Shown here: positions 1-64,000 of the stretch, piece by piece
How positions within the stretch are numbered: position 1 is the first letter of the stretch
How the letters are laid out: each line of letters begins with the position of its first letter
Assembly (NCBI GenBank): GCA_050298055.1
Contig: JBNKTL010000005.1
Location: 34,149 to 98,148, forward strand
Direction of reading: 5' to 3'
Origin: Spirochaetota bacterium
GTDB lineage: Bacteria; Spirochaetota; UBA4802; UBA5550
DNA length: 64,000 bases
The notes under the pieces: model-generated
The model's database searches: none
Seen by the model: the letters and a program-made list of their open reading frames with translations, nothing else
Told to the model about the DNA's origin: nothing
Made by a program: the position numbers and the translations under genes

Positions 1-809
1 GTTCCGTGAGCCAGATCAGGAGCGCTGCGGCAAAACTGGCAATCCTTGCAAAGAAACTCGCCGCTCCGGTAATCCTCATAGGGCATATCACCAAAGAGGG
101 GAATATCGCCGGTCCGAAACTCCTTGAGCATATTGTTGATACGGTGATCTATTTCGAGGGTGATTATACAAAGGATTTCAGGATACTCAGGGCGTTTAAA
201 AACAGGTTCGGGTCCGTAAACGAGATCGGGCTTTTCAGAATGACCCCCGGGGGGCTTGAGGAAGTCAAGGAGAAGAACAGGGTCTTTCTCAATCCTTTTC
301 TTTCAAGTTCACCGGGGAATGCCGTATCTGCTGCCATTGAGGGGAGCCGGACCATTCTCTTTGAGGTTCAGTCCCTTGTGACATTTACCGGTTTCCCCAA
401 TCCCCGGAGGATGGCTGACGGTCTTGACCTTAACAGGCTCATCCTTATCACTGCTGTTCTTGAAAAGCACGCGGGACAGAAACTCAACTCCTTTGATGTT
501 TTTTTAAATGTCTCGGGGGGATTCAGGATAAACGATACTGCCGCTGACCTGGCAGTTGCCATGTCCGTGACATCCAGTCTCAGGGAGCAGCCTGTTCCCG
601 ACGGGATAGGGCTCCTGGGCGAGATATCTCTCTCCGGGGAAATACGGCCCGTATCTCAGTGCAACAGGAGGCTCATGGAATTTAAGCATTCCGGTTTCAA
701 TACTGTTTTTATCTCCCACAGCGACATGAAGGACGCGGAAAAATCGGGTTTTAAGGGAAACCTTGTAGGAGTTAAGGATATTGCCGGGGCCATAGACAGG
801 CTTTTTTAA
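1..809 (+). CDS. radA: DNA repair protein RadA/Sms, C-terminal part (5' end lies outside the window)
   Basis: ORF 6..809 translates to the RadA C-terminal region: LIGHITKEGNIAGPKLLEHIVDTVIYFEGD and RILRAFKNRFG motifs plus a Lon-protease-like C-terminal domain. There is no plausible N-terminus in the window. Confidence 0.85.
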   Translation, partial: SVSQIRSAAAKLAILAKKLAAPVILIGHITKEGNIAGPKLLEHIVDTVIYFEGDYTKDFRILRAFKNRFGSVNEIGLFRMTPGGLEEVKEKNRVFLNPFLSSSPGNAVSAAIEGSRTILFEVQSLVTFTGFPNPRRMADGLDLNRLILITAVLEKHAGQKLNSFDVFLNVSGGFRINDTAADLAVAMSVTSSLREQPVPDGIGLLGEISLSGEIRPVSQCNRRLMEFKHSGFNTVFISHSDMKDAEKSGFKGNLVGVKDIAGAIDRLF

Positions 810-882
810 ACCTGGCTAACAGGACCGGTAATTAAGAGATGTGAAGCAAATGTTAAACCTGATTGAAAATGAAAGGAAATAT

Positions 883-1194
883 TTACTCTTTGCAGATCCC
901 GGTCATTTTCATCGTATATCTCTGGAAAATAATAAATTCTCTCATCTCAAGCCGGGAAGTGGTACTTATAATATTTCCGTTGCAGCGTGATTTCAGGATC
1001 TTCAGGGCAGCCTGTTCAAGTTCAAAGCTGTCCGGAGAAGTCAGATGAAGGATACCGCTGGCAGAAGTCTCTGAAGCAACCACTTCACCATCGCCTTTGA
1101 CTGCATTCGTTGAACCTGCACTCTGAATTAAGACACAGCCTGTTAAAAGTATCGGGAGAATCCCCAGAGCAAATAATTGGAAATTTTTTTTCAT
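883..1194 (-). CDS. small putative lipoprotein (hypothetical)
   Basis: 103-aa ORF with a signal peptide and lipobox-like LLTGC. Product recognition is not possible beyond that. Confidence 0.35.
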   Translation of the reverse strand: MKKNFQLFALGILPILLTGCVLIQSAGSTNAVKGDGEVVASETSASGILHLTSPDSFELEQAALKILKSRCNGNIISTTSRLEMREFIIFQRYTMKMTGICKE

Positions 1195-1451
1195 AGAAAA
1201 CCAACCTGATTATATAACGTAATTTTTATGGACTGTTTGTTAATTATTAACAATAAATGATATGAAATGGATGTCAATTTTTTTTTGATGCGAATATTTT
1301 TATTTATTGAGCCAGCCGGATATCATTTAACAGATACTTAAAGAGAAAAAATTCTTGCTATAAATGAATAGGTCATCGATAATGTATATTAATTACATGT
1401 TATGTAACTACTGTAAAGAATAGACATGTTAATAAATAAAATATAATTGAT

Positions 1452-1482
1452 ATGTCCCCTCCGCCTCGGGCGGCGGGGACAT
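1452..1482. repeat. GC-rich intergenic hairpin repeat, family H copy 1 (ATGTCCCCTCCGCC-TCGG-GCGGCGGGGACAT)
   Basis: Near-perfect inverted repeat embedded in AT-rich DNA between divergent genes 883..1194(-) and 1512..2507(+). It is homologous to copies at 10521, 13324 and 15082. Confidence 0.7.
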
Positions 1483-1511
1483 ATTGTTGGTAATATTAGT
1501 ATACTATAAAA

Positions 1512-2507
1512 ATGAAATTTAAAATAAAAGAATATCAGAGCAGGTTCAGTATTAAATTCTCCGAGAGTTACTATGTCTACAGGAAAAAGCTGAGTAAGGC
1601 CTGGGACAGGTTTCTGGAGAAGGGTCATGAGAAAATGACCATAATGTTTATCCCGCACAACGAAAAGAACATATTCAATTTTCAGATATCAAAGTTTATC
1701 ATTTCATTTTTTATCATTCTGTTTTTCGTGGTCATCGCAACATCATCGTACGCGATTATCAAAAACAATGCTGTTAAACGGGAAGAGCAGCGGCTCCTGA
1801 TGACCTACGAGGATATCCGCTCACACCTTCTGAGGTTTGAAAAACTTACAAACAATATTGAAGAACAGATTGATGAACTTAAACCCGATATTGAAGATCT
1901 TTATGAATCTGCGGCAGGAACTGAAATTACCGAAAACCTCTGGACTCTTGCTGACTTTGAGAAAAAGGAACTGAGTGAACTTCTCAAGATGAGGAGCATA
2001 CTCCCCGAGGAGATTTTTACCATAAAGGAGATACAGAAAGACCTCATCTGCTCTACAAACACCATAAAGGCAATCAAGAACTTTATCAACGTAAGGAGTA
2101 AGGTCATCAAAGACACTCCGTCCATTGTCTCGAACCAGGGGCATATTACATCACTGTTCGGATGGCGGAGGTCTCCTTTCGGGCATGGCAGGGATTTTCA
2201 TACGGGCATTGATATTGCGGCGTCTCCGGGTACTCCCATACGGGCCACAGCACCCGGTGTGGTTGTTACCGCGGGCTGGAACGGCGGATACGGTTTCACG
2301 GTAAGGATCAAACACAAATATGGCTTTGAAACGATTTACGGACACTGCAGAAGCATTGATGTACAGATTGATCAGCAGGTCAGGAAGGGCGAGGTGATCG
2401 CGTATGTTGGTCAGACAGGTAACGCTACGGGTAACCACTGTCACTATGAGATCAGGCTTGGTGGAATTCCCATTAATCCCTATCCCTACATGAGCAGAGT
2501 CTGGTAA
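1512..2507 (+). CDS. M23 family metallopeptidase (LytM-like), membrane anchored
   Basis: C-terminal FHTGIDIAA...GYG...HYEIR motifs typical of peptidase M23, plus an N-terminal TM helix. The start could alternatively be the downstream Met at ~1636. Confidence 0.8.
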   Translation: MKFKIKEYQSRFSIKFSESYYVYRKKLSKAWDRFLEKGHEKMTIMFIPHNEKNIFNFQISKFIISFFIILFFVVIATSSYAIIKNNAVKREEQRLLMTYEDIRSHLLRFEKLTNNIEEQIDELKPDIEDLYESAAGTEITENLWTLADFEKKELSELLKMRSILPEEIFTIKEIQKDLICSTNTIKAIKNFINVRSKVIKDTPSIVSNQGHITSLFGWRRSPFGHGRDFHTGIDIAASPGTPIRATAPGVVVTAGWNGGYGFTVRIKHKYGFETIYGHCRSIDVQIDQQVRKGEVIAYVGQTGNATGNHCHYEIRLGGIPINPYPYMSRVW

Positions 2508-2577
2508 TATCCGTCATAAATTAAAATATCATAATATATTATGGCCGCTTATATTCTCATCATTGTGCCGGGTGTAA

Positions 2578-5500
2578 GTGAAAGTTACAGCTTATATAAA
2601 ACTGCTGTTTATCTCAGGATTTGTGTTTACACTGGTTGCCCTCTATTCCGAAGAGAGCGGATTTAAATCAAGCCTCCTTAAATTTATTGAAAAAAACTCT
2701 GTAAAAGATGAGACACTTGCCGGAGACCGGCCTTCTCAAAATGGCGAAAAGAAACCGGGTTCCGGTTTACTGCTTCCCGGTGAGAGTGTTCCCGAGTCTC
2801 TCGATTACAGGGAGAGTGACTGGTCAAATTATGTCATTACTCCCGCATACCGGGTGCAGGGCCTCACGGAAACCCCTCTTATCCTTTATGGGAGCGATGA
2901 TGTAAACGTTCTCACATACGGGTCCATGAAACTGAATCTGACCTACGGAAAGTCGGTATTTACCGATAAAAAGTATAAACAGTTTGACGATGACAAACCG
3001 CATTCAAGGGTCATTGACTCGGGATTTGTTCCCGAACAGGAACTCCAGCTTCATATTGAAGGAAAAACCGGAAGAAGGATGACTCTCTTTATCGATCACG
3101 ACAGCAGAAAAGAAGATAATATCTACAGGATGAATTACCGGGCCCTCAAAGATGATGAGATCATCCGGGACATCAACGCGGGTGAAATAGACATCAAATT
3201 CGACCATTCAAAGTACGCGGTCTATGACAACAACAGCGCCAAAGGGCTTGGATTGGACCTGACGTTGAGAAAGAACAGGCTGCAGGTAAAAACTTTCGGA
3301 AGTATCACTCTGGGAGAAACGGAAGTAGAATACTTCAGGGGAAATTCATCTCCCGGCAGCTTTAAATTGTCCGAATACCAGTATCTGAAGAGATCGTATT
3401 ATCAACTTGAACCATTCAGAAGATATGATAACCTGGGAAGTATACCGACCGGGTCCGCGTCATACACATCTCTGAATGTATTCACCTCGGCGCCCGCGGA
3501 CCCGGCAGGTTACTCTCCCTATTCGGTAAAAATCAATCCTTCCGGCTTTGAGATATACCTGGATGACCAGAACCAGTATAACAACTACAATGCCATCCGG
3601 CTCTCAATTGACAACGGGTACTACACAAAACTTTCATCGGGAGAGGATTACATCATAAACTATACTACTGGTGTCATTACTTTCAAAAACACCCTGCCTG
3701 AGAATTCCCGGGTGCTTGTTGCGTATACTCTGAAAAGCGGGTCAACATCGGACCCGGGTGTTATCGCGCCGGGGGACGCCGCTCATCCCGGGGGAAATTT
3801 TACCGGGAAAAACTGTGTTTTTATCAAGTATGGTTATTCCCTGGATGAAGATTCCGATGAAGACCTTGTTCTCGATGGGGGAGAGGACAGGAATGGTGAC
3901 GGGAAACTGAATCTTGATATCTACGAGATAAGGTCTTTTTACTATCTCGGGGACAAAAATATTCTTCCGGATAATTTTCTGCTGCGGTTTTATAATGAAA
4001 ACCGTGTAATGGAAACGGGTGATGCCGCTCTTCTGGGAAAATACAGCGTGGACTATACTGCGGGTCTCCTGAAGTTTAGATTAAGAGAGCCGTTCAGGCG
4101 GGTCGTGACGTCTCATTATTCCGCGTCCGCCGCGTCAACCATATACTCGGAGAGGCAGACCGGCAGTACGTATCTTGATTCGCACTATTCGGCGCATGTT
4201 GATTACTACCGGGAAGCCAGGAGCTTCAAGTTGAAGCACTCTAATGTTATCCACAACAGCGTAAGTATAAAGATAGACGGGAGCAAAATAAAGGAGTCTC
4301 TCTATTCCGTTGACCAGACTTCTGGCTTCCTTGTCTTTCTCGATCCCAACAACCCTTTGATAACAGGGGAGACTGTCATTGAGGTAAAATATGAGTATCT
4401 TCCCCTGGGATCGGAGAGCCAGTCATTTATCGGGGGTGTGAGGGGAGATTACACGGTAAACAGAAATCTCAACCTGGGAGGAAGTGTCCTCTTTACACGG
4501 TCCGGTTCCAGTGTTACCATTCCGGATATAAACAGCAGCCCCTCACAGACTGTGGTCCTTGAAGGTGATGCCACGCTCCACCTGGGAGAGAAAAAACTTG
4601 CCGACCTGGCCAATATCTTTACGGAGAACAAGAAAAAAAGCGTCCCCCTTGAAATAAATGCGTATGCTGAATACGCCAGGAGTTACAGGAATGTCAATAC
4701 CTTCGGTAAGGGACTTATTGATAACATGGAATCTATTGATGAGATAATCTCTATTTCCCTGTCGGAAAAAGACTGGATCCTCTCCTCAATGCCATCGGGA
4801 TATTCACCGTCTGACAGGGGACTTCTTTATTACTATTTCTACAGGAGACTTTCCAGTCCTGAAAAACTTGAGGGGACTTCATTTTCGGCAACGGCAGTGA
4901 GCTACTCCACAAAGCCGGGCCCTTTTAACGTGGCAACGGGACATGTGGCAAACAGCATTAAAAAGGAAACATCACAGAGGTCCCTGGTCTTTGACTTTGA
5001 CATGTCGGGGGCAGGCAATGTCTCCGTGGCTACGAGGAGGCTCTCAGACACGGCCGTGGATTTTTCTGGTCTTCAGTATGTTGAGATCTGGTACAGGTAC
5101 GAAGGGACAGAGGATATTTCTCTTTCGGTTGATATAGGCAGTATCAACGAAGATTCCGACGGTGACTCGGTCCTCGATACGGAGGATGAAAACGGGAACA
5201 GTTTTCTCGATACCGATCCCGGGGCAGGTTATACGGAGGATACAGGTTACTCTTTCAATGGAAATAATGCAACAATTGTCGGTTCCGGTCCGGGGTTAAA
5301 TTCTGTCACCCGGGGGGATGGGATTCTCAACAGTGAAGACCTGAATGGAAACGGGACCCTTGAGACAGCGGAACAGGTTTACAGTATATCGCCGGTTACC
5401 CTGGCAGGAAACAGCAATGTATGGAAGAAGACAAGGATCTATATTGACCAGACGTCCCTGACCCAGAGTGAGATTGATCTCCTGAAGCAGGTTGAGGCGG

Positions 5501-8268
5501 TAAGGCTGAATATTGCAAACAGTACGGGGGCGTCGGGGAGGGTCTATATTGACAGCATTAAGTTTATCTCGTCGCGGTTCAGGAATGTCCAGATGAACGG
5601 TTCTGCCGCGGGCCCCGCGAATCTGGCCGTGACCCTGGTGAACAGTATAAATGATTCTGACTACAGGGCGGACGCCTTTATCTTTCAGCAGAGTGATGTT
5701 TATACATCCCTCTACGGAGAAAAGAACAGCAGTGAACTCTCCAGGGAGACGGAATCCGCGCTGCAGCTTGAGTATAACATTACATCGGGCACAAATGTAT
5801 CCGTAACCAGGTCTTTCGCGCGTCCCCTGGACCTGAGGCATTACAAGACAATGAATCTCTGGTTTAACTACCGGGAAAGTTCCGGCGGTGAAACAATAGG
5901 AATAATACTGGGCTCGTCTGAGAATGACTATGTGGAATACAGGTTCTCCATGGATTATATGGATGTCTGGAGGGAGGTCAGGCTCCGTCTCAAAGAAGGT
6001 TCGGGAGGGGACGTTAATTCCTCGTCAACAACAGGAGAACCTGATATGAAGAGGATCAGGTATATGAAGGTGGTGATATATGGAAATGCCGGGGACAGCG
6101 GTAAGATATGGCTGAACGACACGTATGTCTCTGAGCCGGAAACATTGAAGAGCAGTGCCCGCTGGTATGAAGGTGAACTGAAAATTAAGAGGCCCCTGTA
6201 TCGGACCGATTCCGGAACACCCATCCTTTCCGATATCAGTATCAAATACATTCACAAAGGGCATGGAGCGCAGTTCAGCACAATCGGAAAGAGCAACACG
6301 GATATTGATGAGAGCCACAACCAGGTTTTCTCATCATTCAGGATACTTCCCAACATGGAGACACGGCTGGACTATACAAGGGAAAAAACAAAAACAGACA
6401 GTTTAAATGAAGACGTCAACGAGGAGAAGAGAGGAGAGTCAATAAAAAACAGCTTTTACTTTATGACGGATTATAAATCATCAACAAGCGGTGTACCCAG
6501 TGTTGTCATATCCTACAAGCATGATAATTACAAGAATGTTATTGAAGAGGATATTACCGGTTATGATATAGACAGAAACAGGGGGAGAGTTGTCCATACG
6601 CCGGTTATTGCTATAACTGAAAATCTCGATAACTTTCTCTTTGGGAAGCTTACCACAAAACTTCTTCTTAACATGATCTTTAAAGAAGAGGATGTGAAGA
6701 GAAGTTCGCAGGATATTGACAGCAGCACGCTGTCCGGTTATGTATCTCTCCGGGAGAAGGAGAAGAGACAGAAATCTGATGCTACACTGTTTGTTACCTA
6801 TACCAGCAGGTATTTTTATATAAAGCCTGAGCTGAACATTAAATCGGAAGAGCTGGTGGATACCGCGGGGAAGGAGAATCTCCCGGACACGGAAATTGTC
6901 AGCGATGTACGGGGAGGATATCATGTTCCCTTTGTTTATAGTGACAGTCTCAGGTTTGTGGAAAGAAACAGGAAAGCTTTATGCGCCATTGGCCTTGTTG
7001 ACGGTTATGTAACCCCTGAATATAAACTCGACCTGAGTTATCTTGAAAACAGGTTCAGGGATTATGATGATTCAGAACTGCAGTCAGCGCAGGAGTACAG
7101 GAGGGCTAAAGACGCGAAGAGCCTTATTATGTCGGAAATATCACTGCCGGTGAACCTGAGAAAAATCAACAGCCTCCAATTTGTTAAGAACCTTAACCTC
7201 TCATATATGCGGAGTATTTACTTTTTTGAAAATGATATACCCTATGAAGGCGAAAGCAAGGGCCCCTTCAATGAAGATTACGGGATAAACAGGTCGCTGT
7301 TCGGTAATCTTGGGACCGGGTTAAACTTATTCAGGTACTATCCCGGATATTTTTTCAGGGGAAGGGATAATTACTCAAAGGGAAGAGACTATGTCTATGG
7401 CAGGGACAACCGGGAGCTTACCTTCCCCTCGGGTGATTCTGTGACTGATTACAACAACCAGCTCCGGCTGATAAACAACTTTTCCCTGAATTTCATGATG
7501 GATTTTAATCTCCTGACATTTGATTCAGGGGCGGGGATCAACCAGGTTAATGAACGGCAGCAGGTGAATGGTATCCCCCAGCAGATCATCACAAGGAACT
7601 TCAATACGGGAATTGACCTGAACCTGATGAAGGTCTTCAGTTTTGGATTTTTCAGGGGCAACAGGCTGGGTATTCCTCACCACTCTGCCAATTTAAAACT
7701 GGGATATACCTACAGCAACAACATGATCATTACATCCAATATTGAAGAGAATACCTATAAGCCGAGTCTCGGTCTGACCTTTAAAAGGGACAGGTCTCTC
7801 ATAGGATTGAAGGCCGGGATTGAAATGAGAAGGAAAAAGAGCAGGGAATTCATATCACCGGACGAGAGTTCCCGGTCAGACAGTGATGATATCTATATTG
7901 ACAATATGCCGGATAATTCCCTGTTAAGCGAGATTGACAACGGTTATAATCTTTCCCTCTTATATGAAACAGATGTGAACTGGCTCTTCAATCTCTTTTC
8001 AGAGATCTACCGGCTTTCTTCTCAGCCGATATTTTCTCTTGAGTATAACCTGGTCCTGAACAGGTATGATTACAGGTCAACCGTTTCCCCTGAACCATAT
8101 GACCTCCATATGATTAAAGGAAAGCTCACACTGGATCTTCATAAAAACATCCAGGGAGGACTCACTTCACGGTGGGCCCTTGAGAGATTCAGGAACAGGG
8201 AAACGGATGGGATAAGCAGGGAGGTTTTTTCCTATGAACTGGGAATGAACTTTACTCTCATTTTTTGA
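2578..8268 (+). CDS. giant (1896 aa) secreted outer-membrane beta-barrel protein with Ca-binding thrombospondin-type-3-like DxDxDG repeats; function unknown
   Basis: GTG start followed by a signal-peptide-like N-terminus. Acidic DSDGDSVLDTEDENGNSFLDTD and DLNGNGTLE repeats lie around nt 5150-5360. The C-terminal ~600 aa has alternating amphipathic strands and ends in ...NFTLIF, the aromatic C-terminus typical of OMP barrels. Confidence 0.65.
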   Translation: MKVTAYIKLLFISGFVFTLVALYSEESGFKSSLLKFIEKNSVKDETLAGDRPSQNGEKKPGSGLLLPGESVPESLDYRESDWSNYVITPAYRVQGLTETPLILYGSDDVNVLTYGSMKLNLTYGKSVFTDKKYKQFDDDKPHSRVIDSGFVPEQELQLHIEGKTGRRMTLFIDHDSRKEDNIYRMNYRALKDDEIIRDINAGEIDIKFDHSKYAVYDNNSAKGLGLDLTLRKNRLQVKTFGSITLGETEVEYFRGNSSPGSFKLSEYQYLKRSYYQLEPFRRYDNLGSIPTGSASYTSLNVFTSAPADPAGYSPYSVKINPSGFEIYLDDQNQYNNYNAIRLSIDNGYYTKLSSGEDYIINYTTGVITFKNTLPENSRVLVAYTLKSGSTSDPGVIAPGDAAHPGGNFTGKNCVFIKYGYSLDEDSDEDLVLDGGEDRNGDGKLNLDIYEIRSFYYLGDKNILPDNFLLRFYNENRVMETGDAALLGKYSVDYTAGLLKFRLREPFRRVVTSHYSASAASTIYSERQTGSTYLDSHYSAHVDYYREARSFKLKHSNVIHNSVSIKIDGSKIKESLYSVDQTSGFLVFLDPNNPLITGETVIEVKYEYLPLGSESQSFIGGVRGDYTVNRNLNLGGSVLFTRSGSSVTIPDINSSPSQTVVLEGDATLHLGEKKLADLANIFTENKKKSVPLEINAYAEYARSYRNVNTFGKGLIDNMESIDEIISISLSEKDWILSSMPSGYSPSDRGLLYYYFYRRLSSPEKLEGTSFSATAVSYSTKPGPFNVATGHVANSIKKETSQRSLVFDFDMSGAGNVSVATRRLSDTAVDFSGLQYVEIWYRYEGTEDISLSVDIGSINEDSDGDSVLDTEDENGNSFLDTDPGAGYTEDTGYSFNGNNATIVGSGPGLNSVTRGDGILNSEDLNGNGTLETAEQVYSISPVTLAGNSNVWKKTRIYIDQTSLTQSEIDLLKQVEAVRLNIANSTGASGRVYIDSIKFISSRFRNVQMNGSAAGPANLAVTLVNSINDSDYRADAFIFQQSDVYTSLYGEKNSSELSRETESALQLEYNITSGTNVSVTRSFARPLDLRHYKTMNLWFNYRESSGGETIGIILGSSENDYVEYRFSMDYMDVWREVRLRLKEGSGGDVNSSSTTGEPDMKRIRYMKVVIYGNAGDSGKIWLNDTYVSEPETLKSSARWYEGELKIKRPLYRTDSGTPILSDISIKYIHKGHGAQFSTIGKSNTDIDESHNQVFSSFRILPNMETRLDYTREKTKTDSLNEDVNEEKRGESIKNSFYFMTDYKSSTSGVPSVVISYKHDNYKNVIEEDITGYDIDRNRGRVVHTPVIAITENLDNFLFGKLTTKLLLNMIFKEEDVKRSSQDIDSSTLSGYVSLREKEKRQKSDATLFVTYTSRYFYIKPELNIKSEELVDTAGKENLPDTEIVSDVRGGYHVPFVYSDSLRFVERNRKALCAIGLVDGYVTPEYKLDLSYLENRFRDYDDSELQSAQEYRRAKDAKSLIMSEISLPVNLRKINSLQFVKNLNLSYMRSIYFFENDIPYEGESKGPFNEDYGINRSLFGNLGTGLNLFRYYPGYFFRGRDNYSKGRDYVYGRDNRELTFPSGDSVTDYNNQLRLINNFSLNFMMDFNLLTFDSGAGINQVNERQQVNGIPQQIITRNFNTGIDLNLMKVFSFGFFRGNRLGIPHHSANLKLGYTYSNNMIITSNIEENTYKPSLGLTFKRDRSLIGLKAGIEMRRKKSREFISPDESSRSDSDDIYIDNMPDNSLLSEIDNGYNLSLLYETDVNWLFNLFSEIYRLSSQPIFSLEYNLVLNRYDYRSTVSPEPYDLHMIKGKLTLDLHKNIQGGLTSRWALERFRNRETDGISREVFSYELGMNFTLIF

Positions 8269-8272
8269 TGTG

Positions 8273-10450
8273 TCATTTTTTAAAAACAGAATTAAGGACT
8301 TCTTCAAGTTCGTCTATCCTGTACGGTTTGGCAATAACTCCCTTAAATCCATGTTCTTTGTAGTTGCCCATAAGTTGATCATTTGAGTATCCGCTGGACA
8401 CAATTGCAGTTACGCCGGGATCATATTTTTTGAGGACCTCGAGGGTCTCCTGTCCGCCCATACCGCCGTGTATTGTCAGGTCCATTATGACCGCGTCGAA
8501 CTTCTTTCCATGTACATCGGCCCTCTTGTACTCAAAAACAGCATCCCTGCCGTCCTTAACGCATTCCACTTCACACCCGAGTTTTTCAAGCATTCGTGAA
8601 CCGACTTTCAGTATCATCTCTTCATCATCCAGGAGAAGTATTCTGCGGTTTATGAGATTAACATCCCCTGTTTCCGGTATCTTTGCGATAATGCCGTCAC
8701 CAACAGCCGGAAGATAGATGGTGAAAACCGTGCCTTCCCCGGCATCTGACTTTACATGGATGAGGCCGTTGTGCTCTTTAATAATTGAGTGTGCAATTGT
8801 AAGTCCAAGTCCCGTACTGTTCTCTTTCTTTGTGAAGTAGGGATCGTATATCCTATCGATAATTTCACTTTTTATTCCCGGTCCGGTGTCGGCTATACTT
8901 ATTTTTACACAGGGTCCTGTAAGTTCCGGCGGAAGCATGCCGGTTTCTGTTTTAAGATTTACCGCTGTTATTGTGAGCACTCCTCTCCGGTCCATAGCCT
9001 GGCATGCGTTGAGGATTATGTTATAAAATGCCCGGTTTATCTGTCCTTCATCGGCAAGCAGAGTATAAATATTATCAGGAATATCAATATTCTTTTCTAT
9101 CATTGTGCCGTTTAATATCAGGTTAACGGATTCATTGATCATTTTCGAAACCGGGATATTTTTTCTTATGGGCTTACCGCCTTTTGAAAACGCAAGAAGC
9201 TGAGTTGTCAGTTCCTTTGCCTTGTTCGATGCGGTCTCCGCTTCGTTGAGGATATCATATATTTCGTGGCTTTTATCAATTCCGGTTATGGCCAGGGAGA
9301 GATTTCCCGTAATGGCTGTGAGAAGGTTGTTAAAGTCGTGGGCAATTCCTCCCGCGAAAACTCCCAGTGCCTCTATCCGGGTCTGCTTAAAGTGTTCCTC
9401 CTCTTTCCTTGCCCGGGTCAGTTCATTCCGTGCTCTTTCCATGGTATTTTCAAGTCTTCCGATGTAGATAAAGAAAAAGAAAAAGACCATGAGTCCCAGT
9501 ACTCCCGAGATTGTAATAAGGAGTAATACGAGGTTCTTTATGGAAGCCATGTCCTCACTGATATCTGCCAGGACAAACAGGTAACCGATGTGACGGTTGC
9601 CCGCATCCATCATGGGAATAAATCCTCCCCGGTAAATCTGCTTTTCATGTTCGATTTCATCCTTGAGAGTGAGAGTCTTCGGTTTTTGAATATTCATTAT
9701 ATGCCGGTAATAGAAATCAAGGTTTTCCGGGATAAAGGTGAGTGTTCTGTCGGTGATTGCGTAATCTTTCAGCAGGTTCCAGCGTCCTTTCCTTCCGGTC
9801 ATGATAAGCCCCTCTTCCCAGAGGTTCTTTTTCAGAAGAGATTTCTTAATGCTGAGTATTGTTTCCACATCCAGGACTTTTTTAATATGGTAAAGAATCT
9901 CTACTATCTCGGCATCCAGTTCAATATATCCTGCAACCTTCCCGCGGAGCAAAAAAGGTTTTACAACCCGCAATGAGTAGGTCCCCAGGGGGCCCAGCTC
10001 TACGCCGTAGCCTGTTTTTTTCAGGATAACGGCATGTTTCAATGTAAACCTGTCAATGATATCACCATGCCTGTTATGGTTGTGGACCCTTAAAAAGCAT
10101 CTTTTGTCGGGATTGATAAAGGAGAGTCCTGTTATTCCAAATTCACTGTTTAATTCCCGGTAGAGGTTTACTGTTTTTTCATACAAAAGCTCCCTCTCTC
10201 CGCTTCTCCACGCGGAAATAATCTCCCTGCTGTTCTCGATTTGCCTGATAAGCCCGTTAAATGAAACAGCCTTCTGGGACAACTTCTCCAGGTAGAGGTT
10301 GTTTGCCTTCTCCAGCAGAGAAGTGATTTTACTATCCAGGTTATCATTTTTTACGTAGTAGAATCCCGCAATGGATGAAATGAGAAGTATCACCAGGGAG
10401 AAAAGAACAGGGAATAATATTTTTGCTTTTATTTTCTGATACCTGTGCAT
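8273..10450 (-). CDS. hybrid sensor histidine kinase / response regulator with periplasmic sensor domain
   Basis: N-terminal TM, periplasmic domain, second TM, HisKA (HDFNNLLTAITGN) and HATPase_c (DTGPGI, GTGLGL) motifs, and a C-terminal receiver domain (LLLDDEE...D...K). The ORF track extends to 10552, but that extension overlaps a hairpin repeat. The internal Met at 10450 (MHRYQKIKAKIL, directly followed by the TM helix) is preferred as start. Confidence 0.8.
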   Translation of the reverse strand: MHRYQKIKAKILFPVLFSLVILLISSIAGFYYVKNDNLDSKITSLLEKANNLYLEKLSQKAVSFNGLIRQIENSREIISAWRSGERELLYEKTVNLYRELNSEFGITGLSFINPDKRCFLRVHNHNRHGDIIDRFTLKHAVILKKTGYGVELGPLGTYSLRVVKPFLLRGKVAGYIELDAEIVEILYHIKKVLDVETILSIKKSLLKKNLWEEGLIMTGRKGRWNLLKDYAITDRTLTFIPENLDFYYRHIMNIQKPKTLTLKDEIEHEKQIYRGGFIPMMDAGNRHIGYLFVLADISEDMASIKNLVLLLITISGVLGLMVFFFFFIYIGRLENTMERARNELTRARKEEEHFKQTRIEALGVFAGGIAHDFNNLLTAITGNLSLAITGIDKSHEIYDILNEAETASNKAKELTTQLLAFSKGGKPIRKNIPVSKMINESVNLILNGTMIEKNIDIPDNIYTLLADEGQINRAFYNIILNACQAMDRRGVLTITAVNLKTETGMLPPELTGPCVKISIADTGPGIKSEIIDRIYDPYFTKKENSTGLGLTIAHSIIKEHNGLIHVKSDAGEGTVFTIYLPAVGDGIIAKIPETGDVNLINRRILLLDDEEMILKVGSRMLEKLGCEVECVKDGRDAVFEYKRADVHGKKFDAVIMDLTIHGGMGGQETLEVLKKYDPGVTAIVSSGYSNDQLMGNYKEHGFKGVIAKPYRIDELEEVLNSVFKK

Positions 10451-10520
10451 ATAAGTATTCTCTTCTTGTTGCTGTTCAGTTATATGATTATAATCAACCT
10501 GTTTACTAAAATACCAAAAA

Positions 10521-10553
10521 TATATCCCTGCCGCCTTGAGTGGCGGTGACATA
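10521..10553. repeat. family H hairpin repeat copy 2 (degenerate: ATATCCCTGCCGCC-TTGAGT-GGCGGTGACATAT)
   Basis: Same GCCGCC/GGCGG core and ATAT..GACATAT flanks as the other copies. It lies in the divergent region upstream of the kinase gene. Confidence 0.5.
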
Positions 10554-10763
10554 TCAGTAATATTTTATTATGAAGATGATTCTTCTTATACTCAGCCTGA
10601 GTAGTTTCCTCTTATGGAATTATTCTGAATTATAGATGCTATTTTCGCAAGTGAATTTTCAGTAAAGAAGTCTGATATTCTCCTTGACATTATCGGGAAA
10701 AGGACTTAGTAAGAAAAATGTGATATTTTCTGATCACCATATCTGAAAGAATGAGGAAAAAAC

Positions 10764-10940
10764 ATGGCAATTAATATGGCAGAATGCGCAGGTCATGAGA
10801 ACCACCTGTGTAACCTTATTGAGAAAAAAACACCTGTTGAGAAAATAAAATCAATGGTAATGACACCAAAATTTATCTGCAGCGGATGCGGCAGGGTTGC
10901 TGAAAGCAAAGACAATCTCTGTTCGCCGGAAGAGCTGTAA
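10764..10940 (+). CDS. small Cys-rich protein (58 aa; putative metal-binding/zinc-ribbon-like), hypothetical
   Basis: Missing from the ORF track because it is under 60 aa. Read by hand: a GAGGAAAAAAC Shine-Dalgarno then ATG; MAINMAECAGHENHLCNL...FICSGCGRVAESKDNLCSPEEL with 5 Cys and 2 His. It is convergent with selB. Confidence 0.4.
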   Translation: MAINMAECAGHENHLCNLIEKKTPVEKIKSMVMTPKFICSGCGRVAESKDNLCSPEEL

Positions 10941-10953
10941 AAAAAGAACTCTC

Positions 10954-12771
10954 TCAGGCTTTGATCCTGAAATCACCCACTCTCTTCAGGAGCCCCTCCC
11001 GCTCTATCCGGTTCAGGAGGGGAAGCATATATTTTCTTGAGATATCAATGGCGTCTCTTGCGTCGGATATGGATATCTTCTCCATGGTGTCAAAAAGGTC
11101 CATGATCTTCTCTTTTGAGCTGTTGTAAACATCCCTGTGGTAAATGATATTTCCATCCAGGCTGATGAGAAAATCCATCCTGATGAGTTCCTTGATTGTT
11201 TTTTTTCGCAGGTCGTCCTTCTCCCTGCTCAGTTCAATCCCTTTTGTGCTGCTTTCCAGTATTTCATCAAGGAGTTTCCTGCTTCCCTCGGGGAGGGTTT
11301 CCTCGGTTATGGAATCTCCCGAAAAGTACCTGCCGTCCTTTTCAATGATTGTATGCTCTTTCATTGCCAGGGGCAGGAGCTCCTTGCAGATTTCGGGGGA
11401 GATACCCGATGAATCGGATACCTCCCTGAGGTTAAGGCCGACTTTTTCCTTTATGGATTCCACAAGTGATTTTATTGAATTTTCATAATAGGCCGAGTTA
11501 AGAAGAAAGTCCTTTATCTTTATTATTTTTTTCTCTTCTTCCAGTTTCTTAATAAGCGCATCCATACTCTTTTCTGAATCTGGAAGCATCTTCATAAGGC
11601 GCTCCCTTGTGAGACAGTTAAATACGGAGAGATTGAATTCCACAATTTCAGGTTTTGTGATGTTTTGTAAAATTGAAAGGTTTTTTCTGACGGCCTTTTT
11701 CAACTTTGAATTATAATCACAGAGGACCACTTTTCCCCCGCCGATGACCCTGTATCCCCCGGGGTTTGTTATGACAAACGGCTGGCTGGTGGTGAAATAC
11801 CATTCCCTGTCGATCTTTATCCTTACGAGGTAGATACTCTTTTCTTCAACCTCTTCTAGTATGATAAGTTTTCCTTTGACATCCGAGGTCCCTACCAGAA
11901 TTTCAATTCCCAGGTTGTTCTTGATCTCTTTGGACCTGTCAAGTATCTGGACCCTTGCCACAAACTCCCTGGACTCTATGAAAAAGTTTTTCTTGAAAAG
12001 GATCCATCCCCTTTTGATCTCGTTTACGGAAACACCGGATAGGTTCAGGGCCGTTCTCTGTGACGGGTTGCCTTCTTCTACTTCATTGAAGTGGGTCTCA
12101 ATCCGCTTTATTCTCGCGTCCTTTTTTATGGGGAGGATATGCACAGTATCGTCTTCGTTGAATATGCCGTTCTTCTGTGTCCCGGTTATAACAGTTCCGT
12201 GGCCCTTTGACGCGAAAACCCTGTCTATAAAGAGATAGGGCTTGTCCGTCTTTGTGATCTTTGAGAGCCGGCGGAGGTTTTCTACGATGAGGTTTTTCAA
12301 ATTCTCAATTCCTTCACCGGTTTTTGTCGATGTGGCGGTAATATCCGATCCCTCATAGAGGGTCCCGGAAAGCTTCTCCTCAACCTCGGCCTTCACGAAT
12401 TCCACCATCTCTTCATCTGCGAGATCAACCTTGTTCAGAACAACAATCATCCTCTCGATTCCCAGGATTTGTAAAACTCTGAAGTGGTCCTCTGTCTGGG
12501 GCATCCAGCCGTCATCTACCGCGATAACAAGAAGTGCAAGATCCACACCCCAGGCCCCCACGACCATGTTCCTGATAAAACGCTCATGGCCCGGAACATC
12601 GATGATACTCACTGTGCCAAACTTCGGATATACGATACTTGCAAAACCGATATCAATGGTCATCTCCCTCTCTTTTTCTTCGGGGAGCCTGTCCGTGTCA
12701 ATCCGGGTAAGTGAATATATCAGAGAGGTTTTGCCATGGTCGATGTGACCGGATGTTCCAACAATATACAT
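10954..12771 (-). CDS. selB: selenocysteine-specific translation elongation factor SelB
   Basis: N-terminal GTPase domain (GTSGHIDHGKTSL...DRLPEEKEREMTIDIGFA) followed by a long C-terminal extension with winged-helix-like domains, giving the 605 aa typical of SelB. Confidence 0.9.
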   Translation of the reverse strand: MYIVGTSGHIDHGKTSLIYSLTRIDTDRLPEEKEREMTIDIGFASIVYPKFGTVSIIDVPGHERFIRNMVVGAWGVDLALLVIAVDDGWMPQTEDHFRVLQILGIERMIVVLNKVDLADEEMVEFVKAEVEEKLSGTLYEGSDITATSTKTGEGIENLKNLIVENLRRLSKITKTDKPYLFIDRVFASKGHGTVITGTQKNGIFNEDDTVHILPIKKDARIKRIETHFNEVEEGNPSQRTALNLSGVSVNEIKRGWILFKKNFFIESREFVARVQILDRSKEIKNNLGIEILVGTSDVKGKLIILEEVEEKSIYLVRIKIDREWYFTTSQPFVITNPGGYRVIGGGKVVLCDYNSKLKKAVRKNLSILQNITKPEIVEFNLSVFNCLTRERLMKMLPDSEKSMDALIKKLEEEKKIIKIKDFLLNSAYYENSIKSLVESIKEKVGLNLREVSDSSGISPEICKELLPLAMKEHTIIEKDGRYFSGDSITEETLPEGSRKLLDEILESSTKGIELSREKDDLRKKTIKELIRMDFLISLDGNIIYHRDVYNSSKEKIMDLFDTMEKISISDARDAIDISRKYMLPLLNRIEREGLLKRVGDFRIKA

Positions 12772-12828
12772 AGAGTCTCCTGAAACAGGTTATTGTCTCC
12801 TCTTGGCGCGGGTGATCGGTTTTCCCTG

Positions 12829-13236
12829 CTACTTGACGCCGCGGCTGATAAAAAAGCTGCTGTATTTTTTATCGGATCCCACAACATGGTCCTGGAGCCA
12901 GTCCACCAGGAAAGCAAGAAGTTCAAACGCATCAACACCTTTTCCTTCATCGAGGTCTTTTTTCAAGGATAAGACTTTTTTACTCAGCTCTTCATGTTCT
13001 TTCTTATGTGAGGCTTTATCAAAATAATGATGTTTTTCAAAAAGCTTCTCTTCATTATCAAAGTGATAATGAGTATAATCCAGCAGCTCCTGGATTATTT
13101 CAGATATCTTATCGGGACTGCCTCCCCCGGTAAGTACAGCATGAGCATTGTTAATAAGCTCGATAATTTTTTTGTGCTGAGCGTCCAGAGTATCAATCTC
13201 AACACGGAAGTTATCTTCCCATTCAAAAAAAGTCAT
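12829..13236 (-). CDS. hemerythrin-like (bacteriohemerythrin) protein
   Basis: WxDxxxV...IDxQHKxxxxLIN...HF..EE...H..F...H..F...WL..HI..D..Y spacing of His/Glu iron ligands characteristic of bacteriohemerythrins. 135 aa. Confidence 0.75.
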   Translation of the reverse strand: MTFFEWEDNFRVEIDTLDAQHKKIIELINNAHAVLTGGGSPDKISEIIQELLDYTHYHFDNEEKLFEKHHYFDKASHKKEHEELSKKVLSLKKDLDEGKGVDAFELLAFLVDWLQDHVVGSDKKYSSFFISRGVK

Positions 13237-13323
13237 ATAGTTACATCCTTTAATTTTTGTTTTTTATATTGTAACTACTCAGTTGTATGGCTGAAAATAA
13301 ACATATTTAATAAAATGCCAATA

Positions 13324-13359
13324 TTATGTCCCCGCCGCCGAAGGCGGTGGGGACATAAT
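13324..13359. repeat. family H hairpin repeat copy 3 (TTATGTCCCCGCCGCC-GAAG-GGCGGTGGGGACATAA)
   Basis: 16-bp stem (one G:T) with a 4-nt loop, between selA and the hemerythrin gene. Confidence 0.7.
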
Positions 13360-13429
13360 GGTTATCTTTTGTTCATTAACATATCTATTTTTATACATAG
13401 CTGAATAGTAACTTTATATTTTATAAAAA

Positions 13430-14815
13430 CTACGTAAACCTCTCGAGAAGTTCGTCAATGACAGATGCAATGTAGGAGATATCATCATCAAAAACAGTCA
13501 TAAAATCAAGAGTATACCTGTCGTTTATAATAGAACCTACAACCGGAAGGTTCAGTGAGATCATCCTGTTGTAGAGGTCATCCGGTTTTACTCCGGGAAG
13601 AAGTAATTCTACACCGGCGCTTTCAACTTCCAGGGTGGGAAGCGTACCGCCCCCGTAAGTGCTCATGGTGCTGACCCTTTTTACCCGGTCCTTTTTCAGG
13701 GGATTTTTGATATTCCTCATGAGTCTTGTTATTTTCCCGGAAAGGGATTTCTTGTCCTGAAAAATTGTGCTCCAGAGGGGAAGGTCCTCATGTTCTCCGT
13801 TATCATACAAAAGGAGTGTTTCCTGGATGATATAGTAGGTGATCTTATCCACCCTGATCATCCGCATGAGGGGATTTTTCCTGAGTCGGACAATCAGCTC
13901 CTTTTTCCCGATAATAATGCCCGCCTGGCATCCTCCCAGAAGTTTGTCTCCGCTGAAACATACCAGGTCCGCGCCCTGGGAAAGTTCCTGACCCACTGTC
14001 TGTTCAAAATTTGCCGGAAGTTCGCTGCCGGTAACGAGGTTACCGCTTCCCAGGTCCCTGACCAGGAGAATATGGTCGGTTTTCAGCTCTGAGAGTTCTT
14101 TTAACGATGGAGACCGGGAAAACCCCTCTATTTTATAATTGGACCGGTGTGCGGAGAATATCATTGATGTGTTCTCTGTTATACTGTTTTTATAATCATC
14201 CAGTTCGGTGATATTTGTTGTTCCCGTTTCAACAAGATGTGCCCCGCTCTGGTTCATGATATCGGGTATCCTGAATCCGCCCCCTATCTGGATCAGTTCA
14301 CCCCGGGAAACCACTGCTTCTCTCCCCCGGGCAAATTCATTGAGGATCAGGAACACCGATGAAGCGTTGTTATTGACGATGAGGGCGTCTTCGGCAGATG
14401 TGAGGTTGCAGATAAGTTCCTCTGCGAACCCGCCTCTTTTGCCCCTTTTCCCAGTTGTGAGCTGGTATTCCAGGTTGCAGTATCCTGAAAGTGCTTCGGC
14501 CGCCCGGGAGAAGATCTCCTTCCCGAGGGGTGACCTTCCGAGATTGGTGTGGATTATGACACCGGTACAGTTTATGACCTTCTGGAGTTTGTGGAGTTTT
14601 TTGATTCTGCAGTTTTTCACTATTGCCGGAACAAGCTTCTCTACCGGTACATCAGCGCCGTCCTGGATTTTTTTCCTGAAAAGGTCAATGACTTTTCGGA
14701 CGATACCGGTTACAAGCGAATGTCCTATTTCAGGAATAAAAGCAGCTATTTCATCATTCTGCAGCAGCTTTTCCACCTGGGGGATGTTGCGTAGGTTGTT
14801 CTGTGTGTCGTTCAT
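13430..14815 (-). CDS. selA: L-seryl-tRNA(Sec) selenium transferase SelA
   Basis: 461 aa. The INCTGVIIHTNLGRSPLG motif around the PLP-lysine region is typical of SelA. It is co-located with selB and tRNA-Sec. Confidence 0.9.
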   Translation of the reverse strand: MNDTQNNLRNIPQVEKLLQNDEIAAFIPEIGHSLVTGIVRKVIDLFRKKIQDGADVPVEKLVPAIVKNCRIKKLHKLQKVINCTGVIIHTNLGRSPLGKEIFSRAAEALSGYCNLEYQLTTGKRGKRGGFAEELICNLTSAEDALIVNNNASSVFLILNEFARGREAVVSRGELIQIGGGFRIPDIMNQSGAHLVETGTTNITELDDYKNSITENTSMIFSAHRSNYKIEGFSRSPSLKELSELKTDHILLVRDLGSGNLVTGSELPANFEQTVGQELSQGADLVCFSGDKLLGGCQAGIIIGKKELIVRLRKNPLMRMIRVDKITYYIIQETLLLYDNGEHEDLPLWSTIFQDKKSLSGKITRLMRNIKNPLKKDRVKRVSTMSTYGGGTLPTLEVESAGVELLLPGVKPDDLYNRMISLNLPVVGSIINDRYTLDFMTVFDDDISYIASVIDELLERFT

Positions 14816-14840
14816 AGAGTTTCCGGTTTATTCGTTGATT

Positions 14841-14930
14841 CGGAAGGGGCAGGAATCGAACCTGCCGCTACAATAAATTACAGCCAACGGTTTTGAAGAC
14901 CGCGGAGACCACCAGATCTCATCCTCTTCC
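14841..14930 (-). tRNA. selC: tRNA-Sec (selC), anticodon UCA
   Basis: Minus-strand sequence GGAAGAGGAT-GAGATCTGGTGGTCTC-CGCGGTCTTCAAAACCGTT-GGCTGTAATTTATTGTAGC-GGCAGGTTCGATTCCTGCC-CCTTCCG. It has a 6-bp D-stem with 4-nt loop, a CUUCAAA anticodon loop (UCA), a long variable arm, a GGTTCGATTCC T-arm and an 8-bp-type acceptor with one A:C mismatch. All of these are tRNA-Sec hallmarks, and the gene sits directly upstream of selA. Confidence 0.75.
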
Positions 14931-15081
14931 CTGATATTGAGTTTCACTTTCGAAGAGAATATGTCAATTATTTATTCTTTATTGAGATTTTTTTACCCCC
15001 TCATTAATTCTCCCTCTATCAGGGGGAGTTAGGGTAAAAAAATTTTAATTATGTAAACATATTTATGAAAAAAATACCTGA

Positions 15082-15114
15082 TATGTCCTCGCCGCCTTCG
15101 GCGGCGAGGACATA
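15082..15114. repeat. family H hairpin repeat copy 4 (TATGTCCTCGCCGCC-TTCG-GCGGCGAGGACATA)
   Basis: Perfect 14-15-bp stem with a UUCG loop. It carries a compensated C>T/G>A change relative to copies 1 and 3. It lies in the divergent region between selC and nuoE. Confidence 0.7.
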
Positions 15115-15237
15115 AAAGTTAATTTTTTAAATACACTTATTTTTAATCATAGCTGAATAGTAATAATAAAATATAAAATATCTTTTTTTGAAGCAGAAGC
15201 ATGAGAGAATTGTCATATCTATTGGACGGGAACAGTA

Positions 15238-15768
15238 ATGGGAAAATGCACGGAATACGATGAAAAGGCGATTTGTGAGGATGTAAAGAGCATGCTCAAG
15301 AAGGTTGAGCAGAGCCGGAGCAGCCTTATCCCCCTTCTTCAGAATATCCAGGAAAAGTACTGCTTCCTCGCGCCGGAAGCCATTGAACTTATTGCGGATA
15401 AGCTCAACCTGAATACCTGCGAAGTATACGGTGTTGCTACCTTCTACAACCAGTTCAGGTTTCACCCTCCCGGGAAACACCAGGTCAAGGTCTGTATGGG
15501 GACCGCATGCCATGTAAAGGGCGGAGATATTATTCTTGAGAACTTTGAAAGGAAACTCGATATAAAGGTCGGCCAGACCACAGAGGACAGGGAGTTCAGC
15601 GTGGACAAGGTTGCCTGTATCGGGTGCTGCGCCCTTGCCCCTGCGGTGGTTATTGATGAGAAGATACATGCCTATATGTCTCCCAGCAAGGTTGAAGGGA
15701 TCTTTCTCGGCTACGAGATTGAGAAAGAGATGCAGGCCCGGAAAGAGAAAAACCGGCAGGACCAGTAG
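15238..15768 (+). CDS. NADH:quinone oxidoreductase subunit E-like [2Fe-2S] thioredoxin-fold protein (NuoE/HoxE/HndA family)
   Basis: 176 aa with the CxxxxC...CxxxC pattern (CMGTACHVKGG ... CIGCCALAP) of the NuoE family. Confidence 0.85.
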   Translation: MGKCTEYDEKAICEDVKSMLKKVEQSRSSLIPLLQNIQEKYCFLAPEAIELIADKLNLNTCEVYGVATFYNQFRFHPPGKHQVKVCMGTACHVKGGDIILENFERKLDIKVGQTTEDREFSVDKVACIGCCALAPAVVIDEKIHAYMSPSKVEGIFLGYEIEKEMQARKEKNRQDQ

Positions 15769-15783
15769 AGAAGGAAAAGAGTA

Positions 15784-17724
15784 TTGGAGCAGAGCAGGAT
15801 AGAGAGTATCGTTTCGGCTTACGATGAATTGAAAAAGAAAGCTGAAAGTTCCCCGGGGGAGAAGGGCAGAGAGGGTATTCCGAAAATTGTCATAGGGATG
15901 GCCACCTGCGGAAGGGCCGCCGGGGCTGACGAGATAGACCTGGTTTTCCGGGAAACACTTGAAGAGAGGAATGTGGAGGCTGATATTATCCATGTGGGAT
16001 GTATCGGCCACTGCTATGCCGAACCTATCGTCATCATAGAGAATCCCGGATTCCCGCCGATATTCTACTATAATGTGACTGCCGGAAAGGCAAAGATCCT
16101 TGTTAAGTCATTCCTTGAAAAAGGCGATCCCCACTTTGAATATGTCCTGGGAGCGATGGAAGAGAATGACCTGATACCGCCGGTGTCAGGGTTTCCCCGG
16201 TTCGGGAAGGAAAAGCGGATTGTCATGGAACTCTGTGGCCGCATCGATCCGGAGAACATCTATGACTATATCCGGCAGGGAGGATACGGCAGTATTCCGG
16301 AGATCTTTCGCAGGGAGCCCGCGGAGATAGTGGAAGAGGTGAAGAAGTCCCGGCTCAGGGGAAGGGGCGGCGCCGGTTTTCCCGCGGGGCTTAAGCTTGA
16401 AATGACCATGGCATCTCACGGAGATGAAAAGTATATCATATGCAATGCCGACGAAGGGGACCCCGGGGCCTATATGGACAGGACCATTATCGAAAGCAAT
16501 CCCCACCAGCTCATTGAGGGGATGCTCATATCCGCCTATGCTGTGGGCGCTTCAAAGGGCATTGTCTATGTCCGGCATGAGTACCCCCTTGCGGTGAGGA
16601 CCCTGGAAAAGGCTCTTGAAAGCGCCGAAGAAATCGGGCTCCTGGGAATGAACATTCTCGGTTCCGGTTTCGACTTTACACTGTCGGTTTTTCAGGGGTC
16701 CGGCGCTTTCGTCTGCGGAGAGGAAACGGCGCTGATCCGGTCCGTTGAAGGGAAAAGGGGGTGTCCCGTGAGCCGTCCCCCTTATCCTTCCGGGAAGGGA
16801 CTTTACGGCAGACCCACACTTATCAATAACGTAAAAACAATTTCAACACTGCCCGCGATTATTAAAAAGGGAAGCGGCTGGTTTTCAGGTACAGGCACGG
16901 AAGGGAGTCCCGGGACCGCAATCTTTTCCATTGTGGGTGATGTTCTTCACGCGGGGCTTGTGGAGATCCCCATGGGTGTCACCATACGCTCCCTTATCTT
17001 CGATATCTGCGGCGGCATCCCCAATCATAAAAAGTTCAAGGCGGTACAGATAGGCGGTCCCTCAGGGGGCTGTCTGCCGGAGGAGTGCCTGGATACACCC
17101 ATAGATTTCGATTCGCTTAAGGAAGCCGGGGCCATGATGGGCTCCGGCGGAATGGTGGTCATGGATGAGGACACATGCATGGTTGATGTGGCCCGGTACT
17201 TCCTTGAGTTTACCCAGAACGAATCGTGCGGCAAGTGTACCTTCTGCCGGATCGGGACAAAGCACCTTCTCTCCATCCTCGAAAGGATAACCCGCGGTGA
17301 AGGAAGGGAGGGGGACATCGAGCTCCTGGAAGAACTCAGCAGGGACATAAAGGAAGGTTCTCTCTGTAACCTGGGGAAGACAGCGCCAAACCCGGTCCTT
17401 ACCACAATTAAGTATTTCCGGGAGGAGTATGAGGCGCATATAAAGGAGAAGAAGTGTCCCTCGTTGAGCTGCCGGTCTCTCACGGCATTCTATATTGACC
17501 TCGATAAGTGCGCCAGGGGATGCGACGCGTGCGTGGGAAGCTGCCCGGTTGACTGCATCTTCACAACAAAGGGCAGGAAGAAGGGGATAGACCAGGAGAC
17601 ATGCGTGAAATGCGGTGAATGCGTCACTGCCTGTCCCGACGAATATGATGCGGTCATAAAGATATCCCCCGCCGGCCTGGTGCCGGTAGTGGAAAGACTT
17701 GAAGACGCGGGACATAAGAAATAG
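15784..17724 (+). CDS. NuoF-like NAD(H)-binding flavoprotein with N-terminal thioredoxin-like domain and C-terminal 2x[4Fe-4S] ferredoxin domain (HydB/HndC-type)
   Basis: GRGGAGFPAGLK and ICNADEGDPGAYMDR (FMN/NADH site), ESCGKCTFCRIG (N3 cluster), and C-terminal CxxCxxCxxxCP x2. Confidence 0.85.
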   Translation: MEQSRIESIVSAYDELKKKAESSPGEKGREGIPKIVIGMATCGRAAGADEIDLVFRETLEERNVEADIIHVGCIGHCYAEPIVIIENPGFPPIFYYNVTAGKAKILVKSFLEKGDPHFEYVLGAMEENDLIPPVSGFPRFGKEKRIVMELCGRIDPENIYDYIRQGGYGSIPEIFRREPAEIVEEVKKSRLRGRGGAGFPAGLKLEMTMASHGDEKYIICNADEGDPGAYMDRTIIESNPHQLIEGMLISAYAVGASKGIVYVRHEYPLAVRTLEKALESAEEIGLLGMNILGSGFDFTLSVFQGSGAFVCGEETALIRSVEGKRGCPVSRPPYPSGKGLYGRPTLINNVKTISTLPAIIKKGSGWFSGTGTEGSPGTAIFSIVGDVLHAGLVEIPMGVTIRSLIFDICGGIPNHKKFKAVQIGGPSGGCLPEECLDTPIDFDSLKEAGAMMGSGGMVVMDEDTCMVDVARYFLEFTQNESCGKCTFCRIGTKHLLSILERITRGEGREGDIELLEELSRDIKEGSLCNLGKTAPNPVLTTIKYFREEYEAHIKEKKCPSLSCRSLTAFYIDLDKCARGCDACVGSCPVDCIFTTKGRKKGIDQETCVKCGECVTACPDEYDAVIKISPAGLVPVVERLEDAGHKK

Positions 17725-17726
17725 TC

Positions 17727-18371
17727 ATGGTAAAGATATTTGTGGACAACAGGGAACTTGAAGCCGAAGCCGGGGCAAATCTGTTGAAGATATGTCTTGA
17801 TCATGACATCTATATCCCGAACCTCTGTTATGTCCAGGGGATGGAGGAGCCACCGGCATCCTGCAGGCTCTGCTTTGTGGATGTTGAAGGTGAAAAGGAA
17901 CCCCTTGCCGCCTGTACCCTGGAGGCCAGGGAAGGTCTCAGGGTGAACACGGACACTCCCCGGGTCAGGAAACTTCAGAAGGCGGCCCTGGAACTGATCA
18001 TGTCGACCCACCGGATCGACTGCGGAAACTGCCCCTCAAGCAAAAACTGTGTCCTGATAAAAATCAGCAAATTACTGAAGATACCCCTGAAACCGAAAAG
18101 GGTCGAAGGGATAAACCGTGAGAGGGAGGCGGAAGAGCATCCATTCCTTGTCTATGACCATACCAAATGTGTTATGTGCAGAAAATGCATCTACAGGTGC
18201 GGCCGGCTTTATGAACATCCCTATCTCACAGTAGGGGGAAGGGGCCTGGAGGCAGGTATCAGCTTTTTCGGTGAAACCGATCCGGAGAAGATCCCATGTA
18301 AAGACTGCCTGGCCTGTGTTGAGGAATGCCCGGTCTCGGCGCTTGTGCCCCGTGACCCCCTGACCTCCTAA
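17727..18371 (+). CDS. NuoG N-terminal-like FeS protein ([2Fe-2S] plus His-ligated and classical [4Fe-4S]; HoxU-like), without a catalytic domain
   Basis: Plant-type 2Fe-2S Cys spacing at the N-terminus, an HxxxCxxC...C motif and a CxxCxxCxxxCP motif. It ends after 214 aa. Confidence 0.7.
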   Translation: MVKIFVDNRELEAEAGANLLKICLDHDIYIPNLCYVQGMEEPPASCRLCFVDVEGEKEPLAACTLEAREGLRVNTDTPRVRKLQKAALELIMSTHRIDCGNCPSSKNCVLIKISKLLKIPLKPKRVEGINREREAEEHPFLVYDHTKCVMCRKCIYRCGRLYEHPYLTVGGRGLEAGISFFGETDPEKIPCKDCLACVEECPVSALVPRDPLTS

Positions 18372-18382
18372 GAGGGCAGTTG

Positions 18383-18454
18383 GCCCCCTAACCCCCGGAG
18401 GGGGCACAAGAGTTCAGGAAAAGAATCTTTCGCCCCCTCAGGGGGATGGGGGGA
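18383..18454. repeat. bipartite GC-rich intergenic repeat, family G copy 1 (GCCCCCTAACCCCCGGAGGGGGCACAAGAG ... GCCCCCTCAGGGGGATGGGGGGA)
   Basis: Two short G5/C5 hairpins separated by ~19 nt, immediately after the stop of 17727..18371. A near-identical copy lies at 56195..56266. Confidence 0.65.
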
Positions 18455-18505
18455 ATGATTAAGGCAGATTCTGTGGCAAATGAGAAAATGAGTTAAGAAT
18501 TAAAT

Positions 18506-19120
18506 ATGAACAAAAAATACATCATAAAAGCAAACTCCCTCTCAAAGAGGTTCGGGAGGCAGCGGCTTTTTAAAGAGATTAACTTCCGGGTTGAAACCGG
18601 GGGTTCTCTGGCTGTGACCGGGCCCAACGGGTCGGGGAAATCCACCCTGGTCCAGATACTGGCGGGGCTGCAGGCCCCCACAAAGGGGAAAGTGGAGTTC
18701 AGGCAGAATGACAGGGTGCTGGAGAAATATTCCCTGAACGCTCACTACGGATTTATCAGCCCCCTTATCAATCCCTACGATGAACTTACGGGAATTGAGA
18801 ATATCCGTTTCTCACTGAAAGGGGCCCCTGATGAGGAGAAGATCAAATCGCTCCTTGAGGACTTTAAACTCTTTGAACAGAGGAACAGGATCGTGCGGCA
18901 CTACTCATCGGGCATGAAACAGAGGCTCAAGTTCATCATATCCGTCATTAACGATCCCCCTGTTCTTTTTCTCGATGAACCGGGGACAAATCTTGACAGG
19001 GAGGGGAAGGAGACAATCTATTCATATATAAAGAACATAAGGAAAGATAAGCTGATTGTTATGGCCACCAACGAGAAGGAAGAGGTCAGGCTCTGCGGCG
19101 GGGAGGTCAGGATTGCTTGA
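18506..19120 (+). CDS. ccmA: heme exporter ATP-binding protein CcmA
   Basis: ABC ATPase (GPNGSGKSTL Walker A, LSGGMKQRL-like signature). Small size and position before ccmBC. Confidence 0.8.
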   Translation: MNKKYIIKANSLSKRFGRQRLFKEINFRVETGGSLAVTGPNGSGKSTLVQILAGLQAPTKGKVEFRQNDRVLEKYSLNAHYGFISPLINPYDELTGIENIRFSLKGAPDEEKIKSLLEDFKLFEQRNRIVRHYSSGMKQRLKFIISVINDPPVLFLDEPGTNLDREGKETIYSYIKNIRKDKLIVMATNEKEEVRLCGGEVRIA

Positions 19121-19775
19121 GGAGATTATCAGGAACCTGAAAAAGGACCTCAGGGTTGAGTTCAGAAACCGCTCGGCCCTGAATATTTCCCTGGCCTTCG
19201 CGGGGATATCGACCCTTGCAATAAGCCTGGCAACCGGCGGCGTCCCCTTTTCAGTGAAGCTCCAGGCGGTTCTCCTCTGGATCATCATGTTCTTCAGCGC
19301 CATGAACGGGCTGGCCCACATTTTCACCCGGGAAGAGGAGGAGAGGACCTCCCTTTTTCTCAGGCTAAATACCTCCCTGGAGTCCATATTCCTCTCAAAG
19401 CTGGTTTTTAACTTCCTTTTTTTTCTGGTTTTACAGATCGTCGTGTGCCCTCTCTATGTCTTTTTCCTGCAGATTGAGGTGAAATCGCCTCTTCTCTTCC
19501 TGCTCGTAGTCTTTTCAGGGGGGATATCCATATCCTCTGCCACCACAATACTGGGGGCCATGGTCTCCCGGGCGGGAGGCAAGGGGTCCCTTTTCACGGT
19601 GATCTCCTTTCCCATTATTCTGCCGGTCCTCTGGATCGCCATCTCCTCCACATCAGAGGCCCTGGAGAAAGGGGACGCGTCCGGGTACGGCACCATCCTT
19701 TTTTTCCTTGCATTTTCAGGTGTAATAATATCTTTATCATTTTTACTGTTCAGGTATATCTGGGTTGAAGAATGA
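19113..19775 (+). CDS. ccmB: heme exporter membrane protein CcmB
   Basis: Polytopic membrane protein directly between ccmA and ccmC. The ORF track begins at 19056, overlapping ccmA by 65 nt. The TTG at 19113 overlapping the ccmA stop is a more likely start, but that is uncertain. Confidence 0.7.
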   Translation: MLEEIIRNLKKDLRVEFRNRSALNISLAFAGISTLAISLATGGVPFSVKLQAVLLWIIMFFSAMNGLAHIFTREEEERTSLFLRLNTSLESIFLSKLVFNFLFFLVLQIVVCPLYVFFLQIEVKSPLLFLLVVFSGGISISSATTILGAMVSRAGGKGSLFTVISFPIILPVLWIAISSTSEALEKGDASGYGTILFFLAFSGVIISLSFLLFRYIWVEE

Positions 19776-20440
19776 AAATATCAAGAATTGCATACCTCCT
19801 GATGCCGGTATCTATCTACATGGCATTCATGTTCGCGCCCCCGGCTGAGATTCTCGGGGACGCAAGCCGGATAATCTATTTTCATGTGCCCCTGGCATGG
19901 GGGTCCGCGCTGGCTTTTATTTATTCGGGGATTGTTTCGATTCTCCACCTGGTTGATAAAGATAAGAAGTACATGCTGCTGGACGAGAAGGCGTATAATT
20001 CCGCCCATGTGGGGATGCTCTATACAATTCTCGCACTGATTACCGGCTCCATCTGGGCCAAGGTCAGCTGGGGGAGCTACTGGAACTGGGACCCCCGTCA
20101 GACCTCCATAACAGCGCTTGTCCTCATATACATCGCCTATTTCAGCCTCTGGTCCGCACTCTCCGGCAACGCGAACAGGGGGAGGATCTGTTCATCCTAC
20201 CTGATCTTTGCCATGGTTACCGTTCCCTTCTTTGTTTTCATTATACCGAGGATGTATCCCACATTGCACCCTGATCCGATTATTAACCCGGAGAAAAAAC
20301 TCAAACTTGACGTATCAATGAGGATAACCCTGCTTACGGCAATGGTTGCGTTTACTCTACTCTATACATATCTTTTGAGTCTCATGAACAGACTGTCACG
20401 GGCAGAGAATACATTTAAGGACAAGTTTGATGAAATATAG
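19772..20440 (+). CDS. ccmC: heme exporter protein CcmC
   Basis: WGSYWNWDPRQT tryptophan-rich WWD motif and flanking conserved His residues. 222 aa. Confidence 0.85.
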   Translation: MKISRIAYLLMPVSIYMAFMFAPPAEILGDASRIIYFHVPLAWGSALAFIYSGIVSILHLVDKDKKYMLLDEKAYNSAHVGMLYTILALITGSIWAKVSWGSYWNWDPRQTSITALVLIYIAYFSLWSALSGNANRGRICSSYLIFAMVTVPFFVFIIPRMYPTLHPDPIINPEKKLKLDVSMRITLLTAMVAFTLLYTYLLSLMNRLSRAENTFKDKFDEI

Positions 20441-20759
20441 AAGCGCAATAATTATTTTTTTCGTAACAATACACTTTCTTGCCTTCCCAATTAAGTTTCA
20501 AAAGCCCGGAGAGAAGCTGTCTCATACCGGTAAATGGGAAAATATCTGTGCCGGAACCGCATTTTCGAAGCTTTACGCGGATGAAAAAAAGAGTTCCGCT
20601 CAACCGGAAACAGCTGTAAAAGAAGAAGAGAGCCCGGAGAAGGGAAAGCTCTTCAAGGTCATGGTTGTTGTTATGGCCATATGGCTGGGACTGGCATTCT
20701 ACCTCTTCAGGCTCGACAAAAAAATTACCCGATTGGAGAAAGACGTTAATGAACTTTAA
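20427..20759 (+). CDS. CcmD-like small membrane protein (true start possibly internal, near 20661)
   Basis: The C-terminal 33 aa (MVVVMAIWLGLAFYLFRLDKKITRLEKDVNEL) resembles CcmD: one TM helix then a basic/acidic tail. The stop overlaps the ccmE start. Confidence 0.4.
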   Translation: MMKYRSAIIIFFVTIHFLAFPIKFQKPGEKLSHTGKWENICAGTAFSKLYADEKKSSAQPETAVKEEESPEKGKLFKVMVVVMAIWLGLAFYLFRLDKKITRLEKDVNEL

Positions 20760-21144
20760 GAGAATGGGAATTTTCCTGGGGGCAATGATTCTCCTCATCG
20801 TTGCCATATTGTCCCTGAGTGATGATGTAATGACCCCCTATGTTACGGTGGCCGAGGCAAAAGAGGCTTCCGGTAAACTGGTGCAGGTTATCGGCAAGCT
20901 TGATAAATCCGTACCCCGGAAGCATACGGAGAAGGAGCTCTTCTATACAATTATCGATGATAAAAAAGTAACCATGGACGTGGTCTATACAGGGATAAAA
21001 CCGCAGAACTTTGAGAGGGCCGACCAGATCGTTTCCCGGGGAAAGTATGATACCGGGAAAAATATCTTCGTGGCAGACAGGATCCTTGTAAAATGTCCGT
21101 CCAAGTATAAAGAAGAGCACCCGGAAAGGGTAAAGGGGAATTAA
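20749..21144 (+). CDS. ccmE: cytochrome c-type biogenesis heme chaperone CcmE, CxxxY variant
   Basis: N-terminal membrane anchor and OB-fold body. The C-terminal ILVKCPSKYKEEHPE aligns to the canonical VLAKHDENYTPPE heme-binding region with Cys (codon 21094..21096) in place of His. The ORF track starts at 20665; the ATG at 20749 overlapping the ccmD stop is preferred. Confidence 0.8.
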   Translation: MNFKRMGIFLGAMILLIVAILSLSDDVMTPYVTVAEAKEASGKLVQVIGKLDKSVPRKHTEKELFYTIIDDKKVTMDVVYTGIKPQNFERADQIVSRGKYDTGKNIFVADRILVKCPSKYKEEHPERVKGN

Positions 21145-21150
21145 ACGAAC

Positions 21151-23334
21151 ATGAATTTGGGAAATCTATTACTCTACGCGTCTCTTGCTGCATCCATGGC
21201 TGCGGTTTTCTTCTATTTACGGAATACCGGCGGCAGTGAGCCGGGCATCAATCTCTCAAGAAAGCTCTTTTACACGACAAGTCTCCTCATAGGAGCTGCT
21301 GTTATCCTGCTCCTTTTTTATTTTTTAAATAATGATTTCAGGTTCTCCTATGTGTATGCCTATTCCAACAGGGAACTTGAGTGGTACTACCTGGTGTCCG
21401 CCTTCTGGGCGGGCCAGCCCGGGAGTTTCCTCCTCTGGCTTTTTATCCTGAACATCTTCGGTATCTTTGTTATCAGGAAACATGATGAAGAAGAAAATAT
21501 TCTGATGACGGTAATGATACTGGTCCAGGTCGCAATAATTGTTCTGCTGGTTGTGGACAGTCCCTTTAAATATATCTGGGACCAGTACACGAACCTCAGG
21601 CCGGGAGAGTTTCCCCCGGACGGTTCGGGATTAAATCCCCTCCTTATTGACCCGTGGATGATTGTCCATCCGCCGGTCCTCTTTGTGGGTTATGCGTCCG
21701 CCACAGTCCCCTTCGCCTATACCATTGACGGTCTTATAAGAAAGGACTATACCTCGTGGATAAACAGGTCTTATAACTGGGTGATGTTCAGCTTTGTCTC
21801 CCTGGGAATCGGAATATTCCTGGGAGGATACTGGTCATACAAGGTCCTCGGATGGGGCGGTTACTGGGGATGGGACCCGGTGGAGAATTCCTCCCTTGTC
21901 CCCTGGCTTGTGGGCCTCATCCTCTTTCACAGCATGCTCCTTTACAGAAGAAAGAAAGTCCTGGTAAGAACAACCGTTCTCGCATCACTGTTGTACATTA
22001 TCTTTGTCTTCTACGGGACCTATCTTACCCGAAGCGGTATTCTCAAGGACTTTTCGGTCCATTCCTTCGGTGATTCGGTTATCGGGGTTTTCCTGGGTGT
22101 TTTTATTCTCCTCCTTATTGCCGTGAGCGGTTTTCTTTATGTTAAGCGGTTCAGGGACATGAAGCCCCTTTCACAGCCGGTTGACCAGAACCTCTTCAGC
22201 TGGGACACTCTCCTGGCCTATGGTCTTATCACGCTGGGGGTCTATACGTTCCTTATCCTGATTGGAACCTCCTGGCCCATCATTACCGGGATAATTTTAC
22301 CAAAGGCAATTGTTGTTACTGAGAAGTTCTATAACAGCATCTCCATACCCTTCGGGATACTCCTGCTGTTCCTTATGGTGTTTTCAACCCTGGCAGTTTC
22401 TTCAAAGAAACTCCTGGACATCAAGGATTTTGTTGCCATGGGCGGGGCAGTTGTCATTGCGGTTTTTTTCAACCTTATGTTTACCGATAAGATTGCGGCA
22501 TATGCTTTAACCGCTGTGTCCCTGTTTGTAGTCCTTGAATTTCTCTACGATTTTTCAAAGCTGAAACCTTCGGCGATTCTGGCATCCCGGCTCTCCCACA
22601 TTGGTCTTGGACTGATGGTTGTCGGTGTTATTACTTCAGGTTTTCATTCAACAACCGACCAGAAAAAGTTATTTCTCAACAGGCCTGAAACAGTTGGTGG
22701 TGTTAACCTGACCTTTAACGGCTTTACAAGGGAGAAGGAAGCATCAATGATCTTTACGCTGAGGGACGGTGATACTTCCCGGCGCATTGCCATGAAATAT
22801 TACATGTCAGAGAAGATGAAGTCCCTCTACAGGGAACCATATATAGATTACGGTTTTCTCGGAGATACCTACATTATCCCCGAGGATTACACACCGTCGT
22901 CAATTGCCGACAATAACGTGGTCCTGGCAAAGGGGCAGCAGCAGAATATCGGCGGTGTGGATGTTAAATTTCTTAAATTTGACGCACGGCAGATGAGGGC
23001 GGCGGAACCGGTCATCTACGCGGAACTTCTTGTAAACGGGAAACGGGTCAAACCCGGAATAAAGATTGATAAGCGAAAGGCAAACAGGATCGACGCGAAG
23101 GTCCCCGGGACAGACCGGGTCATTTCCCTTCTCAGAATCAATCCCAGCGATGAGCTGATAGATATATTTGTCAGTCCCGGTAAGGATGTTAAAGTGGTCC
23201 CCGACAGTGTCATCGTGAAAGTCTCGCATAAAAGGCTTATCTGGATTGTCTGGCTGGGGACAGTGTTAATAACAATTGGCGGCTGCTATGCGATTTACAG
23301 ACACAGGCCCGCGTCTGCCGCGAAAAATGCCTGA
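21151..23334 (+). CDS. ccmF: cytochrome c-type biogenesis protein CcmF (heme lyase component)
   Basis: 727 aa polytopic membrane protein with a WGGYWGWDPVEN WWD domain and a C-terminal periplasmic domain. Confidence 0.85.
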   Translation: MNLGNLLLYASLAASMAAVFFYLRNTGGSEPGINLSRKLFYTTSLLIGAAVILLLFYFLNNDFRFSYVYAYSNRELEWYYLVSAFWAGQPGSFLLWLFILNIFGIFVIRKHDEEENILMTVMILVQVAIIVLLVVDSPFKYIWDQYTNLRPGEFPPDGSGLNPLLIDPWMIVHPPVLFVGYASATVPFAYTIDGLIRKDYTSWINRSYNWVMFSFVSLGIGIFLGGYWSYKVLGWGGYWGWDPVENSSLVPWLVGLILFHSMLLYRRKKVLVRTTVLASLLYIIFVFYGTYLTRSGILKDFSVHSFGDSVIGVFLGVFILLLIAVSGFLYVKRFRDMKPLSQPVDQNLFSWDTLLAYGLITLGVYTFLILIGTSWPIITGIILPKAIVVTEKFYNSISIPFGILLLFLMVFSTLAVSSKKLLDIKDFVAMGGAVVIAVFFNLMFTDKIAAYALTAVSLFVVLEFLYDFSKLKPSAILASRLSHIGLGLMVVGVITSGFHSTTDQKKLFLNRPETVGGVNLTFNGFTREKEASMIFTLRDGDTSRRIAMKYYMSEKMKSLYREPYIDYGFLGDTYIIPEDYTPSSIADNNVVLAKGQQQNIGGVDVKFLKFDARQMRAAEPVIYAELLVNGKRVKPGIKIDKRKANRIDAKVPGTDRVISLLRINPSDELIDIFVSPGKDVKVVPDSVIVKVSHKRLIWIVWLGTVLITIGGCYAIYRHRPASAAKNA

Positions 23335-23390
23335 CCTGTTAAGGTGAGAACAGCCGGGCTGAGAGGGAATAAAGAGGGACGGGACACAGG

Positions 23391-24245
23391 ATGTTTAGTA
23401 TTTTATTTGCAATAACAATTATACTGTTTTCCACTACATCAGTATTGTGCATGATGGCGATTTACTCGGTCAATGAGAGATACCAGTGGATTATCCGGAT
23501 GCTCATTCCCGCTTCGGTCGTTTCATTTCTTTTCCTCGGATTTATGAGGGTCTATTATTCGGAGATAAACACCTTTTTCTATCTCGCATCGGCAATCTGG
23601 AGTTATTTCTACCTCTTTTCCCTGGTGCTTCTGCTGGTCCTTGTCTACCTCTTTTTCTCAAAGTGGAAAACATACTGGAAACCCTTTGTGGCATTGATGT
23701 TTCCCTTTGTTACGATCATTTTGCTCATATCAACACCCTTTATCAATTCAACGAGAAGGGTCTCAATCGATATAACCGGGAGTATTTTTGCCAACCACCT
23801 TCTTCCGGTCCATATATTTTTCACAATTGTGGGAGAGTTGTTTTTCTTTTTAAGTTTTGTGGGGTCAGTTCTCTACCTGGTCATGGAGTGGCAGTTGAGG
23901 CGAAAGGCTTCCATGAGGCTTATCTATAAGCTTCCCACTCTTGAAACAATTGAAAAGTTCAACATGTGGGCAATCATACGGTCATTTCTTCTTCTTACTA
24001 TCGGGCTTTACTTTGGGCTTACCATGGCTTTTACAAATTTCCACACACCGTTTATGGGTACGGCCAAGGAAATGCATATTTATTTTTCCTGGATCGTTAT
24101 CCTGGGGATTTTCTTTCTGAGGAGAATGAAAAAGCTTGTTTCCCACAAGGTGAACCTGATAAACGCGGTGCTTTTTCTCATTATTATGTTTCTCTTTATG
24201 TTCACGAATATATATATTACCAAGGGTTTTCACAGCTTCCAATAG
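23391..24245 (+). CDS. HemX-like membrane protein of the cytochrome c assembly (CcsA/ResC) family
   Basis: 284 aa, about 8 TM helices, Trp/aromatic-rich loops. It sits immediately upstream of and overlapping hemA, as in hemAX-type operons. Confidence 0.5.
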   Translation: MFSILFAITIILFSTTSVLCMMAIYSVNERYQWIIRMLIPASVVSFLFLGFMRVYYSEINTFFYLASAIWSYFYLFSLVLLLVLVYLFFSKWKTYWKPFVALMFPFVTIILLISTPFINSTRRVSIDITGSIFANHLLPVHIFFTIVGELFFFLSFVGSVLYLVMEWQLRRKASMRLIYKLPTLETIEKFNMWAIIRSFLLLTIGLYFGLTMAFTNFHTPFMGTAKEMHIYFSWIVILGIFFLRRMKKLVSHKVNLINAVLFLIIMFLFMFTNIYITKGFHSFQ

Positions 24246-24247
24246 AG

Positions 24248-25564
24248 ATGAATAAGGATACAAATAAATCAGAAACTCCGGAAGTGGGTCTTATCGGCAT
24301 GAGTCATAAAACTGCGCCGGTTGATCTCCGGGAGCAGTTTGCGTTTACTGACGAAGAGATATCAAAATACATGGACCTCCTGCATGACCAAGGGATTGAA
24401 GAGACCGTATGTGTGTCAACATGCAACAGGGTGGAGATCTATTTTGCTTCCAGCAATGTCCGGGAAGCAGCGGAGCATATCATGAAGCTCCTGGAGGAGA
24501 AATCACAGACCAGCAGGAAGAAATTCGAAAAGATCCTCTATAAAAAGTATTCAAAAGATGCCATTAACCATGCAATGATGGTCTCCGCTTCACTGGATTC
24601 CCTGGTTGTGGGAGAGGATGAGATCCTGGGACAGATGAAGGACGCGTACAGGAAGTCAGCGGGAGAGAAGAGAACCGGGCAGGTCCTCAACAGGCTTTTT
24701 CACACTGCTTTTAAAACAGCAAAAAAGATACGGACTGAGACCGAGATAGCCCGCAACCCCCTTTCCGTGGCGTATATTGCAACCGAACTGGCAATGAAGG
24801 TGTTCGAGGATATCTCCAAGAGGAAGGCCCTGCTCATTGGCGCAGGTGAGATGGGTGAACTTATTCTCAAGTATCTTACAAAGTACAATATCAGCGAGAT
24901 ATTCCTGGCAAACAGGTCGTTCCACAACGCGGAAAAAATCGCGCAGGAGATCAACAGGGACGCCCACATAATACCCCTGGAGGACATTACCGATGTGGCC
25001 GGCAAGGTTGATATTATCGTCTCATCTGTTTCTGTTCCGGAGTATATATTCAATACCGAAATGGGCAGGGAGGTTACCCGGGAAAGGGGGGACCAGCCCC
25101 TCTTTATGATAGACATATCCATACCCAGAAGTCTCGACCCGGGCCTTTCCGGAATGGACAATATATTTCTCTACAATGTTGATGACCTTCAGACAATTGC
25201 GGACGAAAATTTAAAGAACAGGCTGAAAGAAGTTGACCTTGCCCGGCAGCTTATCGAATCTGATGTGGATGAATTCTTTGCCTGGTATGAGGGACTGGTT
25301 GTGGTACCGGCAATTGTCTGTATACAGGAGAAGTTTGATGAGATAAGGTGCCGGGAACTGGGAAAGTACCGGAAGAGAAAACTGAAACACCTCTCTGACG
25401 AAGATTTCAAGCTCATAGAGGACCTGACGAACCAGATCATGACCAAGACATTGCATAATCCCATCATGTTTTTGAGAAGCTTTAATGCCGCGGACGATGA
25501 TGAAAAAAAGGCCATAAAAGAGAACGTGAAGATCATTGAAGACCTCTTCCGGATGAGGGCATAA
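24248..25564 (+). CDS. hemA: glutamyl-tRNA reductase HemA
   Basis: VGLIGMSHKTAPVDLREQFAF and CNRVEIY (catalytic Cys) motifs, and a GAGEMG NADPH-binding site. The ORF track starts at 23966, but the ATG at 24248 gives the canonical N-terminus. Confidence 0.9.
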   Translation: MNKDTNKSETPEVGLIGMSHKTAPVDLREQFAFTDEEISKYMDLLHDQGIEETVCVSTCNRVEIYFASSNVREAAEHIMKLLEEKSQTSRKKFEKILYKKYSKDAINHAMMVSASLDSLVVGEDEILGQMKDAYRKSAGEKRTGQVLNRLFHTAFKTAKKIRTETEIARNPLSVAYIATELAMKVFEDISKRKALLIGAGEMGELILKYLTKYNISEIFLANRSFHNAEKIAQEINRDAHIIPLEDITDVAGKVDIIVSSVSVPEYIFNTEMGREVTRERGDQPLFMIDISIPRSLDPGLSGMDNIFLYNVDDLQTIADENLKNRLKEVDLARQLIESDVDEFFAWYEGLVVVPAIVCIQEKFDEIRCRELGKYRKRKLKHLSDEDFKLIEDLTNQIMTKTLHNPIMFLRSFNAADDDEKKAIKENVKIIEDLFRMRA

Positions 25565-25655
25565 ATTTTCCATTACATCACTTCGTTCCACATGATGACA
25601 GGGTCTTCAGCTTGAAACTCGAAACTTGGAACTAAACTTATAACGGATAGATTTT

Positions 25656-26558
25656 ATGAAAATACGAATTGGAACCAGGGGAAGCCAGCTGGCCCTCTGG
25701 CAGGCGGAACATGTAGCGGGCCTTCTCGGAAGAGAGAAAACGGAAATTGTTATTATCAAGACTAAGGGTGACCGGATACTCAATGTCTCCTTTGACAAGA
25801 TGGAGGGGAAGGGCTTCTTTACAAAGGAGATCGAGGCGGCACTTCTGGAGAACAGGGTTGACCTTGCCGTTCATTCTCTCAAGGACCTTCCCACCGAGAG
25901 CGTACCGGAACTGACCGTTGCCGCCATACCTCCCCGGGAAGAGCCGTGGGATGTCCTCCTTATAAGAAAGGAAGCGCATGAAGAGACAGGTGACTTCCCG
26001 GTGAAAAAGGGGGCCGTGGTGGGAACAAGTTCCCTGAGAAGACTGGCACAGCTGAAGTATAAACGAAACGACCTCACTGTCAAAGCCCTCAGGGGCAACG
26101 TGAATACCCGGCTGCGAAAACTTAACGAAGGAGAGTACGATGCCATTGTACTGGCCTATGCGGGGATGAAGAGGGTGGACCTTGATACAACCGGCCTGGA
26201 AGTTTTTACCATACCCCCGGATATTTTTCTCCCCGCCCCGGCACAGGGCGCCCTGGGCCTCCAGACGAGGAGGGAGGACCTGCGAACCATCAAGGCTGTA
26301 GAGCACCTGAACCATGGTGACACCGTTCGCGCGGTGACCGCGGAAAGGGCCTTCCTTCACCACTTTGGCGGAGGCTGTCACATCCCCCTGGGATCACTTG
26401 CCCTTATTGAGGATGACGAGATATCCATGCAGGGGATCGTGGCATCAACCGACGGCAGGACCGCTTTGAAGGACACGGTCCGCGGGAAAGACCCCGGGAG
26501 AGCGGGACTTGAACTGGCAAAAAAACTAAAAGAGAAAGGGGCCGATAAGCTCCTCTGA
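25656..26558 (+). CDS. hemC: hydroxymethylbilane synthase (porphobilinogen deaminase) HemC
   Basis: MKIRIGTRGSQLALWQAEHV N-terminus and the cofactor-binding C-terminal domain with conserved Cys (GGGCHIPLG). Confidence 0.9.
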   Translation: MKIRIGTRGSQLALWQAEHVAGLLGREKTEIVIIKTKGDRILNVSFDKMEGKGFFTKEIEAALLENRVDLAVHSLKDLPTESVPELTVAAIPPREEPWDVLLIRKEAHEETGDFPVKKGAVVGTSSLRRLAQLKYKRNDLTVKALRGNVNTRLRKLNEGEYDAIVLAYAGMKRVDLDTTGLEVFTIPPDIFLPAPAQGALGLQTRREDLRTIKAVEHLNHGDTVRAVTAERAFLHHFGGGCHIPLGSLALIEDDEISMQGIVASTDGRTALKDTVRGKDPGRAGLELAKKLKEKGADKLL

Positions 26559-26586
26559 TACGAACAGGGAGAGAGAAGACAGCAGG

Positions 26587-27354
26587 ATGGATAAAAAGCC
26601 TCTCTACGGGAAAAAGATAGCCGTAACCAGGAACAGGGAGCAGGCGGGGTTCCTTGTTGAGATGCTTGCGTCCCGTGGCGCGGATGTCATTGAATTTCCT
26701 ACCATTGAGGTAAAGCCCCTTGATGACCTTTCCGGCCTTGAAAAAGCCATAAGCGAGATCGAGAGTTTTCACTGGATCTTTCTAACGTCCCGGAACGCGG
26801 TCACGGTTTTTTTTGATAAACTGAAAGAGATGGGTCTTCCCAGGGAAAGTCTTACCGGTACCGGTTTTGCTGCTGTGGGGCCCGCAACAGCAAGGTGCCT
26901 TGAAAGTTACGGGATAAAGCCGGAACTTGTTCCCGATGAATTTGTCGCCGAAGGACTGGTTGAAGCATCGGCCAGGACCGGTGTCAGCGGGAAGAAGATC
27001 CTCCTGCCGTCGGCTGCGGGGGCCCGGGATGTTCTTGCAGGGGGCCTCAGGGATCTCGGGGCGGACGTGGTGCGGATAAACACGTACCATTCGGTAAAAC
27101 CGGAATCGGCCCCCGCGAAGAGGGTCAGGGCCGTAAAGGAGGCGGATGTCATTACCCTTACCAGCTCCTCAACGGCGGAAAACCTCTTCTCCCTTGTCCC
27201 GGATATATCGAGTATCTACGCGTGCATCGGTCCCGCCACGGCGGATACCGTGAGAAAACTTGGCCGCGAGCCGCATATTATTGCCGGGGAGTATACACTG
27301 GCGGGACTTGTGGATGCCATTGTTGACTACTATTCGGGTATAATTGAATTGTGA
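26587..27354 (+). CDS. hemD: uroporphyrinogen-III synthase HemD
   Basis: 255 aa HEM4-family two-domain protein (VTRNREQAGFLVEMLASRGADVIEFPTIE) placed between hemC and hemB. Confidence 0.75.
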   Translation: MDKKPLYGKKIAVTRNREQAGFLVEMLASRGADVIEFPTIEVKPLDDLSGLEKAISEIESFHWIFLTSRNAVTVFFDKLKEMGLPRESLTGTGFAAVGPATARCLESYGIKPELVPDEFVAEGLVEASARTGVSGKKILLPSAAGARDVLAGGLRDLGADVVRINTYHSVKPESAPAKRVRAVKEADVITLTSSSTAENLFSLVPDISSIYACIGPATADTVRKLGREPHIIAGEYTLAGLVDAIVDYYSGIIEL

Positions 27355-27421
27355 TTGAAAATTATTAACTCACTTGCAATTATGAATGCCTTTTCAAAAT
27401 ATTTTAAATGGAGGAAACCAG

Positions 27422-28393
27422 ATGGACCTTGTCAACAGACCCCGGCGATTGAGGAAAAACAGTATTATCAGAGACCTGACCGCGGAGACCATTCTGGATA
27501 CCCGGAAACTGATATTCCCCTACTTTGTCACCGAAGGAAGCAGGATAAGAACACCTATCGAATCCATGCCGGGGATAGACAGGGTCTCCGTGGACAATCT
27601 CCTGAAAGACCTGGAGGGCGACCATAAGCGGGGAATTAATACCATCCTCCTCTTCGGAATTCCCCACAAAAAGGATGAAACGGGGACCGGGGCGTATTCT
27701 GACAGCGGGATCGTCCAGAAAGCGGTGAGGGAGATAAAGAAGAACTTTCCCGGTGTCTATGTGATTACCGACGTCTGTCTCTGTGAATTTACCGATCACG
27801 GGCACTGCGGAATTGTCAGAGACGGGGACGTTTTAAACGATCCCACACTGGAGCTTCTCAGCAGGACCGCGGTCTCCCAGGCCATGGCGGGGGCCGATAT
27901 GGTTGCGCCCTCTGACATGATGGACGGACGGGTGGGAGCAATACGGGAGGCCCTGGACGCCAAAGGGCTGACAGATGTGCCCATAATGTCCTATGCCGCC
28001 AAGTACAGCTCCGCCTTTTACGGCCCCTTCAGGGACGCCGCGGGGAGCGCCCCGCAGTTCGGGGACCGGAGAAGCTACCAGATGGATTTCAGGAACGGGA
28101 TAGAGGCGGAAAAGGAGGTCCTCATGGATATCGATGAGGGGGCCGATATTGTCATGGTGAAGCCGGCACTCTCCTACCTTGATATAATCTCCCGGGTCAA
28201 AGACATCGTGGACCTGCCGGTCTGCGCCTATAATGTCAGCGGCGAATACTCCATGGTAAAGGCCGCGGCGAAGCTGGGCATGGGTGACGAGGAGAGACTC
28301 ACCGTTGAGATCCTGGGATCGATTTTCCGGGCGGGTGCTGACATGATCATAACATACCATGCCCGGGATGTACTGAAGAATGGCTGGTTTTAA
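27422..28393 (+). CDS. hemB: porphobilinogen synthase (delta-aminolevulinate dehydratase) HemB
   Basis: RPRRLRK N-terminus, ITDVCLCEFTDHGHCG (Zn-Cys site), active-site Lys regions. The ATG at 27422 follows a GGAGG Shine-Dalgarno; the ORF track starts at 27386. Confidence 0.9.
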   Translation: MDLVNRPRRLRKNSIIRDLTAETILDTRKLIFPYFVTEGSRIRTPIESMPGIDRVSVDNLLKDLEGDHKRGINTILLFGIPHKKDETGTGAYSDSGIVQKAVREIKKNFPGVYVITDVCLCEFTDHGHCGIVRDGDVLNDPTLELLSRTAVSQAMAGADMVAPSDMMDGRVGAIREALDAKGLTDVPIMSYAAKYSSAFYGPFRDAAGSAPQFGDRRSYQMDFRNGIEAEKEVLMDIDEGADIVMVKPALSYLDIISRVKDIVDLPVCAYNVSGEYSMVKAAAKLGMGDEERLTVEILGSIFRAGADMIITYHARDVLKNGWF

Positions 28394-28410
28394 GAGAGGA
28401 AGAAATTAAA

Positions 28411-28558
28411 CATGAAGTGCACGAAGCAAGAGTTTTATAATGTTAAGTTTTAAATTTTGAATGTTAAATTAAAGAAATCGTTTTTGATTAGATAATTCAA
28501 AATTAAAAATTTAACATTCAACATTATCCGAAACTTCATGTACTTCGTGTACTTCGTG
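28411..28558. repeat. long imperfect palindrome / structured AT-rich element between hemB and hemL
   Basis: CATGAAGTGCACGAAG...AATGTTAAGTTTTAAATTTTGAATGTTAAATT is mirrored by AATTAAAAATTTAACATTCAACATT...CTTCATGTACTTCGTGTACTTCGTG. The second half includes a 2x TACTTCGTG direct repeat. Confidence 0.55.
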
Positions 28559-28614
28559 GTGAAAAAATCTTAAAAAGAAATTTTTTATATGAAAAAAAAC
28601 AACCGGAGCAATAA

Positions 28615-29904
28615 ATGAATAGGGAAAAATCAGAAAGGTTATACACTGAAGCACTGAATTACATGCCGGCGGGTGTTAACTCCCCTGTCAGGGCTTTCCG
28701 GTCCGTGGGGGGCACACCGGTTTTCATGAAGAGCGGCAGCGGATCACATCTTGTTGATGAAGACGGCAATGAGTATATTGACTACTGCATGTCGTGGGGA
28801 CCCATGATCCTGGGGCACGCGGACAGGGACATTATTGAAGCGGTCAGGGAAGCGGCCCTGAAGGGGACCAGCTTTGGTACACCTAACAGGTATGAGGTTG
28901 AACTGTCAAAAGGGGTAACAGGGGCCTTCCCTTCCATGGAGAAGGTCCGGTTTGTCAATTCGGGAACAGAGGCGACCATGTCGGCCATAAGGCTTGCCCG
29001 GGGTTACACCGGCAGGGACAGGATCGTAAAGTTTGACGGCTGTTATCACGGCCATGCTGATTTTCTCCTCGTTGCCGCAGGTTCGGGACTTGCGACCTTC
29101 GGGGCCCCCGATTCAGCCGGTGTTACCGCGGACAATGCAAAGGACACACTTGTGGTCCCCTATAACGATATTGAAGGCCTGGAAAAACTTCTTGAACAAG
29201 AGGGAAAGAATACCGCGGCCATAATCCTTGAGCCTGTTCCCTGTAACTATGGTCTCATCCTTCCCAACAGAGGTTACCTGGAAAAACTGAGGGAACTCTG
29301 TGACAGATATGGGATCGTTCTGATATTCGATGAGGTCATAAACGGTTTCCGGCTCGCTTTGGGAGGTGCCCAGGAATACTATGGTGTAAAGGCTGACCTG
29401 ACGACCCTGGGGAAGATAATCGGTGGCGGCCTTCCCGTTGGCGCCTACGGGGGAAAAAAGGAGATCATGGACAAAATTGCCCCTGACGGTCCCGTGTACC
29501 AGGCAGGAACACTCTCGGGAAATCCTCTTGCAATGACGGCGGGAATTGTCACACTGAAAAAACTTGGCGGCGGAAATATTTATCCTGAACTGAAGAAGAA
29601 GGGTGAGTCTCTGAAGAAAAAGCTGGAACCTGTTTTGGACCGGTACAGGGGGAAGGTGCTCTACCAGGAGCTGGAATCAATATTTTCGCTCTATTTTACT
29701 GACCGGGAGGTCATTACCTCCGTGGACCAGGTGAGAGGGTGTGATATGAAGAAGTTCGGTGAGTTCCATTCCCGGATGCTTTCCCGGGGGATCTATCTCT
29801 CACCTTCAGGATATGAAGTGGGCTTTCTCTCAACTGTGCATACCGAGGAAGATCTTGACAGGACAGCAGTTGCAGTTGAGGAATCGTTAAAGGCTATTTT
29901 CTGA
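28615..29904 (+). CDS. hemL: glutamate-1-semialdehyde 2,1-aminomutase HemL
   Basis: Class-III aminotransferase with LIFDEVINGFRLALGGAQEYYGV and the PLP-lysine region GKIIGGGLPVGAYGG. 429 aa. Confidence 0.9.
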   Translation: MNREKSERLYTEALNYMPAGVNSPVRAFRSVGGTPVFMKSGSGSHLVDEDGNEYIDYCMSWGPMILGHADRDIIEAVREAALKGTSFGTPNRYEVELSKGVTGAFPSMEKVRFVNSGTEATMSAIRLARGYTGRDRIVKFDGCYHGHADFLLVAAGSGLATFGAPDSAGVTADNAKDTLVVPYNDIEGLEKLLEQEGKNTAAIILEPVPCNYGLILPNRGYLEKLRELCDRYGIVLIFDEVINGFRLALGGAQEYYGVKADLTTLGKIIGGGLPVGAYGGKKEIMDKIAPDGPVYQAGTLSGNPLAMTAGIVTLKKLGGGNIYPELKKKGESLKKKLEPVLDRYRGKVLYQELESIFSLYFTDREVITSVDQVRGCDMKKFGEFHSRMLSRGIYLSPSGYEVGFLSTVHTEEDLDRTAVAVEESLKAIF

Positions 29905-29976
29905 TTTTTATTTATGGTTTTTAACTTAATTCAATGTAAAAGATATTTTAAACATTTTAATAAAAGGAGTTTCAAT

Positions 29977-30465
29977 GTGAAAATAAGAAGTTGTATAATA
30001 GCAGTGATGGCAGTGACCTCGATGGCAGTTTTCGGATGCAAGGATAAAGCTCCGGACGGCAACCAGGGACTTCCCAAGGGTCATCCTGCTCTTGATATGC
30101 AGTCGCATCCCAAAATTGATACAAAATCAGAAATAAAAATTGCTCCGGGATCAATAGAGAAGGCCTCCGGAGGATACACTGTTTCGGAAATCTTTGGGAA
30201 AAAAGCCGCTCTGAACGGCAAGAGCGTAAAGGTCAGGGGGACGGTCACTAAATTCAATGCTAATATTATGAGCAGAAACTGGCTGCATCTGCAGGATGGA
30301 ACCGGTGGTCCCGGTGAAAACGACCTGACGGTCACAACAATCAGCAAGGCCGCAGTAGGCCAGAGAGTCCTCATTGAAGGAAAGCTTACTCTTGATAAGG
30401 ACTTTGGTGCCGGCTATAAGTATCCCGTTATCGTGGAAGGAGCTACCGTCACAGTAGAAAAGTAG
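29977..30465 (+). CDS. putative OB-fold lipoprotein (YgiW/BOF-like), hypothetical
   Basis: GTG start after an AAAGGAG Shine-Dalgarno (ATG-TGA directly precedes it), signal peptide with lipobox AVFGC. The C-terminal domain has the GKSVKVRGTVTKF...WLHLQDGTG...RVLIEGKL pattern reminiscent of BOF/YgiW OB-folds. Confidence 0.4.
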   Translation: MKIRSCIIAVMAVTSMAVFGCKDKAPDGNQGLPKGHPALDMQSHPKIDTKSEIKIAPGSIEKASGGYTVSEIFGKKAALNGKSVKVRGTVTKFNANIMSRNWLHLQDGTGGPGENDLTVTTISKAAVGQRVLIEGKLTLDKDFGAGYKYPVIVEGATVTVEK

Positions 30466-30491
30466 ATGGATATTATGGAACCTGTTTTGGA

Positions 30492-30525
30492 AGGGGAAGG
30501 TTGTTCAGCCTCTCCCCTTTTTTTA
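30492..30525 (+). terminator. Rho-independent terminator
   Basis: AAGGGGAAGG-TTGTTCAGC-CTCTCCCCTT hairpin followed by TTTTTTT, 25 nt after the stop of 29977..30465. Confidence 0.7.
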
Positions 30526-30626
30526 TGAGAGGCTTTCTAAAAGTCATATGAGATATTATTTTGTTTGACTTTTAAATAATATATCATATTCTATACAAAC
30601 TCAGGATTTCATTATTCAATTACGAG

Positions 30627-31073
30627 ATGAAACTTAAACTTAAAAATTTATCAATAGGTAAAATTAACGGAGTCTTAATTACTGCAGTTCTTTCGATCCT
30701 CGTTGTCTGGTCCATTCAGAAAGGAGTCCTGAGTTCAGCAAGCAGTGCGGAAGTGAAGAAACATGCATCGGTTTATTTTCCCGTTAAGTCCCACGATTTT
30801 GGAAAGGTTACCGGCGCTAAAACAGTCAGTCATAAATTTATTTTTTATAACAGGGGAGGAGATATTCTTCTGATAAAGAAGATCACCGCGGGATGAGGAT
30901 GCACTGCTGCTCTTTTAACAGAAAAGAGCATACCTGCCGGGGGCAGAGGAGAACTTAAGATAAGCCTGAATACAAAAGGGCACAGGGGCAGGATTTCAAG
31001 GACTATAAAAGTCTATACCAATGATCCGGAGAAACCTGTGATACGTATCAGTATATCGGCCCTGTCGGGATAA
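30627..31073 (+). CDS. DUF1573-family secreted protein with in-frame UGA at 30894..30896: candidate selenoprotein (Sec at residue 90)
   Basis: Signal peptide, then HDFGKV..G..V.H.F.F.N.G...L.I..I (the conserved DUF1573 N-terminal half). TGA falls where the first Cys of the family's SCGCT motif lies (here AG-U-GCT). The same reading frame continues for 58 more codons with conserved downstream family positions (P.G..GEL.I..NT.G..G.....I.VYTNDP). A 9-bp-stem hairpin (TGCTCTTTT-AACAG-AAAAGAGCA) begins 12 nt after the UGA, which is SECIS-like. selA, selB and selC are in the same window. Confidence 0.55.
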
Positions 31074-31125
31074 TCCAACAAACTGAATTTTAAAATTTCC
31101 CTTGTTATTTATAGGATCAAAGAGA

Positions 31126-31998
31126 ATGGATATACAACTGAAGGGTCCAAAACTCTCCAGGTTTAAAATAAAAACCCTTATCTATTTCAAAGCGCTGGCT
31201 GTCTTTTTGTTGACATTTCTCATTCTTTTTCTGCTCATAAAAGGGATTCGAAGCTTCTCAGAGTATCGAGAGTGGAAACACGCAGTTAAAACTATCCCAG
31301 AAAAAGAGATCAGAAAACTTGAAATGGTAAAGAAACAGTTCAGCTATGAACAGGTGATCCAGACATGGTATGTCCCCCCGTATAAGGAATGGTTGAAACC
31401 GATTAACTGGCTGATCTATTCGGAAAACTGCATATTATGTGGAAAACTCAATGTCATGAAGTTTGTGGGAATGATCCCGGGGGAGTGGACAGTTAAGGAT
31501 TTCAAAAAAAAACTGGAAGGATTTGATTTTGCAAATGAATGGGCACTTCACACGGGAAAGTATCCCATAACTGACAGGATTTTGTCTGATGTAAGCAGAA
31601 GGCTAACCGGGAACAGGTCCATTAAGTACAGGTGGTATTCCATTAAAAACCTGGATGAACTCATTTACCTGGCAAGGAGAGGGCACCATGTCTTTATCTA
31701 TACGCAGGTCTGGCTGGGGCCGTCAAAGAAATACCCGAAAGCAGTAAAGTATCTTGGAAAGAACTATTCACATGCGTGCACAATTACCGGAATTAAATCC
31801 TATGATCCCGTGGAGGATATCATCGAGTTTTCCGTAAATGAGACCCTGCCCGCCACGGAATTCACATACACACCGGTATACAGTAAGCTTAAAAAAAAGG
31901 ATGGATGTAATCTCTTTGACAGACAGAGTGTTCCCTATATAATTCCCTCGGGAGATTTAGCACGATCAGGATATGTTATCAGGGTTGAGGATGAGTAA
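31126..31998 (+). CDS. hypothetical membrane-anchored protein, possibly papain-like (C39-like) peptidase fold
   Basis: N-terminal TM helix. The Cys (ENCILCGKLNVMKFVG)...His (RRGHHVFIYTQVW)...Asp (YDPVEDII) order and spacing resemble C39-like peptidases, but this is weak hand alignment only. The start could be the TTG at 31102. Confidence 0.3.
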   Translation: MDIQLKGPKLSRFKIKTLIYFKALAVFLLTFLILFLLIKGIRSFSEYREWKHAVKTIPEKEIRKLEMVKKQFSYEQVIQTWYVPPYKEWLKPINWLIYSENCILCGKLNVMKFVGMIPGEWTVKDFKKKLEGFDFANEWALHTGKYPITDRILSDVSRRLTGNRSIKYRWYSIKNLDELIYLARRGHHVFIYTQVWLGPSKKYPKAVKYLGKNYSHACTITGIKSYDPVEDIIEFSVNETLPATEFTYTPVYSKLKKKDGCNLFDRQSVPYIIPSGDLARSGYVIRVEDE

Positions 31999-32018
31999 AG
32001 ACCCATAAAGGAGAAGTA

Positions 32019-33569
32019 ATGAGAAATCTGTTAATTATATTTACCGGTGTTATACTCTGTCTTGCTGCCTGCAAGAAAGGAGGAACAACTGCCGGGACTG
32101 CCGATTATAAAGATGCCACAGAAGCGGATCTGCCGCTGACACTAATTACCGAGACAAAGGTCATAAAGGGATATAATGAGAAGTCAACCCCCGATAAATA
32201 TGACAGGGTCGGATATAACAGGTATTATCTCAAGGGCCAGTCCAACAGCAGGATGCCCATACTGATCATCGTATCAGGTTATGTTGTGGATACCACATGG
32301 TTTAACAGGATGGCCAGGGACCTTGTTGCGCGAAAGAATGTTGAGGTCTGGACCATTAACAGGAGGGAGTCCCTCGTAGAGAACAGGGCGGCCCTTGATA
32401 AGGATATTAACGACTTCATGGCACATCCGGGAAAGAGGAAACAGCTTATCAGAAAGATGAACAGAACATCCAACTACCTCAAGGGGAAGGATGAGTATAT
32501 CAGGAACTGGGGCTTCACTGTCTTTATGAATGATATTAAGGCTGTTGTTAACGAAGCAAAAAAACTGAGCCGCAACATATTCCTGGGAGGATGGTCTGAC
32601 GGTGTGGAATACTGCATGATATATGCAAACTACAGGTTCACAAGCGGTTTCGGTTCCGGGGACCTCAGGGGACTGGTTTTCCTGGATGAAAATCCCGAGT
32701 GGGGAAATCTCTCGGGGAAGGAAGAGGAACTTAAGAAAAAGATAGAGAGGCAGATAAAACTAATGGAGGGAGGACATCTCTACATGAACTACTATCCCTC
32801 CCTTGCCGTGCATACCCTTGCCATGGAACTTGCTTCCAGGGCCCCCGGCGGGAAAAGTCCCCTGGCAGAGTATTTTAAACTCCCTGAAGCTGTAATGAAA
32901 TCCGGGATAACCAACCGGGGACTCATCGGATGGCTCTATGATAAGGATGTTACAAATTACGGTAAGAACGTCAGGGGGGGCTTTGCGTATCTTTTAAGAT
33001 CGGGTGACCTTGAGGTTCCTGAAATGCAGGACAATAACGGCCATGAAGAAAAGAGTGAAGAGAAAACTGACGGACCTGATAAAAATGAAAAAAACCCCGG
33101 AAAAGAGAAGAGTGAAAATACCGGCGGTCTCTGCAGGTGGAAATCGTTCAAAGAAACGGGGGAAGTTACGGATATTAACCTGATGATCAGCAGGTACAGG
33201 TCTACGGGAAATTACTGGGAATATTTTTATCCGCGAAAAGTACTCCTGGATTATTTCCAGATGGGCCTGTGTGACTTTGAGTGTCCCGGTTTCAATGTTT
33301 TTGCCAATAAGGAGAACAGTCTGCCTGTTTACTATATTTTAACCGGAACGAACAATGTGGGTAAAGGTATCCCTTCGGGACTGAAATGGTATTTGGAAAA
33401 AAGCAGTATCAAGATTGAACAGGTTGTTTTTAACAGGCTTTATGATTACGCCCATGGGGATATCTATTTCGCAGAGAATGCTCCGGCAAAGATTTACCGG
33501 CCTCTCTATGAGTGGCTGCTAAAAACTTCCGGTCTAAAGAATCCGGATAAAAAAGAGAGGAATAAATAA
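32019..33569 (+). CDS. lipoprotein, putative alpha/beta-hydrolase with low-complexity acidic/Lys-rich insert
   Basis: Lipobox LAAC at the signal peptide. A GGWSDG (GxSxG) nucleophile-elbow-like motif. A KSEEKTDGPDKNEKNPGKEKSEN low-complexity region. Confidence 0.45.
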   Translation: MRNLLIIFTGVILCLAACKKGGTTAGTADYKDATEADLPLTLITETKVIKGYNEKSTPDKYDRVGYNRYYLKGQSNSRMPILIIVSGYVVDTTWFNRMARDLVARKNVEVWTINRRESLVENRAALDKDINDFMAHPGKRKQLIRKMNRTSNYLKGKDEYIRNWGFTVFMNDIKAVVNEAKKLSRNIFLGGWSDGVEYCMIYANYRFTSGFGSGDLRGLVFLDENPEWGNLSGKEEELKKKIERQIKLMEGGHLYMNYYPSLAVHTLAMELASRAPGGKSPLAEYFKLPEAVMKSGITNRGLIGWLYDKDVTNYGKNVRGGFAYLLRSGDLEVPEMQDNNGHEEKSEEKTDGPDKNEKNPGKEKSENTGGLCRWKSFKETGEVTDINLMISRYRSTGNYWEYFYPRKVLLDYFQMGLCDFECPGFNVFANKENSLPVYYILTGTNNVGKGIPSGLKWYLEKSSIKIEQVVFNRLYDYAHGDIYFAENAPAKIYRPLYEWLLKTSGLKNPDKKERNK

Positions 33570-34435
33570 TGACACCTCCTGATCATCTCGTCATTGGATT
33601 TTCCCTGGCCAATGTTTTTTACAGTATACTGATCATACTGAGGAAGCGATGGTTTGGATATTTTTTTCTCCTGCTCCTTTTCGGTATTGTATCGGTCTCC
33701 CCTGATATCGATTCCTTCTTTGGTAACTATACGTCAATAGATCCATGGATCGGACACAGGGGTGTAACGCACTCGCTTATTGGCGTGTTTGTTCTCGGTC
33801 TCGGGCTTACTCTTGTTTTTTCATTTCTTGCCCTGGTTGTCAGGTTGATAGGGGGTTACTGGAGATATCTCGTTCACTTCTTTACAAACAGGACGCCCGG
33901 TGAAAGAAGCGGCTTTATTCTGTGGAAATATCTTCTCGAGCCGTTTTGTTTCAAAAGGCTCCTTCTCCTCTTTGCCGGCACATTTGTTGTGGGATATTCC
34001 CATCTCCTGGTAGATATGGTACAGCCGCCCAGTGTATGGAAGGGTGTCCCCCTCTTTTTCCCTGTAAAGGTTAATGGGGAGTATCTGAGAAGCGGCGGAT
34101 GGAACCTGATTGGCTGGTACGATCTCAAAATATCTCTGGTTCTTATCGCATCTTTTGTGGGCACCATACCGGTTGTATTCCTCGGGAAACTGTTCGACTT
34201 TGCCCGGCTGAAGTATGTGGCCGCACCTCTCCTTGTCCTGGTGATTCTCTTTAACACAGGTGTTTATATCTGGATAGGGAGCTATATATCCTCCAATAAT
34301 TATTCGGGGAATGCCGACTGGTACAGGTATCAGATGAAAATTGTCGATACCTTCCCGTCACCAATAAAAGAAACAACACTGAAAGGGAAAACTATTTTTC
34401 TTACTCTTTTCAGGCAGATGAGGAAAAAGAAGTAA
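33569..34435 (+). CDS. membrane-bound metal-dependent hydrolase (YdjM/DUF457-like)
   Basis: Multi-TM protein with a conserved GHRGVTHSL motif and later His/Asp residues typical of the LexA-regulated YdjM family. The start overlaps the preceding stop. Confidence 0.45.
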   Translation: MTPPDHLVIGFSLANVFYSILIILRKRWFGYFFLLLLFGIVSVSPDIDSFFGNYTSIDPWIGHRGVTHSLIGVFVLGLGLTLVFSFLALVVRLIGGYWRYLVHFFTNRTPGERSGFILWKYLLEPFCFKRLLLLFAGTFVVGYSHLLVDMVQPPSVWKGVPLFFPVKVNGEYLRSGGWNLIGWYDLKISLVLIASFVGTIPVVFLGKLFDFARLKYVAAPLLVLVILFNTGVYIWIGSYISSNNYSGNADWYRYQMKIVDTFPSPIKETTLKGKTIFLTLFRQMRKKK

Positions 34436-35218
34436 TCAGAACCTCAGTTTTACCCCTGTATTAATTATCCCTTTGTTTTCACTTCCCTCTATTCCGACAT
34501 TTTTACCAGCTTCGAGGATATCATTGATTCTGCTTTTATTCTTCAAGTAGCTGTATCCGTAATATCCGGCCGCAGGATAACCGATTGCTGCTGATACGAT
34601 GCATAAAATAACGATAACAGTACTTATCAATCCAAACTGGAGGACCGCATAAAAAAGATATCCGATACCCAGGGAGATTGTGCTGCTTGCAGAGTAAAAC
34701 ATGAAGTTATACCTGTTAGAGAGGATGTTCTCCTTTTCAAAGTATTTATATTTTATGAGGTATTCCGGGGGAAGAAAGTCAACATCTTCTTTTGTTCCGG
34801 TATCGAGCTGGAAACTTCCGGTAATGGGATAGTTCATATAACTGAAATATCGTGAATTAACCGGTTTGTTGTTAAACATTCTCTCAATTGTATAGGTATA
34901 ACCGCTGTTTTCAAGAGTCTGAGGAAGCCGGACGGAATAAAATTCCCCGTAATAGAGTTTCGGTGCTATGATGAATTTCTGGGGAGATGCCTGCCTATTC
35001 TCCTTTTTCTTCAGGGTGATTCTGTATTTTGTCTCTTTCCCATCTTTATATCCGTAAATATCTTTCCATATAAAGGATGGGCGATTGTTGCTAATACTGT
35101 CACAGGGATAAAGCAACGGTTTAACGGGGCTCCTCGATTCTGCATAAATAGAGGAATAGATGAAGATACATGAAACCGTTATAGATGTGTATATTCGATA
35201 TCTTATCATCTGGATCAA
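34436..35218 (-). CDS. hypothetical protein with N-terminal signal and C-terminal TM helices
   Basis: 260-aa ORF; no recognisable family. Confidence 0.35.
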   Translation of the reverse strand: MIQMIRYRIYTSITVSCIFIYSSIYAESRSPVKPLLYPCDSISNNRPSFIWKDIYGYKDGKETKYRITLKKKENRQASPQKFIIAPKLYYGEFYSVRLPQTLENSGYTYTIERMFNNKPVNSRYFSYMNYPITGSFQLDTGTKEDVDFLPPEYLIKYKYFEKENILSNRYNFMFYSASSTISLGIGYLFYAVLQFGLISTVIVILCIVSAAIGYPAAGYYGYSYLKNKSRINDILEAGKNVGIEGSENKGIINTGVKLRF

Positions 35219-35300
35219 ATAAAAGTCGAGCTGGAGTTAGTCTGTTTTAATGAGAGCGATTGTCAAGAGAGTTTTCCGGTTTGGGCCCAGTTATTTGAAA

Positions 35301-35458
35301 GGGTCAGAGCATATAGGAAAAAAGCAGATGCAATTATGTCATCTGGATATATAATTTATCAGAAAAATGCATTATTTTACAATAGATGCTGCTCTGTCCC
35401 CTATATTTTTGTTCTAGAGGGTCAGAGCATAGTTTATTTCACAATTGCTCCTGACCCA
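35301..35458. repeat. cluster of REP-like GGGTCAGAGCA motifs in inverted pairs (35301-35311 / 35390-35400 and 35419-35429 / 35446-35458)
   Basis: Direct reading shows GGGTCAGAGCA forward twice and TGCTCTGTCCC / TGCTCCTGACCCA inverted partners, in the AT-rich divergent region upstream of the radical SAM gene. Confidence 0.6.
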
Positions 35459-35643
35459 TAAATATGATTTATACTAACTTGACAAATTGTGGTATGTATA
35501 AATTTATTGAACAATCCTTATAATCATTTAAAGAAACAACAGAGTAACATTTAGCAAAAGTTAAAGACAGATTGTTTAAGTCTTTTAAAAACAATTGTTG
35601 AAAACAGAATTAATTTTGTTTAACCTTCAAAGGAGTATAGATT

Positions 35644-36705
35644 ATGAAAATGCCGAATATTCCCCGGTTAATTTTCTGGGAACTGACAAAGAGATGCAAC
35701 CTTTCCTGTATACACTGCCGTGCTGAAGCTGAGGATAACGAGTTCTACGGAGAACTTGAATTTGAACAGATAAAAAAAGTCATTGATGATATCTCCGAAG
35801 TTTCCAAACCGATACTTGTTCTCACAGGTGGCGAACCCCTTTATAGAAATGATATATTCGATATTGCTCGCTATGCATCAAGTCGTGATTTTCGTGTTGC
35901 CCTGGCAACTAATGGAACACTTGTAAACGAAGAAACTGCTAAAAAAATTAAGGATGCGGGTATTCTCAGGGCCAGTATCTCCCTGGATGGCTGGGATGCG
36001 GAATCTCATGATAGTTTCAGAGCAGTGGAGGGGAGTTTTGAAAATGCTTTGAAGGGAACTCATTATTTAAAAGATGCCGGTGTTGAATTTCAATTCAATA
36101 CAACTATCACAAAAAGAAATGTAGACCGAATGGAAGATATACTGAAGCTTGCTGAAAAAGAAGGTGCAGCGGCACTACACCTTTTCATGCTTGTGCCTGT
36201 AGGTTGCGGTGTAGAAATTGCCGAAACAGATATGATCTCCAGTGAAAAATATGAGGAGGCACTCAACTGGTTATATAATAAATCGAAAGAAGTTAAGATG
36301 GAATTCAAAGCAACATGCGCGCCTCATTATTACAGAATTATCAGGCAAAGAGCAAAGGGAGAGGGGAGAAAACTCAACTTCGAAGAGGATGGAATGGCTG
36401 CCATGACAAGGGGATGTCTTGCAGGTAGCGGTGTTTGTTTTATCTCTCATAGTGGTGATGTCCAACCATGCGGATATCTCCCAATATCAGCAGGGAATGT
36501 GCTGGAAACGCCATTCGAGAAGATCTGGGAAGAATCGGAGCTTTTCCAGTCACTGAGAGATGTTCACCAGCTTAAGGGTAAATGTGGTGACTGTGAGTAC
36601 AGAATGGCCTGTGGGGGCTGCCGGGCAAGGGCATACTATTCGGAAAAAGATTATCTGGGGGAGGAACCTTACTGTATGTATGAGCCCAGGAAAAGAACCG
36701 ATTAA
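35644..36705 (+). CDS. radical SAM/SPASM-domain protein, NirJ/AhbC/AhbD-like (candidate alternative heme biosynthesis enzyme)
   Basis: PRLIFWELTKRCNLSCIHC (CxxxCxxC with the PRLxxWExT lead typical of NirJ-family proteins), HLFMLVPVGCG, and a C-terminal Cys-rich SPASM region (CGDCEYRMACGGCRARAY). Confidence 0.55.
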   Translation: MKMPNIPRLIFWELTKRCNLSCIHCRAEAEDNEFYGELEFEQIKKVIDDISEVSKPILVLTGGEPLYRNDIFDIARYASSRDFRVALATNGTLVNEETAKKIKDAGILRASISLDGWDAESHDSFRAVEGSFENALKGTHYLKDAGVEFQFNTTITKRNVDRMEDILKLAEKEGAAALHLFMLVPVGCGVEIAETDMISSEKYEEALNWLYNKSKEVKMEFKATCAPHYYRIIRQRAKGEGRKLNFEEDGMAAMTRGCLAGSGVCFISHSGDVQPCGYLPISAGNVLETPFEKIWEESELFQSLRDVHQLKGKCGDCEYRMACGGCRARAYYSEKDYLGEEPYCMYEPRKRTD

Positions 36706-36807
36706 TACGTTATAAAAAAAATCAAAAACAAATGACAAGCTAATAATAGTAATTTAGTGAAAATTATTTATGAGAAGTTTTTATTGTTATCATTACTTTT
36801 CATCATG

Positions 36808-37398
36808 TTAATAAATTATTGATAATCTCTTTCTATAGGCTTCTTCATAATAAAGAAACCTGTTAATTCTTTCTTTAAATGTTGATCCAAGTTGTAGAAA
36901 AAAATCATGTTGTGTTATTTTCAGTGGAGATTTATACGTTTCGTTAAGGTATGAATTTATACTGCCATACCTGTAATTTCTCGGATCTTTAACTATTTTT
37001 TCCCTTACTGCGTCAAAGCCGAGATACCATAAGAACCAAAGAAAGTATATTGCAGGATTTTTTAGAAGTTCAATAACAAGACTTTTGAATCTTTCACTCC
37101 AGAATGCACCTTCTCTATTATTCAATCTATTGTATCTTTCAGCAAATCGTGATTTAATATACTGCATTATTCTGGAAATTGTTTCACCGTCATGAAGAGT
37201 TTTAATAATAAAATGAAAATGGTTGTCGAGTATTTCATATGTAATGAGTTGAAATTTATATTTTTTTAAAGCTTTGTCTATGATAGAAATCATTAGATCT
37301 TTATAAAAGTCACTTTCCATCATATTTCTGCTCTCAATACACCGTGATGTAACATGATAAGTCATGCCTGGTTCACAAATTCTTAAAGGTCTTGGCAT
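36808..37398 (-). CDS. HUH (Y1) transposase-like protein, IS200-like / REP-associated tyrosine transposase (RAYT)-like; possibly catalytically degenerate
   Basis: RPLRI.EPGMTYHVTSRCIESR N-terminal block, DNHFHFII HuH motif, and ISRIMQYIKSRFAERYN...AFWSERF block. In my hand alignment the WxRNYYEH tyrosine position reads F (FWSERFKS). GGGTCAGAGCA REP-like inverted pair immediately 5' of the gene. Confidence 0.5.
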   Translation of the reverse strand: MPRPLRICEPGMTYHVTSRCIESRNMMESDFYKDLMISIIDKALKKYKFQLITYEILDNHFHFIIKTLHDGETISRIMQYIKSRFAERYNRLNNREGAFWSERFKSLVIELLKNPAIYFLWFLWYLGFDAVREKIVKDPRNYRYGSINSYLNETYKSPLKITQHDFFLQLGSTFKERINRFLYYEEAYRKRLSIIY

Positions 37399-37465
37399 GG
37401 GATTCTCCTTTGTTGTTGTTTATATTAATACGATTGAAGTTGTGATTATTTAAAAAAAATTTTTC

Positions 37466-37566
37466 GAAATAAGAAAAAAATAGGGTCAGAGCAATAATTT
37501 ATTCTTCAAAATAGTGGTTCTGCCCCTTGGTTTCCCAAAAATAATGCTCTGACCCTATTTCTTATG
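37466..37566. repeat. REP-like inverted pair (ATAAGAAA...TAGGGTCAGAGCA ... TGCTCTGACCCTATTTCTTAT), REPIN-like
   Basis: About 21-bp arms (37466-37493 and 37545-37566) separated by ~50 bp, directly upstream of the HUH transposase-like gene. Confidence 0.65.
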
Positions 37567-37595
37567 GATTATAAAAAATTAGTTTAATATACTTG

Positions 37596-37625
37596 TTGAC
37601 AATTAAAAAAAAATGTTAATATAAT
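37596..37625 (+). promoter_or_regulatory. sigma70-like promoter TTGACA-N18-TATAAT
   Basis: TTGACA at 37596..37601 and TATAAT at 37620..37625. The RBS AGGAG lies 8 nt before the ATG at 37676. Confidence 0.5.
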
Positions 37626-37675
37626 TAGATAGCAATATACCTTCTTATGCGGACTGCAATATACAGGAGCTGCTT

Positions 37676-39178
37676 ATGAAAGAGAACCTCGCGTCTGGAA
37701 AGTGGCACTATTTCACTGCTATAACTCTGTTGTTGATATTTATAATTGTCCTTTTTATTAAAAAAGGGGTCAGAGCAATGGATTATGGCGGAAGAATTGA
37801 TACCCAATATCAGTACAGAACCGGTGATGATGAAGCTGACCAGGATGTCTACCAGTTCCATGCTTTTGAACTTAGCTTTTCGAAAGATCTCAGCTTTGAA
37901 TGGAACGGCGGTTTGAGATACGATATTGACGGTAAAAACACTTCCGCATCGGGTCTTGATGATGCGTCTGATGTTGCCTTAAGGGGACTCCCGGATGCGG
38001 TTAATGAGGAGATGAATTTGGAGTACAGAATATACTCCGCGTTTGTTAAATATAAAACCGCTTTGTTTAGCACCCAAATCGGCAGATCATTTCTCTGGGA
38101 TTATGAGTTTTCCCACTTTGACGGTGCAATGATCTGGTTGAAGCCTCTTGACTGGATTACTATTGAAGGTTTTGTGGGAAAGCCATGGCATTACGCTTAC
38201 TATAATGATTACTCAAAGTACTGGGACGAGTCAGAATCTATCGGAGGTGGCGGAGTGATCTTTAAATTTCGCAAACAGAAACTTGATTTTGCACTCAGGT
38301 ATCTGAACCTCCGGGAACTTACCGAGAAAACAACAGAAACAGGTGAGGCTTCAGATACCTTTCTGTCAAATGACAACCTGACCCGTGCCGCCCTTTCTTA
38401 TACGCCGTTGCGGATTATAAGGGCCGATATATCCGCCTCCTTCATTGACAATGAGGGAAGAAATATCGATGCCGGTTTAAGCGGGTACAGCAGCGAATAT
38501 TTATTCACCTACAGGGTGAATTACTACAGGCAATTCATGGATATAGAATATTACGGAAGCAGATTGTCTCAATATTCCTCCTTTCTTACTGCTAACCATC
38601 CCTATCATAAAGCTTCGGTATATATCACAAAAAGCCTGGCAGATATATTCGGATTTATTGGGCCTGTCTCCGATATGGAGATCGAGGCAGGATATGAATA
38701 CAGGGGGCCTGTTGATCTGGATGAGCGGGATTCCTTTAATCCCGAGTATCAACTTATAAGGGGAGGTCTCATTGCTGCGATAAATGAAAAATATTATCTC
38801 AATATTTTCTCTGAGACCATTATTACAACAGGTGACCGTAACGATACACGGACTTTTGGCGGTGAAATATCCAGAAAATGGAAGACATTGATTATAAAAC
38901 TTGGCTCTGCTTATTTTGTCCATAAATACGAACAGAACTATTCGGATACCCTGATAAAGGACAGCTTCTATGCCAGGGAATACTATTTCAATGTGAAGTG
39001 GATGCCGATAAAATCGCTGGATGTTTCCCTCAAGGCCACTTATGAACAGGCCGAGCTTTCATCCCTGACAGATACTTCGAAGCAGAACCAGGATGTCGTT
39101 TCGGAGCCAATAACAGAGATCATAACCGAGCCCAGGGATTACATGAAGGTTAAACTCAAAGTCGGTTATATGTTTTAA
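37676..39178 (+). CDS. putative outer-membrane beta-barrel (porin-like) protein
   Basis: Signal-peptide-like N-terminus (hydrophobic stretch then VRA). It is Tyr/Gly/Asp-rich with alternating amphipathic strands and a C-terminal ...LKVGYMF aromatic terminus. A GGGTCAGAGCA motif is embedded at 37767..37777 within the signal-peptide coding region. Confidence 0.5.
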   Translation: MKENLASGKWHYFTAITLLLIFIIVLFIKKGVRAMDYGGRIDTQYQYRTGDDEADQDVYQFHAFELSFSKDLSFEWNGGLRYDIDGKNTSASGLDDASDVALRGLPDAVNEEMNLEYRIYSAFVKYKTALFSTQIGRSFLWDYEFSHFDGAMIWLKPLDWITIEGFVGKPWHYAYYNDYSKYWDESESIGGGGVIFKFRKQKLDFALRYLNLRELTEKTTETGEASDTFLSNDNLTRAALSYTPLRIIRADISASFIDNEGRNIDAGLSGYSSEYLFTYRVNYYRQFMDIEYYGSRLSQYSSFLTANHPYHKASVYITKSLADIFGFIGPVSDMEIEAGYEYRGPVDLDERDSFNPEYQLIRGGLIAAINEKYYLNIFSETIITTGDRNDTRTFGGEISRKWKTLIIKLGSAYFVHKYEQNYSDTLIKDSFYAREYYFNVKWMPIKSLDVSLKATYEQAELSSLTDTSKQNQDVVSEPITEIITEPRDYMKVKLKVGYMF

Positions 39179-39189
39179 AGGAGGGTCTT

Positions 39190-40278
39190 ATGAAAATTTT
39201 CAATAACATTAAAATAAATGGAAGAATGAAATCAGGACAGGTGCTGATACTCTCGGCAATAATGATACTGACAGGCTCAGTTTATCTCTGGGGTCTGCTT
39301 CAGAAGAAATCCAGCGGCCTGAAAATGGACCATAAAATCCATGCTGAAAATAATGTGGTGTGCTCTACATGCCACTCTATGAATTCTAATACACGGTTTA
39401 TGACCTTTAAGGGCCACGATGCATGTTCTGAGTGTCATGAGCAGGTCAAGAGTACAAATAAAGAGGATTGTAAAATATGTCACACTAACAGCGAAGGTAA
39501 AACAGCTCTCAGAAAGAATATAAACCTCAGCCCGCTGGTCAACTTTGACCATAAAATCCATGCTGAGGGAGGAGTTAAATGTATCCAGTGTCATACGCGT
39601 GCAGATAAGGAGAAATCTGTTTCCGGCAATAATATGATCCCTCAGATGGAAACCTGTGTGGATTGTCATAAGGACCGGAAGATTGCCGATACGGATGATT
39701 GTTCTACCTGTCACGTAGAGGGATATGAGAGGATAAGGCCTGCGGACCACACACCCTTCTGGTTTCGAAACCACGGTCGGGGGCTGGACAGCAGCACAAG
39801 AGAAAAGAGCTGCAATATCTGCCATACAAAGAAGCTTGGTAATGACTGTCTCAGCTGCCACAGGCGGGAAAAACCGAAAAACCACACAATAGGCTGGAGG
39901 GTGAGAAGCCATGCGCAGTATGCGCAGATTAACCGTGAAAGTTGTGTTACCTGCCATACACAGGGTGAGTGTATTGCATGTCATACAACAACTGAGCCCT
40001 TTTCACATACCGGGTTTTGGGGTGCTCCCTACAACAGACACTGTATTAATTGTCATGTCACAGGCGGGGATTTCAGCGGTGCTTCCGGTGTAGGGAACAA
40101 CTGCACTTTCTGTCACAGGCAGGGGACAATAGTAAGCCGGCATACAACATTGCCGAGGCCGTCAGGTCACGCAACAACAGGATGTTCCAATAACGGTGCA
40201 TCCTGTCACAATGGAAGCCTGGGGCTCAGGCACCCGTATCCCACATCAACTTTCAGCTGCAGGAGCTGTCACCAGTAG
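39190..40278 (+). CDS. multiheme cytochrome c (13 CxxCH motifs), membrane-anchored/periplasmic
   Basis: Thirteen CxxCH motifs counted by eye (CSTCH, CSECH, CKICH, CIQCH, CVDCH, CSTCH, CNICH, CLSCH, CVTCH, CIACH, CINCH, CTFCH, CRSCH). N-terminal TM/signal anchor. It starts 12 nt after the beta-barrel gene. Confidence 0.85.
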   Translation: MKIFNNIKINGRMKSGQVLILSAIMILTGSVYLWGLLQKKSSGLKMDHKIHAENNVVCSTCHSMNSNTRFMTFKGHDACSECHEQVKSTNKEDCKICHTNSEGKTALRKNINLSPLVNFDHKIHAEGGVKCIQCHTRADKEKSVSGNNMIPQMETCVDCHKDRKIADTDDCSTCHVEGYERIRPADHTPFWFRNHGRGLDSSTREKSCNICHTKKLGNDCLSCHRREKPKNHTIGWRVRSHAQYAQINRESCVTCHTQGECIACHTTTEPFSHTGFWGAPYNRHCINCHVTGGDFSGASGVGNNCTFCHRQGTIVSRHTTLPRPSGHATTGCSNNGASCHNGSLGLRHPYPTSTFSCRSCHQ

Positions 40279-40291
40279 CTTATCTCCTTAA

Positions 40292-40345
40292 TGCTCTGAC
40301 CCTCTCTCTTTTTTATTTGGCAGAAAAAGAGAGAGGGTCAGAGCA
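40292..40345. repeat. 22-bp perfect-stem hairpin built from the REP-like motif (TGCTCTGACCCTCTCTCTTTTT / AAAAAGAGAGAGGGTCAGAGCA)
   Basis: Immediately follows the cytochrome stop codon. Possible terminator or REPIN. Confidence 0.7.
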
Positions 40346-40425
40346 GTAATTCAGGGGTCAGAGCAGTAATTCAGGGGTCAGAGCAGTAATTCAGGGGTCA
40401 GAGCAGTAATTCAGGGGTCAGAGCA
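40335..40425. repeat. tandem direct repeat, 4.5 copies of a 20-bp unit GGGTCAGAGCAGTAATTCAG
   Basis: Perfectly identical units at 40335, 40355, 40375 and 40395, plus a partial unit at 40415. There are no spacers, so it is not CRISPR. Confidence 0.85.
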
Positions 40426-40522
40426 TTTTATCACGGGAAAATCCAAAAAAACAGGATACTCCACCCGGAATACCCTGTTTAAGTTCCAACCTGAATTATG
40501 CCTGATAATAATACAGATATTC

Positions 40523-41815
40523 TTATGGCCTGGTTCCGCCATTTGGATAAGTCACAATGCTGGCACCGGCATTTAACTGCAGGTTCTCTATGGCATCCCA
40601 GAGGAGCTGTGCGACATAAGTTGCATTATGGATGCCCCCGCTCCTGTCCTCAAGTGCGAGCCTGAAGTTCCAGAATGACGCTGCCTGTGCCTGTGTAAAG
40701 GTTGCCGTCTGTATTTCCCAGTCAAGTCCCCATTCACCTGTAGTCTGGTCACTTCCTGTCAAACCGACAATAGGCCCGGTTCCATCACCGCTGAAGTTGT
40801 TAGTGCCGTCACCGAAATATTTTACCAGTGTTGCCATCATTCCGGAAATCTCATTGATCATACCTTCCGTTGATCCAGTTCCATCCCAGTTCGATGGTGC
40901 AGTGTGGTTGGTCTCACCGGCAAATGTCGCTCCGAATGCGGGCCATCCGCTTGGATGGCATCCAGTCGCCTGGCATGAAGCCACAAGATCATAAGAGTTC
41001 CCGTGAACCTCGCCCTTCAGATAGAAACCGTGTCCGCCCAGGGCAAGGCTGTCATTGCTTCCGGCTTCCGAATACATGTGGCACTGTACGCAGCTGTCTG
41101 TTATTGCTCCCTCATGGTCACCTGAAGCCAGGTAAGCGGCACCCCCTGTGGGATCTTGATAATTACCGACACCTATATCAAGTTCAATACTTGCTATAGC
41201 GGTAGCATTTGACCAGGGAAAGGCGTTTGCTCCCACAAGAACATCGGCCTGCGGTCCGTGGTGCGGCCCCCTGTAACTTGCCAGTGACGCTGTTGCCGTT
41301 GAAAAGACAAAGTTGTCAGTGGCCACAGAGTTTGCCCTGTGGCACGCAACACAGAGATTACCCTTTCCGATGTTAAAGCCTGTGCCATCCTTCAGGGTCA
41401 CCGCGTCAGTAGTTCTTAAGGTGAAATCACCGGATGTATGAGGCGAATGGCATGTGAAACATCCCGGTGGCGCAGAGTATGAACCTGTGCTTGTTTCTCC
41501 CGAAAGCGAAGTAACAAACGCCTCATGGTTGTGACATGATTCGGCACAATAGGACGCGTTGCTTCCGTGGTGAATGTAGGTATGCCCCGTTGTCAAATAA
41601 TTGGGGTCCAGGGTCCTCGGTCCAAGCCAGTGCCCGGAATTATCATATCCTGCCTGCGCAAAGAGGAGTGCCATGCCGATTGTTGATGTTTCGCTATGAC
41701 ATCCCATGCAGCCTGCGGTATCACTGCTTGAACTGCTGTCATCACCGCATCCGATAGCGAACAGAGCGGATACGGTTATTATCATCAGCACATAGAGGAA
41801 AAATTTCAAACGCAT
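40523..41815 (-). CDS. lipoprotein multiheme cytochrome c (5-6 heme motifs including CxxxCH/CxxxxCH variants)
   Basis: Start at 41815 after a GGAGG Shine-Dalgarno; the ORF track gives 41866. Signal peptide with lipobox AIGC. Heme motifs CMGCH, CAESCH, CFTCH, CVACH, CVQCH, CQATGCH. Gly/Thr/Ser-rich. Confidence 0.75.
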   Translation of the reverse strand: MRLKFFLYVLMIITVSALFAIGCGDDSSSSSDTAGCMGCHSETSTIGMALLFAQAGYDNSGHWLGPRTLDPNYLTTGHTYIHHGSNASYCAESCHNHEAFVTSLSGETSTGSYSAPPGCFTCHSPHTSGDFTLRTTDAVTLKDGTGFNIGKGNLCVACHRANSVATDNFVFSTATASLASYRGPHHGPQADVLVGANAFPWSNATAIASIELDIGVGNYQDPTGGAAYLASGDHEGAITDSCVQCHMYSEAGSNDSLALGGHGFYLKGEVHGNSYDLVASCQATGCHPSGWPAFGATFAGETNHTAPSNWDGTGSTEGMINEISGMMATLVKYFGDGTNNFSGDGTGPIVGLTGSDQTTGEWGLDWEIQTATFTQAQAASFWNFRLALEDRSGGIHNATYVAQLLWDAIENLQLNAGASIVTYPNGGTRP

Positions 41816-42673
41816 TATGAAAACCTCCGTTTGATTAAATTTATATAAACATCGGAGATTTTGCACATCCTGCAGCTGGAATCGGATCGCCGTGTAATCT
41901 CTTCTGTTAATATCGCAGTATTAATCCAACTAAGTCGTCTTCAGCTGATATTTTCCTCATTTGTAGAAAAAATTTTTCGTGAACCTGAACCGGGTAAGAT
42001 TTCTGTTTTTATGGAAGACAAGAAAGAAAAAGAAGAGTTTCTGAATAACATTAGTAACATCCTTATCCTTACTATTAATTATAATATACTTAATTTTAAG
42101 GTTAGTCAATAATATTGTCAGATTTTAAAAATTTATGGTTTTATTGCTCTATTACGTTTTTTTATATCCAGCACTATACATAGCCCTTAAACGTCTGTTA
42201 GATGATATGCTTTGAGGAGTAAAATGGGTTTTTATGGAATTTTACAGGAAACATGAAGATCTTCTTTCATAAATATGTAACAATTACAAATCTGTATTGA
42301 CAAAAAATTATAGAATATTGTTGGAATTTTAGTAAATAAATGTATCTTTATTAATATCGCTGAGTAATTAAGGAGAAATCACACAAACAGTACGATGTCA
42401 TGTAAAATACCTTTTTTGTAATGCTGAAAAAATATGATAAAATTAAGAAATTATATACTTTTTAAAAAAATAAGTTGATTAAAAAAGATGGTGTCTGTCT
42501 ATTGTATTTCACTCAATATTATTAAATAAAGAGAAATAATGGGAATATAAAGTCAGAATTGATTAATATAGATGCTGTTTAAAATGGCATATTCCCGTTT
42601 AAAAATTTATTTTTTTATTGTGCATTTTGCCAGGGATTAACCTGTATAAATAATAATTTTTAGGAGGGAAAGA

Positions 42674-44446
42674 ATGAGCTTGCCAAAACTTGATCCTACC
42701 AAGTTGGCTGACTGGCAGATAGCCGAAGAAGCTGAAAAGCATATGAAAAAGGTCTATCAGCTCGCAGATGAACTGGGAATCAAAAATGAAGAATTAATTC
42801 CTTACGGACACTATTTCGGAAAAGTTGACTATGAAGTTGCATACGAAAGATTAAAGGACAAACCTGACGGCAAATATATTGATGTAACGGCTATTACTCC
42901 CACACCTCTTGGTGAAGGGAAAAGTACTTCAACAATGGGCCTTGTTCAGGGTCTGGGGAAAAGAGGTAAAAACGTAACAGGCGCCATCAGGCAGCCGTCC
43001 GGCGGACCGACCATGAATGTGAAGGGAAGCGCAGCGGGAGGCGGACTTTCGCAGTGTATTCCCCTAACGCCCTTTTCACTTGGACTTACCGGTGACATCA
43101 ATGCAATTATGAATGCCCATAACCTCGCTATGGTTGCAATCACTTCCCGGATGCAGCATGAGTTTAATTATAACGATGAGATACTCAAATCAAAGAATCT
43201 CAAGAGGCTCGATATTGATCCCCATAATGTTGAGTTCAGGTGGATTATCGACTTCTGTGCGCAGTCTCTGAGAGAAATTATTATCGGCCTCGGAGGTCCC
43301 AAAAACGGTTTCACTATGAGATCGAGTTTTGGTATTGCAGTAAGTTCCGAGCTTATGGCTATTCTCGCGGTTGCAACAAGCCTCAAAGATATGAGAGAGA
43401 GGATGGGTAAGATCGTTGTTGCCTACAGCAAATGGGGCGACCCGGTCACAACAGCCGATCTCGAAGTTGACGGGGCTATGACGGCATGGATGATGGAGGC
43501 CATCAATCCCACACTTATGCAGACAATTGAAGGCCAGCCTGTATTTGTTCACGCAGGTCCTTTTGCCAACATTGCTATCGGCCAGTCTTCAATCGTTGCC
43601 GACAAGCTGGGCCTCAAGCTGGGAGACTACCATGTTACCGAGAGCGGTTTCGGTGCTGATATCGGGTTTGAGAAGTTCTGGAACCTCAAATGCAGGTTCA
43701 GCGGACTTACACCGGACTGTGCTGTTATTGTTGCCACAGTCAGGGCCCTCAAGAGTCATGGCGGCGGTCCTCCTGTTCCTCCCGGAAAGAAACTCGACCC
43801 GGTCTATACATCTGAAAATGTTGAGCTTGTTGACAAGGGATGTGTCAACCTCGTTAAGCATATCGAAAACGTCAAGAAGGCGGGGATTTCTCCTGTTGTC
43901 TGTATCAACTCCTTCTACACCGATACAAAAGATGAAATTGCTGCTATCAGGAAACATGCCGAAGCGGCAGGTGCCAGGGTGGCGGTATCCAATCACTGGC
44001 TCGAAGGCGGTGATGGGGCCCTTGAGTTAACTGATGCGGTGATCGAAGCATCTGAGGAAAAGACAGACTTCAAATTCCTCTACGAGCTCGATGCGTCCCT
44101 CAGCGAGAGGATCGATAAGATCGCCAGAGAGGTTTACGGTGCGGATGGCGTTAGCTACACTCCTGAAGCAAAGGCAAAGCTTGAAAGAATGGAGAAGGAC
44201 CCTGATATATCATCGCTGGGAACATGTATGGTTAAAACACACCTGAGCCTTTCACATGATCCTACGCGGAAGGGGGCCCCCACAGGCTGGACTCTGCCCG
44301 TAAGGGACATCCTCACATACAAAGGCGCCGGCTTTGTGGTTCCCGTTGCGGGTACTATCAGCCTGATGCCGGGTACGGCTTCTGATCCTGCATACAGAAG
44401 GGTCGATGTTGATACCAAGAGAAGGAAAATCACCGGAGTATTCTAA
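42674..44446 (+). CDS. fhs: formate--tetrahydrofolate ligase (formyl-THF synthetase)
   Basis: 590 aa; [13 protein letters not shown]-loop region and overall FTHFS family similarity. Confidence 0.9.
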
Positions 44447-44967
44447 TACCGGGTGATCTGAAATATAACGGATACCGGTACCGGACTTTCCGGTGCCGGT
44501 GTTCATAAAAAAACATTTGAAAGTTATCTTTAATTTTGATATTATTTCAATAGTTATACATGAGCCAGATGTCACTTAAAGATAAGTCAGAGTCAGCCTG
44601 AGAAGCTGGCTTGAGTAGAGGTTATAAAAAGATTGATTGTTACATCCGGGGTGAAATGTTCACCCGGTAAAATAGATAGAGGCTTATTAAATGCATTGAT
44701 GCTGCCTGTATGCCTGTCAGACATCTCTCTATTCGCTTATTCAGATATCAGTATTGACCTGGGATCTTTTAAAGAACTATAGTATCAATTTTTAATTGTT
44801 ATTACAATTAAAACAGCAATTATTGATTTTTAAAGGAATAGCCTGTTAAGTATTTTAAAAGATCCTAAAAAAATATTGAATTAATTAAGAATAATTTTTA
44901 AATGGAGCAATGGACACAAAAATGGGATTTTACTAAGGAGTTTGTCTGAATTGGAAGAGGAAGTTTT

Positions 44968-45723
44968 ATGAGTTATGTAATCGCCGTAGCAGGCAAGGGG
45001 GGGACCGGAAAATCTACCGTTTCGTCATTAATTGTTCGTTCATTATTGAAAAAGGGGGAGACTCCTGTTCTTGCTATTGATGCGGACCCGAATTCCAATC
45101 TCGCAGAATCCATTGGGATCAATGTAAATGATACAATCGGTACTGTTCTCTCCGATTACATGAGACAGAGACTGGACCTCCCCCAGGGGATGACCAAGCA
45201 GGCTTTCCTGGAGATGAAACTTCACCAGATCATCAAAGAGGATGATAAAATTGATATGCTGGTCATGGGCTGTCCCGAAGGCTCCGGTTGTTACTGCGGC
45301 GCCAACGCGATTCTTAAAAGTTATTTTGAAGACCTTAAAAAGAACTACAAATTCATTGTTGTAGACAACGAGGCGGGGATGGAGCACTTCAGCAGAAAGA
45401 CAGCGGCTGATATCGATCTTCTCCTTTTTGTTTCAAATTATTCCAAAAAAGGAATTGTAACCGTAGAGAGACTCTCAAAGATGGTTGATGACCTTAAACT
45501 TTCGGTCAAAAACCGTTATCTTTTAATAAACCAGACCCCTGAAGAGCTGGATCCTGATTTTGTCAAAGATGTAGAAAATATCGGAATACCCTATTTCGGT
45601 AACCTGGTTTCCGATAAAGTGATAGAAGAATATGATGTTAAAGGTAAGCCGTTAACAGACCTTCCGGACGATTCTCTTACCGTACAGAACTTTGAAGAAA
45701 TGCTCTGGGAGAGAATAGATTAA
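44968..45723 (+). CDS. cooC: CO dehydrogenase nickel-insertion accessory ATPase CooC/AcsF
   Basis: IAVAGKGGTGKSTVSSL deviant Walker A of the MinD/CooC family. 251 aa. Sits inside the ACS cluster. Confidence 0.85.
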   Translation: MSYVIAVAGKGGTGKSTVSSLIVRSLLKKGETPVLAIDADPNSNLAESIGINVNDTIGTVLSDYMRQRLDLPQGMTKQAFLEMKLHQIIKEDDKIDMLVMGCPEGSGCYCGANAILKSYFEDLKKNYKFIVVDNEAGMEHFSRKTAADIDLLLFVSNYSKKGIVTVERLSKMVDDLKLSVKNRYLLINQTPEELDPDFVKDVENIGIPYFGNLVSDKVIEEYDVKGKPLTDLPDDSLTVQNFEEMLWERID

Positions 45724-45744
45724 AGAAATTTTATGGAGGAAAAA

Positions 45745-46638
45745 ATGTCAGCAAAGATCATAAGCGGAACAGAAATTGCCAAAGAGATCAGGGCGGAACT
45801 GAAAAGTGAAGTTGAAGAACTGGTCAGTAAACATAATGTTCAACCGGGACTTGTTACCATTCTTGTGGGAGAAAATCCCGCATCGGTAAGCTATGTTACG
45901 GCAAAAGGGAAAACAGCCAAGGAACTGGGATTCAACTCAATACAGGATGACCAGCCCGAGGATATCACGGAGGAAGATCTTCTGAAGTTGATTGATAAAT
46001 ACAATAATGACCCGAAGATCCATGGAATTCTTGTTCAGCTTCCCCTGCCAAAACACATTGACGAGAATAAGGTTCTCTATGCCATCGATCCGGATAAGGA
46101 TGTTGACGGATTTCATCCGGTAAATGTGGGAAGACTCGTCATTGGCGAGGCAAAGTTCTATCCCTGCACACCATACGGGATTCAGGAGATGCTCATCCGT
46201 TCAGGAGCAATCCATGACGGGGCAGAAGTTGTGGTCGTGGGGAGAAGTAATATTGTGGGTAAACCAATATCCATGATGCTGGTTCAGAAGGCCAAGGGCG
46301 CCAACGCCACCGTAACCATGTGTCACACACGGACAAAGGACATGAAGGCCCACACTCTGCGTGCTGATATTCTTATTGTGGCGGCGGGTGTTCCCAAGGC
46401 GGTAACGGCGGATATGGTCAAGCCGGGCGCGGTGGTCATAGATGTGGGGGTCAACCGGGTGGGAAAGACACCGGAAGGAAAGGCGATCCTTGAGGGAGAT
46501 GTGGACTTTGAGCCTGTGAAGGAGATCGCGTCCGCCATAACTCCGGTACCCGGCGGTGTGGGCCCCATGACCATTACAATGCTTATGAAGAACACGGTGA
46601 GAGCCGCAAAGATAGCGGCAGGTCTTTCACTGGATTAA
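45745..46638 (+). CDS. folD: bifunctional methylenetetrahydrofolate dehydrogenase/methenyl-THF cyclohydrolase FolD
   Basis: THF_DHG_CYH family motifs (SYVTAKGK, VQLPLP, GRSNIVGKP). The ATG at 45745 follows a GGAGG; the upstream ATG at 45733 is part of the Shine-Dalgarno. Confidence 0.9.
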   Translation: MSAKIISGTEIAKEIRAELKSEVEELVSKHNVQPGLVTILVGENPASVSYVTAKGKTAKELGFNSIQDDQPEDITEEDLLKLIDKYNNDPKIHGILVQLPLPKHIDENKVLYAIDPDKDVDGFHPVNVGRLVIGEAKFYPCTPYGIQEMLIRSGAIHDGAEVVVVGRSNIVGKPISMMLVQKAKGANATVTMCHTRTKDMKAHTLRADILIVAAGVPKAVTADMVKPGAVVIDVGVNRVGKTPEGKAILEGDVDFEPVKEIASAITPVPGGVGPMTITMLMKNTVRAAKIAAGLSLD

Positions 46639-46716
46639 ATATGTCTGTAAACGGAGGATAGAATTATTTTCCGATTAAGTTATATATTTTGAAAAAAGAC
46701 CTCAGGAGGTAAATAT

Positions 46717-46932
46717 ATGTCTGAGAAAATAGTCGAGAAGAAGGATTTTTCCGGAAAAACCGTAAAGGTCCTTGATGAAACATATGAGCCGGGTAATCCG
46801 TCTGCTGATAAAGATCAGATAGATAAGTGGCGAAACAAGATAAGAAACAGAGATCAGAACATGAAATTCTTACAGAGTTCTCAGAGGTACTGGTACAGTA
46901 ATGACTGGTATGGAAGCGAAAAGAGAAAATAA
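46717..46932 (+). CDS. small hypothetical protein (71 aa) within the acetyl-CoA pathway cluster
   Basis: ORF with an AGGAGG Shine-Dalgarno. Lys/Asp-rich, Trp/Tyr-rich C-terminus. No family recognised. Confidence 0.3.
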   Translation: MSEKIVEKKDFSGKTVKVLDETYEPGNPSADKDQIDKWRNKIRNRDQNMKFLQSSQRYWYSNDWYGSEKRK

Positions 46933-46960
46933 TTGTCAGGAAACAGGAAGGAGGAACTAA

Positions 46961-47902
46961 ATGGCTTTTGAAATCCCAAAAATTGATTATTCTGGTAAAA
47001 TCAGAGAGATAACATTAGGTACAGGCGACAAGGCTGTTACTGTTGGCGGGGAGACCTGCTATCCGTTCTATACTTTTGAAGGTGAAATGCCCCATCTTCC
47101 GAAGGTCTCAATGGAAGTATGGGACTTTCAACCGGATGACTGGGCGGAGGCAGCAGTTGAGCCTTTTAATGATGTTCTCGGAGACCCGGTGGCATGGGCA
47201 AAGAAGTGCGTAGATGAATACGGAGCTGAGCTCATTACCCTTCAACTCCGAAGTATAGATCCCAATGGCATGAACAGGCCCGCGGAAGAAGCTGCTGATG
47301 TGGCCGCAAAGGTTATCGAAGCGGTTGATGTACCTGTTATTTTATGGGGTGTTGCCTCTCATGAAAAAGATACCGAAGTATTAAGGCTGATTGCTGAAAA
47401 GTGCGAAGGGAAAAACGTATCCCTGGGACCTGTTGAGGAAGGTGATTACAAGCAGATAGGTGCGGGCGCCATAGCGTACAAGCACGTTGTGGTTGCTTCT
47501 TCTCCCATTGACATCAACCTTGCAAAGCAGCTGAACATACTTCTCGGCAACCTGGGAGTTGGAGATGACAAGATCATTGTTGATCCCACCACCGGCGCCC
47601 TGGGCTATGGACTGGAATATTCTTATTCCGTAATGGAGAGGGACAGAATGGCGGCCCTTACACAGGAAGATGAAAAGCTCCAGTATCCGATTATCTGTAA
47701 TGTGGGACTGGAAACATGGAAGGTCAAGGAGTCAAAGATCTCCGAATCCGAAGAGCCCACACTGGGAGACGCAAAAAAGAGAGGAATAATGATAGAGTGC
47801 GTAACGGCAATGTCTGCTCTGCTTGCCGGTGCGGATATCCTTGTCATGCGTCATCCTGAATCTATCAAACTTATTAAGAAGATGATCGACGATCTTGCTT
47901 AG
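46961..47902 (+). CDS. acsD: corrinoid iron-sulfur protein small subunit AcsD
   Basis: Clear collinear similarity to Moorella AcsD: ...AWAKKCVDEYGAELI..., SPIDINLAKQLNIL, DPTTGALGYGLEYSYSVMER, LLAGADILVMRHPE. Confidence 0.85.
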   Translation: MAFEIPKIDYSGKIREITLGTGDKAVTVGGETCYPFYTFEGEMPHLPKVSMEVWDFQPDDWAEAAVEPFNDVLGDPVAWAKKCVDEYGAELITLQLRSIDPNGMNRPAEEAADVAAKVIEAVDVPVILWGVASHEKDTEVLRLIAEKCEGKNVSLGPVEEGDYKQIGAGAIAYKHVVVASSPIDINLAKQLNILLGNLGVGDDKIIVDPTTGALGYGLEYSYSVMERDRMAALTQEDEKLQYPIICNVGLETWKVKESKISESEEPTLGDAKKRGIMIECVTAMSALLAGADILVMRHPESIKLIKKMIDDLA

Positions 47903-47939
47903 TAGAAAATCTATGAGTATTCGTTAGGAGGACAATAAT

Positions 47940-49880
47940 ATGGCTGAAGCGAAAGTCAGAAGTGTTGACAGCGCTACTGTTAAAATGCTGGAAAAGGCCG
48001 AGAAAGACGGTTGCAATACCGCCTTTGATCGGGCAGAAGATATGAAACCCTGTCCTATCGGAGCAGTGGGAAGTTGCTGTAAGAACTGCGCCATGGGGCC
48101 CTGCCGTGTACCTTATAAAGAAGGTAAGGAGCAGAAAGTCGGTATTTGCGGTGCTACTCCCGCGACAATAGCTGCAAGAAATTTTGCAAGAATGATAGCT
48201 GCGGGATCGGCATCGCACTCAGACCACAGCAGGGACGTTGTTGAGGTCTTTATCCTTGCGGCTAAGGGAGAGATTCCCGGGTATGAGATAAAAGACGAGC
48301 ATAAACTTATTGCCATGGCAATGGACTATGAGATTGAAGTTGAAGGAAGAGAAATCAACGAGATAGCAATAGATCTCGGGGAGAAATGCCTTTCCCAGTT
48401 CGGCCAGCAGCATGGCGAACTACTGGGCTGTAATAAGGCCCCGGAAAAGAGAAAGGAAATATGGAGAGAAAAGGGTGTCTGGCCCCGGGGGATCGACCGC
48501 GAGGTTGTTGAGGTCATGCACAGGACCCATATCGGTGTTGACCAGGACTACAGGACCCTTATTCAGCAGGGAACGCGGACGGCTCTTGCTGACGGGTGGG
48601 GCGGTTCAATGATATCCACCGATCTCCAGGACATCATGTTCGGTGTTCCCACTCCGGTTTACAGTGAAATCAACCTGGGAGTCATCGAAGAGAAGAATGT
48701 GAACATAATCGTTAACGGCCACGAGCCCCTTATTTCCGAGATGATCATTGTTGCGTCACAGGACCCTGAAATGCTCGAACTGGCCAAGTCCAAGGGCGCT
48801 GAAGGGATCACGGTATCGGGAATGTGCTGTACGGGAAACGAGATCCTGCTCAGGCACGGTATTCCCCTGGCAGGGAACTTCCTGCAGCAGGAACTTGCCA
48901 TCGTTACCGGGGCTGTTGAAGCAATGATCGTTGATGTTCAGTGTATCATGCAGTCTCTTGCCAGTGTTTCAAAGTGTTACCACACCAAGCTGATAACAGT
49001 TTCTCCCAAGGGGAATATCGAAGGCGCGGAGAAGATCCTCTTCGATGATCATGATGCCCTCAATTCGGCAAAAAAGCTCATTACAGCGGCAATTGAGAAT
49101 TTCCCCAACAGGAAGAGCGAGGTGCTTATCCCCGATGAAAGGGCGCCTATGATTGCGGGTTTCAGTCATGAAACCATAGACTACCTTCTCGGCGGAATGT
49201 TCAGGGCATCATACAAACCTCTCAATGATAATATTATCAACGGGAGGATCCGGGGTATAGCCGGTGTTGTTGGGTGCAACAACGCGCGGTCGGTTCACGA
49301 TGACAAACACCTGAAGCTTATCAAGGAGCTCATCAAGAACGATGTGATCGTACTGACTACAGGATGCAGCGCCGCCGCGTGCGGTAAAGCAGGTCTTCTT
49401 ACCCCTGAAGCGGCACAGGAGTATGCCGGAGCAGGGCTTGCGGAGGTCTGTGAGACGGTGGGTATCCCCCCTGTGCTTCATATGGGTGCGTGTGTTGATA
49501 ACAGCCGGATACTCATAGCGGCAACAGCCGTTGTGAAGGAAGGCGGACTGGGTGATGATATCTGTGACCTTCCCGCAGCGGGAGCAGCTCCCGAGTGGAT
49601 GAGTGAAAAAGCTATCGCTATTGGCCAATACTTCGTGGGGTCGGGTGTTTACACGGTCTTCGGAACGGCATTCCCCACAACGGGGAGTAAAGAATTTACC
49701 GATTACCTTTTCAATGGTATTGAGAAAGATTTCGGTGGTAAATGGGATTTCGTGGAAGATCCTATTGAAATGGCGCAGAAGATGATAGCTCATATCGATA
49801 AGAAGCGAAAGGAACTTGGCATCGACAAGGCAAGGGAAAGGGTACTTATGGATATGGCAGACAGACGAGAACTGGCATAA
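47940..49880 (+). CDS. cooS: carbon monoxide dehydrogenase catalytic subunit (CooS/AcsA)
   Basis: Ni-CODH Cys-rich N-terminus (CPIGAVGSCCKNCAMGPC, ICGATPATIAARN), C-cluster ligands (HSDHS, GCNNARS, TTGCSA) and 646 aa length. Confidence 0.9.
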   Translation: MAEAKVRSVDSATVKMLEKAEKDGCNTAFDRAEDMKPCPIGAVGSCCKNCAMGPCRVPYKEGKEQKVGICGATPATIAARNFARMIAAGSASHSDHSRDVVEVFILAAKGEIPGYEIKDEHKLIAMAMDYEIEVEGREINEIAIDLGEKCLSQFGQQHGELLGCNKAPEKRKEIWREKGVWPRGIDREVVEVMHRTHIGVDQDYRTLIQQGTRTALADGWGGSMISTDLQDIMFGVPTPVYSEINLGVIEEKNVNIIVNGHEPLISEMIIVASQDPEMLELAKSKGAEGITVSGMCCTGNEILLRHGIPLAGNFLQQELAIVTGAVEAMIVDVQCIMQSLASVSKCYHTKLITVSPKGNIEGAEKILFDDHDALNSAKKLITAAIENFPNRKSEVLIPDERAPMIAGFSHETIDYLLGGMFRASYKPLNDNIINGRIRGIAGVVGCNNARSVHDDKHLKLIKELIKNDVIVLTTGCSAAACGKAGLLTPEAAQEYAGAGLAEVCETVGIPPVLHMGACVDNSRILIAATAVVKEGGLGDDICDLPAAGAAPEWMSEKAIAIGQYFVGSGVYTVFGTAFPTTGSKEFTDYLFNGIEKDFGGKWDFVEDPIEMAQKMIAHIDKKRKELGIDKARERVLMDMADRRELA

Positions 49881-49913
49881 GCCGGTTAAAAATACTAGAG
49901 AGGAGGCTAAAAA

Positions 49914-52118
49914 GTGTCTAAGATAATAGCTTCAGCAGCCATTAGAGGCGCACATAAGATAGTCGGCAGAGTCGATGACAAGATAAAAGAGGCCATAGAT
50001 AAATTCGGCCCAAACCAGGAAGTGGCGTTTCCCAATACAGGTTACTATCTTCCTATCATATACGGCATGACAGGGGAAAAGGTGGAGAAGCTCAGTGATA
50101 TGGAGAAGATCATCGGTATCACCAAAGATCTTCTTCCCGCCCCGGTAAGGGAGAAAACACATCTTCCCTACCTGGGACCTGTTCTCGATGCGGGTATGGC
50201 AACGTTCTTCGCGGAAGAAATGGAAGAAGCCATCAGGTATATTGAGGACCCGAAATGCTATGTCCCGGGTGAGGACCCTACGGATGAAAATATCTGGCTC
50301 GGTGCGGCGGATGACGTTATCATGAGGAAGAGGGGAGTTGAGTTCGTTGACGGAACAGCTCCCGGGTTTGCCGCCATTCTCGGCGGACCGGAAGATCCCG
50401 AAGTTGCGGAAAAGATCGCGTTAGAGCTCCAGGAGAAGAACCTCTATGTCTTCATGAGTGCTGATTCCGAGGGAAAAAAGATGTCGGAGCAGCTGGTTGA
50501 GAGGGGTGTCCAGATAGGATGGCCCACGCGGCTGGTATCCTTCGGACCCAATGTGGGTTCCGCGGTATTCTCTATCGGTTTCGCCACCCGTGCGGCCATG
50601 TCCTTCGGTGGAATTGATCCCGGTGATTACAGAAAGATCCTCATTTACAACAAGGACAGGGTTTACGCTTTTGCCATGACTTTCGGGTTTGTCAATGACG
50701 AGTGGTACGCCAACGGCGCCGGTTGTATCAACTGGGGATTTCCCGTTATTACGGACACGCCCACACCAGAGATCAATCCTACCGGTGTCTGTACATATGA
50801 ACATGTTGTGGCGAATATTCCTCACGAAGACATCGTACAGAAGTCCATCGAGGTCAGGGGACTGAAAGTTTCCATCACCAAGGTCCCCGTTCCTGTTTCT
50901 TACGGGCCTGCCTTTGAGGGTGAAAGGGTCCGGGGGGACGATATCTTCCTTGAAGCCGGCGGCGGAAGGACAACTGCCGTAGAACTTGTAACGTCCGCCG
51001 AGATGGACCAGGTGACAGACGGAGAGGTAAAGGTTGTGGGGCAGGATATTGGCGATCTCGAGGCCGGCGCGAAGATCCCCCTGGCGATCCTTGTTGAGAT
51101 CGCGGGAAGGCAGATGCAGCCTGACTTTGAGCCGATCCTTGAAAGACAGATCCACCACCTTATCAACTACGCCCAGGGAGTCATGCATATCGGGCAGAGG
51201 GACATTACGTGGATCAGGCTGAGCAAGAACGCCGTGGAGAAGGGATTTACCCTGAGACACCTGGGTGATATCCTTCATGCCAAGCTCCACCAGGACTTCG
51301 GCAATATCTTTGATAAGGCCCAGGTAACGATCTTTACCGATGAAGCGGAGGTCCAGAAGATCCTTGAAAAGGCCAGGGGGATATACAGGGTAAGGGACGA
51401 CAGGGTCGGAAGCATGACAGACGAGGACACGGATCCTTTCTATTCATGTACGCTCTGCCAGTCATTTGCTCCCAACCACGTATGTGTTGTTACCCCTGAA
51501 AGAACAGGGCTCTGCGGCGCGTACAACTGGCTCGACTGTAAAGCGTCATACGAGATAAATCCCACAGGGCCCAACCAGCCCATTCTCAAGGGTGAAACGC
51601 TTGACGCGGAGTACGGGAAGTGGTCAGGGACCGATGAGTTTGTACTCAAGGCATCAAGGGGAAATGTCCCCACCGTTGATGCGTACAGTATCATGAGAAA
51701 TCCCATGACCTCATGCGGGTGCTTCGAATGTATAGCGGCTGTTCTGCCCACATGCAACGGCATTATGACTGTTGACAGGGACACATCGGCTATGACCCCG
51801 TCGGGTATGAAGTTTACAACTCTTGCGGGAACTGTAGGGGGCGGTAACGTGACACCGGGATTCCTGGGACACAGTAAGCTCTATATTACAAGTAAGAAGT
51901 TTCTCAAGGCGGAGGGAGGACTTCAGCGGCTTGTCTGGATGCCAAAATCTCTTAAGGAGGAGATCCGGGAGAGGTTTGAGGTCCGCGCAAAGGAGATCGG
52001 GATCCCCGACCTTCTTGACAGGATCGCGGACGAGACCGTGGCATCAACCGAGGAAGAAGTCTACGCTTATATCAGCGAGAAAAAACATCCCGCTCTTGAG
52101 ATGGATTCACTCTTCTAG
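49914..52118 (+). CDS. acsB: acetyl-CoA synthase catalytic subunit AcsB
   Basis: 734 aa; A-cluster region SCGCFEC and overall AcsB/CdhC similarity. It follows cooS. Confidence 0.9.
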   Translation: MSKIIASAAIRGAHKIVGRVDDKIKEAIDKFGPNQEVAFPNTGYYLPIIYGMTGEKVEKLSDMEKIIGITKDLLPAPVREKTHLPYLGPVLDAGMATFFAEEMEEAIRYIEDPKCYVPGEDPTDENIWLGAADDVIMRKRGVEFVDGTAPGFAAILGGPEDPEVAEKIALELQEKNLYVFMSADSEGKKMSEQLVERGVQIGWPTRLVSFGPNVGSAVFSIGFATRAAMSFGGIDPGDYRKILIYNKDRVYAFAMTFGFVNDEWYANGAGCINWGFPVITDTPTPEINPTGVCTYEHVVANIPHEDIVQKSIEVRGLKVSITKVPVPVSYGPAFEGERVRGDDIFLEAGGGRTTAVELVTSAEMDQVTDGEVKVVGQDIGDLEAGAKIPLAILVEIAGRQMQPDFEPILERQIHHLINYAQGVMHIGQRDITWIRLSKNAVEKGFTLRHLGDILHAKLHQDFGNIFDKAQVTIFTDEAEVQKILEKARGIYRVRDDRVGSMTDEDTDPFYSCTLCQSFAPNHVCVVTPERTGLCGAYNWLDCKASYEINPTGPNQPILKGETLDAEYGKWSGTDEFVLKASRGNVPTVDAYSIMRNPMTSCGCFECIAAVLPTCNGIMTVDRDTSAMTPSGMKFTTLAGTVGGGNVTPGFLGHSKLYITSKKFLKAEGGLQRLVWMPKSLKEEIRERFEVRAKEIGIPDLLDRIADETVASTEEEVYAYISEKKHPALEMDSLF

Positions 52119-52237
52119 ATAATCAGGCAGTACCGGGGATGCCGGAAATTAAGGTATCCCCGGTATTGATAAAACCGTAGAGCGGTTATAATGAGAAAAA
52201 ATAGAAATAAAAGAGAAAAAAAGGAAGGAGATATTAA

Positions 52238-53587
52238 ATGGCACTTACAGGTATAGAAATCTTCAAGCTTTTACCCAAGACAAACTGCGGTGATTGCGGT
52301 GTTCCCACATGTCTCGCGTTTGCAATGAAACTCGCGGCCGGGCAGGCGGAACTTGCGTCATGCCCCCATGTTTCCGAAGAGTCAAAGGCCAAGCTTGATT
52401 CTGCGTCCGCTCCTCCCGTGTTGCCGGTGACAATCGGTACGGGTGACGGGGCATTCAAGACCGGTGGTGAAACGGTCATGTTCAGGCATGAAAAGACCTT
52501 TGTTAATCCCACGGGTATAGCTGTTCTTATAACGGATAAAATGAGCGATGCTGATGTGGAGAAGAGGTTAAAGAATTTTGTTGATCTCCAGTATGACCGC
52601 GTGGGCATGCTTCTGAAAGCCGATCTCATCGCCGTGAAGTCCGAAACCGGTGATGCGGGCGCTTTCGAGGCCCTTATTAATAAGGCCAAAGGGACGGCAA
52701 ATTGCGGACTTATCCTTATGAGCGATAATGCCGATGTCCTGGAGGCAGGGGTTAAGGCATGTGCTGAAACAAAGCCGCTTATTTATGCTGCCACAAAAGA
52801 TAATGTTGAGAAAGTCGGAAACATTGCAAAGGAGAACAAGTGTTCCGTTGCGGTGAAAGGCGCAAATCTTGACGAAGTTATCGAACTGACGGAAAAGCTG
52901 GCAGGCATGGGCCTTAAGGAGATCGTCATAGACTCCGGGGCACGTGAGAAGAAGCAGGCTTTCCGGGACCAGGTAGTCATAAGAAGGGCCGCAATAAAGA
53001 ACACCTTCAGGGCGCTGGGATATCCCACAATCACATTTCCCTGTGAAATGTCAGATGACTTAATGGAAGAAACACTTATCGCTTCCACCTTTATCGCCAA
53101 GTATGGGGGAATATGCGTCATGTCCGACCTTGAAGGTCACAGCCTCTTCCCGCTTCTGGTTGAGAGGATGAACATATTTACCGATCCTCAGAGACCCATG
53201 GCCACGGAAGAAGGAATTTATCCCATTAACAATCCCGATGAAAACTCACCGGTTCTTATCACCACAAATTTCTCTCTTACCTACTTTATTGTTTCCGGTG
53301 AGATTGAAGGAAGCAGGATGCCCTGCTGGCTTCTCATCATGGAAAACGAGGGGCTCTCGGTCCTCACGGCCTGGGCGGCAGGCAAGTTCGTAGCCGATGC
53401 CATTGCTCCCTTTGTGAAAAAGAGCGGAATTGCGGATAAGATCAAACATAAATCACTGGTGATACCGGGATACGCGGCGACAATCAGCGGGGAACTTGAA
53501 GAAGAACTCTCAGACTGGAAAATCGTGATCGGTCCCAGGGAAGCCGCTCATATTCCCGCGTTCCTTAAGGAATTCAAGCCGGAATAG
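52238..53587 (+). CDS. acsC: corrinoid iron-sulfur protein large subunit AcsC
   Basis: N-terminal CGDCGVPTCLAFAMKL [4Fe-4S] motif, TIM-barrel and B12-binding domains. 449 aa. Confidence 0.9.
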   Translation: MALTGIEIFKLLPKTNCGDCGVPTCLAFAMKLAAGQAELASCPHVSEESKAKLDSASAPPVLPVTIGTGDGAFKTGGETVMFRHEKTFVNPTGIAVLITDKMSDADVEKRLKNFVDLQYDRVGMLLKADLIAVKSETGDAGAFEALINKAKGTANCGLILMSDNADVLEAGVKACAETKPLIYAATKDNVEKVGNIAKENKCSVAVKGANLDEVIELTEKLAGMGLKEIVIDSGAREKKQAFRDQVVIRRAAIKNTFRALGYPTITFPCEMSDDLMEETLIASTFIAKYGGICVMSDLEGHSLFPLLVERMNIFTDPQRPMATEEGIYPINNPDENSPVLITTNFSLTYFIVSGEIEGSRMPCWLLIMENEGLSVLTAWAAGKFVADAIAPFVKKSGIADKIKHKSLVIPGYAATISGELEEELSDWKIVIGPREAAHIPAFLKEFKPE

Positions 53588-53615
53588 TCTATTAGAGTAT
53601 TACAGAAGGAGGAAA

Positions 53616-54506
53616 TTGATGTCAAAATTTATTCGTATTGGTGAAAACTTAAACGTCATGTCCAAGGTTCTCGGGCCGGCTATGAAAGAGAGAAATCCCG
53701 GCCCTATCCAGGAGATGGTTAAAAAAGAAGCTGAAAAGGGTGTGGATTATATCGATCTGAATATCGGCCCCGCGCGGAAAGAGGGTGATAAGCTCATGGA
53801 CTGGGTGGTCAATACTGTCCAGGAAGTTACGGATATTCCCCTTTCGCTGGATACAACAAGCCTTGTTGCCATGGAAGCGGGTCTGAAAGCGGCAAAGAAC
53901 AAACCGCTTATCAACTCTGTGACCATGCAGTCTGACAGGCTTGTTCCCGGGCTGGAACTTGCGGCGAAGTACAATGCCGATGTTGTTGCCGTGCTCTGGA
54001 GCGACCAGGGAATGCCCCGGGACACCAACGAGCGCGCAATGCACGTGGTTGATTTCTCTACAAAGGCGGCGGAACTGGGGGTCCCCCTGGAAAATATATG
54101 GTTTGATCCCATTGTCTCGCCAATCAGTGTTGAGGTAAACCAGGTCAAGGCATGTGTTGAGTGTATGGGAATGCTTGCCGATATTGCTCCCGGCTCAAAA
54201 TCAACCGTGGGCCTTTCAAACGTATCCAACGGTGTTCCCGAGGAGCTTCGGCCATGGCTGAATATTACCTATTTGATCATGTTGATGAAAAACGGTCTCT
54301 ATTCTGCCATCGTTGACGCTTTTGATGATGAAATGACTGCATTTGTATCAGGAGAGAAACAGAACATTGTGGATCTCGTGAACAGAATGACAGATGGTGA
54401 AAAAGTTGATATAAATTCACTGAGCGATGTAGAGAAGAAATTTGCCAAGACAGTGAAGGTGCTCACAGGTGAGACTCTCTTCTCTGATTCATGGCTTGAG
54501 GTTTAA
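53616..54506 (+). CDS. acsE: methyltetrahydrofolate:corrinoid iron-sulfur protein methyltransferase AcsE
   Basis: Pterin-binding fold with IGENLNVMSK, LDLNIGP-like, LINSVT and GLSNVS motifs, collinear with Moorella AcsE. Confidence 0.85.
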   Translation: MMSKFIRIGENLNVMSKVLGPAMKERNPGPIQEMVKKEAEKGVDYIDLNIGPARKEGDKLMDWVVNTVQEVTDIPLSLDTTSLVAMEAGLKAAKNKPLINSVTMQSDRLVPGLELAAKYNADVVAVLWSDQGMPRDTNERAMHVVDFSTKAAELGVPLENIWFDPIVSPISVEVNQVKACVECMGMLADIAPGSKSTVGLSNVSNGVPEELRPWLNITYLIMLMKNGLYSAIVDAFDDEMTAFVSGEKQNIVDLVNRMTDGEKVDINSLSDVEKKFAKTVKVLTGETLFSDSWLEV

Positions 54507-54658
54507 TGAACCTGTAGTGTTAAAGATAACGCCTCCGGCCCATCCGTGCCGGGGGCGTATGATATAACTGTTATTATACATAAAAAAGATTTCTGTTATA
54601 ATTTATTTTTCCCTCAAAAAAATAATACTCTCAGTAAATTAGTAGGAGAGGATTCACT

Positions 54659-55315
54659 ATGACGACAATAACCGAAGAGATTAAAAAGGAAGAAAAAGCC
54701 GAAGGTGCCGTTAAACCGGATACGGCGGAGAGGCCCCGGGCAAAATATACCTACAGGCTGAATGAGTACAGATCCTTTGCCGGTGAGATTGCCGGTGCCA
54801 GCGGTGAGCCCATAAACAGCTGCTACCAGTGTAAGAAGTGTTCCAACGGCTGTCCCGTTACCTATGCCATGGACTACCAGCCGCACCAGGTAATAAAGAT
54901 GATGCAGCTGGGACTTGAGGAAAAGGTCCTTTCATCAAAGACCCTGTGGCTCTGTGCCGCCTGTGAAACATGCGGGACGCGGTGTCCCAATGAGATAAAG
55001 CTCGCGGAGATGTTCGATGTCCTCAAACAAAAGGCGGAAAAGTCCGGGTACCGGGTAGGGCATAAAGAAGCTTCCGTATTACACAAAGTCTTTCTCTCTT
55101 CGGTTAAGAAATACGGGCGGGTCCATGAAGTGGGAATGATGAGGCAGTTCATGCTGAAATCAGGAGGGCTCATGGGGAAGTTGTTCAGCGGGGCCCTTTT
55201 CAAAGACGCGATCCTGGGCCTGAAATTTTTCAAGAGGGGCAAACTCTCCCTGTCTGCCCACAGGATCAAGGGTGTGGATGAAGTAAAAAAAATCTTAAAA
55301 GGGGTAGGGAAATAG
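54659..55315 (+). CDS. hdrC: heterodisulfide reductase subunit C-like protein
   Basis: Two CxxCxxC(G)xxP ferredoxin-like motifs (CYQCKKCSNGCP, CAACETCGTRCP) in a 218-aa protein followed by hdrB. Confidence 0.8.
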   Translation: MTTITEEIKKEEKAEGAVKPDTAERPRAKYTYRLNEYRSFAGEIAGASGEPINSCYQCKKCSNGCPVTYAMDYQPHQVIKMMQLGLEEKVLSSKTLWLCAACETCGTRCPNEIKLAEMFDVLKQKAEKSGYRVGHKEASVLHKVFLSSVKKYGRVHEVGMMRQFMLKSGGLMGKLFSGALFKDAILGLKFFKRGKLSLSAHRIKGVDEVKKILKGVGK

Positions 55316-55316
55316 T

Positions 55317-56171
55317 ATGAAAGCTTCTTATTATCCCGGCTGTTCCCTGCACGGAACGGGACTGGAATATGGCGAATCAACAGAGACAGTGTTTAAAGCT
55401 CTCGGAGCGGATCTTGTTGAAATAGATGACTGGAACTGCTGCGGCGCGTCATCGGGCCACAGTGCCGGTAAGAAAATTGCCGTTGAACTGGCGGGAAGAA
55501 ATCTTATGCAGGCTGAAAAGAACGGCTTAAAGGACATGGTGGTCCCCTGTTCCGCGTGCTACCAGAGAACAAAGGTGGCCGAGAATGAAATTGAGAAAGA
55601 CCCGGAATCTTTCCCCGAAGTGAAATATAACGGTGAACTGAAGGTATGGGACATTCTCTCATTCCTCAAAGAAGAAGTGGGATTCGATGCCATAAAATCA
55701 AGGGTACAGAAAAAACTGGAAGGCCTCAGGGCTGTCTGTTACTACGGCTGCCTTACCATGAGGCACCCGGAAATTACGGGAGCAAAGGAATATGAAAATC
55801 CAACGAATATGGAGAAGCTCCTCTCTGTTCTCGGTGTGGAGGTGATAGAGTGGTCCTACAAGACAGACTGCTGCGGGGGCGGACTGGTGCTTTCGAGCCC
55901 GGATGTTGTTTTTGACCTCACCGGGAAGCTTTTTACAAAGGCCCGGGAAGCGGGTGCCCAGTGCCTTGTGACAATATGCCCTCTCTGCCAGGGAAACCTT
56001 GACCAGAGACAGGGCGACGCGGGAGCAAAGCTTAAAACAAAGTTTGATCTTCCGGTGTTCTATATTACCGAGTTGATCGGTCTCGCCCTGGGAGAGAAGG
56101 AGACGGAAAAGTGGCTTAAAAGGCACTTTGTTGACCCTGTAAGACTTCTAAAGTCAAAGGGTCTTTTGTGA
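55317..56171 (+). CDS. hdrB: heterodisulfide reductase subunit B-like protein (two CCG domains)
   Basis: CxxCCGxxxxxxxxxxC...CxxC patterns twice (NCCGASSGH..., DCCGGGLV...). 284 aa. Confidence 0.85.
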   Translation: MKASYYPGCSLHGTGLEYGESTETVFKALGADLVEIDDWNCCGASSGHSAGKKIAVELAGRNLMQAEKNGLKDMVVPCSACYQRTKVAENEIEKDPESFPEVKYNGELKVWDILSFLKEEVGFDAIKSRVQKKLEGLRAVCYYGCLTMRHPEITGAKEYENPTNMEKLLSVLGVEVIEWSYKTDCCGGGLVLSSPDVVFDLTGKLFTKAREAGAQCLVTICPLCQGNLDQRQGDAGAKLKTKFDLPVFYITELIGLALGEKETEKWLKRHFVDPVRLLKSKGLL

Positions 56172-56194
56172 AGGAATAATGAGCTATTTATGAA

Positions 56195-56266
56195 GCCCCT
56201 AACCCCCGGAGGGGGCATAAGAGAGTGTTTGAAAATATCTTGCGCCCCCTGAGGGGGCTGGGGGGA
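56195..56266. repeat. bipartite GC-rich intergenic repeat, family G copy 2
   Basis: GCCCCTAACCCCCGGAGGGGGCATAAGAGAG ... GCCCCCTGAGGGGGCTGGGGGGA. This is near-identical to 18383..18454, except the second hairpin loop is inverted (TGA vs TCA). Confidence 0.65.
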
Positions 56267-56313
56267 TATGCAGCAGTGTATTTGCATAAATAATTTTAAT
56301 CAGGACAATAACT

Positions 56314-59300
56314 ATGACTGAAAAAGATAATGTTGTTCAACTGAATGAGAAGACAGGACCGGGGTCCGGTGTAGGGGCTGTTATGGTGGTCGGCAGCGGT
56401 ATTGCGGGGATGCAGGCAGCCCTTGATCTTGCTAACAGCGGTTTTAAGGTCTACCTCATTGAGAGGGACACGGCAATAGGGGGAAAGATGTCGCAGCTTG
56501 ACAAAACATTCCCAACAAACGACTGCGCAATGTGTGTTATCTCTCCCAAGTTGATTGAAGTTGATAAGAACATTAATATAGATATTATCACAAACTCCGA
56601 GGTCATGGCTGTCGAGGGAAGTGTGGGAGAATTCGAAATTACCGTGAGGGAACACGCGCGGTATGTAGACCTTGACAAGTGTACATCATGCGGCGACTGT
56701 CTTAAGGTCTGTCCCATATCCCTGCCCAACGACTACAACCTCAACCTCAATGAGAAAAACGCCATATACAAAAGATACCCCCAGGGCATCCCCAATGGCT
56801 ATGCCATTGAAAAGGCGGACAGGGCCCCCTGCGGTCTCACCTGTCCCACGGGGATAAACGTGCAGGGGTATGTTGCCCTTGTGGGAGACGGGAAGTTCCG
56901 GGAGGCGTATGATCTCATTACCGAAAGGAACCCTTTCCCCTCTGTATGCGGGCGTGTCTGCCACCATCCCTGTGAGGGAGAGTGTAACAGGGGGGATATT
57001 GACGAACCTGTTGCCATCAACAACCTCAAGAGGTTTACCTCTGACTGGGTAAGAAAGAAGAGGAAAGAGGAAGGATACCAGGTTGAGAAACCGGAAATTG
57101 ATTCCGGTAAGAAGAAGGTCGCCATCGTGGGCGGCGGGCCGGCAGGTCTTACCGCGGCCAGGGACCTTGTTCTCGCGGGATACCCGGTTACTGTTTTTGA
57201 GGCCCGGGAGAAACTGGGCGGCGCAATGAGATACAGTATTCCCCGGTACAGGCTTCCCGAAGAGATGCTCGACTGGGACATTAAAAATATCATCGAACTG
57301 GGGATCGAGGTTAAAACGGAAACGGCACTGGGAAAGGACTTTACCGTTGAGAGCCTCATGCAGGGAGAATTTGGGGCCGTATTTCTCGGTATAGGAGCGC
57401 GGCTGGGAAGCTCATCACGGGCGAAGGGTGAAGAACTGGAAGGCGTCATGCAGGGGATCGATTTTCTCCTGGATGTAAGCCGGGGAAAGGACGTGGATGT
57501 GAAGGGCGGTGATGTCTTTGTTATCGGCGGAGGTAACACGGCCATCGATGCTTCCCGGACAGCACTCCGGCTGGGGGCCAAAAGCGTCACCATCGTCTAC
57601 AGGAGGACCGAGGCTGAGATGCCCGCCCAGGACGAGGAGATCGAGGACGCGAAGGAAGAGGGGATCAGGATCGAGGTTCTCAATGCCCCTGTTGAATATA
57701 TCGGCGAAAACGGCAGGCTGAAGAAGGTCAGGCTCCAGAAGATGGAGCTGGGAGAACCGGACGAGAGCGGCCGGAGAAGACCGGTGCCCGTTGAAGGAAG
57801 TGAATATGAAGTTGATGTTGATTATGTTATTGCCGCCATCGGGCAAAATGTTGATACGGACTGCCTCGACGGCGTGAATACCTCCCGGTGGGGGACCATA
57901 GAAGCGGATGAACTGCTTTTGACCACTAACAGGGAGGGAGTGTTTGCCGGCGGAGACGCCGTTACGGGACCTGCGTCTGTTGTTGAAGCCATCAACCAGG
58001 GACATGAGGCAGCCGAGAGCATCATGAGATTTCTTGAAGGCAGGGACATTGCCCGGGGCCGGGAAAAGCCGGAACAGGAAATGGCCAAAGTCCCGGAGAA
58101 CAGGCCTTACTACAGCAGGGAGAGGTATGAGGCCGGGAAGATCCCCGTTGAAGAGAGAAGGGGGAACTACAATGAAGTGGAACAGACATTTACCGAGGAG
58201 ATGGCGGTGGATGAGGCCAAACGATGTGTTGCCTGCGGCATCTGCTGCGAGTGTTTCCAGTGTGTTATTGCCTGCCTTCCCGGGGCGGTGAACCACGACC
58301 AGGAGACCGTTGACGTAAAATACAAGGTGGGGTCCCTTGTCCTTGCACCCGGATTTGATCTCTTTGACGCTTATAAGAAGCCGGAATACGGATACGGAAG
58401 GTACCGGAACGTCATTACCTCCATGGAGATGGAGAGGACATTCAGCGCGTCCGGGCCGTACCAGGGGCATGTGAAACGGCCCTCTGACAAGACCCTGCCG
58501 CCGAGAATTGCCTGGCTGCAGTGTGTGGGATCAAGAGACGCGTCCATCGGCCGGGAATACTGTTCATCGGTCTGCTGTACCTATGCCACAAAGCAGGCCA
58601 CTCTTGCCAGGGACCACTACAGGGAGAAGGTCAGTGCCACGATTTTTCTCAACGATTTAAGAACATTCGGAAAGGGTTTCGAGCGCTACTACAACAACGC
58701 CGTGGAGAAGTATGGTGTGAGATATGTAAAGAGCTTTATCTCCACCATTAAGGAAGTCCCTGAAACGAAGAACCTTTTGATAACGTATATAAATGAAGAG
58801 GGTAAGCTCACCGAGGAGGAGTTTGACCTTGTTGTCCTCTCCATGGGGCTTGTTCCCTCGAAGACATCCCGGGATCTCGCGGAGAGACTGGAGATCGGGC
58901 TGAACAAGTACGGATTTGTTGAACCGCAGCCCATGAAGCCGGGAGAAACATCCCGGGAGGGGATATTCGTGGCAGGGGCCTTTGAGGCGCCCAAGGACAT
59001 CCCGGAATCGGTCATGAGCGCCAGCAGTGCCGCGGCACTTTCAACGGAGTTTCTCTCAAAGTCCCGGGGTTCCATGGTAACCGGTAAGGAGTACCCCCCG
59101 GAGAAGAAGATAGGCCCTGAAGACGAACCGAGGATAGGGGTGTTTGTCTGTCACTGCGGAGTGAACATAGCGGGTGTTGTTGATGTCCCCAATGTAGTGG
59201 ATTATGCCAAAACAATACCCAATGTGGTGCATGTTGAGAACAACCTCTTCACCTGCTCAAGCGATACCCAGGAGCATCTGAAAGAGGTCATTGAAGAACA

Positions 59301-60792
59301 TAAGCTCAACAGGGTGGTGGTTGCCTCCTGTTCGCCCAGGACCCATGAACCCCTTTTCCAGGAGACAATAAGGGACGCCGGTCTCAACAAGTATCTATTC
59401 GAGATGGCAAATATCCGGGACCAGTGCTCATGGGTCCACGCCACCGAACCGGACCACGCCACCGACAAGGCCAGGGACCTGGTAAGAATGGCCGTATCAC
59501 GATCAAAAACCCTGGAGTCCCTCTACGAGATGCCCTTTAAAGTGAAACAGAACGCCCTGATAATCGGGGGGGGTGTTTCCGGTATGACAGCCGCGGTGGG
59601 CCTTGCAAAGCAGGGTTTTAAATCAGACCTTGTTGAGATATCGGACAGCCTGGGAGGCAACGCGCACCATGTTCATTATACACTTGAAGGTGTGGAGCCG
59701 GGAGCATATCTCCGGGGACTTATTGATGAAGTCAATTCAAATGACCTGATCAATGTCCGCCTGAACACGAGTGTTAAGAGGTACACCGGGCACGTTGGAA
59801 ACTTTACAACGGTTGTGGAAAGCGACGGGAACCAGTTTGAGATTGAACACGGCGCGTATATTGTCGCCACGGGAGGTGTTGAATATCGGCCCCGCGAATA
59901 CATGTACGGGGAAAACGAAAATGTTGTAACGCAGGTGGAACTTGAAGAGAGGATCACCGGCAGCCCCGAAGTGTTCAAGAGCGTACAAACAATTGTTATG
60001 ATACAGTGCGTGGGGTCCCGGGACAGCGAACACCCCTACTGCAGCAGGTACTGCTGTTCCGCCGCGGTGAAAAACGCGCTGAAGCTCAGGGAAATCAACC
60101 CGGAGATGAATATCCATGTCCTTTACCGGGACATCCGTACCTACGGATTTAAGGAACTCTACTATAAAGAGGCACGGGAGAAGGGGATAAACTTCATTAC
60201 CTATGACAAAGATATTAAACCGGAAATAAGCAAAGGGACCGGTTCCCCTCTCTCCGCGGTTGTTTATAATAAGGAGCTTGATGCCGATCTTGAGATCGAT
60301 GCGGATCTCGTTGTACTCAGCGCCGCAATAAGGCCCCATCCGGAGAGCCACAGGATCGTTGAGGCCCTGAAACTCTCAAACGATCCGGACAACTTTTTCC
60401 TTGAGGCCCACATGAAGCTGCGGCCCCTGGATTTTGCCAATATCGGCGTCTTCCTCTGCGGTCTCGCCCATTCGCCAAAGCTCATTGAGGAGAGCATTTC
60501 CCAGGCCAAAGGGGCGGTATCCCGGGCCTGCACGGTCCTCTCCCGGGAGGAGATGATGGTAGGGGGGATCGTCTCACATGTGGATGCGGACAGGTGCGTG
60601 GCCTGTCTTACCTGCATCAGGGTGTGTCCCTATGATGTTCCGGTAATCAACGCGGAGGGTGTTGCCGAGATATCCGAGGCATCGTGCCAGGGCTGCGGAA
60701 ACTGCGCGGCAGCCTGTCCCCGGAAGGCCATTGAGGTCTATCACTATAAAGACAGACAGATAATCAGCAAATGTGAGGTGCTCTTCGCATAG
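56314..60792 (+). CDS. large HdrA-like flavoprotein fusion (HdrA domain - GltD/NfnB-like NAD(P)H-binding domain - second HdrA domain); HdrL-like
   Basis: 1492 aa. N-terminal VVGSGIAGMQAALDLANSGFKVYLIERD FAD site plus a Cys cluster. The middle carries KKVAIVGGGPAGLTAARDL...VIGGGNTAIDASRTALRLGA (glutamate-synthase-small-subunit-like). The C-terminal part repeats the HdrA fold (ALIIGGGVSGMTAAVGLAKQGF, multiple 4Fe-4S CxxCxxCxxxCP). No internal stop. Confidence 0.8.
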   Translation: MTEKDNVVQLNEKTGPGSGVGAVMVVGSGIAGMQAALDLANSGFKVYLIERDTAIGGKMSQLDKTFPTNDCAMCVISPKLIEVDKNINIDIITNSEVMAVEGSVGEFEITVREHARYVDLDKCTSCGDCLKVCPISLPNDYNLNLNEKNAIYKRYPQGIPNGYAIEKADRAPCGLTCPTGINVQGYVALVGDGKFREAYDLITERNPFPSVCGRVCHHPCEGECNRGDIDEPVAINNLKRFTSDWVRKKRKEEGYQVEKPEIDSGKKKVAIVGGGPAGLTAARDLVLAGYPVTVFEAREKLGGAMRYSIPRYRLPEEMLDWDIKNIIELGIEVKTETALGKDFTVESLMQGEFGAVFLGIGARLGSSSRAKGEELEGVMQGIDFLLDVSRGKDVDVKGGDVFVIGGGNTAIDASRTALRLGAKSVTIVYRRTEAEMPAQDEEIEDAKEEGIRIEVLNAPVEYIGENGRLKKVRLQKMELGEPDESGRRRPVPVEGSEYEVDVDYVIAAIGQNVDTDCLDGVNTSRWGTIEADELLLTTNREGVFAGGDAVTGPASVVEAINQGHEAAESIMRFLEGRDIARGREKPEQEMAKVPENRPYYSRERYEAGKIPVEERRGNYNEVEQTFTEEMAVDEAKRCVACGICCECFQCVIACLPGAVNHDQETVDVKYKVGSLVLAPGFDLFDAYKKPEYGYGRYRNVITSMEMERTFSASGPYQGHVKRPSDKTLPPRIAWLQCVGSRDASIGREYCSSVCCTYATKQATLARDHYREKVSATIFLNDLRTFGKGFERYYNNAVEKYGVRYVKSFISTIKEVPETKNLLITYINEEGKLTEEEFDLVVLSMGLVPSKTSRDLAERLEIGLNKYGFVEPQPMKPGETSREGIFVAGAFEAPKDIPESVMSASSAAALSTEFLSKSRGSMVTGKEYPPEKKIGPEDEPRIGVFVCHCGVNIAGVVDVPNVVDYAKTIPNVVHVENNLFTCSSDTQEHLKEVIEEHKLNRVVVASCSPRTHEPLFQETIRDAGLNKYLFEMANIRDQCSWVHATEPDHATDKARDLVRMAVSRSKTLESLYEMPFKVKQNALIIGGGVSGMTAAVGLAKQGFKSDLVEISDSLGGNAHHVHYTLEGVEPGAYLRGLIDEVNSNDLINVRLNTSVKRYTGHVGNFTTVVESDGNQFEIEHGAYIVATGGVEYRPREYMYGENENVVTQVELEERITGSPEVFKSVQTIVMIQCVGSRDSEHPYCSRYCCSAAVKNALKLREINPEMNIHVLYRDIRTYGFKELYYKEAREKGINFITYDKDIKPEISKGTGSPLSAVVYNKELDADLEIDADLVVLSAAIRPHPESHRIVEALKLSNDPDNFFLEAHMKLRPLDFANIGVFLCGLAHSPKLIEESISQAKGAVSRACTVLSREEMMVGGIVSHVDADRCVACLTCIRVCPYDVPVINAEGVAEISEASCQGCGNCAAACPRKAIEVYHYKDRQIISKCEVLFA

Positions 60793-60834
60793 GATGGTGC
60801 TGAAATGGATGATAACTTTAATGTTAAAAAGATT

Positions 60835-60945
60835 GGCCACAGAGGTACATTAAGTTCCAAGTTACGAGTTGAAGACACTGAAAATAAACAAAGAACTTGG
60901 AACCTGGAACCTGGAACTCAAAACTCTATTCATAACCTCTGTGGC
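60835..60945. repeat. nested inverted repeats in the hdrL-mvhD intergenic region
   Basis: Outer arms GGCCACAGAGGT / ACCTCTGTGGC, inner arms GTTCCAAGTT / AACTTGGAAC, plus a TGGAACC TGGAACC TGGAACT triple direct repeat. Confidence 0.55.
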
Positions 60946-61005
60946 AGATTTATAATTTAGATAATAAATACTGATTATGTTTAATAATTTAAGGAGAATG
61001 AGTGA

Positions 61006-61455
61006 ATGAGCACAGATTTTGAACCGAAAATAGCGGCATTTGCCTGTCACTACTGTTCCTATACGGCGGCGGACCTGGCGGGCTCCATGAGGCTTGACTA
61101 TCCCTCTACGGTGCGGATCATCAAGCTTCTCTGCACCGGCCGTGTGGATACTATCCACCTGCTCAAGGCATTCGAAGAAGGCGCTGATGCTGTCTTCGTT
61201 GCCGGATGAGAAGAGGGCGACTGCAATTTCCTGGAAGGAAATTATCGAGCGAAAAACCGCGTTAAATATACAAAGAAGTTACTTGATGAAATAGGGATTG
61301 GCGGAGACCGGCTGGAGATGTACAACATTGGCGCTTCCGAGGGGCCCATGTTTGCCCAGGCGGTAAAGGAGATGACCGAGAAGGCCAGGGAACTGGGCCC
61401 GAGCCCTATTACCAGGAAAAAACACCACGAAGGAGACCAGGGGGACAGAAGATGA
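61006..61455 (+). CDS. mvhD: MvhD-like (methyl-viologen-reducing hydrogenase delta subunit family) protein with in-frame UGA at 61207..61209: candidate selenoprotein
   Basis: ORF 61006..61209 (KIAAFACHYCSYTAADLAG...VFVAG) stops at a TGA exactly where the conserved Cys of the VxGC..GDCH(F/Y) motif lies. The same frame continues as EEGDCNFLEGNYRAKNRV...GIGGDRLEMYNIGASEG to a TGA at 61453..61455. A hairpin (CGA...AATTTCC-TGGAA-GGAAATT...TCG) begins 8-15 nt after the UGA. The sel genes are in this window. Confidence 0.65.
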
Positions 61456-62120
61456 TCGTAGCAAATCGAAAACCCATAGAAGAGATAAAAGAGATGCTCT
61501 CTCCATACAAAAAGATATTACTTGCCGGGTGCGGGACCTGTGTCAGTGTTTGTATGGCCGGGGGTGAAAAAGAGGTGGAGATCCTTGCCAGTGAACTGAG
61601 GATGATATCCGAAATGGAAAACAAAGGCTGGGAGATCACCGAAAAGACCCTGCAGCGCCAGTGCGACAGGGAGTACATTGAACCGTTTAAGGATGATTTT
61701 GACGGAGCGGATATCGTCATGTCCATGGCCTGCGGCGTGGGTGTTCAGTATTCGGCGGAAGTGTTCCCGAAGTCTGTTGTCGTCCCGGCGCTGAATACCA
61801 CATTCTACGGTACCAACCTGGGTGAGGGTGAGTGGTCCGAACGCTGCGCGGGATGCGGAGACTGTGTCCTTGACCAGACACTGGGGATCTGCCCCGTTGC
61901 CCGGTGCTCCAAGGGGCTCTACAACGGGCCCTGCGGCGGGACCGACAAGGGGAAATGCGAGGTGAGCCAGGAGCTTGACTGCGCGTGGTACCTTATCCAT
62001 GAAAGGATGAAGGAACTGGACAGGCTTGACATGATGGGTAAAATCATCGAGCCCAGAAGCTGGAGCTCCAGCCTCAACGGGGGACCCAGAACGAGAATCA
62101 GGGAGGACTTAAAGAAATGA
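61452..62120 (+). CDS. metV: methylenetetrahydrofolate reductase-associated Cys-rich (zinc-ribbon) subunit MetV-like
   Basis: Cys clusters (AGCGTCVSVCMAGG, CAGCGDCVLDQTLGICPVARCSKGLYNGPCGG) typical of the MTHFR C-terminal-like protein encoded upstream of metF in acetogens and deltaproteobacteria. Confidence 0.65.
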   Translation: MIVANRKPIEEIKEMLSPYKKILLAGCGTCVSVCMAGGEKEVEILASELRMISEMENKGWEITEKTLQRQCDREYIEPFKDDFDGADIVMSMACGVGVQYSAEVFPKSVVVPALNTTFYGTNLGEGEWSERCAGCGDCVLDQTLGICPVARCSKGLYNGPCGGTDKGKCEVSQELDCAWYLIHERMKELDRLDMMGKIIEPRSWSSSLNGGPRTRIREDLKK

Positions 62121-63049
62121 AATCAGGCAGTAATTTAGAAAAAGTCTTTGCAAAGGGAGAATTTGCCATAACCGGCGAGCTCGGCCCTCCCAAGGGGAGC
62201 GATGTTGAGGAAGTGAAAAAGAAGGCCGGTATGCTCAAGGGGTTCGTTGACGCGGTCAATATTACTGATAACCAGACTGCGGTGGTGAGGATGTCCAGTA
62301 TCGCCGCTTCAACCATCTGCCTGCAGGAGGGCCTTGAGCCTGTGATGCAGATGGTCTGCCGTGACAGGAACAGGATCGCGATGCAGAGTGACATCCTGGG
62401 CGCTGCCGCCTTTGGTCTCAGAAATATTCTCTGTCTCAGCGGTGACCACCAGTCATTCGGGAACCAGGCCGCCGGCAAAAACGTTTTTGATATAGACTCC
62501 ATACAGCTCATCAGCACGGTAAAGAGGATGCGGGATGAGAAAAAGCTCCTGAACAACGATGATGAACTCATGGGGGGTGCTCCCTTTTTTATCGGGGCGG
62601 CGGCGAATCCCTTCGCGGAGCCCTTTGATTACAGGCCCTACAGGCTCAAAAAGAAGGTCGAGGCGGGCGTGGACTTTATCCAGACGCAGTGCATATACGA
62701 CATGGATATGTTCAGGGAGTATATGAAAAAGGTCGTTGATATGGGACTTCATGAAAAATGCAGGATAATGGCGGGTATTACACCCCTGAAGTCCGCGGGT
62801 ATGACAAAGTATATGGCCAACAGGGTCCCGGGTATCATCATCCCCCAGTCGTATATCGACCGGATGAGCGGTGTCCCCAAGGAAGAGGCCGCCGAAGAAG
62901 GGATCAAGATCTGTATCGAGCAGATGCACCAGATGAAGGAGATCGAGGGTGTGGCCGGTATCCACCTCATGGCCATCGAATGGGAGCACCGTTCCGGTGA
63001 GATCATCGAGAGGGCGGGTTTCCTCCCGCGGCCGGTTTTTGAGAGTTAG
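62117..63049 (+). CDS. metF: 5,10-methylenetetrahydrofolate reductase MetF
   Basis: MTHFR TIM-barrel family (ITGELGPPKG, DFIQTQ...). 310 aa, last gene of the cluster. Confidence 0.85.
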   Translation: MKSGSNLEKVFAKGEFAITGELGPPKGSDVEEVKKKAGMLKGFVDAVNITDNQTAVVRMSSIAASTICLQEGLEPVMQMVCRDRNRIAMQSDILGAAAFGLRNILCLSGDHQSFGNQAAGKNVFDIDSIQLISTVKRMRDEKKLLNNDDELMGGAPFFIGAAANPFAEPFDYRPYRLKKKVEAGVDFIQTQCIYDMDMFREYMKKVVDMGLHEKCRIMAGITPLKSAGMTKYMANRVPGIIIPQSYIDRMSGVPKEEAAEEGIKICIEQMHQMKEIEGVAGIHLMAIEWEHRSGEIIERAGFLPRPVFES

Positions 63050-63083
63050 AGAGGATGTTAAAACAATTTTAATAATATTACGG

Positions 63084-63115
63084 AAGGCGCGGTTTTAAGA
63101 CCGCGCCTTTTTTTA
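63084..63115 (+). terminator. Rho-independent terminator after metF
   Basis: AAGGCGCGGT-TTTAA-GACCGCGCCTT hairpin followed by TTTTTTT. Confidence 0.8.
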
Positions 63116-63491
63116 TAAAAAAGTATTAGTATTTAGGAGGAATTTTTCTGTTTTCCTGTGCTTTTTTGTCAGCTGAAAGTCTCTGAATAAGAAAAAAATT
63201 AGTATTAATCTTGACGTTAGTAGTTTTTTTTACTAATTTTATATTTAATAATGATGTGATGTGATAGTTTTAGTCGGGAATATATAATTAATCTCTAATA
63301 CAAACAAAGCAAATTATAATTTCTCGTATATTCTTACTAAGCATTTGTACGTCCTGTTTAATTTTTGGACACATATGAAAGGACTTTTTTGTATGAAAAG
63401 GTCCTAGTTGTGGATACCGGCTTTTTCTTTTTTAAGGCTTTTTGTATTTTAAACGGGCCTTTGGGTGGAGAAATTTCCTGGGAAAAAATAC

Positions 63492-64000
63492 ATGAAGCTA
63501 AATACAAAAATATTTCTCTTTTTGAAAATTTTATTGCATATTTCCTTCCTGACCACTGGTACTCTATCGGTTGCAGCAGAAATAAAAGTTAACGATAAAG
63601 CACCATACATTACTCTGCGCGATATCAATAACCGGCTGATATTCGGTAAAAATATACTTAAAGAAAAACCTATAATAGCCGGGTTCTTTTTTACTGATTG
63701 CCTGCCCTGTAAAAAAGAAATTCCTGAACTTGAACTCCTGAATAAAAAATACAGCCAAAAAATAAAGATGTTCCTTATTGCGACCGACAAGGAAGGCGCA
63801 GATGCGGTTGTTCCCTACATGAAAATGATGAATATTACGATCGACGTACTAATTGATAAGTACTCCGATGTAGCGCGGGATTATGGTGTTACAAAATATC
63901 CCTCGCTGTTCATAATCGGAAGAAACGGAAAAGTGTTGTATTCATGCTATGGATACAAAAAAGACAATATCCGGAATATAGAAAAAATCATCAAAGGCTT
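63492..64000 (+). CDS. TlpA/ResA-like thiol:disulfide oxidoreductase (thioredoxin fold, CLPC active site), 3' end outside the window
   Basis: Read by hand (no stop before the window end, so absent from the track): signal peptide MKLNTKIFLFLKILLHISFLTTGTLSVAA, then FFFTDCLPCKKEIPELELL with a CxxC, and a thioredoxin-like remainder. Confidence 0.55.
   Translation, partial: MKLNTKIFLFLKILLHISFLTTGTLSVAAEIKVNDKAPYITLRDINNRLIFGKNILKEKPIIAGFFFTDCLPCKKEIPELELLNKKYSQKIKMFLIATDKEGADAVVPYMKMMNITIDVLIDKYSDVARDYGVTKYPSLFIIGRNGKVLYSCYGYKKDNIRNIEKIIKG

What the first reader, a model, noticed from the sequence alone, without database searches (positions are those of the whole stretch)
30627..31073. DUF1573-family protein read through an in-frame UGA at the conserved CGCT cysteine: candidate new selenoprotein
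The ORF track splits this gene at a TGA (30894..30896). Upstream is a textbook DUF1573 N-terminal half (HDFG..V..G..V.H.F.F.N.G...L.I). The TGA sits where the family's invariant SCGCT motif has its first Cys (here A-G-UGA-G-C-T). The same frame stays open for 58 more codons that keep conserved family positions (P.G..GEL.I..NT.G, VYTNDP) until a TAA at 31071. A 9-bp-stem hairpin (TGCTCTTTT AACAG AAAAGAGCA) starts 12 nt after the UGA, which is the spacing expected for a bacterial SECIS. selA, selB and tRNA-Sec are encoded 16 kb upstream in the same window, so the organism decodes UGA as Sec. I am not aware of DUF1573 being an established selenoprotein family, so this is either a novel Sec/Cys family pair or a recent pseudogene.
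Basis: partly seen in the sequence, partly recalled or inferred. Interest (0 to 1): 0.75.

Follow-up and report, generated by a model that had tools for sequence, protein, structure and literature searches.

The report
Known-family DUF1573 selenoprotein gene, mis-truncated
This is a real selenocysteine-encoding gene that gene callers cut short at its UGA codon, but it belongs to a selenoprotein family (DUF1573 / OS_HP2, U-G-C motif) described in 2007, so it corrects an annotation and is not a discovery.

Summary
ORF 30627..30896 ends at a TGA. The same frame runs 58 more codons to TAA 31071..31073. Pfam DUF1573 spans the TGA. A perfect 9-bp hairpin starts 12 nt after the TGA. selB, selA and tRNA-Sec lie 16-20 kb upstream.

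The selenoprotein reading is strongly supported.
- 40 of 57 homologous loci carry TGA at exactly this column, and the other 17 carry Cys.
- Sec-forms have a hairpin at the same offset, and Cys-forms do not.
- A true syntenic ortholog (L065, 51% amino-acid identity) keeps the TGA.
- dN/dS is 0.26 downstream of the UGA and 0.21 in the domain upstream of it. This excludes a pseudogene.
- TGA is otherwise an ordinary stop codon (12 of 39 long ORFs).

The novelty claim fails. [quoted passage not shown] It traces to OS_HP2 of Zhang & Gladyshev 2007, and NCBIfam has a model for it (NF041425).

What is particular to this gene:
- It is a short single-domain form (148 aa, against about 260 aa in relatives).
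- It scores below the NCBIfam cutoff (87 against 100 bits).
- Its host is probably a spirochaete.

The protein's biochemical function remains unknown.

The parts
30627..30893 (+). Codons 1-89 of the selenoprotein gene: an N-terminal hydrophobic signal or anchor segment, then the first half of the DUF1573 domain (HDFG ... FYNRGG ... LLIKKITAG).
   Evidence: The product on record in the protein collection (P0001, 89 aa) stops here.
30894..30896 (+). In-frame UGA, read as selenocysteine (U90). It is the first position of the U-G-C motif, which corresponds to C-G-C in Cys homologs.
   Evidence: alignment. 40 of 57 homologous loci have TGA at this column. Ortholog L065 keeps it.
30897..31073 (+). 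Codons 91-148 plus the TAA stop: the second half of the DUF1573 domain (GCTAA ... IPAGGRGE ... KVYTNDPE ...).
   Evidence: Against ortholog L065, dN/dS is 0.26 and amino-acid identity is 62%.
30908..30930 (+). Candidate bacterial SECIS hairpin: 5' arm 30908-30916, loop AACAG 30917-30921, 3' arm 30922-30930. It has 9 Watson-Crick pairs, and 20 nt lie between the UGA and the apical loop.
   Evidence: hairpin alone, -9.1 kcal/mol; rarity; 52 of 60 nt conserved in the ortholog, stem retained; equivalent hairpins in Sec-form homologs only.
14841..14930 (-). tRNA-Sec (selC), anticodon UCA.
   Evidence: ARAGORN; Rfam RF01852, 73 bits, gathering score 47.
13430..14815 (-). selA, L-seryl-tRNA(Sec) selenium transferase.
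   Evidence: TIGR00474, 505.5 bits, cutoff 267.9.
10954..12771 (-). selB, the Sec-specific elongation factor that binds the SECIS hairpin.
   Evidence: TIGR00475, 313.3 bits, cutoff 242.25.

Best explanation
The gene at 30627..31073 encodes a 148-residue selenoprotein with a single DUF1573 domain. It belongs to the known DUF1573 / OS_HP2 selenoprotein family.

Recoding (the elements are shown; the mechanism follows from the established bacterial Sec pathway). The UGA at 30894 is not a stop. SelB carrying Sec-tRNA(Sec) binds the hairpin at 30908-30930, which sits inside the coding sequence, and delivers selenocysteine to the ribosome. selB, selA and the tRNA-Sec gene are all in this window. Translation then continues to TAA 31071.

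Protein (inferred). An N-terminal hydrophobic segment probably exports or anchors the protein outside the cytoplasm. The rest is an Ig-like (ASH/PapD-like) beta-sandwich. It carries a U-G-C motif in the turn between two strands. Most likely this motif is a selenol/thiol redox centre or a metal-binding centre, in which Sec replaces the first Cys of the family's C-G-C motif. The substrate is unknown.
For: Family and motif:
- PF07610 spans the UGA.
- NF041425, 'OS_HP2 family (seleno)protein', is the only NCBIfam hit.
- The reviews list DUF1573 with a UGC motif as a known selenoprotein.

Sec/Cys pairing:
- 40 TGA against 17 Cys codons at this column in 57 loci, or 36 against 13 distinct sequences.
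- Sec-form relatives stay open for 157-190 codons after their TGA.

SECIS:
- 33 of 36 distinct Sec-forms have a hairpin of at least 5 bp starting at nt 11-18 with its loop centred at nt 22-28. None of 13 Cys-forms does, including the closest relative L007.
- On a gapless alignment set by codon register, 77.8% of cells pair, against 30-50% when the partners are slid. Three pairs change on both sides.
- The window's hairpin meets three of the four published bSECIS criteria (for the criteria; for the values).

Ortholog L065 (same gene order, HemL 88% identical):
- TGA at the same codon.
- dN/dS of 0.21 before the UGA and 0.26 after it.
- 52 of 60 nt identical across the hairpin region, against 65% for the whole gene.

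Machinery and genetic code:
- selA, selB and tRNA-Sec are present.
- TGA ends 12 of 39 long ORFs, so there is no general reassignment.

Fold:
- The model of Cys homolog P0020 has pLDDT 88.9 and two seven-strand beta domains, with C-G-C in an inter-strand turn.
- Its best PDB matches are ASH/Ig-like domains and 2qsv.
Against: - There is no experimental evidence of selenium incorporation, here or (as far as I could find) anywhere in this family.
- The apical loop AACAG has its only G at the last position. This fails the bSECIS criterion that a G occupy one of the first two loop positions. The ortholog's loop fails it too.
- The protein scores 87.2 bits on NF041425, below the curated cutoff of 100.
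- RNAalifold found no consensus pairs on the MAFFT alignment of the Sec-forms.
- Folding energy alone did not separate Sec-forms from Cys-forms significantly (p=0.058).
- The covariation signal is modest (12 of 500 shuffles reach it), and the -1 slide scores about the same.
- The thresholds of the hairpin test were chosen after seeing the data, and the sequences are related to one another.
- No selD gene was looked for in the window.
- The structure model is of a homolog, not of this protein.
- The protein's function is inferred from motif analogy only.
Confidence: 0.9

Rival explanations
1. Recent pseudogene. A TGC or TGT Cys codon mutated to TGA, the gene is dead, and the downstream frame has not yet decayed.
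For: A single-base change from a Cys codon gives TGA. The closest relative by identity (L007, 46%) has Cys at this position. The only product on record is the 89-aa fragment.
Against: Ortholog L065 has diverged to 51% amino-acid and 65% nucleotide identity, yet it keeps the TGA and an intact frame. Its dN/dS downstream of the UGA is 0.26, the same as upstream. A perfect 9-bp hairpin at the SECIS position is unlikely by chance (about 0.0016) and is conserved in the ortholog. 39 other loci carry TGA at the same column.
Confidence: 0.03
2. Sequencing or assembly error that created a false TGA.
For: The sequence comes from metagenome-type assemblies, which do contain errors.
Against: The DNA is identical in three independent assemblies: a Logan assembly of SRR36185848, GCA_050292195.1 and GCA_050291225.1. 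The divergent ortholog in GCA_975964425.1 has the same TGA.
Confidence: 0.01
3. The UGA is read through or recoded without selenocysteine, for example by near-cognate insertion of Trp, Cys or Arg, or by a reassigned code.
For: Low-level UGA read-through occurs in bacteria. Selenium incorporation has not been measured.
Against: TGA terminates 12 of 39 long ORFs. The complete Sec decoding set, selA, selB and tRNA-Sec, is present. The UGA aligns specifically with a conserved Cys, which is the Sec/Cys signature. A hairpin at SECIS spacing is specific to the TGA forms.
Confidence: 0.03
4. Termination at the UGA is genuine, and the 89-residue half-domain is the functional product. The downstream frame would then be conserved for another reason, for example only as RNA.
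For: Gene callers report an 89-aa product. Decoding of Sec is never fully efficient, so some truncated product is expected anyway.
Against: The Pfam domain is split in half by the UGA. Protein-level constraint continues after it, with dN/dS of 0.26 and the motifs IPAGGRGE and VY(T/S)NDP conserved. A beta-sandwich cut at strand 3 or 4 would not be expected to fold (inference).
Confidence: 0.02

Closest known systems
DUF1573 domain-containing selenoprotein family. This is OS_HP2 of Zhang & Gladyshev 2007 (PMC1976440), NCBIfam NF041425, and appears in the selenoprotein tables of PMC9312934 and PMC13188914 with motif UGC.
   Same: The PF07610 domain. Sec at the first position of the U-G-C motif, aligned with the first Cys of C-G-C. 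A hairpin 10-13 nt after the UGA, with its apical loop around nt 20-28. An N-terminal signal-like segment. Co-occurrence with selA, selB and tRNA-Sec.
   Different: The window's protein has a single domain. It and its ortholog run only 58 and 61 codons past the UGA, against 157-190 in 30 of the 31 other complete Sec-form relatives (one has 93). It scores 87.2 bits, below the NF041425 cutoff of 100, while relatives L004 and L005 pass at 103.9 and 130.5. The host is probably a member of Spirochaetota, not a deltaproteobacterium. That placement is tentative and rests on named SelA and HemL hits.
Cys-type DUF1573 proteins, for example the 238-aa tandem-domain proteins of Ignavibacteria (P0020) and the single-domain metagenomic relative L007.
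   Same: The same fold and the same conserved positions: HDFG, N-x-G, S/G-C-G-C-T-A-A, P-G, and T-N-D-P. L007 is also single-domain and is the closest relative found outside the orthologs, at 46% identity.
   Different: They have Cys instead of Sec. They have no hairpin at the SECIS position (0 of 13).
Consensus bacterial SECIS (the bSECISearch model of Zhang & Gladyshev 2005, as summarised in PMC13188914 Fig. 2), with E. coli fdhF as the prototype.
   Same: A stem-loop inside the coding sequence immediately 3' of the UGA. Loop of 5 nt (allowed 3-9). Stem of 9 bp (allowed 4-16). 20 nt between the UGA and the loop (allowed 16-37). Free energy of -9.1 to -9.9 kcal/mol (required -7.5 or lower).
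   Different: There is no G in the first two loop positions. The loop is AACAG, and the ortholog's loop is AACGA (or AUAACGAAA if the top pair is open). The review notes that a subset of bacterial SECIS elements does not fit the model.
ASH / PapD-like Ig domains, including the HYDIN/CFA65/VesB-like domain PF22544 and PDB 2qsv from Porphyromonas gingivalis.
   Same: A seven-strand beta-sandwich fold. The Pfam PF22544 hit has E 2.4e-11. Foldseek gives 2qsv at E 4e-11 and ciliary ASH domains at E of about 1e-11.
   Different: The sequence identity is 10-17%. None of these matches came with a functional annotation that points to a redox or metal-binding site.

Membership tests
DUF1573 / OS_HP2 selenoprotein family | The DUF1573 domain (Pfam PF07610) scores above the gathering score. 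| tested here: met
   76.7 bits against a cutoff of 26.1. Residues 51-138 match profile positions 3-90 of 98.
DUF1573 / OS_HP2 selenoprotein family | An in-frame UGA at the first position of the U-G-C motif, aligned with the conserved first Cys of C-G-C. | tested here: met
   The window reads A-G-U-G-C-T-A-A, against the consensus S-C-G-C-T-A-A.
DUF1573 / OS_HP2 selenoprotein family | Both Sec-containing and Cys-containing homologs exist at the same column (a Sec/Cys pair). | tested here: met
   40 TGA and 17 TGC or TGT among 57 loci; the frames stay open after the TGA.
DUF1573 / OS_HP2 selenoprotein family | The score on NCBIfam NF041425 reaches the curated cutoff of 100 bits. This is an operational naming criterion, not a biological one. 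| tested here: not met
   87.2 bits. Sec-form relatives L004 (103.9) and L005 (130.5) pass. The Cys-form L006 (93.7) does not. The window's protein is therefore an outlying, divergent member of this sub-model.
Bacterial selenoprotein gene (general) | SECIS criterion (i): an apical loop of 3-9 nt and an upper stem of 4-16 bp. | tested here: met
   loop of 5 nt, stem of 9 bp. Criteria taken from PMC13188914.
Bacterial selenoprotein gene (general) | [quoted passage not shown] | tested here: not met
   The loop is AACAG (window 30917-30921), with G only at position 5. The ortholog L065 also fails. The review states that a subset of bacterial SECIS elements does not satisfy the model.
Bacterial selenoprotein gene (general) | SECIS criteria (iii) and (iv): 16-37 nt between the UGA and the apical loop, and a free energy of -7.5 kcal/mol or lower. 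| tested here: met
   20 nt of spacing. -9.1 kcal/mol for the hairpin alone and -9.9 for nt 10-45.
Bacterial selenoprotein gene (general) | The hairpin is conserved in Sec-form homologs and absent from Cys-form homologs. | tested here: met
   33 of 36 against 0 of 13, with thresholds chosen after seeing the data; 77.8% paired against 30-50% when slid, with modest covariation. RNAalifold found nothing on the MAFFT alignment.
Bacterial selenoprotein gene (general) | The genome encodes the Sec decoding machinery: selA, selB, selC (tRNA-Sec) and selD. | tested here: met
   selA, selB and tRNA-Sec are confirmed. selD was not looked for in the window and may lie elsewhere in the genome.
Bacterial selenoprotein gene (general) | The sequence downstream of the UGA is under protein-level purifying selection in orthologs. 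| tested here: met
   against L065, dN/dS is 0.26 after the UGA and 0.21 in the domain before it.
Bacterial selenoprotein gene (general) | Selenium is physically incorporated at the UGA position. | not testable with these tools
   This needs 75Se labelling or mass spectrometry.

The most novel reading that the evidence does not exclude
This would be a distinct short, single-domain branch of the DUF1573 selenoprotein family in a spirochaete-like lineage. [quoted passage not shown] The gene would also have arrived as part of a three-gene insertion (the selenoprotein plus 290-aa and 516-aa proteins with no known domains) beside the heme-biosynthesis operon, and the three would work together as one module.
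Probability: 0.12. Interest if true: 0.4.

Novelty: new member of a known kind. Interest (0 to 1): 0.22.

Why it matters
- The main value is to annotation. In the protein collection this gene is on record only as an 89-residue fragment, in three assemblies and again in the ortholog's assembly. The true product is a 148-residue selenoprotein.
- It adds a short single-domain member to a selenoprotein family that was defined in deltaproteobacterial symbionts. The host is probably a spirochaete.
- It gives another example of a bacterial SECIS that does not fit the consensus rule for a G in the loop.
- It does not open a new family, and it does not show what DUF1573 proteins do.

Tried and rejected
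- RNAalifold on a MAFFT alignment of 36 Sec-form segments predicted no pairs. The hairpins sit in slightly different registers in different sub-lineages, and the indel falls in the loop. I replaced this with an alignment-free positional test and a pair count on a gapless codon-register alignment.
- Folding energy of nt 10-45 did not separate Sec-forms from Cys-forms significantly (Mann-Whitney p=0.058). The z-score of the 76-nt segment was only -1.29. I did not rely on either.
- My first motif regex wrongly accepted P as the first residue, which put the Cys forms off by two codons. One search corrects this.
- Structure prediction of the window's own protein was not possible. I used the Cys homolog P0020 as a proxy. 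No coordinates were available, so I could not measure distances around the motif.
- A sequence search of the PDB found nothing at E up to 1.
- The fold search returned only generic ASH/Ig folds.
- A permissive Rfam scan over 30850-31000 gave only chance snoRNA hits.
- Neighbouring genes gave no functional lead. The downstream 290-aa and 516-aa proteins have no Pfam hit. There is no homology with the neighbours of L004. They recur only beside the ortholog in L065.
- A scan of the window for other ORFs split by an in-frame TGA returned only adjacent genes sharing a frame and spurious frames.
The taxonomy rests on named SelA and HemL hits and is tentative.
- Promoter-like matches upstream are not above the shuffle expectation.

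Full report
**1. Observation**

- The ORF starting at ATG 30627 ends at TGA 30894-30896. The same frame continues for 58 codons to TAA 31071-31073.
- With the UGA read as Cys, Pfam PF07610 (DUF1573) matches residues 51-138, which spans the UGA (76.7 bits, cutoff 26.1).
- In an alignment with 40 homologs, S-C-G-C-T-A-A is nearly invariant, and the UGA falls on its first Cys.
- The hairpin TGCTCTTTT-AACAG-AAAAGAGCA lies at 30908-30930. Eleven nt separate it from the UGA.
- Perfect 9-bp hairpins are rare here, with 8 distinct sites on the + strand of the 64-kb window. The chance that one starts in the right 8-nt slot after a given TGA is about 0.0016.
- tRNA-Sec (14841-14930, minus strand), selA (13430-14815, minus) and selB (10954-12771, minus) are confirmed. 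Both proteins score above their NCBIfam equivalog cutoffs.
- The DNA, including the TGA, is identical in three independent assemblies.

**2. Is the UGA decoded?**

Four independent lines of evidence say it is.

(a) *A Sec/Cys pair across homologs.* The genome and metagenome scans gave 57 classifiable loci, counting the window. Forty have TGA at exactly this column, always followed by G-C, and 17 have TGC or TGT. After removing duplicates the counts are 36 and 13. In the Sec-form relatives the frame stays open for 157-190 more codons.

(b) *A hairpin specific to the Sec-forms.* 33 of 36 distinct Sec-forms have a hairpin of at least 5 bp that starts at nt 11-18 (counting the U of UGA as 1), with its loop centred at nt 22-28. 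None of the 13 Cys-forms has one, including the closest relative L007. The stem sequences differ widely, for example GUGGCCC, GGUUUCU, GUCUCG, GUUGCCCUGU and UGCUCUUUU. I chose these thresholds after seeing the data and the sequences are related, so the Fisher p value of 2e-9 is descriptive only. On a gapless alignment of 29 Sec-forms fixed by codon register, a 7-bp helix pairs in 77.8% of cells, against 30-50% when the partners are slid by 1-3 columns. Three pairs change on both sides, and 12 of 500 shuffles reach the observed covariation score. This supports the hairpin but is modest. The -1 slide scores about the same because some lineages shifted register.

(c) *A true ortholog.* I found L065 (GCA_975964425.1) through the neighbouring hemL gene, which is 88% identical. 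It has the same gene order: hemL, a 154-aa gene, the DUF1573 gene, a 297-aa gene, a 517-aa gene, then ydjM. Its DUF1573 gene is only 51% identical in protein and 65% in DNA, yet it has TGA at the same codon 90 and an open frame for 61 further codons. By the Nei-Gojobori method, dN/dS is 0.21 for the domain before the UGA and 0.26 after it. The tail that would be untranslated if the UGA were a stop is therefore under the same protein-level constraint. The 60 nt starting at the UGA are 87% identical, making this the best-conserved DNA in the gene, and six contiguous stem pairs are retained.

(d) *Genetic code.* TGA ends 12 of 39 long ORFs in the window, so it is not generally reassigned.

**3. 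Caveats on the SECIS**

The review PMC13188914 gives four criteria for the consensus bacterial SECIS.
- The window's hairpin meets three: a loop of 5 nt and a stem of 9 bp, 20 nt of spacing, and -9.1 to -9.9 kcal/mol.
- It fails the fourth, a G in the first two loop positions. Its loop is AACAG. The ortholog fails too.
- The same review says that a subset of bacterial SECIS elements does not fit the model.
- RNAalifold on the MAFFT alignment found no pairs.
- Energy alone did not discriminate between Sec-forms and Cys-forms (p=0.058).
- Rfam has no matching family.
- A second hairpin at 30934-30946 arises from the P-(P/A)-G-G codons and also occurs in Cys-forms, so it is not Sec-specific.

**4. 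Comparison with what is known**

The family is already known.
- NCBIfam NF041425 is named 'OS_HP2 family (seleno)protein', and it is the only NCBIfam hit.
- Two reviews list 'DUF1573 domain-containing protein, PF07610, motif UGC' among established prokaryotic selenoproteins (PMC9312934; PMC13188914).
- Both cite Zhang & Gladyshev 2007. That paper's Table 2 lists OS_HP2 with two Sec sequences from the delta1 and delta4 symbionts of Olavius.

The window's gene is an atypical member in four ways.
- It scores 87.2 bits, below the curated cutoff of 100. Sec-form relatives L004 and L005 score 103.9 and 130.5.
- It and its ortholog have a single domain (148 and 151 aa), whereas nearly all other Sec-forms are two-domain proteins of about 250-270 aa.
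- All the named SelA relatives listed come from Spirochaetota MAGs (55-62% identity), apart from one labelled only 'bacterium'. The HemL hits are mixed between Spirochaetota and Deltaproteobacteria. A spirochaete host is therefore likely but not certain.
- The block made of the selenoprotein gene and the 290-aa and 516-aa genes is absent at this position in more distant relatives. L066 and L068 (HemL 75-76%) have radical-SAM/SPASM and siroheme-synthase genes there instead.

**5. How it most likely works**

- *Recoding.* SelB carrying Sec-tRNA(Sec) binds the hairpin in the coding sequence and inserts Sec at the UGA. All the sequence elements are shown here. The mechanism itself follows from the established bacterial Sec pathway and was not tested.
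- *Localisation (inferred).* The N-terminus (K-rich, then GVLITAVLSILVVWSI) looks like a signal peptide or membrane anchor, so the domain is probably outside the cytoplasm.
- *Fold.* A confident model of the Cys homolog P0020 (pLDDT 88.9) shows seven-strand beta-sandwich domains with C-G-C in a turn between strands. The fold search returns ASH/PapD-like Ig domains and 2qsv, an uncharacterised Porphyromonas protein. There is no relative in the PDB by sequence.
- *Function (inferred).* By analogy with other Sec/Cys motifs, the U-G-C turn is most likely a redox-active or metal-binding centre. Neither the partner nor the substrate is known, and the gene neighbourhood gives no lead.

**6. Verdict**

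This is a genuine selenoprotein gene that is on record only as a truncated fragment. It belongs to a known family, so it is a new, divergent, single-domain member of a known kind. Interest is low to modest. Its value lies in correcting the annotation and in the non-consensus SECIS loop.

Noticed in passing
window 30627-30896; L002 and L003 3001-3270; L065 6286-6555: The protein collection holds only the 89-residue product truncated at the UGA, both for this gene (three assemblies) and for its ortholog. The Sec read-through has been missed by the gene calls.
   Followed up: yes
window 30627-33569; L065 6286-9230; compare L066 5647-8188 and L068 5573-8217: The three-gene block (the DUF1573 selenoprotein plus 290-aa and 516-aa proteins with no Pfam domain) follows hemL and a 154-183-aa gene only in the window's lineage and in L065. 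Relatives with HemL 75-76% identical have radical-SAM/SPASM and siroheme-synthase genes there instead. This looks like a lineage-specific insertion beside the heme-biosynthesis operon.
   Followed up: partly
window 30934-30946: A second small hairpin (CTGCC-GGG-GGCAG) follows the SECIS candidate. It arises from the P-(P/A)-G-G codons of the conserved IPPGGEG motif and also occurs in Cys-form homologs, so it is not Sec-specific. Its loop lies more than 37 nt from the UGA.
   Followed up: partly
L051 70-345; L056 1501-1728; L052 809-1198; L049 461-778: Some relatives vary the motif. L051 has C-P-G-C and L056 has C-N-G-C, which are CxxC instead of CxC. L052 has C-G-T, so the second Cys is lost. 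The Cys-form L049 carries an in-frame TAA further downstream, which may mean a pseudogene or an error.
   Followed up: no
L008 and L009, nt 16-35 after their TGA at 1663: The Sec-forms closest to the window (43-44% identity) have SECIS stems GUCUCUUU/AAAGAGAU. These resemble the window's UGCUCUUUU/AAAAGAGCA, which suggests that the Sec codon and hairpin were inherited and not gained independently.
   Followed up: no
window 28615-29904 and upstream; L065 1-5290: A heme-biosynthesis gene cluster lies immediately upstream. In the syntenic L065 the Pfam labels are GlutR, porphobilinogen deaminase, HEM4, ALAD and hemL. The 183-aa gene at 29914-30465 is conserved next to hemL in all relatives examined and has no significant Pfam match.
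   Followed up: partly
window 15085-15110: A G+C-rich perfect inverted repeat (GTCCTCGCCGCC ...) sits between the tRNA-Sec gene and the divergent NuoE/NuoF-like genes at 15238-18371. It may be a terminator. I did not examine it.
   Followed up: no
window 30627-31073 compared with its neighbours, against L065: The selenoprotein is much more diverged from its ortholog (51% amino-acid identity overall, 24% in the signal or anchor segment) than its neighbours are (hemL 88%, the 290-aa gene 78%, the 516-aa gene 74%, the 183-aa gene 70%). The domain itself is still under purifying selection.
   Followed up: partly

What the first reader, a model, noticed from the sequence alone, without database searches (positions are those of the whole stretch)
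35301..40425. GGGTCAGAGCA REP-like repeats in REPIN-like inverted pairs, a 20-bp tandem array, and an adjacent HUH/RAYT-like transposase gene that may be catalytically degenerate
The 11-mer GGGTCAGAGCA (or its complement) occurs at 35301, 35390(inv), 35419, 35446(inv), 37483, 37545(inv), 37767, 40292(inv) and 40335. From 40335 it is expanded into 4.5 perfect 20-bp tandem units (GGGTCAGAGCAGTAATTCAG). Pairs are in inverted orientation with 20-90-bp spacers, like REPINs. The gene at 36808..37398(-) has an IS200-like/RAYT architecture (PGMTYHVTSR, NHFHFII HuH motif, FWSERF block), and the 37466..37566 pair lies directly 5' of it. In my hand alignment the tyrosine of the family's W.RNYYEH motif is Phe, which would make it a domesticated or inactive copy. 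The tandem array plus a 22-bp perfect hairpin immediately after the cytochrome stop codon suggests the repeats have been co-opted as terminator/structural elements.
Basis: partly seen in the sequence, partly recalled or inferred. Interest (0 to 1): 0.65.

Follow-up and report, generated by a model that had tools for sequence, protein, structure and literature searches.

The report
Tyrosine-transposase relative with its cognate repeat
This is a chromosomal, apparently immobile relative of the REP-associated tyrosine transposases, surrounded by copies of the short DNA word it most probably recognises; it is a new member of a known but poorly understood class, and its catalytic residues are intact rather than degenerate.

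Summary
GGGTCAGAGCA occurs 11 times exactly, all within 35301-40425 (0.02 expected). Two further listed copies are imperfect. The 20-bp x4.6 perfect array and the 22-26-bp hairpin are real.

The gene at 36808..37398(-) is a RAYT-like HUH/Y1 enzyme. Its best sequence and fold match among solved structures is E. coli TnpA-REP (4ER8).

It is not catalytically degenerate. HuH (H60, H62) and the catalytic Tyr (Y125 = Y115) are present. The only oddity is Asp for the conserved Asn metal ligand (D129).

The 11-mer is the family's cognate motif. In 80 homologous loci chosen by protein alone, its core lies within 250 nt upstream in 69/80 and within 350 nt downstream in 60/75. Upstream and downstream copies are mutually inverted, and density decays with distance.

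This matches the "TIRtron/TIRYT" arrangement (GGGGWSAS repeats) of Di Nocera et al. 2013, not canonical REP/REPIN. The unit is not palindromic, has no GTAG and forms no hairpin alone.

The hairpin lacks a T-run; a terminator-like site lies about 100 nt downstream. What the protein actually does at the motif is untested.

The parts
36808..37398 (-). 196-aa RAYT/TIRYT-like HUH-Y1 gene. HuH = N59-H60-F61-H62. Catalytic Tyr = Y125 in WYLGFDAV. Third metal ligand = D129, where the family has Asn.
   Evidence: Pfam Y1_Tnp 47.3 bits. NCBIfam REP_Tyr_transpos 65.9 bits over 4-145/146, below its cutoff of 80. The family profile hits 4ER8 with Y125 aligned to Y115. AlphaFold2 pLDDT 95.6. Foldseek top hit 4ER8_A, E 2.4e-8.
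37483..37555 (.). Convergent motif pair (37483-37493 +, 37545-37555 -) with a 51-nt spacer, 84 nt upstream of the RAYT start codon. It lies in the divergent intergenic region shared with the 500-aa gene. This is the family's conserved upstream repeat position.
   Evidence: (I1). The same pair is present in the orthologous locus L003, with a 29-nt spacer indel. The proximal upstream copy lies 54-162 nt from the ATG in most of the 80 loci.
35301..35457 (.). Cluster of four copies upstream of ahbD: 35301 +, 35390 - (1 mismatch), 35419 +, 35446-35457 - (1-nt insertion). It sits at the junction where a related species carries an extra ~17 kb.
37767..37777 (+). Motif copy inside the 5' coding region of the 500-aa ORF. 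It is read in frame as G-V-R-A at the end of the predicted signal peptide and is conserved in the orthologue.
40288..40349 (.). Divergent motif pair (40292-40302 -, 40335-40345 +) forming a 22-26-bp hairpin with a 10-nt loop. It starts 10-14 nt after the cytochrome stop codon. No T-run follows.
   Evidence: (I3).
40335..40425 (+). Perfect tandem array of 4.6 x 20 bp (GGGTCAGAGCAGTAATTCAG). Each unit is the 11-nt core plus a 9-nt spacer.
   Evidence: The orthologous site in L003 has at least 7 x 19 bp with the same core but a different spacer. The Logan contig L001 breaks inside the array.

Best explanation
The locus is a chromosomal 'TIRtron/REPtron-type' unit. It consists of a vertically inherited, single-location HUH/Y1 enzyme of the RAYT (TnpA-REP) class together with copies of its cognate short DNA word, (G)GGGTCAGAGC(A/C).

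Shown:
- The protein has the RAYT fold.
- It has an intact HuH motif and an intact catalytic tyrosine.
- The word marks the borders of this gene family across many genomes, at fixed distance and orientation.
- The word's density falls off with distance from the gene.

Inferred, by analogy with E. coli TnpA-REP and IS608 TnpA:
- The protein binds this word and nicks and rejoins single-stranded DNA beside it.
- Over time, that activity, together with replication slippage, produced the local cloud of solo copies, the inverted pairs that can form hairpins, the 20-bp tandem array, and rearrangements whose ends fall in motif clusters.

The window's copy departs from the family's canonical unit. It has lost the downstream repeat and carries Asp instead of Asn as the third metal ligand.
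For: Protein:
- Pfam Y1_Tnp and the NCBIfam RAYT model matched over its full length.
- H60/H62 and Y125 are conserved in 97 homologues.
- The family profile aligns Y125 to Y115, D129 to N119 and H60/H62 to the HMH of 4ER8. Y115F is the catalytic mutant (PMC8266576). N119 and Q131 are the third metal ligand (PMC6006769).
- The AlphaFold2 model has pLDDT 95.6, and its top PDB fold match is 4ER8_A.

Motif-gene link:
- An unbiased 8-mer count over 80 protein-selected metagenome loci puts CTCTGACC/GGGTCAGA first: 69/80 upstream and 60/75 downstream.
- Upstream copies within 300 nt are 98 '-' against 27 '+'. Downstream copies within 100 nt are 50/50 '+'.
- Density is 4.8-8.5 per kb next to the gene and falls to 0.1-0.4 per kb at 2-6 kb. 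Chance is 0.008 per kb.
- The same exact 11-mer clusters round the paralogue P0005 in an assembly of the window's species, and round the orthologue and a second paralogue in GCA_975964425.1.
- A variant, GGCTCWGAGCC, flanks 52-54%-identical homologues.
- The exact 12-mer lies 62 nt upstream of a 28%-identical homologue on a Skermanella plasmid. It also lies next to 27-31%-identical homologues in Massilia/Telluria.

Not an active insertion sequence:
- Orthologous synteny with L003.
- P0049 sits in one identical context in every place shown (10 shown plus 10 similar not shown, out of 23 contigs read).
- Paralogues are only 65-72% identical.

Rearrangement:
- A ~17-kb indel relative to GCA_975964425.1 has both ends in motif clusters.

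Literature:
- Di Nocera 2013 (PMC3733652) describes RAYT-like genes flanked at a fixed distance by inverted repeats sharing GGGGWSAS.
Against: - There is no direct evidence that this protein binds or cuts the motif.
- The motif is only 11-12 nt, is not self-complementary, and lacks the GT[AG]G-plus-hairpin that TnpA-REP is known to need. The recognition mode must therefore differ from the studied enzyme.
- In this window the motif is absent from the other 59 kb, so genome-wide dissemination is not shown for this organism.
- 44% of distal copies in related loci lie in long open frames. The copy in purE involves no insertion. Simple insertional spread does not explain this.
- D129 is unique among 118 homologues and may alter activity.
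- The NCBIfam RAYT model is below its cutoff.
Confidence: 0.72

Rival explanations
1. Classical REP/REPIN system. Each unit would be a palindromic REP, doublets in inverted orientation would be the mobile REPIN, and the RAYT would spread them genome-wide.
For: There are three inverted pairs in the window, two of which fold well as ssDNA. The gene is RAYT-like. Repeat clusters flank the gene as in REPtrons. In Massilia/Telluria the same word occurs in dispersed [2 direct]-~120 nt-[2 inverted] units.
Against: The 11-mer does not fold on its own (0 kcal/mol). No GT[AG]G foot is conserved, and nothing beyond about 12 nt is conserved. Round the paralogue all close pairs are direct, not inverted. 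The canonical family arrangement is one or two upstream copies and one inverted downstream copy bracketing the gene. There are zero copies in the other 59 kb of the window.
Confidence: 0.1
2. The word is mainly a double-strand binding site for the dimeric protein, for example for autoregulation or local DNA organisation, in the way parS clusters near parB. Catalysis would play little part. Copies arise in place by point substitution under selection, not by transposition.
For: The word is a pseudo-palindrome: GG[G/C]TC-W-GA[G/C]C[C/A], and fully palindromic (GGCTCWGAGCC) in one lineage. The proximal upstream copy sits at a conserved 54-162 nt from the ATG. Copies inside purE, the FAD-protein gene and the 500-aa gene are in-frame normal coding sequence. 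Distal copies use all five stop-free frames. The core is identical across phyla while its flanks are free.
Against: HuH and the catalytic Tyr are at least 90% conserved across 97 homologues, which argues that catalysis is under selection. The upstream pair in the window lies upstream of the putative -35 of the RAYT gene rather than over it (sequence inspection). Perfect tandem arrays and the motif-bounded 17-kb indel fit DNA processing better.
Confidence: 0.15
3. An active IS200/IS605-type insertion sequence, with the repeats as its ends.
For: Pfam Y1_Tnp match. Compact repeat-gene-repeat units of about 0.9 kb are seen in most homologous loci. There are several paralogues per genome.
Against: NCBIfam transpos_IS200 scores 25 bits against a cutoff of 55. 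The motif after the catalytic Tyr has a class-2 Y---N/D spacing, not Y---Q. The nearest flanking genes (ahbD at 35644-36705 and the 500-aa ORF) are not TnpB. No near-identical copies exist; paralogues are 65-72% identical. The location is fixed across samples and species. The downstream repeat is missing here.
Confidence: 0.03
4. The hairpin and array after the cytochrome gene have been co-opted as a transcription terminator or an mRNA 3'-end stabiliser. This is compatible with the main explanation.
For: A 23-bp RNA stem starts 14 nt after the stop codon. A motif pair plus array lies at the orthologous position in L003. REP hairpins are known to stabilise upstream mRNA (general knowledge).
Against: No U-tract follows the stem. 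The consensus scan instead finds a 14-bp stem plus T-run at 40480-40449 on the opposite strand, preceded by an A-run that could act in both directions. Terminator-like sites in the region are no more frequent than in shuffles (5 against 5.0).
Confidence: 0.2

Closest known systems
TIRYT / TIRtron (Di Nocera, De Gregorio & Rocco 2013, BMC Genomics 14:522; PMC3733652). Largely equal to TnpA-Y1 subclass 2.1 of Quentin et al. 2018 (PMC6006769) and Bertels Group 1.
   Same: A RAYT-like Y1 gene flanked at roughly fixed distance by inverted repeats that share GGGGWSAS; the consensus here, gGGGTCAGAGC, fits. The HuH is of the NH[YF]H type. Copy number per genome is low. The repeats sometimes form small dispersed families, dimers or clusters. 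Homologues of this type (Skermanella, Legionella) align to the family profile with probability 99.6%.
   Different: The protein is 196 aa with no detectable C-terminal HTH; the subclass 2.1 median is 238 aa with Bac_DnaA_C/HTH_23/HTH_28-like tails. The motif after the Tyr is YLGFDA rather than Y[IV]xLNP. The window copy has lost the downstream repeat. The locus has an unusually rich local cloud: 12 copies in 5.1 kb, a perfect 20-bp array and an in-frame coding copy.
E. coli TnpA-REP / REPtron (RAYT subclass 2.2; PDB 4ER8)
   Same: Best sequence-profile and fold match among solved structures. HuH, the catalytic Tyr and the position of the third ligand correspond. The gene is single-location, vertically inherited and surrounded by its repeats.
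   Different: The repeat is not a GTAG-footed imperfect palindrome. The single sequence finds no PDB homologue, and the profile match reaches only E 4.6e-4. Asp replaces N119. An extra C-terminal helical tail of about 50 aa is present.
IS200/IS605 TnpA (IS608, ISDra2)
   Same: The same HUH/Y1 core fold, and presumably the same chemistry.
   Different: No Y---Q motif, no subterminal hairpins, no TnpB, no identical copies. NCBIfam transpos_IS200 is far below its cutoff.

Membership tests
RAYT / TnpA-REP (class 2 TnpA-Y1) | HuH motif | tested here: met
   N59-H60-F61-H62. H62 is invariant and H60 at least 90% conserved in 97 homologues. The motif aligns to the HMH of 4ER8.
RAYT / TnpA-REP (class 2 TnpA-Y1) | Catalytic Tyr on helix alpha-D in a Y---N(P) motif | tested here: inconclusive
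   The Tyr is present: Y125 aligns to Y115, and Y115F is the catalytic mutant (PMC8266576). The N(P) is D129-A130 here. D129 is unique among 118 homologues. N119 is the third metal ligand in E. coli (PMC6006769). Asp could still bind metal, but this is untested.
RAYT / TnpA-REP (class 2 TnpA-Y1) | Fold of TnpA-REP | tested here: met
   AlphaFold2 pLDDT 95.6. Foldseek top hit 4ER8_A, E 2.4e-8, TM 0.62/0.73, ranked ahead of all IS200/IS605 TnpA structures.
RAYT / TnpA-REP (class 2 TnpA-Y1) | Curated model NF047646 REP_Tyr_transpos at or above its cutoff | tested here: not met
   65.9 bits against a cutoff of 80, although aligned over 4-145 of 146 model positions.
RAYT / TnpA-REP (class 2 TnpA-Y1) | Flanked by REPs: a 5' GT[AG]G foot plus an imperfect palindrome | tested here: not met
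   The 11-mer has no self-structure. Nothing is conserved outside about 12 nt and there is no GT[AG]G.
RAYT / TnpA-REP (class 2 TnpA-Y1) | Low copy number, vertically inherited, no recent duplicates | tested here: met
   Synteny with L003 at 79% amino-acid identity. P0049 has the same context in every place shown. Paralogues are 65-72% identical.
RAYT / TnpA-REP (class 2 TnpA-Y1) | Cognate repeat over-represented genome-wide | tested here: inconclusive
   Zero copies in the other 59 kb of the window. In related genomes, copies more than 2 kb from the gene run at 0.1-0.4 per kb against 0.008 by chance. Direct pairs lie on stretches without a RAYT in 13 of 17 Spirochaetota/Leptospirales loci. 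The whole genome of this organism could not be scanned.
TIRYT / TIRtron (Di Nocera 2013); TnpA-Y1 subclass 2.1 | Gene bracketed by inverted repeats at a fixed distance | tested here: met
   Met at family level: upstream copies are mostly '-' at 54-162 nt, and downstream copies are '+' at 9-51 nt in 50 loci. In the window itself only the upstream side is present; 36706-36807 has no copy.
TIRYT / TIRtron (Di Nocera 2013); TnpA-Y1 subclass 2.1 | Repeats share GGGGWSAS | tested here: met
   The family consensus is gGGGTCAGAGC. In the window, copies at 37767 and 40355-40415 read GGGGTCAG. The others read AGGGTCAG, matching 7 of 8 positions.
TIRYT / TIRtron (Di Nocera 2013); TnpA-Y1 subclass 2.1 | C-terminal helix-turn-helix tail (Bac_DnaA_C / HTH_23 / HTH_28) | tested here: not met
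   No Pfam hit on residues 141-196 even at E 10. A Legionella homologue does show a weak Bac_DnaA_C match.
TIRYT / TIRtron (Di Nocera 2013); TnpA-Y1 subclass 2.1 | Assignment with the authors' own subclass HMMs or tree | not testable with these tools
   The subclass profiles of Quentin et al. are not available here.
IS200/IS605 insertion sequence | Y---Q motif, subterminal hairpins, often tnpB, near-identical copies | tested here: not met
   (25 bits against 55).
Intrinsic terminator (for hairpin 40288-40349) | G+C-rich stem followed by a T/U run | tested here: not met
   Not reported by the scan. The sequence after the stem is GTAATTCAGG. The scan's hit is at 40480-40449.

The most novel reading that the evidence does not exclude
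The 11-12-nt word is not a mobile repeat. It is the fixed recognition site of a domesticated HUH nuclease that acts preferentially in cis, within a few kb of its own gene, across at least three phyla. New sites would be seeded in place, including inside essential coding sequences such as purE through in-frame codons. The seeding would occur by protein-driven short-patch strand exchange or by selection for local site arrays. Motif clusters would then serve as programmed break/rejoin points that add or remove adjacent gene blocks. Here that block would be the 17-kb segment with a 3917-aa multihaem cytochrome, present in the sister species and absent from the window.
Probability: 0.15. Interest if true: 0.7.

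Novelty: new member of a known kind. Interest (0 to 1): 0.38.

Why it matters
RAYT-like genes of the TIR-associated type are widespread, but no function is known for them. Quentin et al. 2018 found no repeats associated with subclass 2.1.

This locus and its roughly 90 relatives show three things. Essentially one 11-12-nt word is kept next to these genes from Spirochaetota to Alpha- and Betaproteobacteria. It sits at a fixed place and orientation. It also accumulates locally, even inside coding sequence.

That gives a precise, testable DNA substrate for biochemical work on this enzyme class, and a case for asking whether such words mark rearrangement hot spots.

For annotating this window, the practical message is simpler. 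The gene is an intact RAYT-like enzyme rather than a dead one, and the repeats are its cognate sites rather than classical REPINs or a terminator.

Tried and rejected
- A single-sequence search of the PDB gave only noise. A profile of homologues was needed.
- The first batch DNA fold failed because one sequence exceeded the length limit. It was repeated.
- A literature search for the literal sequence found only unrelated eukaryotic primers.
- Haem-pathway linkage looked suggestive. ahbD is adjacent here and in L003, and P0049 lies inside an ahb cluster. However, 0 of 45 protein-selected loci of at least 6 kb carry haem genes. I rejected a pathway-specific role.
- The 'GVRA frame' idea came from all in-CDS copies in L004 and the window reading G/R-V-R-A. 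Across all loci the five stop-free frames are used about equally, so there is no special frame.
- Rfam gave only sub-threshold generic-hairpin (miRNA-like) hits on the big hairpin.
- PADLOC gave no defence-system match.
- Plasmids carry only distant homologues, at most 33% identical over partial matches and at most 29% over near-full-length matches.
A true census for this organism was therefore not obtained.
- Copy-number variation of the array between strains could not be assessed. The only other contig reaching it (L001) ends inside it.

Full report
**1. The observation**

The 11-mer GGGTCAGAGCA occurs exactly 11 times in the 64-kb window. All copies lie between 35301 and 40425, against 0.02 expected by chance. 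Allowing one mismatch adds only 35390(-).

Tandem Repeats Finder reports 40335-40425 as 4.6 perfect copies of the 20-bp unit GGGTCAGAGCAGTAATTCAG. The hairpin after the cytochrome stop codon has arms 40288-40313 and 40324-40349, 22 bp of which are perfect. Its ssDNA folding energy is -26.6 kcal/mol, z = -8.8.

The 37483/37545 pair makes a long-range stem (z = -5.0). The 35419/35446 pair is weak (z = -1.8). The 11-mer alone has no structure.

**2. The gene**

ORF 36808..37398(-) is 196 aa. It matches Pfam Y1_Tnp at 47.3 bits against a cutoff of 23. It aligns over the whole NCBIfam REP-associated tyrosine transposase model at 65.9 bits, which is below that model's cutoff of 80.

A database search found 118 clusters of homologues. 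Most are 193-199 aa and come from Spirochaetota metagenome-assembled genomes.

In alignments of 29 and 97 members, H62 is invariant. H60, F104, Y125 and N129 are at least 90% conserved.

A profile of the family finds E. coli TnpA-REP (4ER8) as the best solved relative. That alignment gives these correspondences:

| Window protein | E. coli TnpA-REP |
|---|---|
| H60, H62 | HMH |
| F104 | F98 |
| Y125 | Y115 |
| position 129 | N119 |

Y115F is the catalytic mutant of the E. coli enzyme (PMC8266576). N119, like Q131 of IS608, is the third metal ligand (PMC6006769).

An AlphaFold2 model has mean pLDDT 95.6. Its best PDB fold match is 4ER8_A, with E 2.4e-8, ahead of all IS200/IS605 transposases.

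F104 is the family norm and is also Phe in the active E. coli enzyme. The nucleophile and the HuH motif are intact.

One real peculiarity remains. The window protein has Asp at 129, where all other homologues inspected have Asn or, rarely, another residue. The same protein sequence occurs in three independent assemblies. Asp can ligate metal, so I do not call the protein inactive.

**3. Are the repeats tied to the gene?**

Loci fetched by exact protein look-up showed the same exact 11-mer round relatives.
- The orthologue (79% identity, same cytochrome / 500-aa / RAYT / ahbD synteny) in GCA_975964425.1 has copies at all four corresponding places. These include a tandem array of at least 7 x 19 bp after the cytochrome gene (L003).
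- A 68%-identical paralogue has ten copies within 5.3 kb, in a purE/guaA neighbourhood (L004-L007). One of these loci, L005, comes from GCA_050292195.1. That assembly also yielded L002, which is 99.2% identical to the window.
- A third paralogue has three copies just upstream (L008).
- More distant homologues (52-54% identity) are flanked on both sides by the palindromic variant GGCTCWGAGCC.

I then took 80 metagenome loci selected only by protein similarity, at 47-60% identity.
- An unbiased 8-mer count ranked CTCTGACC/GGGTCAGA first. It is present within 250 nt upstream in 69/80 loci and within 350 nt downstream in 60/75.
- The 9-nt core is mostly in '-' orientation upstream: 98 against 27 within 300 nt. 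Often there are two copies, with the proximal one 54-162 nt from the start.
- Downstream, within 100 nt, the core is always '+' (50/50), lying 9-51 nt after the alignable end of the gene.
- Density falls from 5-8 per kb at the gene borders to 0.1-0.4 per kb at 2-6 kb. That is still more than ten times the chance value of 0.008 per kb.
- Only (G)GGGTCAGAGC(A/C), with an A-rich 5' flank, is conserved.

The canonical unit is thus [TGCTCTGACCCC x1-2] - gene - [GGGGTCAGAGCM], which is an inverted-repeat bracket.

**4. Beyond the clade**

Hits fell in three groups:
- Spirochaetota/Leptospirales assemblies. Some have a RAYT homologue within the 8-kb stretch, and 13 of the 17 titled loci have none.
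- Unexpectedly, Massilia/Telluria, Gemmatimonadaceae and Casimicrobiaceae. In these the word forms dispersed [2 direct] - about 120 nt - [2 inverted] units.
- Loci where the word lies about 100 nt upstream of 27-31%-identical RAYT-like genes.

On a Skermanella plasmid, a 250-aa 'transposase' is 28% identical and aligns to the family profile with hhalign probability 99.6%. It has GGGGTCAGAGCA 62 nt upstream of its start.

The word therefore travels with a broad branch of RAYT-like proteins across phyla.

**5. What is known**

Di Nocera et al. 2013 (PMC3733652) described RAYT-like genes flanked at similar distances by terminal inverted repeats sharing GGGGWSAS. They named them TIRYTs and TIRtrons, and noted that some of the repeats form small families, dimers or clusters.

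Quentin et al. 2018 (PMC6006769) place most TIRYTs in TnpA-Y1 subclass 2.1. That subclass has an NH[YF]H HuH motif, a Y---NP motif and a C-terminal HTH, and corresponds to Bertels Group 1. They report finding no REP-like sequences near such genes.

The window protein shares NHFH and the GGGGTCAG-type repeat. It differs in being shorter and in having no detectable HTH.

Classical REP features are absent: there is no GT[AG]G foot and no palindromic unit. I therefore file the locus as a new member of the TIRtron kind, related to but not a member of the canonical REP/REPIN systems.

**6. Mobility and mechanism**

The gene behaves as a resident.
- Synteny is conserved between species.
- One homologue sits in an identical context in every place shown, out of 23 contigs read from many samples.
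- Paralogues are old, at 65-72% identity.

The haem-gene neighbourhood is lineage-specific. None of 45 other loci has haem genes.

The window cluster at 35301-35457 is a junction. Its left part is homologous to the region upstream of paralogue P0007 in the sister species. Its right part is homologous to the region upstream of ahbD there. In that species the two are separated by about 17 kb, carrying P0007, a two-component system and a 3917-aa multihaem cytochrome. Both ends of the indel lie in motif clusters. This is consistent with motif-associated rearrangement, but it is a single case.

Of distal motif copies, 56% are outside long open frames, against 15% for random positions. The remaining 44% lie inside long open frames, in all five stop-free frames. 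The purE copy is ordinary coding sequence with no insertion.

By analogy with TnpA-REP and IS608 TnpA, I infer that the protein nicks and rejoins ssDNA next to the word. Together with replication slippage, this would generate solo copies, pairs and perfect arrays. This step is inference only.

**7. The terminator idea**

The large hairpin is not followed by a T-run. The consensus scan finds a 14-bp stem plus T-run at 40480-40449, which serves the convergent gene and is possibly bidirectional. Rfam gives only sub-threshold generic hairpin matches. An mRNA-stabilising role cannot be excluded. Co-option as a terminator is not supported.

**8. Verdict**

It is a RAYT-like gene with its cognate repeats, of the TIR-associated type rather than REPIN. 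The enzyme is not catalytically degenerate, though it has an unusual Asn-to-Asp change at the third metal ligand. Novelty is modest, as a new member of a known kind. The main value is a sharply defined, cross-phylum DNA word for an enzyme class whose function is unknown.

Noticed in passing
window 35219-35643; L008 9716-10000; L003 (reverse) upstream of ahbD: There is a ~17-kb presence/absence difference between the window and GCA_975964425.1. The extra block holds a RAYT paralogue, a histidine kinase, a response regulator and a 3917-aa multihaem cytochrome. Both ends of the difference lie in motif clusters.
   Followed up: partly
window 36808-37398 (-), codon 129: Asp replaces the Asn that is otherwise conserved four residues after the catalytic Tyr, which is the third metal ligand (N119 in E. 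coli TnpA-REP). It is unique among 118 homologues. The same protein sequence occurs in three independent assemblies.
   Followed up: partly
L004 3159, 5251, 5926; window 37767: Motif copies lie inside coding sequences (purE, an FAD-dependent protein, the 500-aa ORF) and are read in frame as G/R-V-R-A. There is no insertion relative to normal PurE sequence. Across all loci the five stop-free frames are used about equally.
   Followed up: yes
L012, L015, L035, L041, L061 and about 60 other loci (Massilia, Telluria, Gemmatimonadaceae, Casimicrobiaceae): The same exact 11-mer, preceded by AAATTCG, forms dispersed [2 direct] - about 120 nt - [2 inverted] units on many scaffolds. The internal sequences are not conserved between copies. 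Some lie about 100 nt upstream of RAYT-like genes that are 27-31% identical.
   Followed up: partly
L091 6943-7163; L025 6206-6675; L119 1913-1947: Tandem arrays containing the word occur in other genomes with different periods: 14 bp x16 in L091, 12 bp x3 in L119, and a 27-bp array in a Methanotrichaceae archaeon (L025). The archaeal array may be unrelated.
   Followed up: no
window 37676-39178 (+) and 39190-40278 (+): A 500-aa protein with an N-terminal signal-like segment has no Pfam, NCBIfam or PADLOC match. It is followed by a 362-aa multihaem c-type cytochrome, and this pair is conserved in the sister species. It may be a porin-cytochrome type module.
   Followed up: no
window 37596-37625 (+): A perfect sigma-70 consensus promoter (TTGACA-18-TATAAT, 12/12) lies just downstream of the motif pair and about 50 nt before the 500-aa ORF. 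The TTGACA is conserved in L003.
   Followed up: no
window 40449-40480: A 14-bp stem with a flanking A-run and T-run lies between the two convergent cytochrome genes. It is the likely real terminator for gene 40523-41866(-), and perhaps works in both directions.
   Followed up: no
window 39328-39347 and 39547-39566: A 20-nt exact direct repeat (GACCATAAAATCCATGCTGA, encoding DHKIHAE) occurs inside the cytochrome gene. It suggests an internal duplication of a haem-binding module (D8).
   Followed up: no
L208-L217: A 54%-identical homologue sits inside an alternative haem biosynthesis cluster (hemA-ahbD-ahbAB-ahbC-RAYT-sirC) in every place shown across many samples. Together with ahbD next to the window gene, this looks like an old insertion near haem genes in this lineage. 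It is not general for the family.
   Followed up: yes

What the first reader, a model, noticed from the sequence alone, without database searches (positions are those of the whole stretch)
37596..41815. Repeat-flanked porin-like beta-barrel, 13-heme cytochrome, and a convergent lipoprotein multiheme cytochrome: candidate porin-cytochrome (extracellular electron transfer) module in an accessory island
A beta-barrel OMP gene with a consensus sigma70 promoter and Shine-Dalgarno is followed 12 nt later by a 362-aa protein with 13 CxxCH motifs. Facing them is a lipobox-bearing multiheme cytochrome (5-6 motifs, including CX3CH and CX4CH variants). This three-part arrangement parallels porin-cytochrome conduits (Geobacter OmbB-OmaB-OmcB type, MtrAB), although I cannot show sequence homology to them. 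The block is bounded by REP-like repeats, a transposase-like gene and a radical SAM gene, consistent with an acquired or mobile accessory region.
Basis: inference. Interest (0 to 1): 0.65.

Follow-up and report, generated by a model that had tools for sequence, protein, structure and literature searches.

The report
Spirochaete porin-cytochrome electron conduit genes
Three adjacent genes in a spirochaete-like genome encode an outer-membrane barrel, a 13-14-heme cytochrome and a six-heme lipoprotein cytochrome, which together look like a wire for moving electrons across the outer membrane, a known kind of system I found no report of in this phylum.

Summary
ORF 37676-39178 is a signal-peptide-bearing, Cys-free protein that AlphaFold2 models as a roughly 22-strand beta-barrel. 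ORF 39190-40278 has 13 CxxCH motifs plus a conserved fourteenth site (CX6CH). ORF 40523-41815 (minus strand) is a lipobox protein with six conserved heme sites (4 CxxCH, CX3CH, CX4CH).

The barrel and multiheme genes are adjacent in all seven Spirochaetota genomes that carry the barrel family. The hexaheme lipoprotein gene lies next to them in five further loci, and in one it forms a co-directional three-gene operon.

The multiheme protein is homologous to the 14-heme cytochrome of an Ignavibacteria porin-cytochrome-type cluster. The barrel is remotely related to porins that sit beside homologous 13-heme cytochromes. The lipoprotein has an NrfA-superfamily fold; its best structural match is OcwA, a surface electron-transfer cytochrome. 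It has no CxxCK motif.

Best reading: a Pcc-type trans-outer-membrane electron conduit, a new member of a known kind. Direction and substrate are unknown.

The "accessory island" idea is not supported. The radical SAM gene is heme synthase AhbD. The locus lies between ccm/hem and Wood-Ljungdahl clusters. Gene composition is normal. The transposase and repeats occupy the same positions in an 80%-identical relative.

The parts
37596..37625 (+). sigma-70-type promoter-like site (TTGACA, 18 nt, TATAAT) upstream of the barrel gene
   Evidence: 12 of 12 consensus matches; the only perfect match in 37300-42700. This is a consensus match only; function was not tested.
37676..39178 (+). outer-membrane beta-barrel protein (500 aa), the porin-like sheath of the conduit
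39190..40278 (+). multiheme c-type cytochrome (362 aa): 13 CxxCH motifs plus one conserved CX6CH site. Proposed to be the heme wire inserted in the barrel.
   Evidence: Motif count. The alignment shows 14 invariant heme sites. Pfam hits are Cytochrome_C7, the MtrC/MtrF II/IV domain and c3. Profile search of PDB finds ActA of alternative complex III at 4e-24, the GSU1996 dodecaheme at 2e-23 and MtrA (6r2q_A) at 2e-6. hhalign gives 99.8% probability against a 14-heme cytochrome of an Ignavibacteria porin-cytochrome cluster.
40288..40434 (.). REP-like palindrome (arms 40288-40313 and 40324-40349) immediately after the cytochrome stop codon, followed by five tandem 20-nt units GGGTCAGAGCAGTAATTCAG
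   Evidence: The arms are 96% complementary. The hairpin probably acts as a transcript-end or stabilising structure for the plus-strand operon (inference). The same arrangement is seen in relative L014.
40449..40480 (-). intrinsic-terminator-like hairpin followed by a T-run, downstream of the lipoprotein cytochrome gene
   Evidence: 14-bp stem followed by TTTTTGGATTT on the minus strand.
40523..41815 (-). hexaheme lipoprotein c-type cytochrome (430 aa) with an NrfA/OcwA-like fold. Proposed to be the outer, surface component.
37447..37591 (.). REP-like inverted pair (GGGTCAGAGCA at 37483 on the plus strand and at 37545 on the minus strand) between the transposase-like gene and the promoter
36808..37398 (-). 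REP-associated tyrosine transposase (RAYT)-like Y1 transposase gene
   Evidence: Pfam Y1_Tnp at 2.7e-12. NCBIfam REP_Tyr_transpos scores 65.9 bits, below the 80-bit cut-off. G+C is 0.296, against 0.42-0.52 for its neighbours. The gene is at the same position in relatives L013 and L014.
35644..36705 (+). AhbD, radical SAM/SPASM heme b synthase (last step of the siroheme-dependent heme pathway). Supplies the cofactor; it is not a mobile-element gene.
   Evidence: NCBIfam TIGR04545 scores 503 bits, above its 500-bit cut-off, E 4.5e-151.

Best explanation
The three genes encode a Pcc-type (porin-cytochrome) trans-outer-membrane electron conduit of a Spirochaetota bacterium.

Proposed mechanism:
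1. The 500-aa protein is exported and folded by BAM into a roughly 22-strand outer-membrane barrel.
2. The co-transcribed 13/14-heme cytochrome is exported, loaded with heme by the Ccm system encoded 15 kb upstream, and inserted lengthwise into the barrel. This forms an insulated heme wire from the periplasm to the cell surface.
3. The hexaheme lipoprotein, with an OcwA/NrfA-like fold, is lipid-anchored at the outer membrane. It takes electrons from the wire and passes them to an extracellular or membrane-impermeant acceptor such as mineral Fe(III)/Mn(IV), humic substances, a partner cell or a conductive particle. The chain could also run in reverse.

What is shown: gene anatomy, heme-site conservation, barrel prediction, export signals, conserved linkage of the genes, and remote homology to Pcc-type clusters.

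What is inferred: insertion of the cytochrome into the barrel, surface exposure of the lipoprotein, and the direction and substrate of electron flow.

For: Heme wire: there are 13 CxxCH motifs plus a conserved fourteenth site in about 320 mature residues. The protein is built of c7/c3-type modules like the GSU1996 'nanowire' cytochrome and has weak similarity to MtrA.

Linkage: the barrel and multiheme genes are adjacent with gaps of about 10 nt in all 7 Spirochaetota genome loci, although their neighbourhoods differ. The hexaheme lipoprotein gene is convergent downstream in the window, L008, L011, L012 and a JGI contig. In L015 it lies upstream in the same operon, in the order lipoprotein-barrel-cytochrome with 10-11 nt gaps.

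Homology to Pcc-type clusters: hhalign gives 99.8% probability (E 3e-29) against an Ignavibacteria 14-heme cytochrome that is flanked by a porin-like protein and a 26-heme cytochrome. This layout matches the I. album IALB_1839-1837 cluster described in PMC4245776. Remote hits of the barrel profile are the family of the L018 porin, which sits next to a 13-heme homologue of the window cytochrome.

Outer component: atypical CX3CH and CX4CH motifs are reported for Pcc outer cytochromes. The best fold matches are the surface electron-transfer cytochromes OcwA and OmhA.

Cofactor supply: ccmABCEF, hemACDBL and ahbD lie on the same strand just upstream.
Against: - Nothing here shows a physical complex, heme attachment, or cell-surface location.
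- The barrel has no detectable similarity to MtrB/PioB models or to the Ignavibacteria porin. Its link to the L018 porin is weak (hhalign probability 29%, E 5.7e-4).
- The multiheme protein's N-terminus has a 20-residue hydrophobic stretch and aligns with membrane-anchored ActA. It may therefore stay anchored in the inner membrane rather than be free to thread into the barrel.
- The lipoprotein is in the NrfA superfamily, and its model is only moderately confident, with the N-terminal third below pLDDT 50.
- No inner-membrane quinol dehydrogenase gene is present in the window (one search finds only these two multiheme ORFs).
- In two genomes (L003/L007 and L001/L006) no lipoprotein cytochrome gene lies within 8 kb of the pair.
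Confidence: 0.65

Rival explanations
1. Two-component conduit plus a periplasmic partner. Only the barrel and the 14-heme cytochrome span the outer membrane, as proposed for the two-gene pcc clusters of Anaeromyxobacter and Kuenenia. The hexaheme lipoprotein faces the periplasm. There it acts either as the electron donor to the wire or as an NrfA-like reductase of a small soluble substrate.
For: Two genomes have the barrel-cytochrome pair with no lipoprotein cytochrome gene nearby. Shi et al. argue that 12-14 hemes are enough to cross the membrane alone (PMC4245776). The lipoprotein shares the NrfA C-terminal helix motif and fold. Distant relatives of the lipoprotein have ordinary signal peptides and no porin neighbours.
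Against: The lipobox is conserved in exactly the subfamily that is linked to the barrel. In L015 the lipoprotein gene is the first gene of the operon. The protein has no CxxCK motif and no invariant Lys or Arg. Eight invariant His residues outside the heme motifs are enough to make all six hemes bis-His coordinated. The best fold match is a surface cytochrome.
Confidence: 0.2
2. The same conduit runs inward. It takes electrons from extracellular Fe(II), a cathode-like mineral or a syntrophic partner, and feeds them to CO2 reduction by the Wood-Ljungdahl enzymes encoded immediately downstream.
For: The Wood-Ljungdahl cluster (fhs, cooC, folD, acsABCDE, Hdr-like genes) begins 860 bp from the lipoprotein gene. 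Homologous porin-cytochrome systems such as MtoAB and PioAB are known to work in the oxidising direction (PMC4245776). Sequence alone cannot give direction.
Against: The adjacency to Wood-Ljungdahl genes is not conserved in the other loci. No heme potentials are known. The Wood-Ljungdahl pathway could equally run oxidatively, with the conduit acting as the electron sink.
Confidence: 0.15
3. One reading: the block is a recently acquired, repeat-bounded mobile accessory island.
For: The REP-like motif is confined to 35301-40425. A RAYT-like gene with very low G+C (0.296) lies next to the barrel gene. Across the phylum the 2-3-gene module sits in unrelated neighbourhoods.
Against: RAYTs and REPs are resident genome elements, not vehicles for cargo genes (established knowledge). 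The same order ahbD-RAYT-barrel-cytochrome and the same repeat positions occur in a relative whose barrel protein is 80% identical. The three genes have G+C of 0.42-0.52, within the window's range. The flanking genes are functionally related core genes (ahbD, ccm, hem). The repeats do not bracket the lipoprotein gene.
Confidence: 0.1
4. Not a conduit. The barrel is an ordinary diffusion porin or export pore, and the cytochromes are periplasmic electron carriers that are merely co-transcribed with it.
Against: The barrel family is found only next to this cytochrome family, in 7 of 7 genomes. Its remote relatives also sit next to homologous cytochromes. The two proteins diverge in parallel across loci: 57/52, 52/51, 47/41 and 39/34 % identity.
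Confidence: 0.07

Closest known systems
Pcc porin-cytochrome clusters as surveyed by Shi, Fredrickson and Zachara 2014 (PMC4245776), especially Ignavibacterium album IALB_1839-1837 and the two-gene Anaeromyxobacter clusters
   Same: [quoted passage not shown] The barrel has 22 strands (reported range 18-22). The cytochrome has 14 heme sites in 362 aa (IALB_1838: 14 in 400 aa; Anaeromyxobacter: 12-14 in 338-344 aa). The outer cytochrome has atypical CX3-4CH motifs. The window cytochrome is homologous to a 14-heme protein from an Ignavibacteria cluster with that layout.
   Different: The host phylum is Spirochaetota, which is not among the phyla listed in that survey. The barrel shows no detectable similarity to the Ignavibacteria porin. 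The inner cytochrome carries a CX6CH site, whereas the survey reports no atypical motif in periplasmic Pcc cytochromes. Relatives reach 17 hemes. The outer cytochrome is a small hexaheme of NrfA/OcwA fold rather than a 12-26-heme protein. I did not have the I. album or Anaeromyxobacter sequences themselves; the comparison used metagenomic proxies (L016, L018).
Geobacter sulfurreducens OmbB-OmaB-OmcB (PMC4282303, PMC4589669)
   Same: Three-part architecture: porin, periplasmic multiheme cytochrome and lipoprotein outer cytochrome.
   Different: Heme numbers are 8 and 12 in Geobacter, against 14 and 6 here. No sequence comparison was possible with the tools. No orfR-type regulator gene is adjacent here.
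Shewanella MtrCAB (PDB 6R2Q)
   Different: MtrB has 26 strands and more than 600 aa. The MtrB/PioB and DmsE/MtrA family models are not matched above their cut-offs. The outer cytochrome does not have an MtrC fold.
OcwA of Thermincola potens (PDB 6I5B) and OmhA of Carboxydothermus ferrireducens (PDB 6QVM)
   Different: They have nine and eleven hemes, come from monoderm bacteria, and have no lipid anchor and no porin partner. Identity is only 17-18%, and the window model is of moderate confidence.
NrfA pentaheme nitrite reductase
   Different: The lipoprotein has no CxxCK active-site heme motif, six hemes instead of five, a lipobox, no invariant Lys or Arg for a catalytic pocket, and linkage to a porin rather than to nrfH or nrfBCD.

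Membership tests
Pcc porin-cytochrome gene cluster (operational definition of PMC4245776) | Porin-like outer-membrane protein with 18-22 predicted transmembrane strands | tested here: met
Pcc porin-cytochrome gene cluster (operational definition of PMC4245776) | Gene for an exported multiheme c-type cytochrome (5-14 hemes) always adjacent to the porin gene | tested here: met
   An 11-nt gap separates the two genes in the window. The genes are adjacent in 7 of 7 genome loci. There are 13 CxxCH motifs plus one CX6CH site. Whether the N-terminal signal is cleaved is unresolved.
Pcc porin-cytochrome gene cluster (operational definition of PMC4245776) | Outer-membrane (lipoprotein) c-type cytochrome encoded in the cluster (optional in some members) | tested here: met
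   A lipobox hexaheme gene is convergent 245 nt downstream. The linkage is repeated in L008, L011, L012, L015 and a JGI contig.
Pcc porin-cytochrome gene cluster (operational definition of PMC4245776) | Sequence homology to proteins of recognised Pcc clusters | tested here: inconclusive
   Cytochrome: hhalign 99.8% probability to an Ignavibacteria 14-heme protein in a cluster with Pcc layout. Barrel: only E 5.7e-4 at 29% probability to the L018 porin, and nothing to the Ignavibacteria porin. The reference proteins (IALB_1838/1839, Adeh_3392, OmbB, OmaB) were not available for direct comparison.
Pcc porin-cytochrome gene cluster (operational definition of PMC4245776) | The proteins form a complex that transfers electrons across the membrane | not testable with these tools
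   This needs complex modelling with hemes, proteoliposome assays or genetics.
MtrAB/PioAB/MtoAB family | Barrel matches the MtrB/PioB family models (Pfam MtrB_PioB, NCBIfam TIGR03509), about 26-28 strands | tested here: not met
   The barrel has no Pfam or NCBIfam hit at E up to 0.1. It has 22 strands and 500 aa.
MtrAB/PioAB/MtoAB family | Decaheme periplasmic cytochrome of the DmsE/MtrA family (TIGR03508) | tested here: not met
   TIGR03508 scores 21.1 bits against a cut-off of 192.2. The protein has 13/14 hemes.
NrfA-type cytochrome c nitrite reductase (for the lipoprotein) | Pentaheme with a CxxCK active-site heme and a match to Pfam Cytochrom_C552 | tested here: not met
   No CxxCK motif. 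No Cytochrom_C552 hit for the window protein. There are six heme sites, and similarity is limited to the C-terminal region.
REP/RAYT system (for the flanking repeats and transposase-like gene) | Y1 transposase matching the RAYT model, flanked by palindromic REP copies | tested here: inconclusive
   NF047646 scores 65.9 bits, below its 80-bit cut-off. Inverted copies of GGGTCAGAGCA lie beside the gene, and there are 11 copies within 5 kb.
AhbD heme b synthase (for the radical SAM gene) | Score above the equivalog cut-off of TIGR04545 | tested here: met
   503 bits against a cut-off of 500.

The most novel reading that the evidence does not exclude
The 14-17-heme cytochrome may keep its N-terminal helix in the cytoplasmic membrane, as its ActA-like N-terminus suggests, while its far end sits in the outer-membrane barrel. 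That would be a single-polypeptide wire that helps bridge the spirochaete periplasm. Physiologically, the conduit would couple the adjacent Wood-Ljungdahl pathway to the outside world, either by electron uptake for acetogenesis or by electron export during syntrophic acetate oxidation. This would make free-living Spirochaetota electroactive acetogens or syntrophs.
Probability: 0.1. Interest if true: 0.8.

Novelty: new member of a known kind. Interest (0 to 1): 0.45.

Why it matters
Spirochaetota are usually regarded as fermenters or H2-dependent acetogens. In four literature searches of the held library I found no paper describing a porin-cytochrome conduit in this phylum.

If the module works as proposed, it would have three consequences:
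- A further phylum, common in sediments, digesters and bioelectrochemical enrichments, would join the organisms able to exchange electrons with minerals, electrodes or partner cells.
- An NrfA/OcwA-type hexaheme, so far known from monoderm cell surfaces, would be linked to a diderm porin system.
- The field would gain a compact three-gene unit (about 4.2 kb) that could be tested by heterologous expression.

The barrel family is small (about 20 clusters at 50% identity among 1.84 billion representative proteins) and is not covered by Pfam or NCBIfam. Tools that rely on such profile libraries would therefore probably miss it.

Tried and rejected
- Pfam, NCBIfam and PDB sequence searches of the barrel, alone and as a profile, gave nothing.
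- hhalign of the barrel profile against the Ignavibacteria porin-like protein found no relationship.
- An Rfam scan of 35000-42800 returned only spurious microRNA-like hits on the REP hairpin. Nothing was found in the 858-bp AT-rich spacer upstream of fhs.
The phylum assignment therefore rests on all named relatives being Spirochaetota MAGs.
- Neighbourhoods of two distant, non-lipoprotein relatives of the hexaheme were uninformative.
- I considered the radical SAM gene as a peptide maturase or mobile-element gene. I rejected this in favour of AhbD.
- A fused-chain or multimer structure prediction could not be run. The two genes are in different frames and the tool folds one chain only.


Full report
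**1. What is in the sequence**

- ORF 37676-39178 (plus strand, 500 aa) has no cysteine. Its N-terminus reads MKENLASGKWHYFTAITLLLIFIIVLFIKKGVRA|MDY.
- ORF 39190-40278 (plus strand, 362 aa) begins 11 nt after the first ORF's stop codon and is preceded by GGAGG. It has exactly 13 CxxCH motifs.
- On the minus strand, 40523-41815 (430 aa from the ATG) begins MRLKFFLYVLMIITVSALFAIGC, which contains a lipobox. It has four CxxCH motifs, one CX3CH (CAESCH) and one CX4CH (CQATGCH).
- A perfect TTGACA-18 nt-TATAAT lies at 37596-37625. A hairpin with a T-run follows the minus-strand gene at 40480-40449.
- No other ORF in the 64-kb window has two or more CxxCH motifs.

**2. The barrel**

Neither Pfam, NCBIfam nor PDB sequences match the 500-aa protein.

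Its relatives are few. The indexed search found 21. An exhaustive profile search of 1.84 billion cluster representatives found 20 at E below 1e-30 and 104 at E below 1e-3. Every relative with an organism name comes from a Spirochaetota metagenome-assembled genome. All relatives carry AxA-type signal peptides and end in an aromatic residue (GYMF, GYRY), the usual signature of BAM substrates.

The product is therefore an outer-membrane barrel, but fold search cannot say which kind. Twenty-two strands is the upper end of the 18-22 range reported for Pcc porins and fewer than in MtrB (PMC4245776). That such a barrel can hold a cytochrome is an inference from 22-strand TonB-dependent receptors, which enclose a plug domain. 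I could not measure the lumen.

**3. The multiheme cytochrome**

Pfam finds Cytochrome_C7, the MtrC/MtrF II/IV domain and c3-type domains. NCBIfam finds only sub-threshold matches: QrcA, DmsE/MtrA at 21 bits against a cut-off of 192, and OmcA/MtrC.

The family alignment has 14 invariant Cys...Cys-His sites. At the thirteenth site the window protein reads CSNNGASCH (CX6CH), while relatives read CxxCH or CX3CH. Spirochaetota relatives have 13-14 or 17 hemes; the 17-heme forms carry a three-heme insertion.

A profile search of PDB finds ActA of alternative complex III (4e-24), the Geobacter dodecaheme GSU1996 (2e-23) and MtrA weakly (2e-6).

The N-terminus has a 20-residue hydrophobic stretch followed by a conserved [LV]-[WY]-[GA] and then ...SG-x-x-x-H. 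This fits either a signal-peptidase site or a retained anchor like that of ActA, and I could not decide between them. More distant relatives have lipoboxes or ordinary signal peptides.

**4. The lipoprotein cytochrome**

All six heme sites are conserved, and the CX3CH and CX4CH sites align with CxxCH in relatives. Eight further His residues are invariant, but no Lys or Arg is. The lipobox is conserved in the close, Spirochaetota-type relatives. More distant relatives have plain signal peptides.

The family profile matches NrfA (8bcx 5e-6, 6v0a 1e-4) and, weakly, OcwA. The match runs through the C-terminal helices and the motif EDRSxGIHN, which corresponds to AENSxGFHNP in NrfA and AADGSNGVHN in OcwA.

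The protein therefore belongs to the NrfA structural superfamily. It has no CxxCK motif, and its nearest structural neighbours are surface electron-transfer cytochromes.

**5. Linkage of the three genes**

- A scan of one genome per species found the barrel family in seven genomes, all Spirochaetota. In all seven, a homologue of the multiheme cytochrome follows within about 10 nt, although the surrounding genes differ.
- Identities of the two proteins to the window copies fall together across loci: 57/52, 52/51, 47/41, 46/40 and 39/34 %.
- A homologue of the hexaheme lipoprotein lies convergently downstream in L008, L011 and L012 (the same locus as L005), and on a JGI contig. On the JGI contig ResB/CcsA and a cytochrome b gene follow.
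- In L015 the order is lipoprotein, barrel, 17-heme cytochrome, all on one strand with 10-11 nt gaps.
- In two genomes the lipoprotein gene is not near the pair. In one of them it lies on another contig.

**6. Relation to known porin-cytochrome clusters**

The 14-heme cytochrome profile matches, at 99.8% hhalign probability (E 3e-29), a 405-aa 14-heme protein from an Ignavibacteria genome. That protein sits between a 426-aa unannotated porin-like protein and a cytochrome of about 26 hemes. This is the layout described for I. album IALB_1839-1837, where IALB_1838 has 400 aa and 14 hemes (PMC4245776).

A second lineage (L018) has a 444-aa barrel-like protein ending in ...WRF, followed by a 13-heme lipoprotein homologue, with a NapC/NirT-type gene upstream. 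The weak full-length hits of the Spirochaetota barrel profile in the exhaustive search belong to this L018 porin family. The direct hhalign comparison gives E 5.7e-4 at 29% probability over 374 columns. The Ignavibacteria porin shows no similarity.

The cytochrome is thus clearly homologous to cytochromes of clusters with Pcc layout. The barrel is only marginally related to their porins. The operational definition of a Pcc cluster is met. Membership of the Mtr family is not.

**7. Surroundings and the 'island' idea**

The radical SAM gene at 35644-36705 is AhbD, heme b synthase (503 bits against a cut-off of 500).

Upstream on the same strand lie ccmA, B, C, E and F; a HemX-like gene; hemA, C, D, B and L; and several unknown genes. 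Downstream lie fhs, cooC, folD and the acetyl-CoA synthase/CO dehydrogenase genes, followed by Hdr-like genes.

G+C is 0.42, 0.47 and 0.52 for the three genes, within the window's range. Only the RAYT-like gene is deviant, at 0.30.

The motif GGGTCAGAGCA occurs 11 times, all within 35301-40425:
- an inverted pair next to the RAYT-like gene;
- a palindrome plus five tandem 20-nt units after the cytochrome gene;
- one copy inside the codons for the barrel's signal-peptide cleavage region (GVRA).

In L014, whose barrel protein is 80% identical, the order ahbD, RAYT, barrel, cytochrome is the same, and so are the repeat positions, including the copy inside the gene. The repeats and the transposase-like gene are therefore long-term residents. 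They do not mark a recent insertion, and they do not bracket the lipoprotein gene.

Over longer evolutionary distances the module does occur in different neighbourhoods, so it has moved as a unit.

**8. Mechanism, rivals and verdict**

The best-supported reading is a Pcc-type conduit: a barrel sheath, a 14-heme wire and a hexaheme lipoprotein at the outer face. Heme supply and attachment genes are encoded alongside.

Still inferred are insertion of the cytochrome into the barrel, surface exposure of the lipoprotein, and the direction and substrate of electron flow.

The rivals are:
- a two-component conduit with a periplasmic lipoprotein partner or enzyme;
- inward electron flow to the neighbouring Wood-Ljungdahl pathway;
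- coincidental co-transcription.

Four literature searches of the held library found no paper describing such a module in Spirochaetota, and the papers I opened from them did not either. The system is a new member of a known kind, in a phylum where I found no report of it. Its outer component is of a fold so far known from monoderm cell surfaces.

Noticed in passing
window 18506-29904 (+): A contiguous cytochrome c maturation and heme biosynthesis cluster: ccmA, ccmB, ccmC, ccmE, ccmF, a HemX-like Cytochrom_C_asm protein, hemA (GlutR), hemC, hemD, hemB and hemL. Together with ahbD at 35644 it forms a heme supply block just upstream of the cytochrome module.
   Followed up: partly
window 37767-37777 (inside the barrel gene); L014 10092-10102: One exact copy of the REP-like 11-mer GGGTCAGAGCA lies inside the coding sequence, encoding the G-V-R-A signal-peptide cleavage region of the barrel protein. 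The same copy is present in the 80%-identical relative, although the motif is otherwise intergenic. Whether part of the signal peptide derives from a repeat insertion is open.
   Followed up: partly
window 40335-40434: Five head-to-tail copies of a 20-nt unit (GGGTCAGAGCAGTAATTCAG) directly follow a 26-bp REP palindrome. A similar tandem run follows the cytochrome gene in L014.
   Followed up: partly
window 42674-60792 (+): A Wood-Ljungdahl gene cluster: fhs, cooC, folD, the small CFeSP subunit, CODH, ACS, the large CFeSP subunit, a pterin-binding methyltransferase, HdrC/HdrB-like proteins, and a 1492-aa HdrA/NADH-oxidoreductase-like fusion protein.
   Followed up: partly
window 41816-42673: An 858-bp spacer with 27% G+C lies between the lipoprotein cytochrome gene and fhs. 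It has several promoter-like sites but no Rfam match.
   Followed up: partly
window 2578-8268 (+): An ORF of 1896 aa with no Pfam match at E up to 1e-4.
   Followed up: no
window 10954-14815 (-) and 15784-18371 (+): The selenocysteine machinery genes selB and selA lie next to NuoF-like and NuoG-N-terminal-like iron-sulfur flavoprotein genes. These may be part of a selenium-dependent formate dehydrogenase or hydrogenase module.
   Followed up: no
L014 1-7749: In the 80%-identical relative, a giant multiheme cytochrome lies directly upstream of ahbD. It was called as 3917 aa and runs off the locus; at least 43 CxxCH and 22 CX3-6CH motifs are in the visible part. The window has different genes at that position.
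   Followed up: no
L020 3376-6248: A distant, non-lipoprotein relative of the hexaheme cytochrome lies directly after a methylenetetrahydrofolate reductase gene and a DUF5981 gene. This is another juxtaposition of this cytochrome family with C1 metabolism.
   Followed up: no
window 32019-33569 (+) and 34436-35218 (-): Two proteins without family matches lie between hemL and ahbD: a 516-aa protein with a lipobox (LAAC) and a 260-aa protein. A YdjM-family membrane hydrolase gene lies between them.
   Followed up: no
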